From positions 11,780,001 to 11,844,000 of the forward strand of contig NC_086111.1 of assembly GCF_963921235.1 (NCBI RefSeq): DNA of 64,000 nucleotides, given 5' to 3'. The notes beneath the pieces are model-generated. The model was not told the DNA's origin. It saw nothing but the letters and a program-made list of their open reading frames with translations, and did no database searches. Every line of letters begins with the position of its first letter. Positions within the stretch are counted from its first letter, which is position 1. Of the stretch, positions 1-64,000 are shown in pieces. Position numbers and translations under genes: made by a program. Source of the stretch: Mobula hypostoma (taxonomy: Eukaryota).

Positions 1-859
1 ACTGTACAAACAGAAATTTCATACGTGCCAGGAACAGAATTGGGTAGCCATGTTAATCAAAAGTAATAAAGTCCCCACAATGGACAACACAGCCAAAGTA
101 ACAAAATAAATTTCACAATATGAATTACCAATGAAATAATTAGGAACCCTTGAGCATGTCATAAGAAGGGAAACATTAACCTCAAGGCAACTAAACCAAG
201 ACAAATATTTGTTTGGCATGCTTAAAAACAAACTGTTCTAGGAAAATGAAAACTTGGCATTTTTCAGAAGAGCTATGTTTTTTACCTGGAAATATATGAA
301 TAGATAGCTTTGAAACAACCATCTATTTCTTGAAAAAGTGTAATTTCATTGTATGAATCCTTAATGGCCAAAGCCTCAGAATGTACCACAAAGTGTTGTC
401 CAAGCAGCCATGGAATATCTACCTACAAAAGTGCCAGCAAGTGATTGTCAAATTAAAAATCATTGTAGTGTTCAGAGTACACAGTACAGATCAACAATTA
501 AAAACACTGTATTAAGCAGTTGGTGGGGGGGGGGTGTAGGAGAGAGAAGGGGGGAGGAGGAGGATTTTAAGAAACTTTACAAGGAGGTAGAAACAGAATG
601 CTAGGCTTCAATCAACCAGAATTAATTTAGATTGACACAAGAGCCATAATGCCATTTTGTTAACTGCATGAAATACACAAAATACATTAACAAATCAGAG
701 ACTGCCCATGGCATCATTTGCTCACAAAATTATATTGAGAACCTAAGAGTATGACATAGTGCCTTGGGAATGGCCACCGTAAAGCTATCTACTTCAATGT
801 GATTGGGAACTATAAGAAAGCATAAACCCATTACCCAAGGATTTGACATTATGCCAATG

Positions 860-1225
860 ATTGTTGTAAGTCCTCAACAACACTCTCGAAAGAATATTAA
901 AGCTATGTTGAGCATGCAGTTCAAAAATATCTGAAGTAGTAAGATCAGACTAATTATACTTGACCCTACATAAATCAAAGTGGGACAAAGAAAATCCAAG
1001 ATACTGCAGGATGAAAATGGAAGTTCATAAGGATAAATGCGAGGATACGCAAAAACATGTTTAAGTAACCTTCTTAGCTCCAAGGGCAACAATCCCAGCT
1101 TCACTAGTCTCTCCTCATAACTGAAGTCCTGAATCTTTGGTAGCATTTCCGTAAATCTCCTCTGCATCATCTCCAAGGTCTTGACATACTTCCTAAAGAT
1201 GGCCAGAATTAGACACTACTCCAGA
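860..1225 (-). mobile_element. CR1 LINE 3' ORF2 fragment
   Basis: QRRFTEMLP...SYEERLVKLGLLPLELRRL. Boundaries approximate. Confidence 0.75.
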
Positions 1226-2370
1226 ATCAGCATTGAGACTTCAACTAGCTCTAAGTAACATCAATGATTTGTATTCAGTTGGATATGTTGGGCCAGAACA
1301 CACTGATAGGCTAGCCAACTGTTCTGCACACAACAGCTAGCTTACTGTAGTGCACACAGCAGCTCATTACAAACTTGCATATCTTGCCTCAACAACCAGA
1401 ACAGTGGTGTTGCTGAGCTGAGGAGCTAAATGTACTGTATCCAGCCATTCTACTTGATGCTAACCTTAAATGGCGCATCTAGCTCAGTCCCATTCAAATA
1501 ATGAATGAGACCATTGGTTTCATCACAAAAAGCAAGATGTTGATCTATTTTTCCTGTTTATTTTACACTATTTATTTTTGGTCACCAATCTTTAATTCAA
1601 TGTTTAAAGGAAATAAAAAGTTAAAACATTTTATCAACCATTTCTAAAGGTCCCTCATTGGGCAGCCATCAAAATGGTCTGCAGGTGATGGTGGGGTGTT
1701 AACACCTACTGACTACAGCCTAGCCATCACTTGCATAACACTGTGCCTTGCATTAAGGTCCTGGTGGTAACACTGATCGCATTCTTGAATCGCATTCATA
1801 TGACTACAAAAACTGAGTGGTCAGTCAGGGTCACATGAGACATGATCAGTGTGATCTGACCCATTAAAGTCACCACTAGCACTAAACAAGAATAGGCAGT
1901 GGTTCCAAGAGACATAAAGATAATATTTAAGAAATGAATTGCAGAGAACAGCTATAAAAACTTAATACTGGGAGTTCCAGTTCACCAGCATGGGAATAGG
2001 AAGGAACACGATGAATAAGCTAGGGACCAGTGACCACAAGAACTTTAAGCAAGCAAAAGTAGGAGCTGCAAGAAAATGTGTTACAAAGCAAACAAAAGGA
2101 ATCAAGCATAGCAATAGCACAGTAATAGTATTAACTGCAGCTTTCATTACTGTAAGCAAAGCAAAAACTGAAGCACTAAGACAGGAGAGAAAAGCCAACA
2201 TGCGTGAGTGAAACATTATAGCAAACAAACATTTCTTACCTAAATGCAGAGTACAAGGAATAAACTGAATGAATTGAAGCTGAATATCAGCTGGGAAGCT
2301 ATGCCACAGAAGTTATTATCAGATTACAGTTCTAAAATGGTCAGGACTAGAATGTGGTAGAGGAGGAGGT

Positions 2371-2589
2371 AACACACATAAAAGTTGCTGGTGAACGCAG
2401 CAGGCCAGGCAGCATCTGTAGGAAGAGGTGCAGTCGACGTTTCAGGCCAAGACCCTTCGTCAGGACTAACTTCAGCCTGAAACGTCTACTGCACCTCTTC
2501 CTACAGATGCTGCCTGGCCTGCTGCATTCACCAGCAACTTTTATGTGTGTTGCTTGAATTTCCAGCATCTGCAGAATTCCTGTTGTTAA
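2371..2589. mobile_element. Short fold-back Penelope-like derivative with 10-bp TSD, inserted in an old CR1
   Basis: Inverted arms ~2371-2447 and ~2476-2551. Ends with the shared tail ccagcatctgcagaattcctgttgtt. TSD aggaggaggt at 2361-2370 and 2590-2599. Confidence 0.85.
2432..2467 (-). ncRNA. Minimal type I hammerhead ribozyme motif
   Basis: AGTC CTGACGA AGG GTCTTGG CCT GAAA CGTC GACT: stem I, core, stem II, GAAA, loopless stem III, GUC site. Confidence 0.8.
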
Positions 2590-4194
2590 AGGAGGAGGTG
2601 TACATGGTAAGGATACCATTAGCTGAGGTGAAGCTTAGGAAACTCTCTGTTTAGGAAATTAAGTGGCAGTTGACAGGAAAAGTATTATAGGCAGGTACTC
2701 AAACAATAAGGATACACGTGTCTCAAGGGGAAATCACACCTATCAACAGGATTGAAAAACCTGAATGCATTGGATCTAGATCTGACAGAGGGAGAAAAAA
2801 AAATCACACTTCTAACTCTACTGATGGATAGGTGACACGATAAGCAGTGCAGATGGAACATTAAATTACAGGGAGCTATTGACAAAGCAAATGGACTGTG
2901 CTAAATGCAACTTTTGTTGTCTCATGTACTGCAGACCTAAAGTGGGAAAAAAATTTAAAATTGGTGTAAAACAAGCAGCAATGAGGGAATCCATGAACAC
3001 AGATACATAAAATTGTCATAAAGGATAGGACAGCTGGCTTTTTATAGAACTTGTGCTACTGCTACATAAAGCTCAGGTTCACTAAATCTGGAGCAATTCT
3101 GGGCACACATTTGGAAGCATGGATTGACCTTGGAAGGAGTACAGCAATGATTTACCAAAATGATACTTGGATTCCACGTGAAGCTACAAAGAAAGATTAC
3201 CAAATTAAGTTAGAAAGTTGACTGAAGATCTGAATTAAGGGGAACTGACAGAAAAGCTGATGAGTCTAGGACAAAAGGGCATGTTAAAATTGTCAGGGAT
3301 TTTTGGAGGCAAGTTAAGAAACATTGTCACTTTCTATTCCACAATCTTGTAATGTGTGGTTGGTAAATAGTTAATTTTGAATCTGAGATCAAAAGATTTC
3401 AGCTAATTTATTTATAGGAAAAAATATGTAGTTATGGATCTGGGTCACAAACCAGCATTATTTCATTAACTGAGAACTACAGGGATTGAAGTCTTCATAT
3501 GTTCTTAATTATAAGAGGTCCAAATAAGCTTTTCAACTTGGAAGGTGAAGACTGAATGGTAACCTAGTAGAAGAATAAAGAGAGCAGAAGGACTCCCAAA
3601 AGCACAAAGATTGCCATCTCTTCAAACAAAAGAAATAAATGAATTTATCAATTAAGGTTGTAATTTTAGCTGGATAAAGCTGGGACAAATGGTTTTCATC
3701 ATTATTTCATCATCTATTTTACAAAATTTGGTAATTTGCTGGTAACTTGCTCCTGTAATCAAAGAGGTCAAGCACATTCTCTCCTCCCAACTCTCTACTT
3801 GCACTATAAATTCCAACCATAAATACCCCAAGACCAACTTTTTTAATTTATGCAACTCTTAGGGTACCATTGCACAGTTCAACGTACAGTGATTTAAGTT
3901 GACTTGATGTTGAAATGAATACCAAGCAATAATCATTTGTGATTGCGGGATTGCTGACAAGGACAATATTTCTCATCATCCTGAAGAGTGGCCATGGATG
4001 TGGCGAGACAAAGAGCTAGGTTTGTATGGTAAAACTATAACTGAATCAGTGATAATGAAAAATAAAAACACATAGAGTAGGTCTCCGAAGTATGAATGTA
4101 TCACATTTTAACTAGCTTTATTTCTACAAATTGAAACATTAATCTTTCTTTCATAAACTATGTAAATCTTAACCAGACAGAATTAAAATACTCA

Positions 4195-4326
4195 AAATAA
4201 ACAGATTCTGAAGATGCAAGATCTTGAGCAACATACATAAATGCAGGAGGAACTCAGCAAGTCAGGCAATATCTATGGAGAGGAATAAACAATCAACATT
4301 TCAGGCTGAGACCCTTCATCAGCACT
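4195..4326 (-). mobile_element. Degenerate Penelope-like 3' end with decayed hammerhead
   Basis: CTGATGA AGG GTCTCAG CCT GAAA TGTT GATT plus a related tail. Confidence 0.6.
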
Positions 4327-6489
4327 CCTAAATCAGGATTCATCAGTAGTCAGTGCTCACGCCTGGGACCAAGGTCCATTAAACCCAAAAAAAACACTTC
4401 TGATTTTTTGTTTGTAAAAGTCTTAGGAAAGGAAAAGACATCCTATTTCATACAGCTCTGATACAATCTTCATTGTTTTGATAATCCAACCATGCCTCTC
4501 ACCATCTGGCATCCCTTCAAAGCAATTGTTAGATCTCTTAGATGATCAGTATTACAGAGGTAAGATCACAATCACCAATTAACCATTTATTCATGTCACC
4601 TCCTAATCTTTTCAACACTGATACAGCTTACATGCAGGTTCTTCCATTAAATGATTTCCTTTGTGATATATATCTGCCTCAACCACCTTCAGACTGGAAA
4701 AGGTACAGCCAACTTTGATCAAAGGTCACTAACACAAAACATTTATAGTTTCTCCTCAGATACTACCTGTCATGGACAGTATTAATTCTAAGCTTACTAA
4801 CGAGGTCATGTGGGAATACTGGAGGCAAGAAACAGCAGATGCTGAAAATCTAGAGCAACATACGAAATGTTGGAAGAACTCAGTGGGTCAACAAGCATCT
4901 ATAAAAAGAAATAGAAATCAACGCATCAAGTTTTCATCAGGATTGACAATGGCCAGTTCTTCCTCCTCTCCCACACCCTGGCTTTTTCCTGTTGTCCTTT
5001 GCAGTTCGGATGAAAAGTCTCAATCTGAAACATTGACTGCCCATTTTCTCTATAAACCCACTACTTTCCTCCAGTACTTTGTGTTTCGTAGGAAATTGAG
5101 GTGCGGAGCAGAGTAATAATGGTGCTAAAGGGCGACTCCTTTGCTTTCGTCTTCGGGAACAGCTCTATTTCCATCTTTAATATCTTTATTTTTTTCCTTT
5201 CAGGGTACTTTTGAAGACCGTGACCTGGAGTTACACGCTGACTTCAGTTCTTTGCGGGAATTGGGACCCGCTCTCAGGGTTCCATAACTAGCTGTTGTTC
5301 GGCATGCCAAGGGCTCAATCTAACAGTCCGGCTCAGATTTGAAAGCCTAGGATCTCAGGGCTCTGGTGACCGGCAGATCGAGGGTCAGTGTCATGGCAGG
5401 AGACCCGTGTGTCGTCAGGGGAGTCAATACATCTACAGCTGTGTGCCTGGAAACCCAAGATCTTTGAGATCTTCAGGCACAGAGCTCAAAAAAAAAGGCG
5501 ACGTAACGGACTTTTAACATTGTAAACCAGTGAGTTGTTTGTTATATCTCCTACTCGCTGGGAAAACAGACGCACTTCCTTCCCCCTTATTAGGGACACA
5601 GAGCCTGCGGGATGTCGTATACCAGGTGAAACGCGAAGTCTTTGGGTAACTGCGAGTGTGTCTTTGCTAGTGCTTTGTTCACACTGGAGTGCTTGGTGGC
5701 GGGTACCAGTGCCTTTTTTTGCCAGTGGTTTGGGGGGTGGGGGGGAGGGATTGTTGCTTGCTGCCGCTTACATGCGGGAGGGAGGAGAGCGGGGGGGTAC
5801 TCTGGGGTTCTAACATTTAACTGTTGTTCATTCTTTGGGGCCACTTCTGTTTTTGTGGATGGTTGCAAAGAAAAAGCATTTCAGGATGTATATTGCATAC
5901 ATTTCTCTGACATTAAATTGGACCTATGAACCTTTGATTTGTTGACTCTTACCTTAAAATGGGTACATTGCAAATGAATAAAATAGATATTTAATATTTT
6001 GGTATTGACAAAATCCTTAGGGGATTTATGATGAAATACAGACTCCAGAAATTGAAGGAATCTTTCATGGGGAGGAGACAGATTTAAAAATACAAATTAA
6101 AATAAATAGATTATGTAAGCTGAAGGAGCTCAAGTGTAAGCAAATCATAAAATGCTCAAAGGAGAAGGAAAAGCTTTCTCTTTTCCCATTCATTCACAAA
6201 CTTGGTTTAAATGATTATCTAACCAAATCTCAGCTAAGGCAGGCTGCATCAGTAAATTAAAAGTCTGGAAAAAGTTGAACAGTTCCAAGAGTGAAAACAA
6301 TAACCAAATTTTTTCCTGGGATCAGCAATCATTATAACCATGAATATACATTTACAGAGCACCCACAGGAAATTAGGGACTTAAGAGCCTAAACTATTAC
6401 CATTTGACTCTAATCCATCACTAACTCTCAGTGAAAACTGCAAAGCAATTTTGAAAGCTCCATCCCAAATGGTAACATAGCCAAATGAT

Positions 6490-7925
6490 AGGAGAATTTT
6501 AATGCAAGTAGTATCAGGAATTAGAGTCAGTAAATAGAGCTACAACATCATGGCCGCTATGAGACTTGGCTACCACCAGGGCAGGAACGGTTGTTGGATG
6601 CTCCATGGTTTAGATATTTCAAATGGACAGGGAGAAAAGCAAAAGAGATGGGGATAATATCAGGGATATTATCACAGGTTGTACCAGGGATAGCATAACA
6701 GCTGCAGAAAGGGATGACATCGTGGAAGAATTGTTGAATGAGTCACTGTGGGTGGAAATGAGAAACAGGAAGGAAGCAATCATTTTATTGGTCTATTTCA
6801 CAAACCCTTCCCCCACCCCCACCAACAGCAACAGACAATGAACAGATCAGAAGGCATATTTTGGAAAAGTGCAAAAATAACAGGATTGTTGCCATAGCTG
6901 ACTTCAACTTTCCTAAGATTGACTGACTCCTTAACGCAAAAGGTTTAGATTGGAAGGAATTTATTAAGTGTGTCCAGGAAGGATTCTCAACCAATATGTA
7001 GACTAGAAGATAGGCCAGACCGGATGTGATGCTAGACATTGAACCTGGTCAAATGTCAGATCTCTCGGTGGGTCAGCATTTCAGAGATAGTGACCACAGC
7101 TCCCTAACCTTTACTGTAGCCTTTGAGAAGTATAGGAGTAGATGAATGGGTTAAGTATTTAATAGAGGGAGGGGTGATTACGATGCTATTATGCAAATAG
7201 ATGTACTCAAGGAAATGCACAACAGAAATGTGAGGTTACTTAGGGAGTAGTTGCATGAGGTTCTGCATTTGGATGTCCCATTCAGATAGTGGGGTGACAG
7301 AAGCAAGCACAGTTCACAAATGATGTGAAACATCTAGTCAAGAGGAAGATTCAAGTTTACTTAAAGTTTAGAAAGCAAAGAACAGGGCTCTAAAGAGTTA
7401 AAAAAAATACCCAAGAAGCAGCTTAAAAATGGACTTAGGGGAGCTAGTAGGGGACATGAGAAGGTCTTGGCAAGATTAAAGAAAACCCCTTCTACACATA
7501 TATGAACAACAGGATGATTAGAGTGAGAGTAAAACTAATCAGAGAGAGGAGGAAACGAGCCTGGAGTCAGAGGAGGTTCTTAATGAATATTTTGCTTCAG
7601 TATTCACCACTGAGAGAAACCTGGACATTTGTGAGGACAGCATAAAATAAACGACTTGCCTGATGTTAAGAAAGAGTATGTGTTGGAACTTCTGAAAAAA
7701 CATTAGGATAGATAGTCACCAGGGCCAGATGGGATACACCCCAGGTTACTACAAAAAGCAAATAAAGAGATAGCTGCACTTTGACAATGATCCTTAGTAG
7801 TAGCAAATTATGGCAGATGGCGCTCAATCGAGAAAGGTGTGAAGTGATTCACTTTGGAAAGTCGAATTTAAAGATAGAATACAGGATTAATGGCAGGATT
7901 CTTCACAGTGTAGAGGAACAGAGGG
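6490..7925 (+). mobile_element. Degraded CR1 LINE ORF2 (endonuclease to RT fragments)
   Basis: ESLWVEMRNRK..., WQMALNRERCEVIHFGK. Many disablements. Confidence 0.8.
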
Positions 7926-8828
7926 ATAGAGTTATAGTCAGAGCCCAGAAACATACACTCTGGCCCGTTTAGTGCATTCTGTCTAGTTGCATCAATTTTC
8001 ACTTTGAGCATAACCCATGGGGTAGGCCCATTTGGATAAGTAGATCCATGTACTTATCCAAACTTCTTTTAAATATTGAAATTCAACCCAGATTGATCAC
8101 TTCCGCTGGAAGCTCATTGCACACTCTCACATCTCCTCACCCCCCCCAAACATTTCACCTTTCACCCTTAAACAGTGATCTCTACATAATACCATGGTTA
8201 ATAACATGTTTTATTGTATTACTACTGTTGCGCTGTTAAGTGTTTCATTTTCTGAAGCATTTCTGTAAAATGCAGCACATTCTATTAATCAAATTTCACA
8301 GTTCAGTATTTTGGTTTCTGCTAAGATAATGAGTCGTTTGCTCAGCTTGGGAATGATGTGACATCCATTTGGGTTTGTCCTGATAACATTCTGTGCAGTG
8401 GGAACATGCAAGAGACCTTGCATTAGTTTTCTAGGAGACAGTGGGTTGGGCGGTACTTAATCAGCATTCACCATAGTTTGCTCCCTCAACTCAGCATCCC
8501 AACTTTCCAGAATCATACCCATCGAAGACATGTGTTGCTTATTGAATATGGCCGTCTCATCACTATGCATTTCTGAGTCACATGGTTGTTAGCCAGAGCT
8601 AGCCAACAAACCTAGTTTATCATGAGCCCTGGTGAGAGTGTTACATCTAGTTCTAGTCTTACCCAACCTCAGTGGAAAAAACTACTTTCATTTCTCTTAC
8701 CTATATCCCTCAATTTTGTATACCTCTATCAAATCTCCCCTCATTCTCCTATGCACCAGGGAATAATGTCCTAACTTATTCAAACTTTCCCTATAATAAA
8801 CTAAGGCTCTCAAGTCCCAGCAATATTC

Positions 8829-9494
8829 GGTGGTGAAGAAGGCGAATGCAATTCATTCCTAGAGGAACAGAGTATAGGAGCAGGGATGTGATGTTGAGGC
8901 TCTATAAGGCACTGGTGAGACCTCACTTGGAGTACTGTGGGCAGTTTTGGTCTCCTTATTTAAGAGAGGATGTGCCGACACTGGAGAGGGTACAGAGAAG
9001 ATTCACTAGAATGATTCCGGGAATGAGAGGGTTAACATATGAGGAACATTTGTCCGCTCTTTGACGGTATTCCTTGGAGTTTAGAAGAATAAGGGGGGAC
9101 CTCATAGAAACATTTTGAATGTTGAAAGGCATGGACAGAGTGGATGTGACAAAGTTGTTTCCCATGATGGGGGAGTCGAGTACGAGAACGAGAGGGCATG
9201 ACTTAAGGATTGAAGGGCGCCCATTCGGAACAGAGATGCGAAGAAATTTTTTTAGCCAGAGGTTGGTGAATCTACGGAATTTGTTGCCACGGGCAGCATG
9301 GAGGCCAAGTCATTGGGTGTATTTAAGGCAGAGATTGATAGGTATCTGAGTAGCCAGGGCACCAAAAGTTATGGTGAGAAAGCGGAGGAGTGGAACTAAA
9401 TGGGAGAATGGATCAGCTCATGATAAAATGGTGGAGCAGACTTGATGGGCTGAATGGCCGACTTCTGCTCCTTTGTCTTATGGTCTTATGGTCT
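8829..9494 (+). mobile_element. 5'-truncated CR1 inserted into an opposite-strand CR1 (~8640-9970)
   Basis: LYKALVRPHLEYCGQFWSP. Tail with repeated ttatggtc. TSD caatattc at 8821-8828 and 9495-9502. Confidence 0.85.
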
Positions 9495-9989
9495 CAATAT
9501 TCTTGTTAATTTCCTCCAGACTCTTTCAATTTTATTGATATCTTTCCTGCAGTTAGGTGACCAGAACTGCACACAATACTCCAAATTAGGCCTTACAAAT
9601 ATCTTACACGATTTCAGCATAACATCCCAAATCCTATACTAAATTTGATTTATGAAGGGCATTATGCCAAAAGCTCTTTTTAAGAATCTATCTACCTCTG
9701 ACATCACCTTTGAGGAATTATGGATCTGTATTCCCAGATCCCTCTGTTCTGCTGCATTCCTCAGTGCCCTACTGTTCACTGTGCAAGTCCTACTCTGGTT
9801 TGTCCTCCCGAAGTGCAACATCTCACACACGGCTGTATAAAATTCCATCTGCTACTTTTCAGCCCATTTCTCCAGCTTGCTCACTTTCCAGTTACCCCTA
9901 ATCTTGGTGTCATTCGCAAATTTGCTGATCCAGTTTACCACACTATCATCCAGATCGTTCATATACACTGAGTGACAAAATCTATATCG

Positions 9990-10630
9990 ACAGATCCCTC
10001 AAAGTTGCCGCATAAATTGATACAGTTGTTGAGAAGGTTATAGTGTGCTGACTTCCATTAGACAGGGAATTGAATTCAAGAGCTGTGAGGTAATGTTGCA
10101 GCTCCATAAAACCCTGGTCAGACCACTCTTGGAATATTGTGCTCAGTTTTAGTCTCCTCATTATGGGAAGGATGTAGCAGCTTTAGAGAGGTGGTGAGGA
10201 GATTTACCAGGATGCTGCTTGGATTAAAGTACATATTTTATGAGGATAGGTTGAGCAAGTCACGATTTTGCAGCAAAGTAGGATTAGAGGTGACTTCAAA
10301 GAGATGCACAAATCAAGTAGATAGCTAACAACTTTTTCCTAGGGTGGAAATGGGCATAATTTTAAGATGATTGGAGGAAAGTATGGGAGTGGTTGTCAGA
10401 GCCAAGTTTATTTTACACCGAGTGCTAGGTTCATGGAACATGCCAGAGTTGCTGGTAGAGGCAGCTACATTTGGGGCACTTAAACTCTTTGACAGGCACA
10501 TGGATGACAGAAAAATGTGGGGCCATGCAAGAGTGAAAAGCCATATTTATCATAAGCAGTGTAAAAGGTCAACAAAAATAGTGGCCAAAGGGGCCTGTAC
10601 TGTAATTCAATGTTCTATGCTCTATGTTCT
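9990..10630 (+). mobile_element. CR1 3' fragment
   Basis: VRRFTRMLLGL..YEDRL and ttctatg-type tail. Confidence 0.7.
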
Positions 10631-11129
10631 AAAGTAGATGTACTTCAGCTCATTTGACTGTAATTTTGTACTATCAACTGCCATCCTTTCTGACAATCTC
10701 TCTACACTTTGTATCTACCTGTATACCAACTTACCTCTGACCTGTCACTCTGGTTCCCATCCCCCAGCCAAACTAGTTTAAACCCTCCCCAACAGCTCTA
10801 GCAATTCTGCCCACAAGGATATTGCTCCTGCTCCATTTTCAGATGTACATTCATCCTTTTAACGACATCTTTCCTATAGTCCGGTGACCAGAACTGCACA
10901 CAATACTCCAAATTAGGCAATCCAGAGATTACTACCCTTGAAGTCCTGCTTTATAGCTTCCTATCTAGCTCCCTATATTCTCTCTTCAGGGCCTCATCCC
11001 TTTTCCTGCCACATGTCATTGGCACCAATATGTACCACAACTTTTGCCTGCTCTCCCACACCCTTTAGAATGCTGTGGACCTGCGCTATGATGTCCCTGA
11101 CACTGACAACTGAGAGGCAACACACACAG

Positions 11130-11950
11130 TATTGCCGATGACACTACATTGACGGCCTTATCTCAAACAATAATGAGGTGGCCAACAGGGAAGAAATCAT
11201 CTCTCTGACACAGTGGTGTCAAGAAAACAACCTCTCCCTCGATGTCGCAAAAACAAAGGTGCTGGTTGTGGATTACAGGAGGAATGGAGACGGGCTAACC
11301 CTTATTGACATCAATGGTCTGGGATTGAGAGGGTAAACAACCTCAAGTTCCTCAGCATCTACATCACCAAGGACCTCACATGGTCTGCACATACCAGCTG
11401 TGTGGTGAAAAAAGGATAACAGCGCCTTTTTCACCTCAGACAGTTGAGTAAATGTGGTATGGGTCCCCAAATCCTAAGAACTTTCTACAAGGGCACAATT
11501 GAGAGTGTACTGGTACTGACTGGCTGCATCACTGCCTGGTATGGGAATAGTACCTCCCTCAATCCCAGGACTCTGCAGAGTGTGGTACGGACAGCCCAGC
11601 ACATCTGTAGTTCTGAACTTCCCATGATGTAGGACCTTTACAAGAACAGGTGTGTAAAAAGTGCCTGTAGAATCATTGGGGACCCAAGCCATCCCAGCCA
11701 CGATCTATTCCAGCTGCTACCATCTGGGAAGTAGTACCGCAGCATAAAAGCCAGGACCAACAAGCTCTGGGACAACTTTTCCACCAGGCCATCAGACTGA
11801 TGGAACTCACGCTGACTTGAGTGTACTCTATATTACATTGATGGTTCTATTTATTACAAATTATTATAAATGTGCAGACTGCACATTTAGATGGAGACAT
11901 AACATAAAGATTTTTATTTCTTACTTCCTTCACGTACATGAGGAGTAAAG
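11130..11950 (+). mobile_element. Rex1/Babar-type LINE RT/3' fragment
   Basis: ADDTT..., ILRTFYKGTIESVL..GCITAWYGN. Confidence 0.75.
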
Positions 11951-14710
11951 TCAATTCATTTAGAATCTCAGCTACTTGTTCAGATTCTAAGCACCAGTTC
12001 CCTCCTTTATCCTTGAGTAGACTCACCTTAATTATCCTTTTTCTCTTCAAGTATAAAATGCCTTGGGATTATCCTTGATAATGCTTGCCAAGGACATTTC
12101 ATAGCCTCTTTTGACCTTTCTAAACACCTGCTTGAACTCGTTCCTGCTTTCAAGAATCCAGACTACTTCCTAAACATTACTTATGCTTCCTTTCCCTTCT
12201 AACTAAATTAGGACCTCAAACCATCCAATGTTCCATTACATTACCATTGTTGTTCTTACTCCTTATCTGAACTCTGATTAGCTGGTCTTTAAACAACACA
12301 GATCAAATGTTAACTTGTCTCACAGGAGCTGCTTCCAATCAATGCTCATCAGCTCCTTTACTATCCTGTCTTAATTTGCCCTCCCCCAATTTTCAAAATG
12401 TTTATCCACTATGAGGTCTGTCCCCTGGCCTGGCTTTGCTCCCAAACCTACAACCTAGTATGTTCACTCCTCTAGTTGGATTCTCCACATACTAACAAGA
12501 ATCCTTGGATAGCTGAAGAAATCCTTTCCCCATGAGTCTCTTGTTCCAAACAATACTGGGGACACTATGCGACCCTGTTATGGCAACTTTCCATCATCTG
12601 CTTACATATCTGTTCAACTTCTCAGTGACTGCTGGGGAGGCTTGCAGTGTAATCCTGTCAATGTAATTGAACCTATCCCATTTCTGAGGTCTATCCAAAT
12701 TGCCTGTGAATGAACCCTGCAGTCTGTCCTCTCAAAGCACTGCTGTAACATTCTCCATTAATAGTGCAACCCCTCCATTTCTTTTAACACCTTCCCCATC
12801 ACATTTAAAATAACTAAACCCAAGAACGTTGAGCTGCCAGTCCTGTCCCTCATGCAACCAGGTCTCTCCAATAGCAATATTATAATTTCATGTACTGATG
12901 GAGGCTCTGTTCATCCTCCTCACCCATAATGCTGACATTGAAATATATACATTTTAGCCCATGAAACCCACCATGGCGGCACGCAAGGGGAACTTGGGGG
13001 AGGCCCTGCCAAAGGGTCTCAGCCTAAAATGTCGACTGTACTTTTTTCCATACTTGCTGATTGGCCTGCTGAGTTCCTTCGGCATTTTGTGTAGTTTCTA
13101 AACAACTACCTTGTAATGCTCCCAGGAATCTCTTACATTCCAGTAAGATCACCAATCATTCTTTTAAAGAATATTGATCTGGCCAGCATGGTAGCGTAGC
13201 ATAGCACTAGTGACCTGGATTCAATTCCACCACTGTATGAAAGGAGTTTGTTTATCTTTCCTGTGATCACATAGGTTTCCTCCAGGGGCTCAGATTTCCT
13301 CCCACATTCCAAAGACATATCAGTCAGGTTACTTAGTCACATGGGCACAATGGCCGAGGCACAGTCACTTTGAAATGGATATCACACTACTTCACTAAAT
13401 AAAAATAAATCCAATTTCTTTAGTTACAGGTGATAAAAAGACTATTAATTCCAAGAACTAACCTAGTGAATCTAATCTGGACTACATCTAGTGCCACCTG
13501 GATCACCTACCACCCACCAGGTCTTGCTCCGACCCTTCTCCCTACCCTTTCTTCCTGGCTATTTTTTCCCAGTCCTGAAAGGTCTTGGTCTGCACTGTCA
13601 ACTATCCATTTTCCTCCATGGATGCTAACTAATCACCAAATTCCTCCAGCCTTTGATTTATTCTGGATTTGTAGCATCGGCAATCTCACTTCTTTAACAA
13701 AAAGATCAAAAATGCAAATATTTTCGTTCTGGCCTCCCCAGTACCTTATATAATCTGAATGACACCAAACTCTAACTCCCTTACAAATAAAGAAAAATCC
13801 AGATCCTAGGGCTAAGTTTTGCAGTCCTAGTTTCCACTCCCATCATACTTCATATCCCTGTGACTATTTCAGAGGACAATCAAGCCACAATGGACTTCCA
13901 TAGAGGATAAGATCAGAGAAGGTTAGATTAATGAAAGATGCCCCATGGCCCGCTACGCCCATGCAGAGCGTCAAGTACCTACAGATACTAATCCCATTTA
14001 CCAGCACTTGGTCTGCAACCTAAGTCTTGGTAAGTTCAATTGCTCATCCACATGCATCTTAATTGTTGCGAGAGTACCTGCCTCCTCCACCTTCAAGCAG
14101 TGTGTTCCAGACTACTTCCACTGTTGGTGAAAAAGGTTTTCCTCAGATCCCCTTTAGACATTTTATACTCACCTTAAATCTTTGTTGAGTTCGCTATCCC
14201 TCTCATAATTATGTATAGAAATATATCTCTTTTATACAACTCAATCTCATTCATTTTTAACCTCCTTGCTCCAGGGTGAAGTGGAGCCAAAGCTTGCCAG
14301 CCTCTCCTGAAAACTGAAACACCCCATCCCAGCCAACATAATGAATCTTCTCCTCATACTCTCCAGATTATCACATCCTTCCTACTGTGTGGTAACCAGG
14401 ACTAAACACAATATTCCAGCTGCCTTGCATTCAATACTCAGCTAATGAAGCCCACAATAGTTTCTCAACAACGCCATCTACCTGTATTACCAATTTGTAC
14501 AACAAGATCCATTTATTCCTAGTCCCCTGTTTGTCAACATATCCAGTAAGATAAATCGGCCTCGGCTCCCATATTTCCCCCTCTATGTCCTGAATATCTG
14601 TGCCAGTTTGTCACAAACTATTTAGTCCATTCAAAGAATAAATACACTAATCAAATGCAGTCTCCCACTAGCACACATAAAGCCAAGATTTAATCAGAGA
14701 CTTGGATACA

Positions 14711-15812
14711 CAGTGGATTCCAGTTAATGAGGCATTGATTAATCGGAGCAGCCATTTATTTGGGTCACCTCTTAAAGAACAAAACTTAATTGAGAAAGAA
14801 GTCAGGGTTCCCTTTGTTTATTTGGGACACTGTGGAGCTTAATTGGGACAGCAGACAGTTACTGAACGAATTTGAAATAATGTCAGACACGTGCACTTCT
14901 GTGGCCATTGAACACTACACCAGCTTTAGAACAAACAGGTTTTGAATAGCATCACTTGCATGGTTTTGTGCTTAAAGAGCAAAAATTTTTGTGGCTGATA
15001 ATTGGCAAGAAATAAACAGGAAGACTATTCAGAATTGTTTTGCTCACTGTGGTTTGAAGAATTCCAGCTTGGAGATGCCAGAAACAGCTGGCACTGAACA
15101 TAAAATGATTTTTCTACTTCAATGGAACCATGGTACTGTAGCGATTAGCTCGACGCTATTACAGCTCAGGGCAGAGTTCAATTCCTGCGTTGTCTGTAAG
15201 GTGCCTTTGTATGTCCTTCCCGTGAAATATGTAAATTTTCACCAGGTGTTCTGGTTTCCACCCACAGTGCAAAAACGTACTGGTTAGGTTAAATGTTCAT
15301 TATAAATTGTCACATGATTAGGTTACATTTAAATCGGGGTTGTCAGGGGTTGCTGATTCAGCATGGCTCAAAGGACCAGAAATACCTATTCCGCTCTATA
15401 TCTCTAAATAAAATTAGAAATTATGAAGAATTTGAAGGTATTGACAATCACCTTGAAGATTACAATGAAAATGAAGATTTGGAGGTTGCAATAGTCAAAA
15501 CCATTGTACCAAGGCAGTCCATTAGCTGTACTAAGTCTCTGCATTGATTTGTTCATTTACAATCTATCAAAAGAACACAGCAGCATCCAATGGATGAACT
15601 CTCCATTGATAACCATTAGGAATTAATAGTTTTTATAGTACTGTAGCAGTACAGTGCTCTAATTTGTTCCATATTTCAGTTAAATACATAATTTGTTACT
15701 CAGTTAAACAGAAGTTTGTCTTCACTATGCCTTTCTAATTATTTCTATTTAATTTCAGACGCTTATTTGTGCGAAAATGTCCAAGTGTGTCCCAATTAAC
15801 TGGCATCCACTG
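14711..15812 (+). mobile_element. Tigger/pogo-type DNA transposon remnant with nested tRNA-SINE (~15125-15410)
   Basis: TIRs cagtggat(t/g)ccagttaat. Internal WQEINRKTIQNCFAHCG matches a Tigger DDE C-terminal motif. Confidence 0.75.
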
Positions 15813-16096
15813 CATTGCTATTTATTTCTCAGCATTTCTTCACACTCTTTACAATTCTCAGTTGCAAGATCTCACCTATATTCCGGTTTTGTAGATCCTA
15901 GATTACAGATAATGCATCTCAAAAGACAAAAGTTAAACTTTCACATTCAAAAACTTGCATAAGTTTTGTTGTATCAAAATAACAAACTATCTCGATAAAT
16001 TAGAAACAATTAACAAACAATAATTCCATCTTCCAAATCTAATGGAAATTCCATCAGAAAAATGGCTGGTTCCAAGATTCAAAATTACTCATTTAC

Positions 16097-16285
16097 CTTG
16101 AGCTTGACATGAAGGCCTCCTTTCGATCCCATCATAATAGCTGAACCATTTGTAGTTATCATGGCCATAGACTGGAGGCAGATTTGGTGCTCAACATAGA
16201 ACTTCTTTATAGATTTGTACAAGGATACAGCATCAGATTTACCATCCAGATAAAGCAGCTTTATAAATTTCACTTGCAGCTCAGT
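16097..16285 (-). CDS. hAT-derived gene exon E (second catalytic motif region)
   Basis: tttttcatgtAG|ACT, phase 0. TELQVKFIKLLYLDGKSDAVSLYKSIKKFYVEHQICLQSMAMITTNGSAIMMGSKGGLHVKLK resembles the hAT TDGAxxMxG motif. Donor AAG|GTAAAT, 189 nt. Confidence 0.85.
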
Positions 16286-18836
16286 CTACATGAAAAACAA
16301 AACTAACATTTACCTATAATTGAATGTGCACTTTTATTTTACAAAAGACACTGCAAAAACTGCACTTCGAGCTAAAATTTACAGAGATGGTAAATTGCAT
16401 TTATGGAATCAGCTGACAAAGAAATCAGACGGGGCAAAGTGGATCTTAGCTTATCTCACTCACATGTCCCATCTCCAATAGTGCAGCACTCCCTCGCCAC
16501 TGCAATGGAGTGTTCCAAATATCTGTGTTCAAGTTTCTAAAACAGAACTTGTATTGATAACCTTCCAACAAGACACGACAATTATAAATATGATGGTTAG
16601 AATTATTCAACCATTGTTGGGCAGGGAAAGGTTTAGAATCCCAACTTGAGAAAATGCAAAAAATGCTTCCAGGCAGGAAATGTGGATATATTGAAGATAT
16701 AACTAGATTACAGGTCCAGAAGAGACGATGGGTCAAGTTCACATATTTACAGAATCAAATGACAAAATGAATTCCAAAGCAGAAACTTAAGCTTCGCTCA
16801 AAAACTTATTGTATATTTTTTTCTGAATGTGTGACAGTAATATACTGTAGAAAATAGCAGCTTGGTTAAACAATTTAGTACACAAATTCTAGGTGGCTTC
16901 AGTAAATATAAATATAGATAGAAATAATGTTAAACCAAAGAGATCAAGTGAGAAATAGATTAAGGAACATGTACACATTATTAGAAACATCAAATAATTG
17001 TAAACACTCCTACACACGCAAAACATTCAAAATACTTTTCACTTAGCTGAAACTTAGACATGCATTAGAATTAGAAACTAAAGAGCATTCTACAGCCAAA
17101 GTTGAAGGAAAATTACAATTATTTTGTTTTTGGAAATATGCATGCTCAAATTTAGAGAAAGAAATCAACCATCCAGCTTTATGGGAAGGCTTGATTAAGA
17201 AAGACAGCAAGTATCTCCAAAAATATCTATATAAATTAGTATTTCCATACCAAGATAACAAAAGTAACACAAGGACCATATTGAAGATCTTCACTGAGAG
17301 ATAAACTGTTGGCTGCTATGCTTTTCATAACTAAAATCATAGTTCAATGATCTTTGAAAGCACAATTATACTCAAGTGTGACTGGCTGCATAACATGCTT
17401 TTTCGATAACAAAGAGCAATCGGAGGGAATAAAGGCTGCAGCAGGGATTTAGCTATAACTTGGCAAAACTTTACTTATAAAGGAGTGCAAGGTCATATCT
17501 TATTGTGAGAAATCTTTCAGAAGCAATAATCAGAGAAGAAAGCCACTGCAGAGTTGTTGAAGGCAAATTATACTGAACAAACTGTAAGAATTTTGGTTAA
17601 GGGGATAGAAAAGGTTGAAGAGATTACTATATTGATTAATCACATGCATTTTAAAAATGGGTTGGATGAAATCCCCACAGAAGGCTGGTAAGGAAAGCTG
17701 AGGCCCTTGAAATACAATTAGAAGCACAGTACTATGTACAGAAGAACAATGAATAATTTTTTCAGAATAGAGGTGGTAGCAAATATGATCCAAGTTGTCC
17801 ATGTTTGAGCATTGATTTTTTCATGTATTCATGACTTGGACATGGGTGTATAGAGTAGAACTTCAATTTGCAGATGGCACCAAAGTTATAGCAAAGGGTA
17901 GGATATTATGTTTAGACATAAATAAGCCTGCAAAATAAGATAACTGACAGATGATATTTACTACATCTGATTCTCCGAGGCCTCTGTTGGTCAGAGACGA
18001 CCATGAATATTGCATCCTAGCTACCTAGATACACAAGTCTGGACTGTATGATATGGAGAGCAAGCTGTTGGCCATGCAGCAAGCTCTCCCTCTCCATACA
18101 TCTGATGAACCCAAAGGTACAGCAGAAATAGATACAGTTTTAATACAAGAATGCATGAAATAATAAATTTCCAATTTTATCCAACATAGGTCTTCTTGTT
18201 GAGAAGTATGCAAATTAAGTTAAAAAAAAAGGCAACTACTTCATGTCACAGCACTAAAAAGTATGAGCAAACAGGGGGGGGGGACTTGCATATGTTTATA
18301 AATAATTGAAAGTGCCATTACACATTTGAAAACTCGAGCTTCATAAATGGAAGCATCAAGTACAATAATAATCCTGATGAAGGGCCTCATTCCCTTGCAC
18401 GCAAAATTTCAAGGTGACAAAGGATAAACGTAATCCAAAAATCCAAATCAGTCATACGAAAACTCACTAAAAGGCTCCAAATTACAGTTTTGGAAGAAAA
18501 AAAGCCATGCTCACCTCTATGCTGTATGTTGCTTCAATTGCCATTTGCCCAGTTATGACCAGTGACACTTAAAATAGCTTTAAATTTGATACAGTTTTAA
18601 AAAATAAAATTACATTTTTCTTCAAACACGATTGTAATTGAATGAGAGAAAAACAAACTATAATCTCGAAGAACAACCCTGTTCGGAAGGTTGGGGGGTG
18701 GGGGGCACATTACATATCACAACCACAGCTGGCATAAAGTAGCATCAATTCAGTACATCCAAATGCTTTCAGACCCAACACTGCATCCAATGGCAGACAA
18801 GGTCAGTGCAAGACCGCAGTAGTACTCGCTGTAAAG

Positions 18837-20008
18837 CAGCGGTCCCCAACCACCGGGCTGCAAGGAAACGATATGATTTGGCGATAGGAGTCAGCTGCAC
18901 CTTTCCTCATTCCGTCACGCCCACTATTGAGCCATTACGCACGCGAGGTCATTAACCACTTGTCATCCGTGTCAGCGCGGGAAGGAGATCAACTCCTCGA
19001 GCTTGCAAATGACGGCTGGCTGAAAAGTATGTTTGATATAACATCTCTGCCAGCATTCCGGATCAAAGTCAAGGCTAAATATCCTGAGATAGCCACGAAA
19101 GCACTGAAAACGTTGCTTCCATTTCCAACATATCTCTGCAATGAATGCAACGAAAACTAAATCGCGGAATAGACTGGACATAAGGAACCCCCTTCGAGTA
19201 TCGCTGTCTCCCACCTGCCCTCGATAAGACCGTCTTGTTGCAGGAAAACAAGCCCAGGGCTCCCACTGATTCAGTGATATTGGTGCGTTGCAATGATTTT
19301 ATATTTTCATATGAGGAAAATATGCGCTGTGTGTTTGATATCCAAACGTTACTTAAAATGTTATGATGCTATTATAAGTGACTTACATAACCATGTAACA
19401 ATTACGGCATGGAAACAGGCGATCTTGCCCCTTCTAGTCCGTGCCGAACGCTACTCTCACCTAGTCCCACCGACCTGCACTCAGCCCATAACCCTCCATT
19501 CCTTTCCTGTCCATATACCCATCCAACTTTTCTTTAAATGATAACGTCGAACCTGCCTCTACCACCTCTACCGAAAGTTCGCTCAACACTTCAAGCTCCC
19601 CTGTCCTCCCCAATATTTGTCTTATCGCTATATTCATGCGAGGAAAATATGCGCTGTATGTTTAATATTAAATTCGTTAGATAAACCCTTTTAGAAACGA
19701 ACTGAAGTGTATCAGCCACTTATCACCTATATTCCGGTCGTGATTAACACACACCCCCGCCGCCAACAGAATCGGCAAAAACAATTTTTAAGAAATCGGC
19801 ATGTAAACGCATGCGCAAGTTACGCATGCGCTGGTGCCCGCGCAAGGCTTCATGGTCATTGAAGTCTTTCTTAGGGTAAACCCAACGTATTTGACTGCTA
19901 CTCTTGTACGTTGGCAACCATACCGCACCCACCCCCGGGTCGGCCAGTCTGCAAGAATATTGTCAATATGAAACCGGTCCGCAGTACGAAAAAGGTTGGG
20001 GACCCCTG
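18837..20008 (+). mobile_element. Non-autonomous hAT (Charlie/Buster-type) element
   Basis: TIRs cagcggtccccaacc / ggttggggacccctg. Perfect 8-bp TSD ctgtaaag (18829-18836, 20009-20016). Dimerisation-domain remnant YPEIATKALKTLLPFPTYLC. Confidence 0.92.
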
Positions 20009-21010
20009 CTGTAAAGAGTTATGGGGCAGCATGACCCTTGCATTTCCCCCGTCATGGGTTTGGGAGAAGCTTCAAGCGAAGTACTTAACATTTTTGCAAA
20101 GCCTGTAAATAGTTACAAAAGGTAACTTCTCCCAAAAACACTGTAAATTCTGGATTGATAAAGGAACGTGGACACCAGAGAAAATCTTGCAAATCCAGAA
20201 AATAATCTAGAAGTGGCTTTTCCATAGGTCTAAAGCAAAAACACAAAGATTGGCCAACAGATATCATACAAGGAATACCATGTGGCTTGCTTAAACATGC
20301 TGTAATTTCTATATAGTCGCAGCACAAATCCATATACATCAATAGTGGCTTACGCTTGATAGAGAGCCATATTCATGCCTTGCTCTTTATAAAAATGGTG
20401 TTTTGTCTGCCTGAAAGTTACAGACAAGCTGAACAATTTGCAATGACAAAGCGTTTGGATTATATTTATTTACTGTACAACTCTCATAACAATGTATAAT
20501 GACAAACTTTTTGCAATCTTCACAACATTTGCACAATAGATGACAACCCTCTGGCAGAGTTCAAACTCTGCACCACAAATACTAATCAATTTTTACAATA
20601 CCAAATACATAATCCCACTGGAACCTCATCACAGATAATGCATCAAATAACCTCTTCCTCGATGTCAACAATACAAAAAAGATGTTATCAATTTCAAGAG
20701 AACTCTAATCATTCACACCCCTCTTTACATCAGTGGCACAGCAGTGGAAACAGGAGTTTCAAACTCCGAGGAGTGCACATCTCACAAAACCTTTCATGGT
20801 CCCAGAATACATTCTGCACAAATCAGGAAAGCTCACCAATGTCCCTACTTTCTGTAGAGGTTGAAGAGGGCTGGACTATGCACATCTATATTCACCTCAT
20901 TCTACAGATACACCTTCAGAGCATCCTAACAAGCTACACAGTACAGAACCTGCAGTCCAGCAGACAGGAAGGCTCAATAACAGAGTCAAAACTGGCCAAC
21001 CTTATCATCA

Positions 21011-23450
21011 AAGTTGCTGGTGAACGCAGCAGGCCAGGCAGCATCTCTAGGAAGAGATACAGTCAACGTTTCAGGCCGAGACCCTTCGTCAGGCTTAACT
21101 GAAGAAAGAGCTAGTAAGAAATTTGAAAGTGGGAGGGGGAGGGGGAGATCCGAAATGATAGGAGAAGACAGGAGGGGGAGGGATGGAGCCAAGAGCTGGA
21201 CAGGTGATTGACAAAAGGGATACGAGAGGATCATGGGACAGGAGGCCCAGGGAGAAGGAAAAGGGGGAGGTGGGGGGGGGGAAGCCCAGAGGATGGGCAA
21301 GGGGTATAGTCAGAAGGGCAGAGGGAGAAAAAGGAGAGGGAGAGAAAGAATGTGTGTATATAAATAACGGATGGGGTACGAGGGGGAGGTGGGGCATTAG
21401 CGGAAGTTAGAGAAGTCGACGTTCATGCCATCAGGTTGGCGGCGACCCAGACGGAATACAAGGTGTTGTTCCTCCAACCTGAGTGTGGCTTCATCTTTAC
21501 AGTAGAGGAGGCCGTGGATAGACATGTCAGAATGCGAATGGGATGTGGAATTAAAATGTGTGGCCACTGGGAGATCCTGCTTTCTCTAGCGGACAGAGTG
21601 TAGGTGTTCAGCAAAACTATCTCCCAGTCTGCGCCGGGTCTCGCCAATATATAGAAGGCCACATCGGGAGTACCGGACGCAGTATATCACCCCAGCCGAC
21701 TCACAGGTGAAGTGTCGCCTCACCTGGAAGGACTGTCTGGGGCCCTGAATGGTGGTAAGGGAGCGATCCTTGCGGAAAGCGGGGGGGGGAGGGGGGAGGG
21801 AAAGATGTGCTTAGTGGTGGGATCCCATTGGAGGTGGCGGAAGTTATGGAGAATAATATGTTGGACTCGGAGGCTGGTGGGGTGGTAGGTGAGGACCAGG
21901 GGAACCCTATTCCTAGTGGAGTGGCGGGAGGATGGAGTGAGAGCAGATGTGCGTGAAATGGGGGAGATGCGTTTGAGAGCAGAGTTGATGGTGGAGGAAG
22001 GGAAGCCCCATTCTTTAAAAAAGGAGGACATCTCCCTCGTCCAGGAATGAAAAGCCTCATCCTGAGAGCAGATGCGGTGGAGACGGAGGAATTGCGGGAA
22101 GGGGATGACATTTTTGCAAGAGACAGGGTGGGAAGAGGAATAGTCCAGGTAGCTGTGAGAGTCAGTAGGCTTATAGTAGATATCAGTAGATAAGCTGTCT
22201 CCAGAGATAATGACAGAAAGATCTAGAAAGGGGAGGGAGGTGTCGGAAATGGACCAGGTAAACTTGAGGGCAGGGTGAAAGTTGGAGGCAAAGTTAATGA
22301 AGTCAACGAGCTCAGCATGCGTGCAGGAAGCAGCGCCAATGCAGTCGTTGATGTAGCGAAGGAAAGGTGGGGGACAGATACCAGAATAGGTTCGGGACAT
22401 AGATTGTTCCACAAAGTGGGAGGAGCCAAAGGAGAAATTAAGAGTAAGGACTAATTCCGCTAGACAGTGCAGAATTCCGCCCCAACGGGATCCCACCACT
22501 AAGCACATCTTTCCCTCCCCGCTCCACTGCTTTCCACAAGGATCGCTCCCTACACAACTCCCTTGTCCATTCGTCCCCCCCATCCCTCCCCACTGATCTC
22601 CCTCCTGGCACTTATCCTTGTAAGCGGAACAAGTGCTACACATGTCCTTACACTTCCTCCCTTACCACCATTCAGGGCCCCAGACAGTCCTTCCAGGTGA
22701 GGCGACACTTCACCTGTGAGTCGGCTGGGGTGATATACTGCATCCGGTGCTCCCGATGTGGCCTTCTATATATTGGCGAGACCCGATGCAGACTGGGAGA
22801 TCATTGTGCTGAACACCTACGCTCTGTCCGCCAGAGAAAGCAGGATCTCCCAGCGGCCACACATTTTAATTCCACATCTCATTCCCATTCTGACATGTCT
22901 ATCCGCGGCCTCCTCTACTGTAAAGATGAAGCCATACTTAGTTTGGAGGAACAACACCTCATATTCCATCTGGGTAGCCTCCAACCTAATGGCATGAACA
23001 ATGACTTCTCTAACTTCTGCTAATGCCCCACCTCCCCCTTGTACCCCATCCGTTATTTATATACACACGTTCTTTCCCTCTCTCTCCTTTTTCTCCCTCT
23101 GTCCCTCACTATACCCCTTGCCCATCCTCTGGGCTTTCCCCACCCCCCCCCTTTTCCTTCTCCCTGGGCCTCTTGTCCCATGATCCTCTCATATCCCTTT
23201 TGCCAATCACCTGTCCAGCTCTTGGCTCCATCCCTCCCCCTCCTGTCTTCTCCTATCATTTTGGATCTCCCTCTCCCCCTCCCACTATTAAATCTCTTAC
23301 TAGCTCTTTCTTCAGTTAGTCCTGACAAAGGGTCTCGGCTGAAACATTGACTGTACCTCTTCCTAGAGATGCTGCCTGGCCTGCTGCGTTCACCAGCAAC
23401 TTTGATGTGTGTTGCTTGAATTTCCAGCATCTGCAGAATTCCTCGTGTTT
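21011..23450. mobile_element. Penelope-like element with inverted two-arm structure, inserted in a Rex1-type LINE fragment
   Basis: Minus arm 21011-~22475 has RT motif RYINDC and LPFLDL plus GIY-YIG. Plus arm ~22476-23450 has the GIY-YIG ORF 22697-23023 (VIYCIRCSRCGLLYIGET). 16-bp TSD gccaac(c/a)ttatcatca at 20995-21010 and 23451-23466. Confidence 0.92.
21061..21096 (-). ncRNA. Minimal hammerhead ribozyme motif (GUU site)
   Basis: CTGACGA AGG GTCTCGG CCT GAAA CGTT GACT. Stem I is imperfect. Confidence 0.65.
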
Positions 23451-23819
23451 GCCAACATTATCATCACAGGCCTGACCGCCATCAAGGACAAATATACTGA
23501 AAAGTACCCAGAAAAGGGATAGTAACATCACAAACAATTGAACCCACCATGCTCATGGACTGTTTGCCCCATTCCCATCAGAAAGGAGGCTATGTAGCAT
23601 CCTTGCCAGGACCACAAGACACAACAACAGTTACTTTCCCCAGGTAATAATGCTGATTAACACCTCCACGCACTAACAGACCCCTCTACAACTACTTAAT
23701 CATTTCCTGTCAGTCACCTCATGTACAGACACTCCTGTGCCTGGCGTAACTTTATGGACACACAAATGTATCTTATTTATTGTGTTTTTTATTGTTGTGT
23801 GCTTTCTCTTATTGTAAAG

Positions 23820-23932
23820 ATAATAGATTCTGCAGATGCTGGAGATCCAGAGTAACAAACAAATAGTTGGAGGAACTCAGCAGGTCAGGCAACATCAGTC
23901 GACGTTTTGAGCTGAGACCCTTCATCAGGACT
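23820..23932 (-). mobile_element. Degenerate Penelope-like 3' end, hammerhead core mutated
   Basis: AGTC CTGATGA AGG GTCTCAG CTC AAAA CGTC GACT (GAAA changed to AAAA). Confidence 0.65.
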
Positions 23933-26900
23933 TTAAAACACTGCACCAGATCCAGAGTAACAATTACTTTGTTTGCGCTTACACTTGAGTACTGGAACTG
24001 AAACTAAAAATTAAATGAAGTGTCATGTGCTAGCTGGTGCAAACAGCATTAGGTCTTGGCACAACAGGAAGTCCCTGTACCCAGATACCACCCCAGATAA
24101 GGGCAAATCTCATGAAAATTTGAGAATATGCAAGATGAAGATACTAATATCTGAAGTGGACGTCAAAATTATCAAAAACAGTCAGACAATCATGACAAGG
24201 ACCTGGTGAATGTGCGACCTGCAGAAAACTGCCACAATCACTTTCTGGATCAGTGTGGAAATGATCTATCAATAAGGATCCCTGCTCAGTCTCCAGTGAT
24301 GAAATTATAGTTTCTGTTGAACTTTCCTTTAAGCAATGCCAATCTGTTCATACAAGATCCCTACATATGAACTGGTTAGCTTATGCTGCATAAGTGAGAC
24401 AAACAAATGGCTTCAAAGTATAGTTGTTTTGTTGGCTATGTATCGGATACATAAAAAAAACAGGAACCTCAGCTTCCAAAAAAAAGTACATTTTTTTCCT
24501 TTTGAGTGTTAGTCTTTTTTTTTCTTTAAATTGGGCTATTTCAGGTTTCTTGCTTTGTGGCTACCTATGAGCAAGCAAATCTCAAAGTTGTATAATTTAT
24601 ACATTCTTTGATAATAAATTTACCTGAATTTTGATCATAAGCCACTGAATGTAATTCCAAACCACCCTAAATGATTAGTCAGTACATCAAAGTTTACAGG
24701 GAGAAGGCAGTAGAGTAGGGTCAAAAGGGATTAATAGATCAGCCATTATGGAATGGTGGGTGGAGAAGACTCAAAAGGCCGAATAGCCAAATTCTGCTCC
24801 CACGTCTAATGGTCTAAAACAAAAATAGGCTGGTGTAACAATCTGAACTTGTGAACAGGTGAAAATGTGATAAAATGATAGGGAGCACAGATTCTACAAA
24901 GATTCCATAATTGGATGATGCTTTTGTCTTTTTTGCTGCAATCCCAGCAACATATCAACCATCCCAAATCATACAGACACATAAGAAAAAAACTACTGCA
25001 CAATACAGGCTCTTCAGCCCACAATGCTGTGCCAAACATGTACTTATTTTAGAAATTACCTAGGGTTACCCATAGCCCTCTATTTTTCTAAACATATCTA
25101 AACAATTTCATGAACTTGGATTAGGAATCTCTACAGCAACATACATATTTCCAAATAGGTCCCTAAAAAGAATGGCCTAAGGCAAAAAATTCATTCTGCT
25201 GAGTAAGTATGACGACCCAAAATACTACAGGCCAATCTCTCAGTTGCTTATGAAGGAAAGCATAGAGAATCTCTCCTCTTTTTCAATCCACAGTGGAAGC
25301 AATGCACTAAGGGTAAGCTGATATTCAGATACAAATCCTCCCTGAGCTGCAGAATTCTGCTTCTCAGAAGTTTTCATAACCTAAAAAAAAAATTAGCTTT
25401 GTCACGTGCATCAAAACACGCAGTGACATATGTCATTCACATCAAATAAAAACCATGATTGCATTGAGCAGCCTGCAAGTGTCAATCATCCAGCATAGCA
25501 TAGCATGCCCACACGTCACTAACCTGACCCATACATCTTTGGGACATGAGGGGAAACCGGAGCACCTGGGGAGAAACTCGTGGTCAAGGGGAGAACGTAC
25601 AAACTCCTTACAGAGAGGAGCAAAAAAATTAAACCCTGATTATACAACTGGCAGTGTAAAACGTGAGCAGTTTACAAGCCAAAAATGTAACCAATGGCAA
25701 TTTGTCTAAATAAAAATACAGGCTAAGAAAGAACAAGTGCAGTTTAACCAGAGTGTAACGCAATCAGATTTCTCTGCAAGATGCAATATTGCCATAAACC
25801 AGGTTCACACATGGTAGAAGATGCATGAAGCCCCACAGCAGCCATCCTCCCTGGCTTCCAAATGCTCATTCATACGTACAAGTTTTCTATAAACCAAGCA
25901 TTTATAACTAGAGGATGTGTAATCACAAGCTGCTGTGATTAGATATTCAACTAGCCATATCAAGTCCACATTTCAGCATTTAGCTGATTTGGCATTTATT
26001 GATGATACCAAGCTACCCATTAAACCTATTGAACTAAAAGGGTTCTGTTGAAGAGACTTTGTCACAAAACATTAATTCCATTCTTCTTGCCACAGAAGTA
26101 CCGCAACTTTTTTTAAAAAAAGAGATACAGCAGAGAAGGCCCGTCCAGGTCTTTGAGCCATACCGCGCCACAAACCCCATTAACCCTAACAATCACGGGA
26201 AAATTTAAAATGACTAATTAACCTTCCACAGTCTTCAGACCACAGGAGTAAACTGGAGCACCCAGCGAAAACCCACACATTCCTCAGGGAGGTTGTACAG
26301 AGACTCCTTACAGAATGGCACCAAAATTGAACTCCGAACTCCAGAATACCCATAGCTATAATATGATGTGTTAAATGCTATGTCACCATTGCGCCCCAGT
26401 GTTTTATTTCAGATTTCAGTTTTTGATTTTTAGCTGCCAGTTTCTCTTACAAGAATACCTCCACTTCCAGTTCTCTTCTGTCAATGTGTTTTGAAAATCT
26501 ATTAAATGCCTTCGAGACCAAGTAACAATGCTACGTTCTGCCCTTTCTGTCATGACAATGACCTCAAGAAACAAACTCATTTAGATTATTTCAATTCCAA
26601 ACTGAGTCCTCCCATAAAATATCCAGCAATCTTTAACTGGTTTGCCTTGATTAACCATACAAGGTGTTCTGCTCAGTTTATTAGATTACAGTCATATTCA
26701 AAGATTATGTGTCCCTCAAGGTCAATGCAGTTGCAGGAATCAAAGAGAACATTAGAGATTCAAGAAAGTACCTGGAGTACCAGAAACTGGCAAACATGAA
26801 TTAATCTGATGTCAAAAGATTTGCTCTAATTTGTATTACCAGCTTTGTATTACCAAACATTATTACCTGTACTTCACTCTATATTGAAGACAAGACTTGA

Positions 26901-27835
26901 AAACCTGGCTCTCTTGGTTATAATAAAACAGATTCAAAGGAACCTAATATATGCTTTAAGAATAAACAGACTTAAACATTCATGACTAGACTGACTGAAG
27001 GTGGTGATAGAAATTCAAGTATACACTGCGAGTAACTTCACATGTTGTCAGACAGAAGATAAACACCCTTGGATCAAATAACCTGAGCAATCTGTCTTTA
27101 CCTTAAAATATTTAAGTATTTCACATAACATTATGACTGAAAGTTAGAAGACTAGCTTAGAACTGCAGCAGCACACAGATTGATCATGAAACTATTACAG
27201 TTAATGCCTTCTGATAGTCAAATCAGCCAAACTAATACAACGGATACATGAGGAAATGCACACTATCACTTGTTTGGACATAACAACCACCTATCCTAGG
27301 AAAGAATTTATATTCATTGCATAAATGCTTAAAGACAAAATAAGCATTATAAAATATTAAAGATCTAGCAATTATCTTCACTGCAGACTATGTTGTAATT
27401 AACATAGTAAATATTTACCCAGACTAGTTTAAAAAAAACAGATGCTTCAAATTGAGGCCATGTGGAGAAGTTTCCAACACTGTGATGGCTGTGTCTCAGA
27501 AATATCATCCCTAAATAACATATAATGTTAGGCTGCTCCAGCGATGCTGAAGCTTCCAACTTCATGAGGAAAGAAAAGTTCAATCAGGAAGAGCAATGGT
27601 CTGCCAGGAGAGTAGCAGAAGCAAAAAATTACAATTGTTGGAGACACATCTCGATGTGGAAGGAGTGAGGGTAATACATCAGGTGTAATCACGGGACTAG
27701 AACCAGCTTTAAGGGACTAAATGGAAAAATGTTCTGCCGTCATTTGCTATGTGTAATGCAAGTTTAAAATTAAGATATAAAATGTCTAAACAGAATCAAT
27801 AACTCAAGCTCAGCTAAATACTGATTTATACAGTA

Positions 27836-29265
27836 CAGGTTTCCCCCGCCATCCGAAGGTAGAGCATTCCTATGAAACGGTTCGTAAGCCGAAATGTCGT
27901 AAAGCGAAGAAGCAACTACCATTCATTTATCATGGAAAAATTTGAGCGTTCGCAGACCCAAAAATAACAAACCAAATCATACCAAATAACACATAAAACC
28001 TAAAATAACACTAACATATAGTAAAAGCAGGAATGATATGATAAATACAAAGCCTATATAAAGCAGAAATACTTCTCTACAATCATTGCCACACTGTTCT
28101 CGGTAGCGAAAATCTCACGCAAGCGCTGTCGGCAGAAACACTCTCCAGTAACCTTTAAGCTATGAAGCTGCCAAATCATACCAAATAACGCATAAAAATA
28201 CACAGCCTATATAAAGTAGAAATAATGTATGTACAGTGTAGTATCACTTACCGGAATTGGGAAGACAGCGCAGAGCACACTGATGATGGTGTGTTAGGCT
28301 GAGTCGTCAGAGGTTGGGGTGGTGCAGTGGCCCCCACCCTCCGGGCCGCCGACCAACACCGATCCGCGAAGCATGCAGGGGTGCAGCGGTGGCCGGGTTG
28401 CAGAGAATGCAGCGGTAGCCGGGACACACCCAGCACATCTTTAAGAAAAAAAGCCGAAATAAACAAGCTAATTAATTAGGTGCCGCCCGGCACGTAAATG
28501 TCGATCCAGATCAGAGGCGACGCGGCCCGGGGGTTGGGGTGGTGGGACACTGGGGTGTCATCTCGTCGTCTGTTTCCATCAGGGCAGGCAGGTCATCTTC
28601 TTCTATGTCTGCCTGCCTCAGTGTCGAAGGTCGAGGTTTGTCGTCTGCTGTGGCTGATGTGGAAGGCTTGCTTGACTGCTTAGCCTCGTGCATTTTTCTA
28701 TCATACAGTTCTTTGTAAGCACTCAAACCATCTTGCAAATTTGCCCTAAACCAACTTACCCTTTCAAAATTAAAGTCGTACTTTATCACTGCAGCCAAAA
28801 TCTCATTCAATTGCTTCACGTTCAGTTCCTGGACAACTTCATTTTCAGCCCACTCGCTACTGCATTCGGTTTCGATTGTTATCCTTTCCTCTTCCAATTG
28901 CATCAGCTCTTCATCTATCAGTTCTTGGTCATGGGATGCCAAAACCTCTTCAACATCATCTTCGTCAACTTCCACAAGCCAAACTCACTTTGTCCTTACT
29001 TCGTTCACCACGATCGAAACGCTTAATTATGTCCAGTTTTACGCTAAGTGTAACACCCTTACGAGCTCTTTTAGGCTTTTCCGATACCTTAGAACTCATC
29101 TTGCAAACTGGTGCTCACGTGTTTAAGCAATACCAGCGACAATGTAGTTCTGAATCTGGGGGAGAGCGGCTGCTTGGGGCGCGCGCCGCTTTTTCTTCGC
29201 GCACTGCCTTTTATCGTAACAGTGAGGTTTCATAAAGCAAACGTTCGAAAAACGGGGGACACCTG
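27836..29265 (-). mobile_element. Tigger/pogo-type non-autonomous DNA transposon
   Basis: TIRs caggt(t/g)tcccccg, flanked by TA on the left and CA on the right. ORF EVDEDDVEEVLASHDQELIDEELMQLE is typical of Tigger C-termini. Confidence 0.85.
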
Positions 29266-30017
29266 CACTTGGCAATTAAGTCTATAGCTGTAACTAAAAC
29301 ATATACACATTCATATCCACAAAATCCAAAAGGAGAGCAGGAAACATAGGAAAGATGACCTAAAATGTGGCACAATTTTGTTTTTATAAAATAGATACAC
29401 AATTCTGACAGTCATTGCAATTATTGGAATTCTGTGAACTATCCTAACTATCCAAATTCGAAGAGGTAGGAAAGGACACTAGAAGATACAACTGAGCGCA
29501 AGAAGCTGGCAAACACGGGAAAATGTGAAATTTTCCAGTTTGACAGAAAAATAAAAATCTCAATGCTAAGAGATTGAGCTGCCCCAACTCTAGAGAGATC
29601 TGGATTCTCCAAGGCATGATTTGAAAATGACTGAGATAGGAACAGCTACAGACAGGAAAACCAACAGAAGGTTATTGCTTATTCTGAGAGGAGCCAAATA
29701 AAAACTGGGGAGGTCACATTTCAGTTATCTGGAGTACTATGTCATCCTACATATCCAACAACTATTAATCTTTTGTAGAAAAAAATTTTGGAATATTGGT
29801 GTCAGTCCACCACTTTAGATCAATACAGCAATCCAGGCAATGTTTGAAATGTTATTAAAATCCAACAGAAAATAACAATGTACTCATGGTGAATTTCTCA
29901 CTTTGAAAATACTGTTTGCAGCTGGAAGGAGCAGTCAAATTTTTGAGCTTCTAGCTGAATGGCTACTAAAACTGCATCAATAATAATTCCCTACAGCATA
30001 GGCAAATTAAGACTTAC

Positions 30018-30225
30018 CTTTGCAAGAAATTTTGTGTACATCATCAGGTGCTTTTCAGTGGCAATATCTGAACTTTCATCAACAATCAGAGAATGAACCC
30101 TTGCTTGCTTTAATGCCATTAGGTTTTCTGCCTCAACAGGTTCATTGAGAGCTGCAACAAACTGCCAGCTGTAATTTTTACTTCTGTGGCGTCTACCCAA
30201 TGATAGACCATGGCTCTCTATTAAC
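30018..30225 (-). CDS. hAT-derived gene exon D (first catalytic Asp motif)
   Basis: tttcattttAG|G, phase 2. LIESHGLSLGRRHRSKNYSWQFVAALNEPVEAENLMALKQARVHSLIVDESSDIATEKHLMMYTKFLAK contains the hAT SLxxDE(S/T)xD motif. Donor AAG|GTAAGT, phase 0. Confidence 0.87.
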
Positions 30226-30301
30226 CTAAAATGAAAAATTTACATGAGACAAAGACAGTAACAATAAAGAGGAAAAAAAGATTTATGAAAACAGTCTTTA
30301 C

Positions 30302-30577
30302 CTGTGTAGGCTTTTAGCTTTGGAAATGGGCAACTGTTCCTTGATTAACCACAGAACATTTCTGAGGAGGTGAACAACATCCTCTTTTGTGTCACTACTG
30401 AGAGCATCAGTAAATAGTGCCTTCTCCCAGTTGGCTGCACTTATAGGCACCGACAGTGCCTGAAGATGTTCTCTACTGGCCAGATGGCGAAGCAAGTAAT
30501 CTTTTTTCCACCCACCTTGTGGCTGAGACCTACCACTTGTCCACTCTGTATCAGTAATGCTATTATCAACACAAACT
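30302..30577 (-). CDS. hAT-derived gene exon C (rest of TTF-type zinc finger)
   Basis: ttctgttttAG|A, phase 2. VCVDNSITDTEWTSGRSQPQGGWKKDYLLRHLASREHLQAL...LPISKAKSLH(R). Completes CxxC...HxxSxxH. Donor AG|GTAAAG, phase 2. Confidence 0.85.
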
Positions 30578-30690
30578 CTAAAACAGAACATATCAAAAAA
30601 AAGTATTTTGTGCATAATCTCAACAATGAATGTTCAAGTACTGTTGATAAATATTTATGCTTACTTGCTATTTAAATACTTCATGCTTAC

Positions 30691-30923
30691 TTGCAATAGC
30701 ACTTGTTCTGCTGCTCATCATATAGAAAACAAGAGAGCCGTGGGTCCATTTGAATCCACGATTTGAGCCCACAGTTACTTCCTTTACACTTTTTCATTAT
30801 TCCATAATCGAAGTAGGAACTTTCCTTCAGTTCATCATCAAAACAACTGGCATAATTATCACTTTTATCTTTGTCTTCATCTTCATCAATTTCATGACCA
30901 TTAGCACAATCCCCTTCAGAATT
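30691..30923 (-). CDS. hAT-derived gene exon B (acidic linker + start of TTF-type zinc finger)
   Basis: tttcctttgcAG|AAT ... NSEGDCANGHEIDEDEDKDK...WIQMDPRLSCFLYDEQQNKCYC(K). Donor AA|GTAAGC, phase 2. Confidence 0.8.
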
Positions 30924-31013
30924 CTGCAAAGGAAAGATGGGGAAATTGCATTTCAAAAGATCACTTTTAAAACTGATTTAAAAGCTTTTGTTAAAAAAAA
31001 TCAAAATTATTAC

Positions 31014-31067
31014 CTCATGTGATCTTGTAGTGTTACGGTGAAACAATTCTAAAATAGAGCGATGCAT
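31014..31067 (-). CDS. hAT-transposase-derived gene, putative first coding exon (whole exon 31083-31014)
   Basis: Acceptor catttttccAG at 31085-31084. ATG at 31067 gives MHRSILELFHRNTTRSHE. Donor GAG|GTAATA, phase 0, in frame with the next exon after a 90-nt intron. Confidence 0.6.
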
Positions 31068-34000
31068 TGTATGTCCATCCAAACTGGAAAAATGTGAAAC
31101 ATGGAAGTTAAAAATAAAATACGAAATGCTTAAATAAAAGAATGATACTTTTTAAATGTGTTTTTATCCTTTCTCTTATGGTGAATTGCTTTTCAAATAA
31201 TCTGATTTATTTCACCTGCTGGCTTTTCCACTAATAACTCAACACAGATATGGACTCCTAAATAAAAAGTACTTGAAGCTTTCCATTCTTACAATTCAAA
31301 ACCAATCCTAAATGAGTTAAACTAGAAGCATAGTAACCATAGACACTCATTGTCGGAAAGCTACAAAATTGGAACCATCCATGTAATATCAACAAGACCT
31401 AAGTTTCGAAATGAATTCCTGGTATCTAATCATTACATATAGCAGAGTTGGAAACTATGAAAACTAAAACACACACAATTCTATCTATCTGAACAAAATT
31501 AAAACAAAAACAAAAAACCTGTTTGCTACCTTTATTCAATCAACTAAATTTTCCATTATTTAACCACATACTTCCAAACACTAAAATAAACTTTCACAAT
31601 CAATTTCATCACAATTCTTCACAACCCTTGCACAATATCTTATCACTTACCATTAATTATTAGCTGCCATTCTCTACACCACTGGAACGTCTCATTCTTT
31701 ACCCTAAATTTCAAGATCTGCCATGTTCACTGAAAACCTTAAAGCTTACAATGAGTGCATCAAGTTTTATGGTGCCTTCAAATCCTTTACAATCCTGCAA
31801 TACTATTTAAGTTTCATTGAAAGGAATAAAAACACATTTAAAAAACACTATATATTATTTTCCTCTTACCTGTCAAAACTTAACTTGCACCCTTTTAGCG
31901 TCACAACTGCACATCACAACCAGATGGTCCTTCCACAGCCTTGCTGAGTTCCTCCAAAGTCGCTTATCTTGTCAACGAATACATTTGTCGATTCTCATAT
32001 GCTTCAGCAGTTTTCCCCATTGTAGCTGCAAAGCTTCCTTAAGTCCCCAACACCACCAAAAAAGATCAAAACTAAACAACAGTTCGAGCCCTGATTACAG
32101 CTGACCGCAGCCTACATTGTAAGATAAAATTCACAACTCATTTTCAATACAGGCAACAAGGAACTGCAAGGACAAGTGACCACAAAACAATGCTTCACAA
32201 AATGTACGCATTAATCTGTTTGCAGCAACATTGTCCTTATCTACACTGCATTTTATGCCAGAAAGCCAAGATTTAAAGCTCTGACATGCATATTTCCCTC
32301 TTCTATTCTAGCATCCCAAATGCATTTTCCCCATGCATTCAGGGAGTCAAGAAAATCTACAAACTTTACTGTGCTCACGGACTTCTTCATCAAGTTATGG
32401 TATTGTTACACTGTTTGTAACTATATGTTATAATTATGTGGTATTGTCAGTTTTTTCAGTCTTGGTTTGTCCTGTGTTTTGTGATATCACACCGGAGGAA
32501 ATAATGTATCATTTCTTAATGCATGCATTACTAAATGACCATAAAAGAGGACTACGCGTCTTCATAATCATAAATCATAAACAGAAAAATGGGCCATTTA
32601 GTCATAATTTTGGGTTTTCACTGATATTTCTCCTGTTGTTAATTATCACTACTGGTGGTCACAAAAACCATTTGAGCTACAACTTAGAATATTAGGTAGG
32701 CCTAATTTCAAGAATACATTTCTGGATCCGAACTCACTGAATAATTGCTGAAAGAAACTTAAGTTTCAAACTATGTTGTCTGTTCCCACATTATAAGAAT
32801 GTACTTGCAATTAAAACAGAAAAAGCTGGAAAAGCACAGCAAGTCATGAAATTCCTGCTGTGTTTCCAGAAGTTTAATGCTTCAGGCTGAAGACACTGAA
32901 ATTCAGAAGGATAATTGACCTGAAACAACTGTTTCTCTTTCCACAGATGCTACAGATTGTTTCTAGCAAATATCCAGCAACTGAAGTGTTTTTTTTAAAC
33001 TTTTTGGTACATTTCCCTACTTGTCTCCCACCCAAAATCTTGATTTGAAAACATATTGCATATCAAATCTACAGTGGTCAAGTTGCATATAATTTTCCAT
33101 ACATGCAATGCAAGATATATTTATTGGAGTTAAAACCTTCAAATACAGCTTGCAGATTACAGGAGATAATATTAAAAATTGCAACCTACAATTACAAATA
33201 TCCCACAAACTCCCAAGACTGATTGGAACGATTGTCCTGTGCCTCTTATCAAGCGAGGAATGAAATCATAGCTGTCCTCATATAATGTGGACCAGAACTG
33301 ACTTACTGGTTTAATTTTCAGAAGCAAACAGCATCAAAACTAAAAAAATTAGCAAGATCATCTCAAATATTCCCAGATACTAGCTAACACCTGTACTGCA
33401 CGGTCTATTATGATACATTTATTCCAAATTTAACCTAAAAACTTTGATGTCAACCTGAACAAGAAATGAATATAATTGTAGAGTGAGAATTAAACTTTTT
33501 CAAAATCAGTGTAATGACCACACCTGCAGAATGTGTCTACCCATTTAAATCAACCCACCAGGCCAACACAAGAATGTGACCATTGAGACTGCACAATAAC
33601 ACAAGTGCAGCTTTAAATGAAAAAGCACCAAAGTCTTCTGACAGCCAACTGCCAGATGTACAGAGCAAAGGTGAGTAAATGGAATTCAAGTACAGATCAG
33701 ATATGATCAAAAAGAATCGCCATAGGCTTAATGGTCTGAATGACACACACTTTTTACATGGTACATAGAAAAACAAGACAGTTACTTTTCAGGAGCAGAG
33801 AAGTCTAGAGCCTAAAGGAGACAATTACTGTGAAATGGGCTGCAAACTACAAACTGAGGTTTGCCACTAATGAGAATAGTGAAGCCTCAATTTTTTTAAA
33901 CTCTTCACTAGCATCATTCAATTATTTTAGCAGAAAATTTAATTTTATTAGAAGTTCATCTAAACTATTTTGAGAACAATGATTGTAAATTAAAACCATA

Positions 34001-37000
34001 GGAATCCCATTAGAGAATTACTTGGGTTATTTGATCTGACACCATATTCACTGATCAACAATTTATGATGCCACATCTGCAATACAGGTCAAGGTTTTTT
34101 TAAATTCAAGAACTGAAAAACCAGTGGAAAAGCATGCCAATTAAATCTCCAAATATGATTTTTTTCAAAACAGAACTATTACTTCAAATCATAAAGTCCA
34201 TGCTGCACCTTCAAAGTACTTGTGCTATCATGAAACACGTTATGCAGTAACTAAAGGTCCTCCTTTAAACAGATTAATGGCAAGAATTGCGCAAGTATAA
34301 ATCACAAATAACTTTCCTTAAGCCCATGCAATTGTCTCTAATTGAACATAATTGACTTTCATCTCACAAAAAAAACTTCACGTTATGCTTCCTTTATATT
34401 TAATCTCTGTTATAATTGTATTGACAAAAGCTTTATCACTATGTAGTGATAAAAGTTAAACTCCAGTTTCCCCATGCAAAACTGTCTTTCAATAGATCAC
34501 AAAGAGTAAAGTTCATCATCATTATCTAAAACTCAGTGCCAACAGTTCAAGCTACTGGTCATCAATATTTCCAGTATAGATTATGCTAGTATCAAAGTAT
34601 AATTTTACTCCTCAACAACTATCTCCAGTCCTTTTAATGGCATCTTCTGGGGCTGGAACAATACCTCATGATGCCCAAATAATTACGATTGCAATATATT
34701 ACAAAAGGTAGTGTGATTTGCCAGTATTTGTCTTTAATCATCACTTCAATGTGCTATTCAGCCATGCTAAACATGCACACAAAAATTAGGAGCACTTGAT
34801 ATTCATCAGAATACGTAACTGCTTCTCCTTAACTAAAGGACACAAGGAGCAACCTAGCACCCTTACTGATCTGATGCCACCTCAATAAAATCCAGCTGAG
34901 ACAAGAAATCAATCTAAGGAATTGTATACTCAGTTACTCGCGAGTGGTCATGTTAATAACAGATTTTTAAAAATCCAAGAACAGCATGGAAACTAGTGCA
35001 ACACAAAAGACACAAGAAATATGCGAACTGAGAAAAGCAAGCTAAAGCAATTAGGAAACATCTTGGAAAGTAAACTGCTGCTGTATCAGATAATTTAGGG
35101 AGGCAGTTATCGTTCTAATAAACTGAAAATTGGGATTAAAATATACCAACTTTAGGACAACCTCCATACACCTCATTCCAAGTTTAGTCTTCAATAATAG
35201 CAACCAACTCCTTATTGACGAGAGGTTCATCATATAAATACATAGACTACAAAGGGCAAGTTTCTTGAAATTAGTGCAGAAGAACTGAACCTTGGCTCAA
35301 TTTCACAGTTTATGTATGTGTATTTCCAATGGCAGAGCATATTCTGAATATGCAAAATACATTAAGCAATTTCAATGAGAATGCTCATCTGCAAAAACTG
35401 TTTAATGTTGTTCCAAATACAAATCCAAACCAGGAATACATTAGTATTAGAGAAATTTACAGCAATGATCGAGTGGTAACAATCTCAATTTTGTGCTTGG
35501 AGAGCAAAGTGAGTATAATTGTTTATTGAGCAATTCAAGCATTTGCTGTCACCTAGAAAAATCCACGTGAACTAAAACATAAATTTAGTCGAAAAAATCA
35601 CACACCAGAGACATAATATTCCCCTCTCCATTACGATTCACGTACTCTGTGGAATTTTGTTTACAGAGCCACTGAAATCCTCAAAATTCTTGCTCCAAAC
35701 AAACTTTTCGACTGACATAGTATAGCTTGGCAATGGCAAATATGAACCCGGTATACAATCGTTTAACATACTGTCCTCTGCGTTTGACATTTAGTCCATA
35801 CCTTTAAAACTAGCCTGAATGAGAATCACAGAATGAATAGTAAACTGGCAATGATGTGTTATCTCCGTAACACCTTTGCCGTTGGCATTTATAACCCAGG
35901 TCTTTGAGGCTCTTCAATAATAACCGAATGTTACCAGATCTCCTAAATTTCACACCATAGCAAAGATTCATAGTTTTGTACCAGCTGATGTTGGGGCCAT
36001 AGAGCACCTGACCTCTAAGTAGTATTTACTAATGGCAATTTAAAACTACTTTAAATCTGCTTGAAGTTGGAAGTGGAAAAATATTCAACAAAAACAAAAA
36101 GATGAAGATATGTAGATGGAAAACAGCACAGTTTGGGAAAAAAAAAGTTAAAATACGATTTAACAGAATTTTAAATGTTCACAGAACAAAAGGAGAATAC
36201 TAAGTTAAATCAATTTAAAACATGCAATAATAGCCAACACTTTGGTAAAATACATTTAACATGCATACATTTAACAGTAAAGCAGGGGTCAATATTCACA
36301 ACTGCCCAGTAAATTCAGGCAGCAACACCTTAAATTACCTTTCATATTTTAAGAAGGTCAGCCAGTTACTACTTTATACCAAAGATCAGATATTCCATTC
36401 ATTAAATCACCAAAGGGATGGGTAAGTGGGGAGAGGGACTGGGGATGATAGGTTTTCACTTCAGTAGGAGTAGGAAATAAGCAGAGAACAGGAATCGGAA
36501 AATTTCCCCTTGAATTACTCAGTATCATGAACTGGCTGATTATTTTTTGTTCAGGAAAAGAGGGAATTTGCATTAAAAGACACATTTTCACCCCCACTTT
36601 AAAGTTTTAACCGTTACATACTATGATTTTTTGGTCAAAATTTAACATCATCATCATCTGGATTTTTAATTCTAAGAGAGTGAACAATGTTGGCACTATT
36701 TGCAGGCATCAAAATGTTAGAAGTAGATAACTACAAATATGAATATCTTTACAATAGCATCTGCTGAGCCCCATCAGATGCACTATGGACTTAACTTGGT
36801 AAAAGGTGTGTGGAAATTGAAGGGGGTGTTCACTCCCATAGAATAATGCAGAATACCTCACCAGTGACCCAAGAGTTCCAGGCAAACGCGTACATTCGTG
36901 CAAAGGGCTACCATAACTCACTTTGGCCCATAGCATTTGTGAGTTATGGGCAACTCACTGTCACCAGTGAGATATCCTCAATAAATACAAGATTCCTATC

Positions 37001-39109
37001 CATGGCAGACAAATTGATCCCAATTGTTATTAACTATTAATTCCAAAAACTTTCACCAGGATTTTAATTCCAGTATCTACTTGTGATTATTTTTTAAACC
37101 AAACTGATCTAAAAGTAATACATCTTTACCATTCATGATAACACACAATCACAAAATCTTTGTATCAAGCTCCAATGAGTAACATAGTTAAAAAAGGCGC
37201 AAGCCAGCAATGCAAATTAAATAAAATTATAACTCTGAAATAAGTTAATAGAACAAAATTTTAAAACATCAGCAAAAACTGATTTTCTTTGATAGACAGC
37301 AACTAAGAAAATTAACTTGCAAGATGCAGAGAAATACAAAATAAATACATGCTAAACATGCTTCTTCCAGCTTCAATTATTTGTATGTGTTGACAGAACA
37401 CAAAAGCTCTATACTAAAATAAGGGGCAAGACTAATTCAAGCACAGTGTTAACCAAGTGCTTTCAAAAATTCCAACACAGCAACTGAACTTTCAGAAATT
37501 TGTAGAGTGTACACTCTCTTAAGAATTCATGCAGTATCATAATGTAAATTTGGACATCAATACCCCAGTACAATTTCAACCTGAACAAATCCCTAATTAT
37601 TAATCAATTAGATCTTTGACAAATTCGGGAATGCCTTCAATTTAATTCTCCGGATAAACTGTACCCAACTGTAGTATCAATAGCCACTACTGCAAGATTG
37701 TGTGAACCAGGGTCATTGAAGTAAAAAAAAATCTATGATCTGCACATCATCTGCTTCTACTTTTAACAATATACTATTGGGATATCACACTGGTGACAGT
37801 AAATAAAACGTGTTTCTTTCACACAAAGTGCAAGTATCATAATTCACAAACACTATGCATAAGTGAGCTCTTGGTAAAATATTTCACAAATGTATATGTC
37901 ATTAACAGTAACTTCATTCCTGATTGGACTGAAATCTTATTACAAAATAAATTTGATACACCTGTTCTCTCAATTGCAGATGTGAGTATATATTTAAATT
38001 GTGAACACCACAAGCTGTGATAAAAGGTTTTCAGCTATGCAAAACAAATATGTTTGCTGTAATCCAATAGTAAAGGTACCATTTGTACAAGTGGATATAT
38101 TAAAGTTGACTGTATTGATTCTTTGACGCACTGCAATTTAGATTTAAGCATATCATTAAGTGCATCTCCCATGTGCCATTGTTCATTCTCTCAATACAAC
38201 TCGCAATTGCTTTGCATACAAGATCATTTATGAAAGGCAAAACCAATGTCACAAAGTCGAACACATCACACGTAGAATCAGAATATAACAGTTATGAAAC
38301 AAAATGTTCAAAACACTAACAAAAAGAAACTTGTCTGACAATTTCCCAGCTTTCTTTCATTTCTGCAAAAAGTACTCACTGTGATATCCTGCTCTTTCAC
38401 ACAAGAATAGATCAGTGTCATTGGCAAGTTACCCAGCAGAAATTATGTCCATAGTTTTCCCATATAGAACCACATTCAAAACCAGACAAAATACATAGCC
38501 CACATTGACCAAACTCAAGAGTATGCAAAACATGTCAAAGACACTTAACTTTGCCAGACTTTCATATCTCCCATATTTTGACCATCACCTAAACTCAAAA
38601 ACAATGGGACCACAACAGCCCCCAAAAACCAAGGGAGCACAAATCAAAATCCAATGCACTCCCACCCCATAGCAGCAAGTCCTCCAACTGAACAGCTGGC
38701 TTCAGGAGCCTAAGCAACAAAACACCAGGTCAATGGAACAACAATATGCCCCAGAAACACCTCAACACGGCATGTTTCCACTCAAGTTCTAAACCTATCA
38801 AGACTTCTCATGGTCTACAGGAGCACCCAATACCTTAATCCCAAATACATTAATCCTAAGAAACCTACAGACAACTACAACAACAAGCTCAGAAAATACT
38901 CACACCACCAAAGACCCAAGCATCCCAAACCAATGCTCTAGAAAATGCTAGATCAACTACCCCAGGGCAACTGAAATATTCCCAGGTAATCCACTCCCAC
39001 AGCATGCCAACCCCATTAACTGATCCCTTTTATAACCCCCAGGTAACCCATTCTTACTGCAACCCAAACCCTACATATCTAGAGTACCTCCCCCATGATC
39101 CTCCCTCTG

Positions 39110-39560
39110 TACATCACATACACTGAGTAACCGCTCCCATCGTAACCCCCACACACACTGGGTAACCGCTCCCATCATAACCACACACACACGGAAACCA
39201 CTCCTATCGTAACCCCCACCAAACACACACACAGGGAAATCATTCCCATCGTAACCCCCACACACACTGGGTAACCACTCCCATCATAACACACACAGGG
39301 AAATCATTCCCATCATAACCCCCACACGCACTGGGAAACCACTCCCATCGTAAGCCTCACACACACTACTGGGTTAACCACTCCATTGTAACCCTATATA
39401 CACACACACACACAGAAACCAAGCCCATCGTAACCCCCAAAAAAACACCGGGAAACCACTCCCATCATAACCCCACACACACACACAGAGGGACACCACT
39501 CACATTGTAACCGCCCCCCCACACACTGGGTTTATACATACACACACACAGTAGCCACTC
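39110..39560. repeat. Minisatellite, ~33-38 bp unit, about a dozen degenerate copies
   Basis: Unit approximately cacacactggg(t/a)aaccactcccatc(g/a)taacccc with variable CA runs. Confidence 0.9.
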
Positions 39561-39599
39561 CAGCGTCCCCCTGACACCACAGACAGTCTTCAACCATCC

Positions 39600-40220
39600 C
39601 GTGCGGCCTCCGGCCCTGCAGCTACTAAACACTCGGAAAAGCTACAAGCACCCGAATCCTAAGGCAAAAACTGCGCCGGGAGCCAGAGCCCAGGGCCGGC
39701 ATCAGTACAGTGAGTGGGTGGAAGGGCCGCTCCACTGAATACTAATGTGATGCGCTGCTGCTCACCTCGTCCTTGCGGATGTACGATGCGGGAATGTAGC
39801 CCACCTCCCCGGTGCTGCTCTTGGACGCCAGCCACCAGTGCTGATTGCTCCGCTCCAGGATAACGAAGCTCTCGCCGGCCGTGAAGTGCAGCGAATGCGG
39901 CTCGGCCGAGTGGAAGGTGTAGAGGGCCCGGTACATGGCGGCAGTGGCCTCGGCCTTTTCGTCCGTTGGGCTCGCGCCGGCTTGCTTCGCTCTCCCGCTC
40001 GGGGGCTCGTGCTGCGCTGCGCTCCGCTCGGCTCGCGCTTCTTCCTCCTCCCCTTGGGCTCGGCGAACAGTACACAGTCCCCTGTAAACACTGCGGCTCT
40101 GACGTCCACGCTACGTGATTACGTCATACCTCACGCAACATCTTAAAGGGATGGGTCACTGTTCGGGAACTGTGACGCCCGTTGCTGTTCACCGAAGTTT
40201 AGCGGACGATACGGCTCTTT
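39600..40220 (-). promoter_or_regulatory. NCKIPSD: NCKIPSD CpG island and promoter
   Basis: GC/CpG-rich. Cluster of CRE/ATF-like TGACGTCC (40100-40107) and TTACGTCA (40119-40126), TACGTG (40112-40117), forkhead-like GTAAACA (40084-40090). Confidence 0.75.
39766..39936 (-). CDS. NCKIPSD: NCK-interacting protein with SH3 domain (SPIN90/WISH), exon 1 = N-terminal SH3 domain
   Basis: MYRALYTFHSAEPHSLHFTAGESFVILERSNQHWWLASKSSTGEVGYIPASYIRKDE closely resembles the NCKIPSD N-terminus (MYRALYAFRSAEPN...). Kozak-like GCCGCCATG, donor GAG|GTGAGC, 171 nt, phase 0. Exon 2 was not found in the window. Confidence 0.92.
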
Positions 40221-40244
40221 CCTGCCTAAAGTCCAATGGCATCC

Positions 40245-41780
40245 ATAGAAACATAGAAAATAGATGCAGTAGTAGGCCATTCGGCCCTTCGAGCCTGCAA
40301 CGCCATTCAGTATGATCATGGCCGATCATCCAACTCAGAACCCTGTACCAGCCTTCCCCCCATACCCCCTGACCCCCGTAGCCACAAGGGCTATATCTAA
40401 CTCCCTCTTAAATATAGCCAATGAACTGGCCTCAACAGTTTCCTGTGGCAGAGAATTCCACAGATTCACTACTCTCTGTGTGAAGAAGTTTTTCCTCATC
40501 TCGGTCCTAAAAGGCTACCCCTTTATCCTCAAAATATGATCCCTCTGGACTTCTGGACTTCCCCAACATCGGGAACAATCTTCCTGCATCTAGCCTGTCC
40601 AATCCCTTTAGGATTTTATACGTTTCAATCAGATCCCCCCTCAATCTTCTAAATTCCAATGAGTATAGGCCTAGTCGATCCAGTCTTTCATCATATGAAA
40701 GTCCTGCCATCCCAGGAATCAACCTGGTGAACCTTCTTTGTACTCCCTCTATGGCAAGAATATCTTTCCTCAGATTAGGGGACCAAAACTGCACACAATA
40801 CTCCAGGTGTGGTCTCACCAAGGCCTTATACAACTGCAGTATTACCTCCCTGCTCCTGTACTCAAAACCTCTTGCTACGAATGCCAGCATACCATTCGCC
40901 TTTTTCACCGCCTGCTGTACCTGCATGCCCACTTTCAAGGACTGGTTTACAATGACACCCAGGTCTCGTTGCACCTCCCCTTTTCCTAATCGGCCACCAT
41001 TCAGATAATAAAGCAACACACATCAAAGTTGCTGGTGAATGCAGCAGGCCAAGCAGCATCTCTAGGAAGAGGTACAGTCAACATTTCAGGCTCGCAGGGT
41101 CCTGACGAAGGTTCTCGCCCCGAAACGTTGACTGTACCTCTTCCTAGAGATGCTGCCTGGCCTGCTGCGTTCACCAGCAACTTTGATGTGTGTTGCCTGA
41201 ATTTCCAGCATCTGCAGAATTCCTCGTGTTTGCATTCAGATAATAATCTGTTTTCCTGTTCTTGCCACCAAAGTGGGTAACCTCACATTTATCCACATTA
41301 AATCCACCACTCATGTGCCATGAATTTGCCCACTCACCTAACCTATCCAAGTCACCCGACATCCTCTTAGCATCCTCCTCACAGCTACCACTGCTGCCCA
41401 GCTTCGTGTCATCCACAAACTTGGAGATGCTGCATTTAATTCCCTCGTCTAAGTCATTAATATATTGTAAACAACTGGGGTCCCAGCACTGAGCCTTGTG
41501 GTACCCCACTAGTCACAGCCTACCATTCTGAAAAGGTCCCGTTTATTCCCACTCTTTGCTTCCTGTCTGCCAACCAATTCTCTATCCACATCAATACCTT
41601 ACCCCCAATACCGTGTGCTTTAAGTTTGCACACTAATCTCCTGTGTGGGACCTTGTCAAAAGCCTTCTGAAAATCCAAATATACCACATCCACTGGTTCT
41701 CCCCTATCCACTCTACTAGTTACATCCTCAAAAAATTCTATGAGATTCGTCAAACATAATTTTCCTTTCACAAATCCATG
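40245..41780 (-). mobile_element. Young 5'-truncated CR1 LINE
   Basis: RT motifs DFQKAFDKVPH, YINDL, KFVDDTK, LYKALVRPHLEYCVQFWSP. Tail atagaaacatagaaa. Interrupted at 41012-41232. Confidence 0.93.
41012..41232. mobile_element. Short fold-back Penelope-like derivative with 14-bp TSD
   Basis: Inverted arms around a plus-strand hammerhead motif (41098-41133). TSD cattcagataataa at 40998-41011 and 41233-41246. Confidence 0.9.
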
Positions 41781-43089
41781 CTTCATCCAGACTTCATTGT
41801 TTGAGGAAGCAGGCTGGTGGAGCACGACCATCGATGCAGATTTTGGGATCTTGCTGTGTCAAGTCGCTATTTCGGATTCTGGTGCCTCTGAAGTGTTCAG
41901 CTGGTCTACATGCCGGGCAGTGCGCGTACAAACCTGGTGACTGTTCTTTCCCAACTTTCTAAGTCATTTGTCCCACATCTCTGGAATACAGTTGGGGATG
42001 GACAATCTCCAGACACCTCTTGCTGTGGGAAGCGCCGGTGATCTGGCCATCTGATGTCATGACACACTCCTACGAGTCCAATTGTGGATTCCTGGGACAC
42101 ATCACAGGCTTCCAATCACATACATGTCACTGGACCAACACCTCTGACTCCAGACACTAAAACGATTTTGTGAATGGAAGCCATTTGTCATAGCTAAAGA
42201 AAAAATTGCCACTGCTGGTTCTGCTGTCACCAATTATCTAATACTCCTTAGATAATTCCTCTACAGGGCTCGCTTTCAATTCGGTTTTGTGAGTTCTGAA
42301 GCCAATGTGGGAATTATTGATGCACATGAGGTTCTCTAAACCATCCTGAATGCTCTTTCGCCACATTGAATCATGGACCAAAGTCACCAGGAGTCAGCAA
42401 GAATGTTACTATTTTCAAGGCGACATTTTTGTTTTTGTATCCTTTGCTTTCTCAGCTTTTCAAGAGTTTAGTACTGGTTACTGGTCGTGTAGACAGTAGA
42501 ACTCACTTGGCTCTCGGTGCAGGCCATATTGACCTGGAAGAGGACACTGACGTTGATCAACTGATGCTGCTAGCTAACCTGGAGGATCTTGAAGAGCTGC
42601 TTTGAAGATATGTTTCTTGTCCCTCAAAGTGCTTGGAGGTCAACCTAAGTTCAATTGGTAAGGCACCAGTATTGTTGATCCATTTATGTAGGGATATAAG
42701 ATTTTGGTGCATAGACACAAGACACAATGCAAACCACCCTGGAAAATTTTCAAAAAGAGTATTAAAAGAGCCATATTAAGACTTTATTTCCTGAAATTAG
42801 CAAATCAAATGCCAACATAAACACCTAGCTGTTGAAAGTTCACATCAGTAAGATTTTCAATAGCATCTGTTCCAGTTATGGTCACGTCCCATTACCATTT
42901 TCCCTCCTCAAAAACCAATAAACTCCTCTTATAAATATTGCTTCCCCATTAACTAATGACTATACTCCTGCCCCATTACAAATTCTCCATATTACCAAAC
43001 AACTAAAATCTCTCATCCTTAACAATGTCTTCATCTCTCCAAATTCGTGGAAAGAGACACAGAAAACAGGTACTAGTACAGATCTACAG

Positions 43090-45060
43090 AGAGCTGAATT
43101 GCCCATACCAACTGTATTTACTAATACCTGGTCTATAGCCTTTTATGCCTTTGTGATTCCAGTGCTCACCCTGATAGTATTTAAATGTCGTGAGAGTGCC
43201 TGCCTCCATGACCTCCTCAAGCAGTGCAGTCCGGGAAACAATCACCTTCTGGTGCCTATGATGCCTATCTACACAAATCACATTTGTCCTACATACCTCT
43301 ACTTTTTTCCTATCCAAGTACCTGAACTACTGCCATTTAGGGGGTAATTGTATGTGCATCCATTACCTCCTCTGCTAGCTCATTCCAGATATTCACAACC
43401 CTCTGTATGAAAAACAGATCTAATTTTAAATCTCTATCCTTAATGCTCTAATCTCTGGTTCTATACTCCCCTGTCCTGGGGGGAGAAAAAGACAACTATA
43501 TAAGCCCCATATAATTTTATAAACATTCATAAGGTCACACCCTCAATCTCCTACATTCCAGTGATATTTGAATTAACTGCTGCCCCCCCCCCTCAACTGC
43601 AAGCAACATAATGGTGAATCTCCTCTGCATTTACTTGTATTACTACCTTCCTGCAGTGTGGCAACAGAATGGTGCAGCATATTGCTAATGTTTTGTATAA
43701 TTGAAGCATAACATTTCAAATCTTTTACTCATGCCTTGGCCTTGAAGGTAGGCTTACCAATTATTGGTTGGCACCCAAAGGCCTCCGTACGTCAATGCTC
43801 CTGAGGTCTCTGTCATTAACTCAGCAAGTCTTACCAGAAGTTGAACCTGCTTAAGTTTATCACCTCACACATGTATGGATTAAATTCTATCTTCTGCCAC
43901 TCCTCCCAGCTTTCTATTCATGTCCCTTATCCTTGGACCCCTGTCTTTGCCAACTACAAGTTCACCAATTTTTGTGTCATCATCAAACCTGCTAATTAGA
44001 TTGCTGACATTCATTCATATATGTTACAAACAACAAAGTTCCCAGCACCAACCCCTACAGTACACCACTTGTTGCCAATTTCCAATCAGAGGAACACCCT
44101 TGCAACACTACCCTCCTATCACAAAGATAGTTTTGGATCCAGTTTGCCAACATGCCTACAATACCTTGTAAACTAACCGACTATGTGGGACTTTGTTAAA
44201 GCCTTTCATAAATTGTCTTTAGCAATGTTCTTAATTACCTCCTCTAAACCTCAAAAGTCAGTTTTGTGGAACATTTTCTCTCCTGCATGAAACCATGCCA
44301 AGTGAGATATATTCTCCACTGCACAAAATCATGCCAACTCCCTCTAATTAGTCCTTGCATTTCCAAGTGAATGCAAGTATTGTCCTTCAGATTCTTCTCC
44401 AATAACTTCCCTGCCACTGATGGTAATGCTCATTGGCCTGTTGTTTCTGGATTTATCCTTTATGTCTTTTTAAAACAAGGAGACAATTTTAGCTATCCTC
44501 CAATCTTTTTATCAGTCATCTGTGACTATCAAAAATGCAAAAATTTCCATCAGGGCCCAAGCAATCTTATTTCCTGCTTTCCTTAGAACATTGTGATAGA
44601 TCCTGTGAGCCTCTTGGGAGGTTCTAACATGTCCAATATTTCTACATTGCAGCCTTCCTGATACAGACATTTCCTAGAATGTCAATGCAACTCTACCTTA
44701 ACTCTCCAGCCTCCCAGTCCTTTTCCCTAGTGAAAACTGATATCCATACGTAGATTAACCCTTTCATCCCTAAGGGGATCCATTACCTCCTTAGCTACCC
44801 CCTTGCTTCATATATACTCACGAAGAATTTTAGATTTCTCATTAAACCTTCTTACTAAGGTCGCAAGGTTTTTGCCCTTGAAATTTCTTTAAGTTTTCTC
44901 CTATATTCCATATAAATCTCAAAGGAATCGTTAACTTTCAATATTTCTGGCATTATCTTCCTTCTTCCCCCTTATCAAACCATTACCAAGGTTTCCTAAA
45001 CTTAACATTCTTGCCTCTTACCATCACAGGCTGACTCTGAACTCTTATGAAATTGAGTTC
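43090..45060 (-). mobile_element. Old degraded CR1
   Basis: Reverse-complement CR1 ORF2 remnants, for example the KFxDDTK region near 43970-43990. Boundaries approximate. Confidence 0.6.
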
Positions 45061-46139
45061 AAGCACCTCACACATATTAGATGCTTCAAAGTTCAAAGTA
45101 AATTCATTATCAAAATAAATACACTCAATAAATCCATAATAGAATAATAACCATAACAGAATCAATGAAAGACCTCACCAACTTAGGCATTCAACCAGTG
45201 TGCAAAAGACAGCAAACTGTGCAAATACAAAATAAAGAAATAGTAACAATAAATAAATAAACAATAAATATCAAGAACATGAGATGGAGTGTCCTTGAAA
45301 GTGTGTCCATTGGTTGTGGAAACATTTCAATGATGGTGCAAGTGAAGTTGAGTGAAGTTATCCTGACTGGATCAAGAACCTGATCATTGAGGGCAGTAAC
45401 TGCTCCTGAATCTGGTGGTGTGAGTCCTGAGCCTCTTGTACCTTCTTCCTAATGGCAACAGTGAGAAGAGAGCATATCCTGAGTGCTGGGGGTACCTGAT
45501 GATGGATGCTGCTTTCCTGCAACAGTATTCTATGTAGTGTGCTCAATGGTGCTGTTCAATATTTCATCCCCTCTGCAGCTGCTCTGAATCTACCAGTCCC
45601 AGATCTATTTGCACTATTGAAATCCACCAGCCCCTAGTTTAGGGCCCTATCTTAAGGACCAGCCTTATCTTTTTGTAACACTTCAATCGTTTGTCTGTCC
45701 TCGTTCTGTAAGATAAGTTTAAGTACAGCCCTTTCTCTAGTTGGATTCTACATATTGCTTCAAAAAAAATCTTGAATGCATTTTACAATTTCTTCCCCAT
45801 TCTGTTCCAATAATTCCTGTTATTGGAAAATTTAACCCCCAATACTACATCCGTACTACAACGCTAGTGCTTTTACATTCTACTGCAATATGCCTACATA
45901 TCTATTCTTCCAATTCCCATTGACTATTGAGTGGCCTGTCAAAGTGTCCTCTTTGACTGGTGTGTGTTTGTGTGTAATGTGGGTTGCATAGTGGTTAACA
46001 TAACACTATTACAGCGCCAGTGATCACCAACTGGGGTTCAACTGTCTGTAACAACTTTCTACATTTTCTCCGTGACTGTGTAGATTTCCTCCAGGAACTC
46101 TCTTTTCCTCTCATATTCCCATGTATAATATGAAATAAA

Positions 46140-49100
46140 GTAAATGAATTTGTAGCACAGTTAGAGACTGGCAGATATGATGTTGGGGCCATTACTGAGT
46201 TGTGGCTGAAAGGAGATCGTAGTTGGGAGCTTAACATCCAAGGATAAACCTTGTATTGAAAGGGGAGGCAGTTATGCAGAGGAGGAGGGGTGGATCTGTT
46301 GGTAAAAAATGGAGTCTAATCCTCACAGAGGTGACATAGGATTGGAAGATGTCGAATCCTTGTGGGTAGAGTTAAAAAACTGCAAGCGTATAAAGTCTGA
46401 TGGGAATTACATACAAGCCCCCAAACAGTAGACAGGGTGTGGAATATAAATTTCAATGGGAAATAAAAATGGCATGTGATCAGAGCAATCACAAACCAGA
46501 GAACATCTGCTGATGCTGGAAATCCAAGTGACACACACAAAGTGCTGGAGAACCTCAGCAGGCCCAGCAGCATCTATGGAAAGAAGTACAGTCGATATTT
46601 CGGACCGAGACCCTTCAGCAGGACTGGCTGGCTAAGGAAAGATGGGGTAGATCCTGCTGAAGGGTCTCGACCATAAGGCATAGGAGCAGAATTAGGCCAT
46701 ACAGTCCATCGAGTCTGTTCCGCCATTCCATCATGACTGATCCTGGATCCTACTCAACCCCATACACCTGCCTTCTGGCCATATCCTTTGATGCCCTGAC
46801 CAATCAGGAAAGATTGGGAAAACCAGGTTGGTGCTGGATCTCAAGAGAGGGAATTTGTAGAAAGCCTACAAGGTAACTTTTTAGAGTAGCGTGTGGTTGA
46901 GCCCACTAAGGGAAGATAATTCCGGATTAGATGTTATGTAATGAATAGGGATCTTAGGGTACAGGATCCCCTAGGAGCCAGTGATCATAATATGATAGAA
47001 CTTACCCTGCAGTTTGAGAGAAATAAGCTAAAGTGAGATGCATCAGTATTACAGTGGAGTAAAGGGAATGACGGGCATGAGAGGGGAGCTGGCCAAAGTT
47101 GGGTGTGAGGGGAGACCATCGGGGATGATGGCAGAACAGCAATGACTAGGGTTTCTAGAGGCAATTTGGAAGCTGCAGGATGGATACATCCTAAAAATGA
47201 AGAAATATTCTAAAGAGAGGATGAGGAGACCATGGCTGACAAAGGAAACCAAGGACAGCATAAAAGCAAAAGAGAGGGCATATAATATAGCAAAAATTAG
47301 TACAGCGTTAGAGGATTTGGGAAGCTTTTAAAAACCAACAGGAGGCAACTAAAAAAGACATAAAGATAGAAAAGATGAAGTATGAAGGTAAGCTAGCCAA
47401 TGATATCAAAGAGGATCCCAGAAGTTTTATCAGATATATAAAGAGTAAAAGAGAGGTAAGAGTGGATATTGGCCTGCTGGAAAATAACACTGGTAGTAAT
47501 AGGTGACAAAAGAAATGGTGGATGAACTTAATGATTATTTTGCATCAGTCTTCACTGTGGAAGACACTAGCAGTATGCCAGAAATTTGGGAGTGTCACGG
47601 CAGAACTGAGTGTTTTTGTGATGATTTTAGGCTACGTCCACACTAGACTGGATAAATCCGTAACCAAAACTTTTTCTCTTCGTTTTGACTCTCCGTCCAC
47701 ACTGAAACGGTGTTTTCCTCCCCTGAAAACAAAGCTTTTCTAAAATGCTCTCCGGAGTGTGTAAATCTGAAAACGCTGGTTGGGCAGCATAGTGTTGTAC
47801 GAGGTAACTGGAGCTTTTTAAAAATGCTGTCATGACATTCCGGCAGCGCAGCATTTCATTGTTTTCTTGAACGCAATGTCCAACACCACAACAATAACTG
47901 ACAATAGATGTGTAACAGCCTAATGTAACATTGTATGGAAATACAAGATAACACTGTTGCAGACGTGTTTTATACATTTAACAAGGTGTATTGCTTGTGC
48001 AAACATTCAATAGGTGCAATTGTCAATACTTGCAAAATGTCATTTTTAATTAGGAGCTTATGTTTCGCATAGACGTGAAAATGTTAAGGCCAAAAAAGCA
48101 AAATTGTAAGCTTCACTTTTACTCAGGTAAAAATAAAATCACTTTTGCCCAGTAACTCGTTTTATTGCACATGTTAAATACAGCAAAATAATACTGAAAG
48201 ACATGGCAAAAGTAAAGGCAAACAAATGAGGTAACAGCAAATGTCACTTTTGTCCAGTAACAAGCCTTATTGCATTTAGTTGCAGCTGTCGTCCCTTTCA
48301 TCGGTGAAGAGACTATGGCTGTAGGAAATGTTTCCAGGGTGACCCCTCTGTGGGAGTGGGGAAGATATTGGTGGGGCCACCCGGGGGTCTGTGTGTCCGT
48401 ATGTGTAGCTATTGTAGTGGCTGTGAGGCTGGTATTGTGGCAGGGAGAAGTACTGGGGGGAGCCATCATATTCCTCATCATTGCAAATCCCTCTGCAACA
48501 GAGTTAGTCAGTTTTTCAATGTTCGTCGTCAGCCAGGTCATACTGTCCATAAACTCCCTGTCGGTTGCCTCCATATGCTCCAGTATTTTTTTTTAGTTTT
48601 AAGTCCTCCTGCACGAGACCCAACAGCTGTCCGTCGTTTGGCAATTTCCTTTTAAGTTTTTCTAGTCTGTAACTGGAAAACACACACCAACTATACAGTT
48701 TCCTCTTTACTTGTTTTCTATAGATGTGTCCTGCGCATGCCCAGTAGCAGATTTGCCCAAATACCCATTTTAATGTGGACGGAGGTATTTTCAAAAACGT
48801 CTGGTGTGGACGCCTATTGTTTTTAAGTGAAACCGGCATTTTCAAAATTATCCAGTCTAGTGTGGATGTAGCCGAAGGAGAAGGTGCTTGGGAAGCTGAA
48901 AGGTCTGAAGGTAGATACATCATCTGGATCAGATAGACTATACCCTAGGGTTCTGAAAAAGGCATTAGTAATTATCTTTCAAGAATCACTAGATTCTGGT
49001 ATGGTTCTGGAGGACTGCACAATTCCACTCTTTGAGAAAAGAGGGAGACAGTAGAAAAGAAATTATAGGCCAGTTGGCTTGACTTCAGTGGTTAGGAAGA

Positions 49101-50400
49101 TGTTGGAATCCATTATTAAGGATGAGGTTTTGGGGTAGTTGGAAGTGCAGAATGAAGTAGGCCAAAATTTCCTACGGGGAAATCTTGCCTGATAAATCTG
49201 TTGGAATTCTTTGAGGAAATAATAGTTGGAGTAGACAAAGGAGAGTCAGTGAATGTTGCTTATTTGGATTTTCAGAAGGCCTTTGACAAGGTGCCACACA
49301 TGAGGCTACTTTTCAAGGTAAGTATTGTAGTTAAGATACTAGCATGGATAGAAGATTGCCTGACTGGCATGAAGCAAAGAATGGGAATAAAGGAGGCCTA
49401 GTCTGGTTGGCTGCCAGTGACTAGTGGTGTTCCGCTGGAGAAGATATTGGGACTGCTTCTTTTTAATGTTGTATATGAACAATTTAGATGAAGGAATTGA
49501 TGGCTTTGTTGTCAAGTTTGCAGACAATACAAAGGTAGTGGAGGGGCAGGTAGTGTTGAGGAAGCAGGGATTCTGCAGAAGGTCTTGGACAGATTATGAA
49601 AATGGGCAAAGAAGTGACAGATGGAATACAGTGTAGGCAAGTATACTGTCATGCAGTTTGGTAGAAGGAATAAAGGCATAGACTATTTTCTAAATGCAGA
49701 GAAAAATCAAAAAACAGAGGTGGAAAGGGACTTGGGAGTCCTTGTGCAGGATTCCCTGAAGGCTAACTTGCAGGTTGAGTCAGTGGTAAGGAAGGCAAAT
49801 GCAATGTTAGCATTCATTTTGCAAGGACTAGCATATAAGTGGAAGTATGTGATGCTGAGACCACATTTGGTGAATTCTGAGCAATCTTGGGCCCCTTATC
49901 TCGGAAAATATGTGCTGGTATTGGAGAGGATCCAGAGGAGGTTAATGAGAATGACTCAGTGAATGAAAGGGTTAATGTGTGAGGATGGTTTGATGGCTCT
50001 GGGCTTGTACTCACTGGTGTTTAAAAGAATCGGGGGTGGGGGGATCTCACTGATACATCTTGAATATTGAAAGGCCTATATGAATGGATGTTGAGATGTT
50101 TCCTGTCGTGTGTGAGTCTAGGACCAGAGGGCACAGCCATAGAATAGAGGGATGTACATTTAGACCAGAGATGAGACGGAATTGCTTTAGCCAGAGAGTG
50201 GTGAATCTGTGGAATTCATTGCCACGGACGGCTGTCGAGGCCAAGTCATTGCGTATATTTAAAGCAGAGGCTGATTGGTTCTTGATTAGTCAGAATGTCG
50301 AAGATTGCGATGAGAAGACAAGAGAATGGGGTTGAGAGGGATAATGAATCAACCATGTTGGAATGGCAGAGCAGATTCAGACTAATTCTGCTCCTATGTC
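46140..50400 (+). mobile_element. Long degraded CR1 ORF2 with nested insertions
   Basis: Endonuclease remnant at ~46170, DFQKAFDKVPH (49201 ORF), KFADNTK, FSQRVVNLWNSLP. Interrupted by a Penelope tail (~46495-46672) and a Harbinger element. Confidence 0.85.
47630..48873 (-). mobile_element. PIF/Harbinger-type non-autonomous DNA transposon
   Basis: 26-bp TIRs ggctac(g/a)tccacactagactggataa. Left flank TTA, right flank GAA (imperfect 3-bp TSD). Internal helical coding remnant. Confidence 0.8.
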
Positions 50401-50999
50401 TCATGATAAATCTGCACCAACCATCAAGTTCAAGTACAAATATTATTTAACCATACATGATGAGCAGAGTGGCCTAATTTTGCACATATATCTTATGGTC
50501 TTATTCCAAAGATGTATGGTTTGCTATGTTGACACCAAAAGGGTGGCGACACTTGCGGGCTGCATAGCACAATCCCCATTGATTTGATTTGATGCAAAAA
50601 AATGCACTCACTGTATATTTTGACGTCTCTTTGTAGACGTTCATAGTTCAAAGTAAAATTTCTTGTCAGAGTATATGTCATCACGTACAACTGAGATTCT
50701 TTTTCCATGGACAGACTTAGCAAAACTATAGAAAATAACTGTAAATAGGATCTGTAAACAATAAACAGTAAACAAATTGAAGTCCTTCCCTCTCCAGTAG
50801 CAGAACTCTACACTATGGTCTTCACCACTGAGCCCTTACAATGGCTAGGTGGGTAACGTAAATGGTGGAAACATACATAATTCACAACCACTGCCATTGA
50901 GTTGGAGTTTCACTTTAAGAGGCTGTTCTGACTTGATGTAATTTTGTAAAAAGGTTTTAGGTCACAATAAATGAGTTACTACGGTTTTTCTGAAACATG

Positions 51000-52130
51000 A
51001 ATTACCTCCTGTTTTATTTGCAAAAATCTACAGCTGCACCAAGTTTCAGTGCGTCCCTCAACATGCCCCTTCAGCTTGCAGTGTGCCAGTTGGTAGAACT
51101 CCTGACATGCTGGCAGACCAAAGGGCATGTCAACTGAATTGATGTGTATGTCCCCAGGAACAGCCCGTAGATCAAGAGCCCTTTTTCATGCAACTATTCA
51201 GAATGAACCATGACACAGGCATTTTCATCTTTGTCCATACTCTTTTATCAAACCTAAAATCTGCAAAGAGGTGACCTACCATCTCTTCCCCACTACCGTC
51301 ATCCCGTGAGCAGCGTGCTGTGGGAGTGGTGCTTTGGGTATGCATGATCTGACTGGAAGGGCCCCTTTCATCGACAGCAAGGCAAGGTCTCAGTGCCTGC
51401 TGATGAAGCATTTTGCCAGATGGCCCAGTCTGCTCAGGAAACTACCCCAAAGTGTTCATTGAGTCCTTCTGCAGTGTTTGCAGGATGTTCTGCACTGACC
51501 ACTGGCTGATTGAAGGTGTTGGTATTTAAGGTTGATTCCCTGAAGAACAGGTACTGTCCAGCTGACTCTGACATTGTATGGCAATGGGGCCAGACCCAGC
51601 CTTCGCAACACTCTGGACAGATAGAGCCTCGGCATGTAGTGGTGGTTAAGCTTCATGCACAGCCTGATGCAACCATCCATGGAAGTAGTCATTAGGGCAA
51701 GGGCAACATTGGATAAGTCTTTGCCCCTGTTGTCCAGGAACTTGTGCGTTGTGATCCATCTGATCTGTTCCATCTTGGATCCTAGATAAACTGAAGACAG
51801 GGGTGAGTGCGCAACCCTGCCCGACTCTATACTTGATATGAAAGGTGTTTCCCACCCATTGATTTGGACTGCACTACTGGTCTGTGTAGAGCAATTGGAT
51901 TCAAAAGCCCATTTTACAGTACGTCCACCACGTATGTGTGTGATAGCCTGTCAAAGCCTTTCTTCTGGTCCAGGTAGGCACCCATCTCCTGTCCTGCATG
52001 TAGGTGATGGTATCCTTCTCATTAACTGTCAAAGATCTTCCTGCCAAGTACAGCACACGTTTGATCCAAATGGATCACCTGTCCCAGAATAAATTTGACA
52101 TTTGCAAACCTTGGACTAGATCTTGTAATC
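51000..52130 (-). mobile_element. Tx1/L1-type LINE remnant
   Basis: RVGQGCALTP (RT motif) and a degenerate zinc knuckle C...EEMVGHLFAD. Confidence 0.6.
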
Positions 52131-53344
52131 TGCACAACAGTGAAACACCCTTCACCTTTTTTACTTTTTCTTTATAATTTCTAAAGCATCAAAACCTTGG
52201 AACATTGAGCAAATGGCCACAATGTACTAATCTCATCATACTTAGCTTTAACATCCCAAAGCACTAAAATCGGTACACTTCAACCAGTCTGTCACATTGT
52301 GTTCTTTTAAGTTTGTTCTCACGGAACAGACTTGCTGGCCATGACATCCACTTTCCTTAAATCCCTATATATTCTGTCCAGGTGCTTTGGCTCCCATCCC
52401 TCTGCAAACTAGTTCCAACCCTCTGAGTAGCATAAGTGAACTTCTCAGCCAGGATAGTTCCACCCCAGGTAAGGTGCATCTTGTCCCTCTTACTGGTGAT
52501 GTTGGATTCTGAACCGGACAAAACATTCTGCAAGAACTTGGCCAATTTAGCAGAGAATAACAATTATATAAAGCATGGAACAATACAGGCCCTTCACCCC
52601 ATAATGTTGTGTCATCCTTTTAACCAAATCCAAGAGCAATCTATCCTTTTCCTCCCACATGGCCCATAAACCTCCATTTTTCTTTCGCCCGTGTGCCAAC
52701 TTTATTGAGCTGCACCAGAATTGGGCTCCAAACTCTGAAATATCCTGAACCATAAACACAACTGTCATATTGCCTCTCATCGTCCTTTACTCAGCCTATC
52801 CTCATACGAGATTCGTTCTCTAATCTAGACAGCATCTAAATCCCCTGACTAATGAAGGCCTTCACACCATATGCAATACATACAAAATGCTGGAGGAACT
52901 CAGTAGGCCAGGTAGCATCTATGGAAAGGAATAAACAGTCAACATCTCAGGCCGAGTCCCTTCACCAGGAGTGGGGACCTGGGATATATTCTATCTGGCC
53001 ATGGAAACTTTTCAGACGCTCCAACACTATCTCTTTCTTACCCTTGACATGCTCCAGCACAGTAACACACAAAATGCTGGAGAAATTCGGGATAGGTAGC
53101 ATCTATAGAGAGGAATAAACAGTCAACGTTTTGGGCTGAGATCCTTTATTAGGGTCTCAGATTAATCAGCCTTCACTGAGAGTTGGCTCCCAAGGTAAAT
53201 GTTCCCCAGAGTCCTCCTTTGTCAAGTTAGTACTGGCATGCAGCAGTAGCAGGGCTTTGGTCTTAAAAATCTCAAAAACAGGTTTGTTATTACTGACATA
53301 GAGTATACCACAAAAATTGTTTTATGGCAGCAGTACTTCTGTGT

Positions 53345-54065
53345 AATCCTGCTCTCATGACTCTACCCCTTCCCCACACGAAACCACCACAGTGGGCTTC
53401 ACAGCTGAACAGGTGAGAAGATAGCTGAAATGTCTCAACCCAAGCAAGGCTGCAGGACTGGATGGTGTCAATACCAGGATGCTCAAAGCCTGTGCCCCTC
53501 AGCTATGTGGAGTACTTCGCCATGTCTTCAACCTGAGCCTGAGGCTCCAGAGGGTTTCTGTGCTGTGGAAGACGTCCTGCCTCGTCCCTGTGCCGAAGAC
53601 GCCGCACCCCAGCGGCCTCAATGACTACAGACCGGTTGCATTGACCTCCCACATCATGAAGACCCTGGAGCTGCTCCAGCCTATGGTTAGGCCACACTTA
53701 GATCCCCTCCAGTTCGCCTACCAGCCCCGACTAGGAGTTGAGGGTGACTTCTCCAGTGTGTTCAACACCAACCACCCTGCTCTGCTGGGGGAGAAGCTGA
53801 CAGCGATGCAGGTGGATGCTTTCCTGGCGTTATGGATTCTTGATTACCTGACTGGTAGACCACAGTACGTGTGTTTGCAACAATGTGTGTCTGACAGAGT
53901 CATCAGCAGCACTGGGGCTCCACAGAGGACTGTCTTGTCTCCCTTTCTCTTCACCATTTAGACCTCGGACTTCAACTACTGCACAGAGTCCTGTCATCTT
54001 CATAAGTTTTCTGATGACTGTAACAAAAACCAATTTCCCCTGGGATCAATAAAGTATGACTATGA
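53345..54065 (+). mobile_element. Rex1/Babar LINE RT fragment
   Basis: LKACAPQLCGVLRHVFNLSL...VPVPKTPHPSGLNDYRPVALTSHIMKTLE...GAPQRTVLSPFLFT. Confidence 0.9.
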
Positions 54066-54304
54066 CTACGAAATAGAAAATACTGCAGACTACAATAAAT
54101 GTTCATAAATCATTTACTAATCAAATTTCTGGAAAAGCTTCTTTGCTGCTGTTGTTACTGCACGGTTGGGAATCTTTCCGAAGGTAGGCCTCAAAATCCC
54201 CAGCTTTGCCTGCTGTTGGCGACCGAGAAGGATGTCGAATCGTTCGGATAGTGATGGCGCTCAGTACTCGGTGTCGGACAGCTGATCAGCGCTCCAAGTT
54301 TTCG

Positions 54305-55802
54305 GATTGCAGGGGCCCTGGCAAAAATATTTAAAGAGTCGCTGTCTACAGGTGAGGTGCCGGAGGATTGGAGAGTGGCTCGTCGTTCCATTGTTTAAAA
54401 AAGGATCGAAAAGTAACCCGGGAAATTATAGGCCGCTAACTTTAACGTCGGTAGTAGGTAAGTAGGGAGTACTAAGAGACAGAGTCTACAAGCATTTGGA
54501 TAGACAGGGACTTATTAGGGAGAGTCAACATGGCTTTGTGCGTGGTAGGTCAGGTTTGACCAATCTATTGGAGTTTTTCAACGAGGTTACCAGGAAAGTG
54601 GATGAAGGAAAGGCAGTGGATATCATCTACATGGACTTTAGTAAGGCCTCTGACAAGGTCCCACATGGGAGGTTAGTTAGGAAAATTCAGGCACCAGGTA
54701 TACATGGAGAGGTGGTAAATTGGATTAGCCATTGGCTCAATAGTAGAAGCCAAAGAGTGGTAGTAGCGAATTGCTTCTCTGAGTGGAGGCCTGTGACTAG
54801 TGGTGTGCCACAGGGATCAGTGCTGGGTCCATTGTTATTTGTCATCTATATCAATGATCTGGATGATAATGTGGTAAATTGGATCAGCAAATTTGCTGAT
54901 GATACCAAGATTGGAGGTGTAGTAGACAGTGAGGAAGGTTGTCAGAGCCTGCAGAGGGACTTGGACCAGCTGGAAAAATGGGCTGAAAAATGGCAGATGG
55001 AGTTTAATACAGACAAGTGTGAGGTATTGCACATTGGAAAGGACAAACCAAGGTAGAACATACAGGGTTAATGGTAAGGCACTAAGGAGTGCAGTAGAAC
55101 AGAGGGATCTGGGAATACAGATACAAAATTCCCTAGAAGTAGCATCACAGGCAGATAGGGTTGGAAAGAGAGCTTTCGGTGCATTGGCCTTAATTAATCA
55201 AAGTATTGAGTATAAGAGCTGGAATGTTATGATGAGGTTGTATAAGGCATTGGTGAGGCCGAATCTAGAATGTTGTGTTCAGTTTTGGTCTCCAAATTAC
55301 AGGAAGGATATAATTAAGGTTGAAAGAGTGCAGAGAAGGTTTACATGGTTGTTGCCGGGACTTGAGAAATTCAGTTACAGAGAAAGGTTGAATAGGTTAG
55401 GACTTTATTCCCTGGAGTGTAGAAGAATGAGGGGAGATTTGATAGAGGCATATAAAATTATGACGGGTATAGAGTGAATGCAAGCAGGCTTTTTCCACTG
55501 AGGCAAGGGGAGAAAAAAACCAGAGGACATGGGTTAAGGGTGAGGGGGGAAAGGTTTAAAGGGAACATTAGTGGGGGCTTCTTCACGCAGAGTGGTGGTA
55601 GTATGGAATGAGCTGCCAGACGAGGTGGTAAATGCGGGTTCTTTTTTAACATTTAAGAATAAATTGGACAGATACATGGATGGGAGGTATATGGAGGGAT
55701 GTGGTCCGTGTGCAGGTCAGTGGGACCAGGCAGAAAATGGTTCGGCACAGCCAAGGGCCAAAAGGCCTGTTTCTGTGCTGCAGTTTTTCTATGGTTCTAT
55801 GG
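54305..55802 (+). mobile_element. Young 5'-truncated CR1 LINE
   Basis: QHGFVRGRS, GVPQGSVLGPLLFVIYINDLD, KFADDTK, and tail ttctatggttctatgg. Confidence 0.93.
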
Positions 55803-56908
55803 ATGACTCAGTCAGACCGTGGTCGGGCATGGCAGGGAGAGTTTTTCTTCCTTCTCTCCGTCTGCGTGAGATGTGAGACGTTTGAGTGACTTTGAACTTT
55901 TACTGTGCTCATGGACTTCTTCATCAAGTTATGGTATTGTTGCACTGTTGTAACTATATGTCATAATTATGTGATTTTGTTAGTTTTTTTTAGTCTTGGT
56001 TTGTCCTCTGTTTTGTGATATCACACCGAAGGAAATATTGTATCATTTCTTAATGCATGCATTACTAAATGTCAATAAAAAAGGACTGCCTGTCTTCATA
56101 ATCTAAAAAAAAGGCTGAAGGTTCTGTACCTCATCCCTGATAGCAGTAATGAAAATAAGGGCCATGTGCGAGGTGATAAGGGTCTTTAATGATGGACACT
56201 GCCTTCTTAAGGCATTGGCTTTTGAAGATGTTGAGTATAATGACCCCCCCCCTTAACAAATGGTCCAGCTAGGCCTGAATCTGCAGTTTTTGGTGATCTT
56301 GCTCCAGGACTGATGTTTCCCTTTAGCCAAGAGATTCCAGTCCCATGGAAACTTGAAAAAGTGTGGCAAGAATAGTTAGAAAGATTCGAGAAATAAATTG
56401 GAGAAATGAGACCCTTGTATGAACAGACTTCACATCTAGATTGGTTGTATACCTATAGAATCTAGCCATGGCACCTGAGTTTCACTCCCCACTGAATGGT
56501 GGTGCAGACATGGAGGGTCAAACAGCTCTTGGGAGGAAGGTATAAAGGAGTAATGTTCCCAGATCATGTCAAGGACTTTCCATTGGATACCTCTCCAGAT
56601 TGAAGGTGTGGGTTAGTCACCCAAGTTTTCACCCCTTTTGTGTGACCACATTTGAGACATTCATAAGCCACACCTCCCCCCCCACCCCAAATAAAGGCAT
56701 CAGAAGGGGTATTATACAACGGGAAGGGTCTCACTACAAATCCACCCCAATTAGATCATCACCATTTCACTTCAATACCTTTATGAAGCAAACAAAACTT
56801 TCACCGTCTCATGGCACCAATTCCCCAAAACCAATGTATTTCTGGGTTGCATTTTTATGGAAACAGCCCACTCTAAAAAGTGACAATCTGATAAATTATT
56901 TTAAACAT

Positions 56909-56914
56909 TTTATT
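56909..56914 (-). terminator. RPL32: RPL32 polyadenylation signal
   Basis: AATAAA on the minus strand about 30 nt after the stop codon. Confidence 0.85.
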
Positions 56915-56943
56915 AAAGAATTAGATGTAGTTCAGTAAGAAGA

Positions 56944-57073
56944 CTATTCATTTTCTTCACTGCGTAACCTGGCATTTGGATTGGTGATCTTGATAGCAAG
57001 CTGGGCTGCCCTCTCCACAATTGTCTTGCGGTTTTTGGAAGAGACATTGTGAGCAATCTCAGCACAGTATGTC
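56944..57073 (-). CDS. RPL32: RPL32 last exon, coding part
   Basis: (K)[42 protein letters not shown]. ttttacAG acceptor. 96+182+130=408 nt = 135 aa + stop. Confidence 0.98.
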
Positions 57074-58958
57074 CTGTAAAAGAATAAACTAGTTAAAGGA
57101 TTGCACGAGTGTTAACTACACAAATCAGCACAAGTTAATGAGTGAGTCAGTCACCGTTTTTAGTGCCCATCTGGATCGTTACCAGGAGAGAGGCAAACAG
57201 TGAAACAGCACAAAATTCTTCCACAATTGAAAATTGCAAGTTAAATGTCAGTTTTAACACCAAAGAGAGACACCAGTAAGGTGTATTACACAGCATGTTT
57301 ATAATACCAGTTAATTACACCATGCAGAAGTCAAATGGGTTTCAGGGCTTCTGTCAGTGAACACAGAACAGTATGGCACTGCGCAGGAACAGGCAAAGTA
57401 AACACACAACTGAATTAATCCCTTCCATTCTCTGCTTATTCACTTGCCTGTCTAATACAATTTAAAATTCCTTTATTGTATGTATTCTCCACTACAGTTG
57501 GTAGTATATTTCAGGCACTCACCAGTCTCTATATAAAAAAAAACCATGCCCCTTTGAGCTTACCCCCTCACCTTAAATGCATGTGAAATATCTAGATATT
57601 TCAGCCCATTGGAGGGGGGGGGAAGGAGAAATATATCCTATGTCTCTCATAATCCTATAAAATTTCTATCTGGTCTCTCAAAAGTACCCAATTCTAACTC
57701 TCTATAGCACTTGCTCTCTAATCCAGACATTATCCTGATAAACCCCTTCTGCCTACTCTTCACATTCTTCCTATGAGGCAACCAGAACTGAATGCAATAC
57801 TCTCGATGAACTTCCCAACTCTTGGATTTTATGCATCAACTAATAAAGGTAATCATGCCACTCAATGTACTGTTGCTTTATACTTGATCACCCAAATTTT
57901 AACATCTCACACTAAGCCACATTAAACCCAATCTGCCATTTCTCTGCCCATATCAGGAAACTGATCTACAGAAGTCAGCAGAGGTCCCAGTACAGGCCAG
58001 AAGGCTACAAAGAATTGCACATCACCACTAATTCTAAGCTGGGAAAGGATCTACTTGAACCAGGCAAAGGATGAAAATGTACTAAGAACCTGAAAGCAGA
58101 AAGTGGAGAAATGCTCAGTAAGACAGTAAGTTCAGATATGGTGCTTCAGATACAACAAAACACTGCAATTTTAGATAGAAGAATTTTAGATGTCCAGAAT
58201 TAGCAGCTGATAAGGGAGGTACATTCTAAAGTACAAATTCAGAGTTAAACTCAGACTGGGCTGGATAAAACCATTCCTTTATTTACAAATTATCTGCTTA
58301 CAGATGTTCATTACGATGCCATTTAATCCAAAAGGGAACTCATTTTCTATTTACAAATATAATAGTATGGCACTCTCCACCCATAGGAACCTGCAGAACA
58401 AAGTACCTAAACTGAAACTCCCAACAGGGACACAACTTGTTAAGCCCCTGTCCATAACACCAGAGAAACTTCCAGACCTCAAATCCTGTCTATGTTGAGT
58501 TTTGCATTCTCTCTTCCACTGCTTGGGACTCTCTTGGAGTCTCCAATTTCCTCCTACATTCCACAAGTTGGCAGGTTAATTGACCACTGTAAATCACCTA
58601 CTCTGCAGGTAAGCAGAAATGACATGAATGTGGAGAGTAGGCATCAGAGAAAACAGAAAAATGGCAATTACGCTGTCAACCAGCAACACCTCATTGGGCC
58701 AAATAGCCTTCTACTCACACATAAACACAGAAATTGAGTATACAAAAAAGCAACATTGCTAACTTGGCTCCTCAACTAGTTTTACCCATGACAGCATGCC
58801 ACAACTGTCAGACAACATTGGCTCAGTTAGCTTTTAATATACTCAGAATTCCCACTTGGGTCTAATATAAAAAAGCTACATGCATCAAAGTAACAAAAGA
58901 TCAGAAAGGGCTACTGAATCAACCATAAACATTAACTGATCTACACAAAGAATGCTTA

Positions 58959-59363
<405 letters not shown>

Positions 59364-59799
59364 CTAAGAGGGGAGATTATGTGAACAAGACTCTTTTCAC
59401 CATTCGCGATGAAGATGACAGAGTTTGTCATTGAAATGTTGTTTAAGATTAATACTTGTACCCAGCTGATAGCCAGAGAAAAGTTTATTTGTCATATATG
59501 CTGAAAAAGCACTAGATCTTTTTTTCCCCAACTCTTTTCTTCCGAACTTAGAGTGGGAGACCGTATTAGAATGTAAACTGCAGGCTCAACAGTGATGAGC
59601 ACTTCTCTTGGCTGTGGAATCAGAGGTTAAAAGTCTCATAACAAAGACAGATCATTTACACAGCCAGTAAATTCTCAATCCAAAGTTCAGATGTTGATTT
59701 CACTTAAAACGAAAATGATCAGACTTCACTGTGGTAAGAGATCAATGAATTTGATCTAACCAAACAAAATAGCTCTGCTCTATATGAGCCGTAATCTCA

Positions 59800-59955
<156 letters not shown>

Positions 59956-60014
59956 TTAATTGCAAATCCCAGGTTTACAGCAACCATCCAAACATGCTTA
60001 ACTGAATCATCTAG

Positions 60015-60295
60015 ACGACACAGTAGTGAAGCAGTTACTGTAACGCTTCACAGCACCAGCAATCAGATCAGGGTTCAATCCCCTCCACTGTTAGGAGTTT
60101 GTATGCTCTCCCTGTGACTGCAAGGATTTTGCCGTGCGCACTATTTTACTCCCGCTTTCCAAAGGTGCACAGCTTATTGTGTGGCACGTTACGTTGACGC
60201 CCAAGCATGAGACTGTGTTGGTCACTGACACAAACCATGCATGTCACTACATGTTTCATGTTTCCATGCACATGAGACAAATAAAGCTAATCTTT
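60015..60295 (+). mobile_element. tRNA-derived SINE in RPL32 intron 1 (related copies near 13180, 15125, 25400-25660, 26110-26400, 45985)
   Basis: B-box-like gggttcaatccc followed by the core ggagtttgtatgctctccctgtgac. Confidence 0.65.
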
Positions 60296-61019
60296 AATCG
60301 ATGAGATTTCGATTCAATTTAGAAGGCAGACCTGCAACTCAACAGCAAGTATCAGTTGATAGTGTGAAGCATCATAATCTTAACTGCACTCTTGGTGTAC
60401 AGCTCTGTAGTAGGCTCTTTCATTTATTTTCCCTGTGATGATGTTTTCATCACTTCCACGCAAAACGCCTAACTTTACGCTATATTGACAACATCCATCC
60501 ACTTACCCTGTCATCCACATTTAAGATGACAGTTGATTATAGTATATTCTTCAAACCTTTTACATTCTAACAAGAGGAACCATAAACAACTGCAAGTCTT
60601 GAAATAGTTTTATTCTTAAACAATGTCATCCATCTGCACTCACCCTCACAGCATTGATGCACAACGTGCTGGCTTTAAATTGAATTGAATGGAAAACTCT
60701 CCTAGATAAGATATATTATTTGAAAACATTACATACAACTTAAAAGTGTAAGCCCGTGTTTCTCGCCAGAGACTTATTATTTCAGGTGGAGTTTTATTTC
60801 TTAGCAGTACAAACTGCTTAAGATCGAGGAATTGTCAAGGTCCCGATTTCAGTTCTCAGCCCACTACAGCACTACAACTGAGGACGATTGTTCTGAACCA
60901 GCTCTACCCGACCACCTCACTCCGTAGTGGCAGGGAAGCCTGTGGCCTATTGCCATATTCACCAGCCTAACAACCACCCATTCGGCGCCCAACACTAGAG
61001 CTTCATCTTCATCTCCGAG

Positions 61020-61365
61020 TACTCCACGTCCTCCCGCTCCAGGGCCAGGCCGCCATTTCCCATGGTCGCACCCGAGCTCCAATCCCGCGACTAACAGCCG
61101 GTACATAGAGCATAGCCGGACACACAGAGACTGGGCCAAGTTCACAAACACTTGTCCGGAGGCCAGAGTGTCGGGAGGATGTTGCTCGAAGCCCCAGTTG
61201 GCGCGGATGGCCGCAGATAGCACGAGAACTGCACCGTACCTGAGAACCCTTAACGAAGAAGAGAGGGACACAACGCCTGCTGGGAACTATATCAGCGGCT
61301 TCGACACGGAGGAAGTGGCGTCGTCCATACGTCACATCCGGCGTTGAAAAGCTTGGCCCGGTTAA
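61020..61365 (-). promoter_or_regulatory. RPL32: RPL32 CpG-island promoter / 5' end of intron 1
   Basis: High CpG density. ETS/GABP-like GGAAGT (~61311) and CCGGATGT (~61334-61341), CRE half-site TACGTCA (61328-61334), YY1-like CGCCATTT (61051). Confidence 0.7.
61240..61267 (-). other. RPL32: RPL32 non-coding exon 1 with 5'-terminal oligopyrimidine (TOP/TCT) start
   Basis: Minus strand reads CCCTCTCTTCTTCGTTAAGGGTTCTCAG|GTACGG inside a CpG-rich region. The exact TSS is inferred. Confidence 0.8.
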
Positions 61366-61554
61366 ACTAATTAGTCCCTGAAGGATTCGTTTGTTAGAGG
61401 AACAGAAAGGAATTGCTGTGGCCTAGACGGGATTCGGGGTGCCAGGACATCTCGAATCCTTCAGGGACAAATTTTTAAGTAGGAAGGTGAGCAGCCAGAG
61501 GTCATGGTCCATATAGGTACTAATGACGTAGGTGACGAGGTTCTGCAAAGAGAG

Positions 61555-62833
61555 GACTATTCCTCTTCTCACCCTGTCTCTTGCAAAAATGTCATCCCCT
61601 TCTCGCAATTCCTCCGTCTCCGCCGCATCTGCTCTCAGGATGAGGCTTTTCATTCTAGGACGAGGGAGATGTCTTCCTTTTTTAAAGAAAGGGGCTTCCC
61701 TTCCTCCACTATCAACTCTGCTCTTAAACGCATCTCCCCCATTTCACGCACATCTGCTCTCACTCCATCCTCCCACCACCCCACTAGGAATAGGGTTCCC
61801 CTGGTCCTCACCTACCACCCCACCAGCCTCCGGGTCCAACATATTATTCTCCGTAACTTCCGCCACCTCCAACGGGATCCCACCACTAAGCACATCTTTC
61901 CCTCCCCCCCCCTCTGCATTCCGCAGGGATCGCTCCCTACACAACTCCCTTGTCCATTTGTCCCCCCCATCCCTCCCCACTGATCTCCCTCCTGGCACTT
62001 ATCCGTGTAAGCGGTACAAGTGCTACACATGCCCTTACACTTCCTCCCTTACCACCATTCAGGGCCCCAAACAGTCCTTCCAGGTGAGGCATCACTTCAC
62101 CTGTGAGTCGACTGGGGTGATATACTGCGTCCGGTGCTCCCGATGTGGCCTTTTATATATTGGTGAGACCCGACGCAGACTGGGAGACCGCTTTGCTGAA
62201 CATCTACGCTCTGTCCGCCAGAGAAAGCAGGATCTCCCAGTGGCCACACATTTTAATTCCACATCCCATTCCCATTCTGACATGTCTATCCACGGCCTCC
62301 TCTACTGTAAAGATGAAGCCACACTCAGGTTGGAGGAACAACACCTTATATTCCGTCTGGGTAGCCTCCAACCTGATGGCATGAACATTGACTTCTCTAA
62401 CTTCCGCTAGGCCCCACCTCCCCCTCGTACCCCATCTGTTACTCATTTTTATGCACACATTCTTTCTCTCACTCTCCTTTTTCTCCCTCTGTCCCTCTGA
62501 ATATACCTCTTGCCCATCCTCTGGGTCACCCCCCCCCCGTCTTTCTTCCCGGACCTCCTGTCCCATGATCCTCTCGTATCCCCTTTTGCCTATCACCTGT
62601 CCAGCTCTCGGCTCTATCCCTCCCCCTCCTGTCTTCTCCTATCATTTTGCATCTCCCCCTCCCCCTCCAGCTTTCAAATCCCTTACTCACTCTTCCTTCA
62701 GTTAGTCCTGACGAAGGGTCTCGGCCTGAAACGTCGACTGCGCCTCTTCCTATAGATGCTGCTTGGCCTGCTGCGTTCACCAGCAACTTTGATGTGGGTT
62801 GCTTGAATTTCCAGCATCTGCAGAATTCCTGTT
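61555..62833 (+). mobile_element. 5'-truncated Penelope-like element inserted in a CR1 ORF1 (SGNH esterase-like, VHIGTND) remnant
   Basis: RT thumb + GIY-YIG (VIYCVRCSRCGLLYIGETRRRLGDRFAEH), with one frameshift in poly-C at ~61905. Perfect 15-bp TSD gttctgcaaagagag at 61540-61554 and 62834-62848. Confidence 0.93.
62704..62739 (+). ncRNA. Minimal type I hammerhead ribozyme motif, consensus-perfect
   Basis: AGTC CTGACGA AGG GTCTCGG CCT GAAA CGTC GACT in the Penelope 3' region. Confidence 0.85.
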
Positions 62834-63025
62834 GTTCTGCAAAGAGAGTTCGGTGCTGTTAAATGGCAGGATCTCCAGGGTCCTGATCTCAGGATCGCTA
62901 ATCGTGCCACATGCTAAGTGAGGCCAGAACTAGGAGGACTACACAGTTTAAAGAGTTGTTGTAGGAGGGAGGGCATAGGATTTTTGGATCATAGGGCTTT
63001 CTTCCAGGGAAAGTGGAACCTGTAC

Positions 63026-63061
63026 AGTCCTGATGAAGGGTCTCGGCCTGAAACGTCGACT
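63026..63061 (+). ncRNA. Minimal type I hammerhead ribozyme motif
   Basis: AGTC CTGATGA AGG GTCTCGG CCT GAAA CGTC GACT. Confidence 0.85.
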
Positions 63062-63161
63062 GTACTTCTTCCTAGAGATGCTGCCTGGCCTGCTGCGTTC
63101 ACCAGCAACTTTGATGTGTGTTGCTTGAATTTCCAGCATCTGCAGGATTCCTGTTGTTTGC
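63028..63161 (+). mobile_element. 134-bp Penelope-like 3'-end insertion with 9-bp TSD
   Basis: TSD cctgtacag at 63019-63027 and 63162-63170. Shared tail. Confidence 0.85.
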
Positions 63162-63529
63162 CCTGTACAGGCACGGAGAAGTTTAAACTAGAGTTATAGG
63201 GGAATGGGAATCAGAGTGCTAGAACAGTTTGTGGAGACAATTGTTGATGAGACCCAGGACAAAGTCAGGAATCAAAAGGTTGAGTGAGCATCGTGCGACT
63301 AATGTCCTGAGCTCTGTTTATTTCAATGCAAGAAATATCGCAGCTGAATTTAGGGCATGGATCAACACCTGGAATTATGATATTGTAGCCATTAATTAGA
63401 TTAAGGGAATAACTACACTCATTCTACTTCTGGTGTCCCACTTTAAGAACTCATTATCTTGTTATTTCATGCTAGTCATTTATTGCTTTCACTTAAAAAA
63501 TTGCTTTTATCTTTATCCACACTTTTTAA

Positions 63530-63900
63530 AAAACTTTATCCATACTTCTCCAATCTATTGAACCCACCCCACTGGTACAGCTCCCTCTTTCCCTAATACT
63601 GATGCCCATTTCTCATGAATTCAAACCTACTTCTACACCAATCCTTGAGCGATGCATTTAACACTCTAATTTTGACCCTATGCCAATTTGCACATGGCTC
63701 CATTAGTAATCTAGAGATTACCATCCTTTTGGTTTTGCTTTTTGGTTTAGTCCCCTCCCTCAGCAGAACCTCTTTTCTTGTTTTACCTATGTCATTGGTA
63801 CCCACATGGACCACGACAACTGGATCTTTCCCCTCCCACTGCAAATTCCTCTGCTGATCAGACAAGATGTTTTGAACCTGGGCACCAGCCTTTGGGATGC
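63530..63900 (-). mobile_element. CR1 ORF1 (SGNH esterase-like) remnant
   Basis: PVVVVHVGTNDIGK...LNASLKDWC. Confidence 0.75.
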
Positions 63901-64000
63901 TCTATCCTTGCGACAGACTTACCACAGTGAAGTCTGATCATTTTGGTTTAAAGTGAAATCAACAAATGAACTTTGGATTGAGAATTTACTGGCTGTGTAA

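Follow-up and report, generated by a model that had tools for sequence, protein, structure and literature searches.

A split hAT transposase-derived gene with an altered catalytic core, probably a domesticated host gene, downstream of NCKIPSD exon 1 in the ray Mobula hypostoma

The analysed window, a stretch of 64,000 nucleotides of the Mobula hypostoma genome (NC_086111.1:11780001-11844000), contains on its minus strand at least six exons of a hAT-derived gene, which spread over 31 kb and run past the first position of the window (Table 1). Exons 1 to 5 join into 960 nt or 320 codons without a stop, and with exon 6 the spliced product reaches 365 amino acids and is open throughout. The five-exon model had been proposed in an initial annotation of this DNA, and its coordinates, introns (90, 113, 76, and 13,732 nt for introns 1 to 4), GT-AG borders, exon-end phases (0, 2, 2, 0, and 0), and 320 codons were all recovered upon recomputation, as was the donor at the end of exon 5. 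The donors of exons 1 to 5 are GTAATA, GTAAGC, GTAAAG, GTAAGT, and GTAAAT, respectively; the acceptors are pyrimidine-rich YAG sites, among which that of exon 2 is strong (tttcctttgcag directly before the exon, phase 0). All splice dinucleotides are intact (11/11). The possibility that the long introns are mere repeat insertions in a continuous frame was ruled out by the GTAAGT-type donors and the pyrimidine tracts followed by AG. Since the junctions excise exactly the non-homologous sequence, they are regarded as true introns.

Exons downstream of the fifth had been reported as missing from the window. This holds true for positions 1-285, where nothing matched the family proteins, and the gene extends past the window from exon 6 onwards; the CxxH region, however, is present in exon 6, which is bordered by AG at 424-423 and GT at 285-284 and is entered in phase 0 and left through a phase-2 donor. 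The 3' half with the catalytic Glu and the dimerisation domain lies beyond the window and might be broken. At the 5' end, the 18 amino acids of the proposed exon 1 displayed no homology to any relative compared. Its ATG stands in a fair context, and neither a CpG island nor a recognisable promoter was detected in its vicinity. In exon 2, residues 71-96 can be aligned to the relatives, the first in-frame ATG corresponds to M61, and the acceptor is located just 5' of the relatives' protein starts.

Table 1. Features of the locus, in positions of the window; residue numbers refer to the spliced product.
Feature	Position	Strand	Description
Exon 1 (proposed, hypothetical)	31067-31014	-	ATG 31067, 18 codons, donor GAG/GTAATA; open frame
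Exon 2	30923-30691	-	Acidic N-terminal region and first half of the finger, through C95
Exon 3	30577-30302	-	C98, GWKKDY, H127, H133, linker, start of the DUF4371 region
Exon 4	30225-30018	-	VDESSD motif with D237
Intron 4	16286..30017	-	13,732 nt, full of nested repeats
Exon 5	16285-16097	-	ITTNGSAIMMG; N303 = AAT, 16150-16148
Intron 5	423..16096	-	15,674 nt, nested repeats including decayed LINE remnants
Exon 6	422-286	-	Begins VDIPWLLGQHFVVHSEALAIKD; F331 = TTT, 392-390; H334 kept
NCKIPSD exon 1 (SH3 domain)	39766..39936	-	Match to PDB 9i2b_H, E = 7.5e-20
Non-autonomous hAT element (MITE)	18837-20008 (with TSDs 18829..20016)	.	TIRs CAGCGGTCCCCAACC / GGTTGGGGACCCCTG
Penelope-like element	21006..23407	.	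Inverted arms of about 750 nt, 92.9% identical, 7 gaps
Decayed LINE reverse-transcriptase remnants (several)	8649..10188	.	In intron 5; hold all 8 counted stops

The spliced product is collinear with ZNF862-like hAT transposases across every junction and shows no gaps of note there. Identity to these transposases ranges from 30 to 38%, the latter being the overall maximum. Comparisons with intronless relatives gave scores of about 150-180 bits for exons 2 to 6 and of 154-173 bits for the five-exon and extended products, with 154-179 bits reached for P0009 and P0019. In tblastn, family proteins matched the window at these exons only, and all matches were collinear, non-overlapping, and on the minus strand. 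This collinear homology, combined with exact phase continuity, makes exons 2 to 6 more than a chance arrangement. The relatives contain the Pfam domains PF25431 (zf-C17orf113; 39.3 bits for P0004 at a cut-off of 29.5), PF14291 (DUF4371), PF27073 (RNase-like), and PF05699 (dimerisation), and two of them bear the name "zinc finger protein 862-like". Among PDB entries, the family profile matched the Hermes transposase (E = 3e-8). Pfam scans of the single exons yielded no matches; because the domains are split by introns, the family identity was established via the relatives. The assignment to the ZNF862-like group of hAT transposases with a TTF/C17orf113-type finger, made in the initial annotation, proved correct. 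The finger residues C95, C98, H127, and H133 are kept and align to the finger of the relatives that match PF25431. As had been pointed out, the CxxC motif (C95-K-V-C98) straddles the junction of exons 2 and 3 and is formed only by splicing.

No orthologue or annotated copy of the ray gene was found in the protein libraries searched. When exon 3 was compared exhaustively by HMMER with 1.84 billion representative proteins, 14 weak matches were returned, none more than 43% identical. A profile search in which the exon pieces were included revealed neither a closer relative nor any of the vertebrate proteins ZNF862, C17orf113, and ZMYM1. A turtle protein (P0076) was considered as a vertebrate orthologue and rejected, as it lacks introns, shares only 28% identity, and adjoins CCDC73. 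The ray gene stands alone on a long terminal branch of 1.41 changes per site. Neither a transposase within NCKIPSD nor C17orf113-type genes of elasmobranchs were mentioned in the literature searched.

The active site is altered at two positions. The first catalytic Asp, D237, is conserved in a motif of the expected DE(S/T)xD type and aligns to the DES(N/T)D of all relatives. The second is replaced by Asn (N303), so that the ray sequence reads ITTNGS instead of the family motif FTSDGA. The initial annotation had given a TDGAxxMxG motif here, which has to be corrected to TTNGSAIMMG. Among the 17 relatives whose aligned sequences cover the motif, 16 keep the Asp of FTSDGA; the sole exception is P0021 with Gly (FTSGGA), and P0033 retains the Asp as SDAA. 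Since the sequence VTDRGANVV of Hermes aligns to the family's TsdGa in the profile match, N303 corresponds to the position of Hermes D248, with the numbering taken from a reading of the construct. In addition, the CxxH motif reads FVVH (within HFVVH): its Cys is changed to Phe at F331, and the His is retained. All relatives spanning this motif keep the Cys, as HC.AH or, in P0043, as HCQP. In a hAT enzyme, mutants of the DDE and CxxH residues lose cleavage or hairpin formation, and both Kat1 and Hermes need the CxxH motif to form hairpins (PMC4763223). Judged from its sequence, the ray protein is most likely no longer a functional transposase; given the loss of two active-site residues, a role as a tamed DNA-binding protein is probable.

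The transposase exons are located 8.8 kb downstream of the first exon of NCKIPSD and on the same strand. This exon lies in the only CpG island nearby, which represents its promoter, and ends at 39766 in a phase-0 donor (GAG/GTGAGC) compatible with the phase-0 acceptor of exon 2 at 30923. NCKIPSD exon 2 was not found in the window in a rough motif scan, which is a weak test. The nesting of the ray gene in NCKIPSD intron 1 is thus plausible, and going by phase and orientation, exon 2 could equally be spliced in frame to NCKIPSD exon 1.

Introns 4 and 5 have each received 14-16 kb of repeats that later decayed. Four of their contents were confirmed: a hAT element with its TIRs and target-site duplication, a Penelope-like element with its arms, reverse transcriptase-bearing LINE remnants, and, as judged by eye only, a Tigger-like ORF. 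The hAT MITE is unrelated to the ray gene; its TIRs and the 8-bp target-site duplication (CTGTAAAG) are intact, which identifies it as a true insertion into the intron. The Penelope-like element shows a weak GIY-YIG match (18.9 bits), and the reference copy of the LINE carries RVT_1. As these repeats sit inside the introns, they are younger than the gene and can be used to estimate the decay at the locus, provided that the nested LINE copies were intact at insertion and that the Penelope-like arms, which served as a locus-internal clock, derive from one insertion. The LINE remnants in intron 5 have accumulated 8 in-frame stops in 516 aligned codons (about one per 64 codons), whereas the gene, 365 codons in length so far, has none (Fisher p = 0.014; Poisson P0 = 0.0035). 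In a simulation, the joint probability of finding no stop, no frameshift, and 22 intact splice nucleotides was about 1e-3 at d = 0.036, the divergence obtained from the Penelope-like arms, and below 1e-4 at d >= 0.05. The earlier argument that the exons stayed intact while younger repeats decayed thus survives a semi-quantitative test, and it points, if indirectly, to purifying selection.

Positions conserved in the family have been lost in the ray gene mostly around the catalytic core, and the part comprising the finger and DUF4371 was spared. In residues 296-335, 12 of 24 conserved columns are changed, whereas in the upstream part the figure is 8 of 40 (p = 0.024). The distribution is inverted in transposon-like outliers (core vs. 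upstream: 3/25 vs. 17/40 in P0040 and 0/15 vs. 8/36 in P0005), the catalytic core being the best-kept part in transposon relatives. Together with the loss of active-site residues, this core-specific relaxation strengthens the argument that the exons were maintained. The p-values for both the stops and the core relaxation are modest.

Taken together, the reading we favour, with some reserve, is that of a selectively maintained, catalytically dead host gene derived from a hAT transposase, which would probably be another case of the well-known kind of domesticated transposase. The window would hold the 5' half of a multi-exon gene encoding a C17orf113/TTF-type zinc finger, DUF4371, and an RNase-H-like core, and the product would be kept by selection as a host protein. 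Its finger and N-terminal region may bind specific DNA sequences, through which it would work as a regulator or adaptor, with the dead RNase-H-like fold serving as a scaffold. Transcription could start at exon 1, from a promoter that escaped recognition, or, by use of the exon 2 acceptor, from the CpG-island promoter of NCKIPSD. Introns 5 and 6 at least would have been inherited from the ancestral transposon and enlarged by later repeat insertions.

The last point touches on a relative of particular value for the weighing of alternatives. L001/P0005 (Logan contig, run SRR31358916) is among the closest relatives (38% identity) and is itself decayed by a frameshift, for which reason it is considered a transposon copy and not an orthologue. 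Where the ray gene has intron 5, this copy carries an insert of 51 nt, and a GT donor coincides exactly with the exon-6 donor and is in the same phase. The introns at positions 2, 3, and 4 are lacking, and SDGA and HCIAH are kept. Since a decayed transposon-like copy shares two splice positions with the ray gene, introns by themselves cannot be taken as a sign of domestication, and the arrangement of exons and introns may have been taken over from the parent transposon as it was. Exactly this is implied by a possible but rather doubtful alternative, according to which the locus is a dead remnant of an autonomous, intron-containing hAT transposon that inserted into NCKIPSD intron 1, was inactivated by the D-to-N and C-to-F changes, and has drifted since. 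That its frame is still open would then be due solely to the slow change of cartilaginous-fish DNA and to the chance that later insertions hit the introns. The relatives are indeed multi-copy elements (member counts 20-37), no transcript-derived protein of the gene was found in the libraries searched, in line with the lack of orthologues, annotated copies, and a promoter-like CpG island at exon 1, and a dead copy would likewise show the loss of active-site residues. Such a relic is difficult to reconcile with the difference in stops to the younger nested repeats, the complete set of splice dinucleotides, and a frame that stayed open in spite of the long terminal branch. Moreover, drift would predict an even spread of changes over the conserved positions and not their clustering in the catalytic core.

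Another alternative, unlikely in our view, regards exons 2 to 6 as alternative downstream exons of NCKIPSD, which would give rise to an SH3-transposase fusion or to a transcript from a shared promoter as in the case of ZBED6. It would account for the common strand and the distance of 8.8 kb, the matching phases, the NCKIPSD promoter as the sole CpG island nearby, and the strong exon 2 acceptor, which lies just 5' of the relatives' protein starts and is followed by no in-frame ATG before M61. On the other hand, phases would match by chance in one case out of three, the proposed exon 1 with its ATG and GT donor offers an alternative start, and SH3 is not among the host domains known to be fused to transposases. 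Introns 2 to 4 are absent from every relative found. A batoid-specific fusion, in the making or completed, in which the NCKIPSD promoter and SH3 exon were joined in frame to a catalytically dead, finger-bearing hAT protein and introns 2 to 4 were gained after its settlement, is similarly improbable. A chance open frame or a false joining of unrelated transposon fragments could be suspected from the single exons without Pfam matches; it is already contradicted by the collinear, non-overlapping exons 2 to 6 on one strand with exact phase continuity and by their score against intronless relatives, and is very improbable.

Vertebrates have repeatedly obtained DNA-binding proteins from tamed transposases, and the catalogued cases are almost all from tetrapods and teleosts. 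If the gene is maintained as proposed, it would add a case from cartilaginous fish, in which the transposase part is divided by many introns, the catalytic pocket is visibly relaxing with the finger retained, and a host gene harbours the whole in its first intron, behind an exon of compatible phase. It would therefore represent an intermediate stage of transposase capture and would permit a simple test of whether intron positions come from the transposon or arise later. A fusion would represent an SH3-transposase architecture without earlier description, whereas a multi-copy relic would be ordinary.

The ray gene has the same domain order over its 365 amino acids as the ZNF862-like hAT transposases of the sponge Dysidea avara (P0052) and the coral Acropora palmata (P0078) and as P0045, and shares with this group the CxxC...HxxxxxH finger and the GWKK(E/D)Y, DES(N/S)D, and K.L..Y motifs. 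The ZNF862-like transposases are multi-copy, mostly encoded by a single intronless ORF, and keep FTSDGA and HCVAH; in contrast, the ray gene is interrupted by at least five introns, its catalytic core is relaxed and carries the substitutions N303 and F331, and it stands alone on a long branch. Human ZNF862, C17orf113, and ZMYM1 also derive from hAT elements and combine a TTF/C17orf113-type finger at the N terminus with DUF4371 and a hAT core; like the ray protein, they are presumed to bind DNA and not to be mobile. Their transposase part is contained in one large exon, and they are not known to lie in NCKIPSD. No KRAB or MYM exons were seen in the ray gene, which sets it apart from these genes as they are generally described, and orthology to any of the three is unlikely. 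ZBED6 is a hAT-derived, intronless gene with a BED finger in intron 1 of ZC3H11A. The ray locus resembles ZBED6 and the host-transposase fusion genes (bioRxiv 10.1101/2020.05.07.082677) in that a host gene carries hAT-derived coding sequence in its first intron, in its own orientation and 3' of its CpG-island promoter, with a splice acceptor just 5' of the transposase frame. It differs in that the host exon would add an SH3 domain.

The predicted multi-exon structure of the minus-strand hAT transposase-derived gene of Mobula hypostoma (hereafter the ray gene) was confirmed in the sequence and extended by a sixth exon (see the table). The five exons of the initial annotation have verified GT/AG borders, introns 1 to 4 measure 90, 113, 76, and 13,732 nt, and the spliced sequence of 960 nt comprises 320 codons with no stop. 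As had also been proposed, splicing would assemble the zinc-finger CxxC (C95-K-V-C98), which straddles the exon 2/3 junction. Exon 6, which was found by a scan of the minus-strand frames below position 16,097, is flanked by ttttgtAG on its 5' side and by GTAAAA on its 3' side. Its entry phase is 0, as exon 5 demands, its exit phase is 2, and intron 5 has a length of 15,674 nt. The gene continues past the start of the window after this exon, and about half of it is visible. The first in-frame ATG of exon 2 corresponds to M61; the exon starts approximately where the proteins of the relatives begin.

Exons of the ray gene and of NCKIPSD located in the window
Feature	Coordinates	Strand	Observation
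Ray gene exon 1 (proposed)	31067-31014	minus	GT donor, open frame
Ray gene exon 2	30923-30691	minus	GT donor, pyrimidine-rich AG acceptor
Ray gene exon 3	30577-30302	minus	GT donor, pyrimidine-rich AG acceptor
Ray gene exon 4	30225-30018	minus	GT donor, pyrimidine-rich AG acceptor
Ray gene exon 5	16285-16097	minus	GT donor, pyrimidine-rich AG acceptor
Ray gene exon 6 (new)	422-286	minus	reads VDIPWLLGQHFVVHSEALAIKD...
NCKIPSD exon 1 (SH3 domain)	39936-39766	minus	same strand as ray gene; best PDB match 9i2b_H, E=7.5e-20

No Pfam model matched when the exons were searched one by one. When exon 3 was searched exhaustively with HMMER, only 14 matches (32% to 43% identity) were obtained among 1.84 billion representatives; most of those scanned with Pfam match zf-C17orf113, and one also matches DUF4371. 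In a local comparison, the spliced 365-aa product aligned with the related protein P0009 in one collinear block (residues 71-365, 154 bits). With P0019, another relative, 173 bits were reached in phmmer and 179 in BLASTP (residues 53-365 and 29-365). The alignments with both proteins pass through all exon junctions, and tblastn of the family proteins on the window yielded matches at exons 3 to 6 only, all ordered and on the minus strand. The relatives have many member sequences and contain PF25431, PF14291, PF27073, and PF05699; two of them, from a sponge and a coral, are titled "zinc finger protein 862-like." In the PDB, the family profile matched the hAT transposase Hermes (E=3e-8). The relatives' domains, the collinear alignment, and the Hermes match bear out the earlier assignment to a ZNF862-like hAT family with a TTF/C17orf113-type finger. 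The local comparison with the relatives revealed no protein with more than 38% overall identity to the spliced product, and neither the ray gene itself nor an orthologue was found in the protein libraries searched. In the tree, the ray sequence stands alone on a terminal branch of 1.41 (median 0.25).

The Asp of the FTSDGA motif is kept in 16 of the 17 relatives spanning it (P0021 has Gly), and the Cys of HCVAH in all relatives spanning that motif; this conservation extends to the most distant relatives. Aligned with them, the ray gene reads ITTNGS and HFVVH, with N303 encoded by AAT (16150-16148) and F331 by TTT (392-390). The finger ligands and the first Asp (D237) are retained. In the PDB alignment, the family's "TsdGa" pairs with "VTDRGANVV" of Hermes, and by our own reading of the construct numbering we take the aligned Asp to be the second one of the DDE triad, D248 in Hermes. 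Because N303 and F331 replace the conserved residues and such mutants lose function, the ray protein is most likely catalytically dead: neither cleavage nor strand transfer takes place once DDE residues are mutated, and mutation of the CxxH of the hAT enzyme Kat1 blocks hairpin formation, in agreement with Hermes H268 (PMC4763223).

Introns 4 and 5 are filled with repeats, which therefore arrived later than the ray gene. Intron 4 contains a non-autonomous hAT element of 1,172 bp (18837-20008, within 18829-20016) with near-perfect 15-bp TIRs (14/15, CAGCGGTCCCCAACC), an intact 8-bp target-site duplication (CTGTAAAG), and a plus-strand remnant of a hAT C-terminal ORF (18927-19160). A Penelope-like element (21006-23407) has inverted arms of approximately 750 nt (93% identical) around an 893-nt center and carries, in addition to a weak GIY-YIG ORF, an ORF of 307 aa; near 62 kb (61554-62836) lies a third copy, which is 90% to 94% identical. 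Two CpG-rich patches (28251-28750 and 60751-61500; GC 0.55, observed/expected 0.74-0.86) were detected, of which the former borders on, and in part overlaps, an acidic Tigger-like ORF of intron 4 (28511-28975). Two adjoining plus-strand ORFs of intron 5 (98 and 84 aa, 14991-15547) resemble by eye a pogo/Tigger transposase in its C-terminal part, and Pfam gave no match for them.

The ray gene is a good candidate, of unusual anatomy, for a hAT-derived gene that is catalytically dead but kept by selection, which we regard as the probable reading. It might instead be a relic, an intron-bearing transposon copy in slow decay, which appears unlikely. Three indirect tests bear on maintenance of the frame. 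As the initial annotation had stated, the exons stayed intact while the surrounding elements decayed: the ray gene has 0 stops in 365 codons, whereas the LINE reverse-transcriptase remnants nested in intron 5, whose reference LINE carries RVT_1, have 8 in-frame stops in 516 aligned codons (Fisher p=0.014; Poisson P(0)=0.0035). Between the two arms of the intron 4 Penelope-like element, identity is 92.9% and there are 7 gaps, which corresponds to approximately 3.6% divergence per arm if both belong to one insertion. In a simulation of that amount of neutral change, the coding sequence stayed free of stops and frameshifts, with 22 splice nucleotides still intact, at a joint probability of approximately 1e-3 (<1e-4 at 5% divergence). 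Among columns conserved in at least 85% of the relatives, 12 of 24 in the catalytic core (residues 296-335) are changed in the ray gene, compared with 8 of 40 across residues 61-295 (p=0.024). Transposon-like outliers display the opposite pattern (core vs. upstream: P0040, 3/25 vs. 17/40; P0043, 7/23 vs. 22/39; P0005, 0/15 vs. 8/36). Uniform drift would not produce such core-biased changes, and the pattern fits a loss of constraint on catalysis with retention on the finger/DUF4371 part.

A further explanation, that the exons are alternative exons of NCKIPSD, seems improbable. The ray gene is likely nested in NCKIPSD intron 1; a crude motif scan did not find NCKIPSD exon 2 in the window. A fusion or a shared promoter is a live sub-hypothesis because the phase-0 donor of NCKIPSD exon 1 matches the acceptor phase of exon 2 (one in three by chance alone), NCKIPSD exon 1 lies inside the only CpG island near the ray gene, none being present at the proposed exon 1, and exon 2 starts close to the relatives' N-termini. 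The route documented for fusion genes is capture of a transposase via an acceptor that lies just 5' of its reading frame (bioRxiv 10.1101/2020.05.07.082677). Just 3' of NCKIPSD exon 1, its intron 1 contains diverged tandem repeats (39103-39531, approximately 73% to 75% identical, unit approximately 170-250 nt). Just 5' of the CpG-island promoter, a fairly intact LINE reverse-transcriptase segment (40507-41831) lies on the same strand, with three adjoining ORFs of 103, 112, and 170 aa and RVT_1 at gathering score.

The introns are not in themselves a sign of domestication, since two of their positions are shared by L001, a decayed copy. This Logan contig (run SRR31358916, 37% GC) encodes P0005, which at 38% identity belongs to the two nearest relatives found. 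In the counterpart of exon 6, the homologous reading of L001 leaves frame 2 and goes on in frame 1. An intron-like, AT-rich insert of 51 nt that contains a stop (L001:773-823) follows exactly after KLK, the position of intron 5, and a GT donor (L001:948-950) coincides with the exon-6 donor in identical phase (...YSYFS(R)|gt). Because both sites are shared, at least two introns of the ray gene would derive from the parent transposon, and within this lineage of hAT elements intron positions seem to be conserved even between very distant hosts. L001 is without introns at positions 2, 3, and 4, and other relatives, a turtle copy among them, consist of one ORF; introns 2 to 4 may have been gained in the ray gene or lost in the relatives. 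Tamed hAT-derived genes are already known, and the candidate selectively maintained ray gene would be a further case.

Follow-up and report, generated by a model that had tools for sequence, protein, structure and literature searches.

The fusion of host genes with transposases is a recognised route to new genes. The closest described system is ERCC6 (CSB)-PGBD3 of primates, in which a transposase lies in a host intron on the same strand, and the host exons are alternatively spliced into the transposase to produce a fusion protein. The parental transcript persists in this system, a stand-alone form of the transposase also exists, and the arrangement is tens of millions of years old. PGBD3-CSB was cited as a precedent by Cosby et al. 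(bioRxiv 10.1101/2020.05.07.082677), who catalogued host-transposase fusions of tetrapods, for example KRABINER, SETMAR and ZNF862, and described how they are born: by insertion in a host gene, capture by alternative splicing, and purifying selection on the transposase part. According to the same survey, hAT elements are among the commonest donors (23%), and old fusions usually retain the fusion transcript alone (10.1101/2020.05.07.082677). The survey covers tetrapods only, KRAB-type partners are dominant in it, and neither SH3 nor NCKIPSD is mentioned (10.1101/2020.05.07.082677).

Here we analyse a 64-kb stretch of the Mobula hypostoma genome (hereafter the window), for which a first-pass annotation had suggested that the first exon of NCKIPSD shares its promoter with, or is fused to, a transposase gene. 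We put at roughly three in four the probability that a tamed hAT gene in NCKIPSD intron 1 uses the promoter and first exon of NCKIPSD, with a 70-nt exon (exon A) setting the outcome. All features of the locus lie on the minus strand of the window (Table 1). Searches of the literature for NCKIPSD/SPIN90 together with transposase, for host-transposase fusions and for the skate run accessions returned nothing on this locus.

Table 1. Features of the NCKIPSD-hAT locus, in coordinates of the window (a slash marks an exon boundary)
Feature	Position	Strand	Description
Far-upstream alternative first coding exon	53850-53957	-	Phase-2 donor, looks repeat-derived; tblastn 97% over 36 aa
CpG island and NCKIPSD promoter	39101-40400	-	GC 0.56, CpG observed/expected 0.78, 75 CpG
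NCKIPSD exon 1	39766-40050	-	5' UTR from about 40050, CDS 39936-39766, donor GTGAGC
Exon A0	31870-32070 (about)	-	Ultraconserved, CpG-poor, phase-2 donor ..GACAG/GTAAGA
Ultraconserved intron sequence immediately 5' of exon A	31084-31170	-	94-100% identity, four species including Callorhinchus
Exon A	31014-31083	-	70 nt, acceptor ...TTTTTCCAG/T, donor GTAATA
Exon B	30691-30923	-	Acidic stretch and first half of zinc finger; starts in phase 0, in frame with exon 1
Exon C	30302-30577	-	Second half of zinc finger (C17orf113/TTF-like) and helices
Exon D	30018-30225	-	Start of RNase-H-like core, first catalytic Asp (IVDESSD)
Exon E	16097-16285	-	TTNGS motif, second catalytic Asp replaced by Asn
Exon F	286-422	-	Last nested-gene exon inside the window

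Results

The coding part of NCKIPSD exon 1 (171 nt, 57 aa, ending in phase 0) encodes an SH3 domain (Pfam SH3_1, E 5e-13). It matches residues 1-55 of human NCKIPSD (PDB 9i2b_H, E 7.5e-20) and shows 100% identity with those Mobula NCKIPSD models that bear the SPIN90_LRD domain, which identifies it as the N-terminal SH3 exon of NCKIPSD (SPIN90). It lies at a CpG-island promoter, and this CpG island is the only one within 31-40.4 kb; the transcription start was placed from the 5' ends of little skate contigs. Downstream of this exon, and entirely within NCKIPSD intron 1, lies a single-copy, hAT-derived gene of 12 exons on the same strand. Some of its 11 introns measure 11-16 kb, and its remaining six exons, together with NCKIPSD exon 2, are found past the start of the window. 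Exon C is absent from some isoforms (P0001, P0053). In Callorhinchus the whole arrangement is found on one strand, with NCKIPSD exon 1 at 2228-2398, the 12 hAT exons at 10001-21771, and NCKIPSD exon 2 at 30588; the position inside NCKIPSD is shared by the window and four further species. In several species RefSeq applies the label "NCKIPSD isoform X1" to the transposase-like protein, because of this nested or fused arrangement. Some orthologues are called "zinc finger protein 862-like" by NCBI.

The nested protein is homologous to the core of the hAT superfamily. It aligns over 526 aa (BLASTP E 3e-19) with P0049, an element protein containing DUF4371 and Dimer_Tnp_hAT, and its C-terminal region aligns with the Dimer_Tnp_hAT stretch of P0049. 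An Atlas score of 0.98 with 222 shared features was obtained, the ten best matches all being hAT/DUF4371 clusters, and precomputed PF27073 matches exist on the orthologues. With Pfam, Dimer_Tnp_hAT was detected in the Callorhinchus protein below the cut-off (E 0.0012, 19 bits against 21.4 bits) and was not detected in the Mobula protein, and exons B, C and D searched singly gave no Pfam match. The first catalytic Asp is retained (D255), the second aligns with an invariant Asn (N321, TTNGS versus YDGA), and the third catalytic residue, Glu, is Asp in elasmobranchs; the catalytic positions were assigned from a pairwise alignment together with the known hAT motifs. An intact DDE triad is thus not present, and the nested gene is predicted to be catalytically disabled. 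A profile built from nine orthologues gave only a chance match among PDB sequences (E 0.6), and an AlphaFold2 model from the nine-row alignment was unusable (mean pLDDT 32).

The use of the NCKIPSD promoter by the nested gene is directly visible in mRNAs of the little skate. The full 746-aa ORF is present in six independent Logan mRNA contigs, each from a different run; aligned to the Leucoraja genome at 99-100%, these contigs read NCKIPSD exon 1 followed by exons A, B and onwards to K. The exact junction of exon 1 with exon A, equivalent to 39766>31083 in the window, is present in all six, and none of them includes A0, their 5' ends all being at the NCKIPSD transcription start. Four of the contigs begin 127-133 nt ahead of the NCKIPSD ATG, two carry remnants of the template-switch (SMART) oligo, and the 5' UTRs align to 40035-39766 of the window. 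The shared promoter proposed in the first-pass annotation is therefore borne out in the skate. The accompanying statement that the only upstream CpG promoter in range is that of NCKIPSD is correct, but a conserved exon, A0, makes a second upstream source of transcription possible. To judge from its sequence, the same splicing of exon 1 presumably takes place in this ray. RefSeq models from the genus Mobula contain neither the junction of exon 1 with A nor that with B. A 656-aa RefSeq model common to M. hypostoma and M. birostris has its start within the intron between B and C, and the M. birostris "NCKIPSD isoform X1" joins the far-upstream exon at 53957-53850 to exon A.

When exon A is left out, exon 1 is in frame with exon B. 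Splicing of 39766 to 30923 gives an open frame of 405 aa through exons 1, B, C, D, E and F, with the junction IRKDE/NSEGDC; on recomputation, all the coordinates and frame arithmetic of the first-pass annotation proved correct. A junction of the predicted type is annotated in RefSeq models of Rhinoraja longicauda and Stegostoma tigrinum as an in-frame fusion of exon 1 with exon B (…KDE/NAEGDC…), the fusion junctions reading …IHKDE/NAEGDC… in P0056 and …IIKDQ/NAEGDF… in P0060. The Leucoraja models P0046 and P0062 reach the same frame by another route, with an additional exon of 71 nt ahead of exon A. This extra exon was not found in the window, where the intron alignment begins only downstream of it. 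All four models combine the SH3 domain with the hAT core, each annotated fusion shares its start coordinate with the NCKIPSD product of its locus, and the fusion loci also retain parental NCKIPSD products (722-724 aa, SH3 plus SPIN90_LRD). The junction of exon 1 with exon B is known from automatic RefSeq models; no Logan contig encodes exactly these fusion proteins, whose records are all genomic, and in the assembled mRNAs the out-of-frame junction with exon A is the only one between host and transposase. A phase match by itself has a one-in-three chance, as had been pointed out in the first-pass annotation, and it is the transcripts and models of orthologues, rather than phase, that carry the argument. 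Taken together, skate mRNAs and orthologue models run against transcription exclusively from an own start with neither junction, and the proposed interpretation is largely supported by way of the orthologues.

Inclusion of exon A has a different consequence. The exon holds both the ATG of the transposase (31067-31065) and a stop in the frame of exon 1 (TAA, 31035-31033), so that exon 1 joined to exon A forms a 73-aa SH3 ORF with the tail …FGWTYNASLYFRIVSP, which overlaps the transposase ATG as had been foreseen. A 9-codon uORF at 31078-31049, within exon A, overlaps the same ATG. The 73-codon ORF opens in the start context GCCGCCAUGU and the 9-codon ORF in GGAUGG, and both end after the AUG at 31067; the six little skate mRNAs have this arrangement too. 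In mRNAs of this type the AUG of the transposase is the third one, behind two overlapping ORFs with good start contexts, and the protein yield of the exon 1-A isoform, the sole one directly observed, may be low. The 9-codon uORF, exon A0 and the M. birostris exon at 53957-53850 are absent from the first-pass annotation.

In conservation, exon A surpasses every part of the locus except A0, its equal. It is identical at 70 of 70 nt in both skates and at 95-96% in Stegostoma and Callorhinchus, and the exon-1-frame stop is kept in five of five species; in Callorhinchus the ATG is replaced by ATA. The segment 31170-31021 retains 94-100% identity over about 400 million years, exceeding the coding exons, whereas the adjoining intron is 29-66% identical to that of Callorhinchus. 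An Rfam search of 30600-32400 for known RNAs gave nothing beyond a chance snoRNA-like match (19.9 bits, the threshold being 50). Since exon A and about 90 nt of the intron upstream of it are more conserved than coding exons, they fit the description of a regulated switch exon. Exon A may be such a switch, and the manner in which its products would be translated is likewise inferred.

The strongest alternative is that the nested gene is independent, with a CpG-poor promoter of its own at A0, the splicing of exon 1 being a non-productive by-product, the stand-alone protein the sole functional product, and the fusion devoid of a role. A0, located by tblastn at 31967-31872, has 87-94% identity with shark and chimaera, and 87-98% from ray to chimaera when its flanks are counted; the conserved stretch takes in some 50 nt of the following intron, reaching 31821. 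The Callorhinchus (MTLKGCKLCFE) and Chiloscyllium (bamboo shark) models use A0 as their first coding exon, and all isoforms of both take their start codon from it; its phase-2 donor reads exon A in the transposase frame. Because A0 is as conserved as exon A and serves as first coding exon in these two fishes, it is likely to have its own promoter. The two overlapping upstream ORFs of the exon 1-A mRNAs also agree with a by-product. However, every one of the six full-length skate mRNAs begins at the NCKIPSD start and skips A0, the A0 of batoids has an in-frame TGA and lacks a usable ATG (that of the window has no ATG at all), and gene models of three species, belonging to two orders, include fusion isoforms that arise by two distinct exon routes. 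We therefore consider full independence of the nested gene unlikely, and a promoter at A0 probably coexists with the shared NCKIPSD promoter. A reading of A0 as internal, spliced to exon 1 at an acceptor-like site (TTTGCAG) at 32026, was rejected: the frame meets a stop and exon A is left out of frame.

The nested gene is under strong constraint. Across 810 nt, dN/dS is 0.05-0.07 for each of the ten species pairs, the AG/GT splice sites occupy identical positions across the compared species, and the proteins are 87-90% identical across chondrichthyans (88% for exon D against Callorhinchus LOC103176722). Full-length relatives found by single-protein and profile searches are confined to chondrichthyans, and no orthologue beyond the cartilaginous fishes was found by single protein, profile or exhaustive phmmer of exon D. 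Outside this group the best match to exon D is a 66-aa fragment of 51% identity, and the nearest matches are multi-copy "ZNF862-like" or "KIAA1586-like" proteins of newt and snail. Single-copy syntenic orthologues with this signature of purifying selection are those expected of a domesticated host gene. The view that the transposase exons are remnants of a decaying transposon, with the fusion a product of chance phase and annotation artefact, could appeal to the one-in-three odds and to the scarcity of Pfam matches (none significant in single exons, and only a sub-threshold Dimer_Tnp_hAT in the full protein), but it is already refuted by this constraint, by the 12-exon structure and synteny kept from ray to chimaera and by the spliced full-length mRNAs of six runs, while recent horizontal copies are contradicted by the shared synteny inside NCKIPSD.

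Discussion

The reading that we favour, a tamed hAT gene using the promoter and exon 1 of NCKIPSD, can be put as a sequence of events. An ancient hAT transposon would have inserted in sense orientation in NCKIPSD intron 1 in the ancestor of living cartilaginous fishes, and would have become a single-copy, intron-rich and catalytically disabled host gene, with the NCKIPSD promoter driving most or part of its transcription. Exon 1 of NCKIPSD, with its 5' UTR and SH3 domain, would then join transposase exons in place of NCKIPSD exon 2. With exon A included, the SH3 frame would enter it for 16 codons and stop, leaving the SH3-only ORF, and the transposase ORF (MHRS…), beginning 32 nt before that stop, would be reached only by leaky scanning or reinitiation. 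With exon A skipped, as in the Rhinoraja and Stegostoma models, the SH3 domain would be in frame with an acidic, zinc-finger and hAT-core protein, and the 71-nt exon of Leucoraja would have the same effect. A0 would represent a third 5' end, independent of NCKIPSD. It is a tentative and rather doubtful extension of this scheme that one promoter and a 70-nt frame-switch exon were kept for about 400 million years to apportion expression among NCKIPSD, an SH3 mini-protein accompanied by a poorly translated transposase, and an SH3-transposase fusion.

Being present as a single copy under strong constraint, the tamed gene must do something in cartilaginous fishes. A fusion or promoter capture common to chimaeras, sharks and rays has to be very old, and here the parental gene is still in use and the partner is the SH3 domain of an actin-regulatory adaptor. 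Exon A, more conserved than the coding sequence around it, offers a concrete and testable switch. If the fusion is made, a dead hAT enzyme with a DNA-binding zinc finger would be brought together with the ligands that an actin-nucleation adaptor recognises.

In both CSB-PGBD3 and the NCKIPSD locus a same-strand intronic transposase receives host exons by splicing and the parental transcript is kept. The two differ in that the transposase is a hAT here and a piggyBac there, in that NCKIPSD donates its first exon only (one SH3 domain), and in that the nested gene has 11 introns of its own. Here a 70-nt frame-shifting exon would pick between a fusion and a uORF-type mRNA. The two also differ in age: the nested gene occurs in both chimaeras and elasmobranchs, which split about 400 million years ago, against tens of millions of years for CSB-PGBD3. 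With the ZMYM1/FAM200/ZBED5/C17orf113/KIAA1586 group the nested gene has in common the type of RNase-H-like core (DUF4371/FAM200-ZBED5_RNase-like) and a C17orf113-type zinc finger, but it differs from that group in being intron-rich, nested in NCKIPSD, and without an orthologue outside cartilaginous fishes. Its route of birth would match that described by Cosby et al. (10.1101/2020.05.07.082677), whose fusions carry transcriptional domains (KRAB, SCAN, BTB), whereas the partner here is the SH3 of an actin-nucleation regulator and the parental gene has been fully retained after a very long time. On the tentative extension given above, the NCKIPSD-hAT locus would hold a host-transposase fusion with a non-transcriptional partner, among the oldest in which the parental gene is intact.

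Probable splicing of NCKIPSD exon 1 into the nested transposase gene

The first-pass annotation had proposed that NCKIPSD exon 1 can be spliced into the hAT-derived gene nested in NCKIPSD intron 1, joining either exon A (39766>31083) or exon B (39766>30923). Its coordinates and frame arithmetic were correct: in the window, joining exon 1 to exons B…F leaves a 405-aa open frame through IRKDE/NSEGDC (the slash marks the exon junction), and exon 1 followed by exon A stops at TAA 31035-31033 after 73 codons, with an ORF overlapping the exon A ATG. Pfam classes the 57 residues encoded by exon 1 as an SH3 domain (SH3_1, E 5e-13), and human NCKIPSD matches them over its residues 1-55 (PDB 9i2b_H, E 7.5e-20). 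The Mobula hypostoma and M. birostris models of NCKIPSD carry the identical sequence (100%), with a SPIN90_LRD domain after the SH3 part; besides exon 1, no further NCKIPSD exons were found within the 64-kb window.

Features of the NCKIPSD/transposase locus (window positions)
Feature	Position	Strand	Remarks
Far-upstream repeat-like exon	53957-53850	-	14 kb upstream of NCKIPSD promoter
CpG island	39101-40400	-	1.3 kb; sole CpG island between 31 and 40.4 kb
NCKIPSD exon 1 CDS	39936-39766	-	171 nt, phase 0 end, donor GTGAGC; within the CpG island
Ultraconserved block with exon A0	32070-31821	-	~0.8 kb upstream of exon A; missed by the first-pass annotation
Exon A	31083-31014	-	70 nt, ATG at 31067; AG/GT borders
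Exon B	30923-30691	-	AG/GT borders
Exon C	30577-30302	-	AG/GT borders
Exon D	30225-30018	-	AG/GT borders
Exon E	16285-16097	-	AG/GT borders
Exon F	422-286	-	AG/GT borders; newly found in this analysis

Six Logan contigs, one from each of six sequencing runs, encode the 746-aa isoform of the skate Leucoraja erinacea (MHRS… start); each carries the full ORF uninterrupted and therefore represents spliced RNA. All map to the Leucoraja genome at 99-100%, in 12 exons each. Their first exon is NCKIPSD exon 1, including 5' UTR and start codon, and it is joined to exon A (…AAGGACGAG followed by TTTGGATGG…), a junction that corresponds exactly to 39766>31083. Four of the contigs have 5' ends within 7 nt of one another, 127-133 nt before the NCKIPSD ATG. 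In front of two of these ends stands the tail of a template-switch oligo, the mark of a true cDNA 5' end.

The observation made in the first pass is confirmed, and its interpretation is supported through orthologues: splicing of NCKIPSD exon 1 into the nested gene is close to certain in skate and likely in the Mobula ray. The best overall explanation, to which we assign a probability of roughly three in four, is that a hAT gene in NCKIPSD intron 1 uses, at least partly, the NCKIPSD promoter and exon 1, with exon A setting the outcome.

Origin and conservation of the nested gene

Searched exhaustively with phmmer, exon D gave a single strong match, Callorhinchus milii LOC103176722 (763 aa, 88% identity), and beyond it only weak fragmentary matches (<=51% identity). 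Word-indexed searches, both from the protein and from a profile of nine species, retrieved chondrichthyan proteins from chimaera, sharks, skates and rays, labelled by NCBI as "uncharacterized", "ZNF862-like" or "NCKIPSD isoform X1", and one hAT element protein (P0049, carrying DUF4371 and Dimer_Tnp_hAT), but nothing else. The alignment of P0049 to the Callorhinchus protein spans 526 aa (E 3e-19). An Atlas feature search placed the nested-gene protein among hAT/DUF4371/FAM200-ZBED5 clusters (score 0.98, best hits concordant 10/10) and grouped exon C with a C17orf113-type zinc finger.

Nine aligned nested-gene proteins are 87-90% identical to that of Callorhinchus, and the exon A and B protein is identical between the window and the M. 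birostris model. All ten species pairs compared across exons C-F (810 nt) have dN/dS values of 0.05-0.07, and the positions of the splice sites are identical between them. In Callorhinchus, all 12 nested-gene exons lie between NCKIPSD exons 1 and 2, on the same strand. We therefore conclude that the gene is an old, single-copy, intron-rich hAT derivative, and that its nesting predates the chimaera/elasmobranch split. In the pairwise alignment with P0049 the first catalytic Asp is retained (VDES), the second is replaced by Asn in TTNGS, invariant in nine species, and elasmobranchs have Asp in place of the ER-FS Glu; on the basis of hAT motifs, we presume these three positions to be the DDE triad. 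Judged by these residues, the protein is very probably catalytically dead.

The D-E intron also contains two retroelement copies in inverted orientation (21400-23450, both strands), whose ORFs have a GIY-YIG-like motif (…VIYC.R.SRCGLLYIGET…). They are reminiscent of Penelope-like elements, a reading that fits with the hammerhead ribozymes noted in the first pass, from sequence, at 62704-63061. A separate 157-aa acidic-rich open frame (28514-28984, minus strand; …VDEDDVEEVLASHDQELIDEEL…) lies in a CpG-rich patch (28101-28800). It had no Pfam match; its sequence is reminiscent of pogo/Tigger-type transposases at their C-terminal tail.

Exon A as a putative frame switch

Since exon A is 70 nt long, its inclusion after the phase-0 exon 1 shifts the frame, and the stop that it holds in the exon 1 frame is kept in 5/5 species compared. 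The stretch 31170-31021, comprising exon A and about 90 nt of the preceding intron, does not differ between the ray and two skates (100%) and is 94-98% identical to a shark and chimaera; compared with chimaera, the values are 53-94% for coding exons B-D and 29-66% for the adjoining intron. The ray-skate alignment shows no change in exon A and one in 60 flanking intron bases, against a synonymous divergence of ~0.23 elsewhere in the gene, which argues for constraint at the nucleotide level. Such conservation would mark an alternative exon under regulation; no known RNA family matched the stretch.

Two AUGs precede that of the transposase in exon 1>A mRNAs: the NCKIPSD AUG (GCCGCCAUGU, 73-codon ORF) and the AUG in GGAUGG (9-codon ORF). 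Both ORFs overlap the transposase AUG, and with two such ORFs ahead of it the stand-alone protein should be translated inefficiently from this isoform. In Callorhinchus the exon A AUG is replaced by AUA. A 656-aa RefSeq model common to M. hypostoma and M. birostris starts with MKYLNSK (30664-30690, minus strand), at an ATG just past the exon B donor; a GTAAGC donor lies 27 nt further on, which suggests that exon B has an alternative, frame-breaking 5' splice site.

Alternative upstream exons

The first-pass annotation had named the NCKIPSD promoter as the only upstream CpG promoter in range. An ultraconserved, CpG-poor exon, A0, also lies upstream of exon A. It is the best candidate for a 5' end of the gene's own, independent of the NCKIPSD promoter, and the main support for a less likely, rival reading in which the nested gene is independent. 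Over A0 and the adjoining 50 nt of intron on its 3' side, identity from ray to chimaera is 87-98%. A0 supplies the start codon of all Callorhinchus and Chiloscyllium isoforms; splicing from its phase-2 donor, at 31870, brings exon A into the transposase frame. None of the six skate contigs uses A0, and batoid A0 holds an in-frame TGA, with no ATG in the window. A0 is thus conserved in batoids although it is unable to code there; a promoter, a UTR element or splicing are candidate causes of the constraint on its nucleotides.

A second upstream exon appears in the M. birostris RefSeq "NCKIPSD isoform X1", where the far-upstream repeat-like exon is joined straight to exon A and NCKIPSD exon 1 is skipped. 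It encodes the first 36 residues of that model, from which the window differs by one residue (Q>H). Upstream of NCKIPSD, a second CpG-island-like stretch (60801-61900; GC 0.53-0.54, observed/expected 0.65-0.78) may be the promoter of an adjacent gene.

Annotated in-frame fusions

The predicted exon 1>B fusion is present in automatic RefSeq models of Rhinoraja longicauda (784 aa, "NCKIPSD isoform X1", …KDE/NAEGDC…) and Stegostoma tigrinum (783 aa, …KDQ/NAEGDF…). Leucoraja isoforms X1 and X2, likewise automatic models, reach an in-frame fusion through an extra 71-nt exon with canonical splice sites (4099-4169 of the Leucoraja locus L008), ~0.9 kb downstream of exon 1, whose phase shift puts exon A into the transposase frame; it has no alignable counterpart within the window. 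In all three species, the fusion and a 722-724-aa NCKIPSD product begin at one shared coordinate. No Logan contig encodes any of these fusion proteins exactly. That an SH3-transposase protein is made and of consequence is plausible but unproven.

Comparison with known systems

A literature search on the NCKIPSD/transposase locus found nothing; RefSeq models of the fusion exist already, and a published description is apparently lacking. Cartilaginous fishes are outside the scope of the survey of tetrapod host-transposase fusions, in which SH3 and NCKIPSD go unmentioned (Cosby et al., bioRxiv 10.1101/2020.05.07.082677). The arrangement works like ERCC6(CSB)-PGBD3, a fusion that the first-pass annotation had named, and is also like the alternative-splicing route described for the tetrapod fusions (Cosby et al., bioRxiv 10.1101/2020.05.07.082677). 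The NCKIPSD locus differs from both in its age, in donating its first host exon alone, in a partner that is SH3 and not KRAB-type, in the 11 introns of its transposase gene, and in having exon A as a frame-switch exon.
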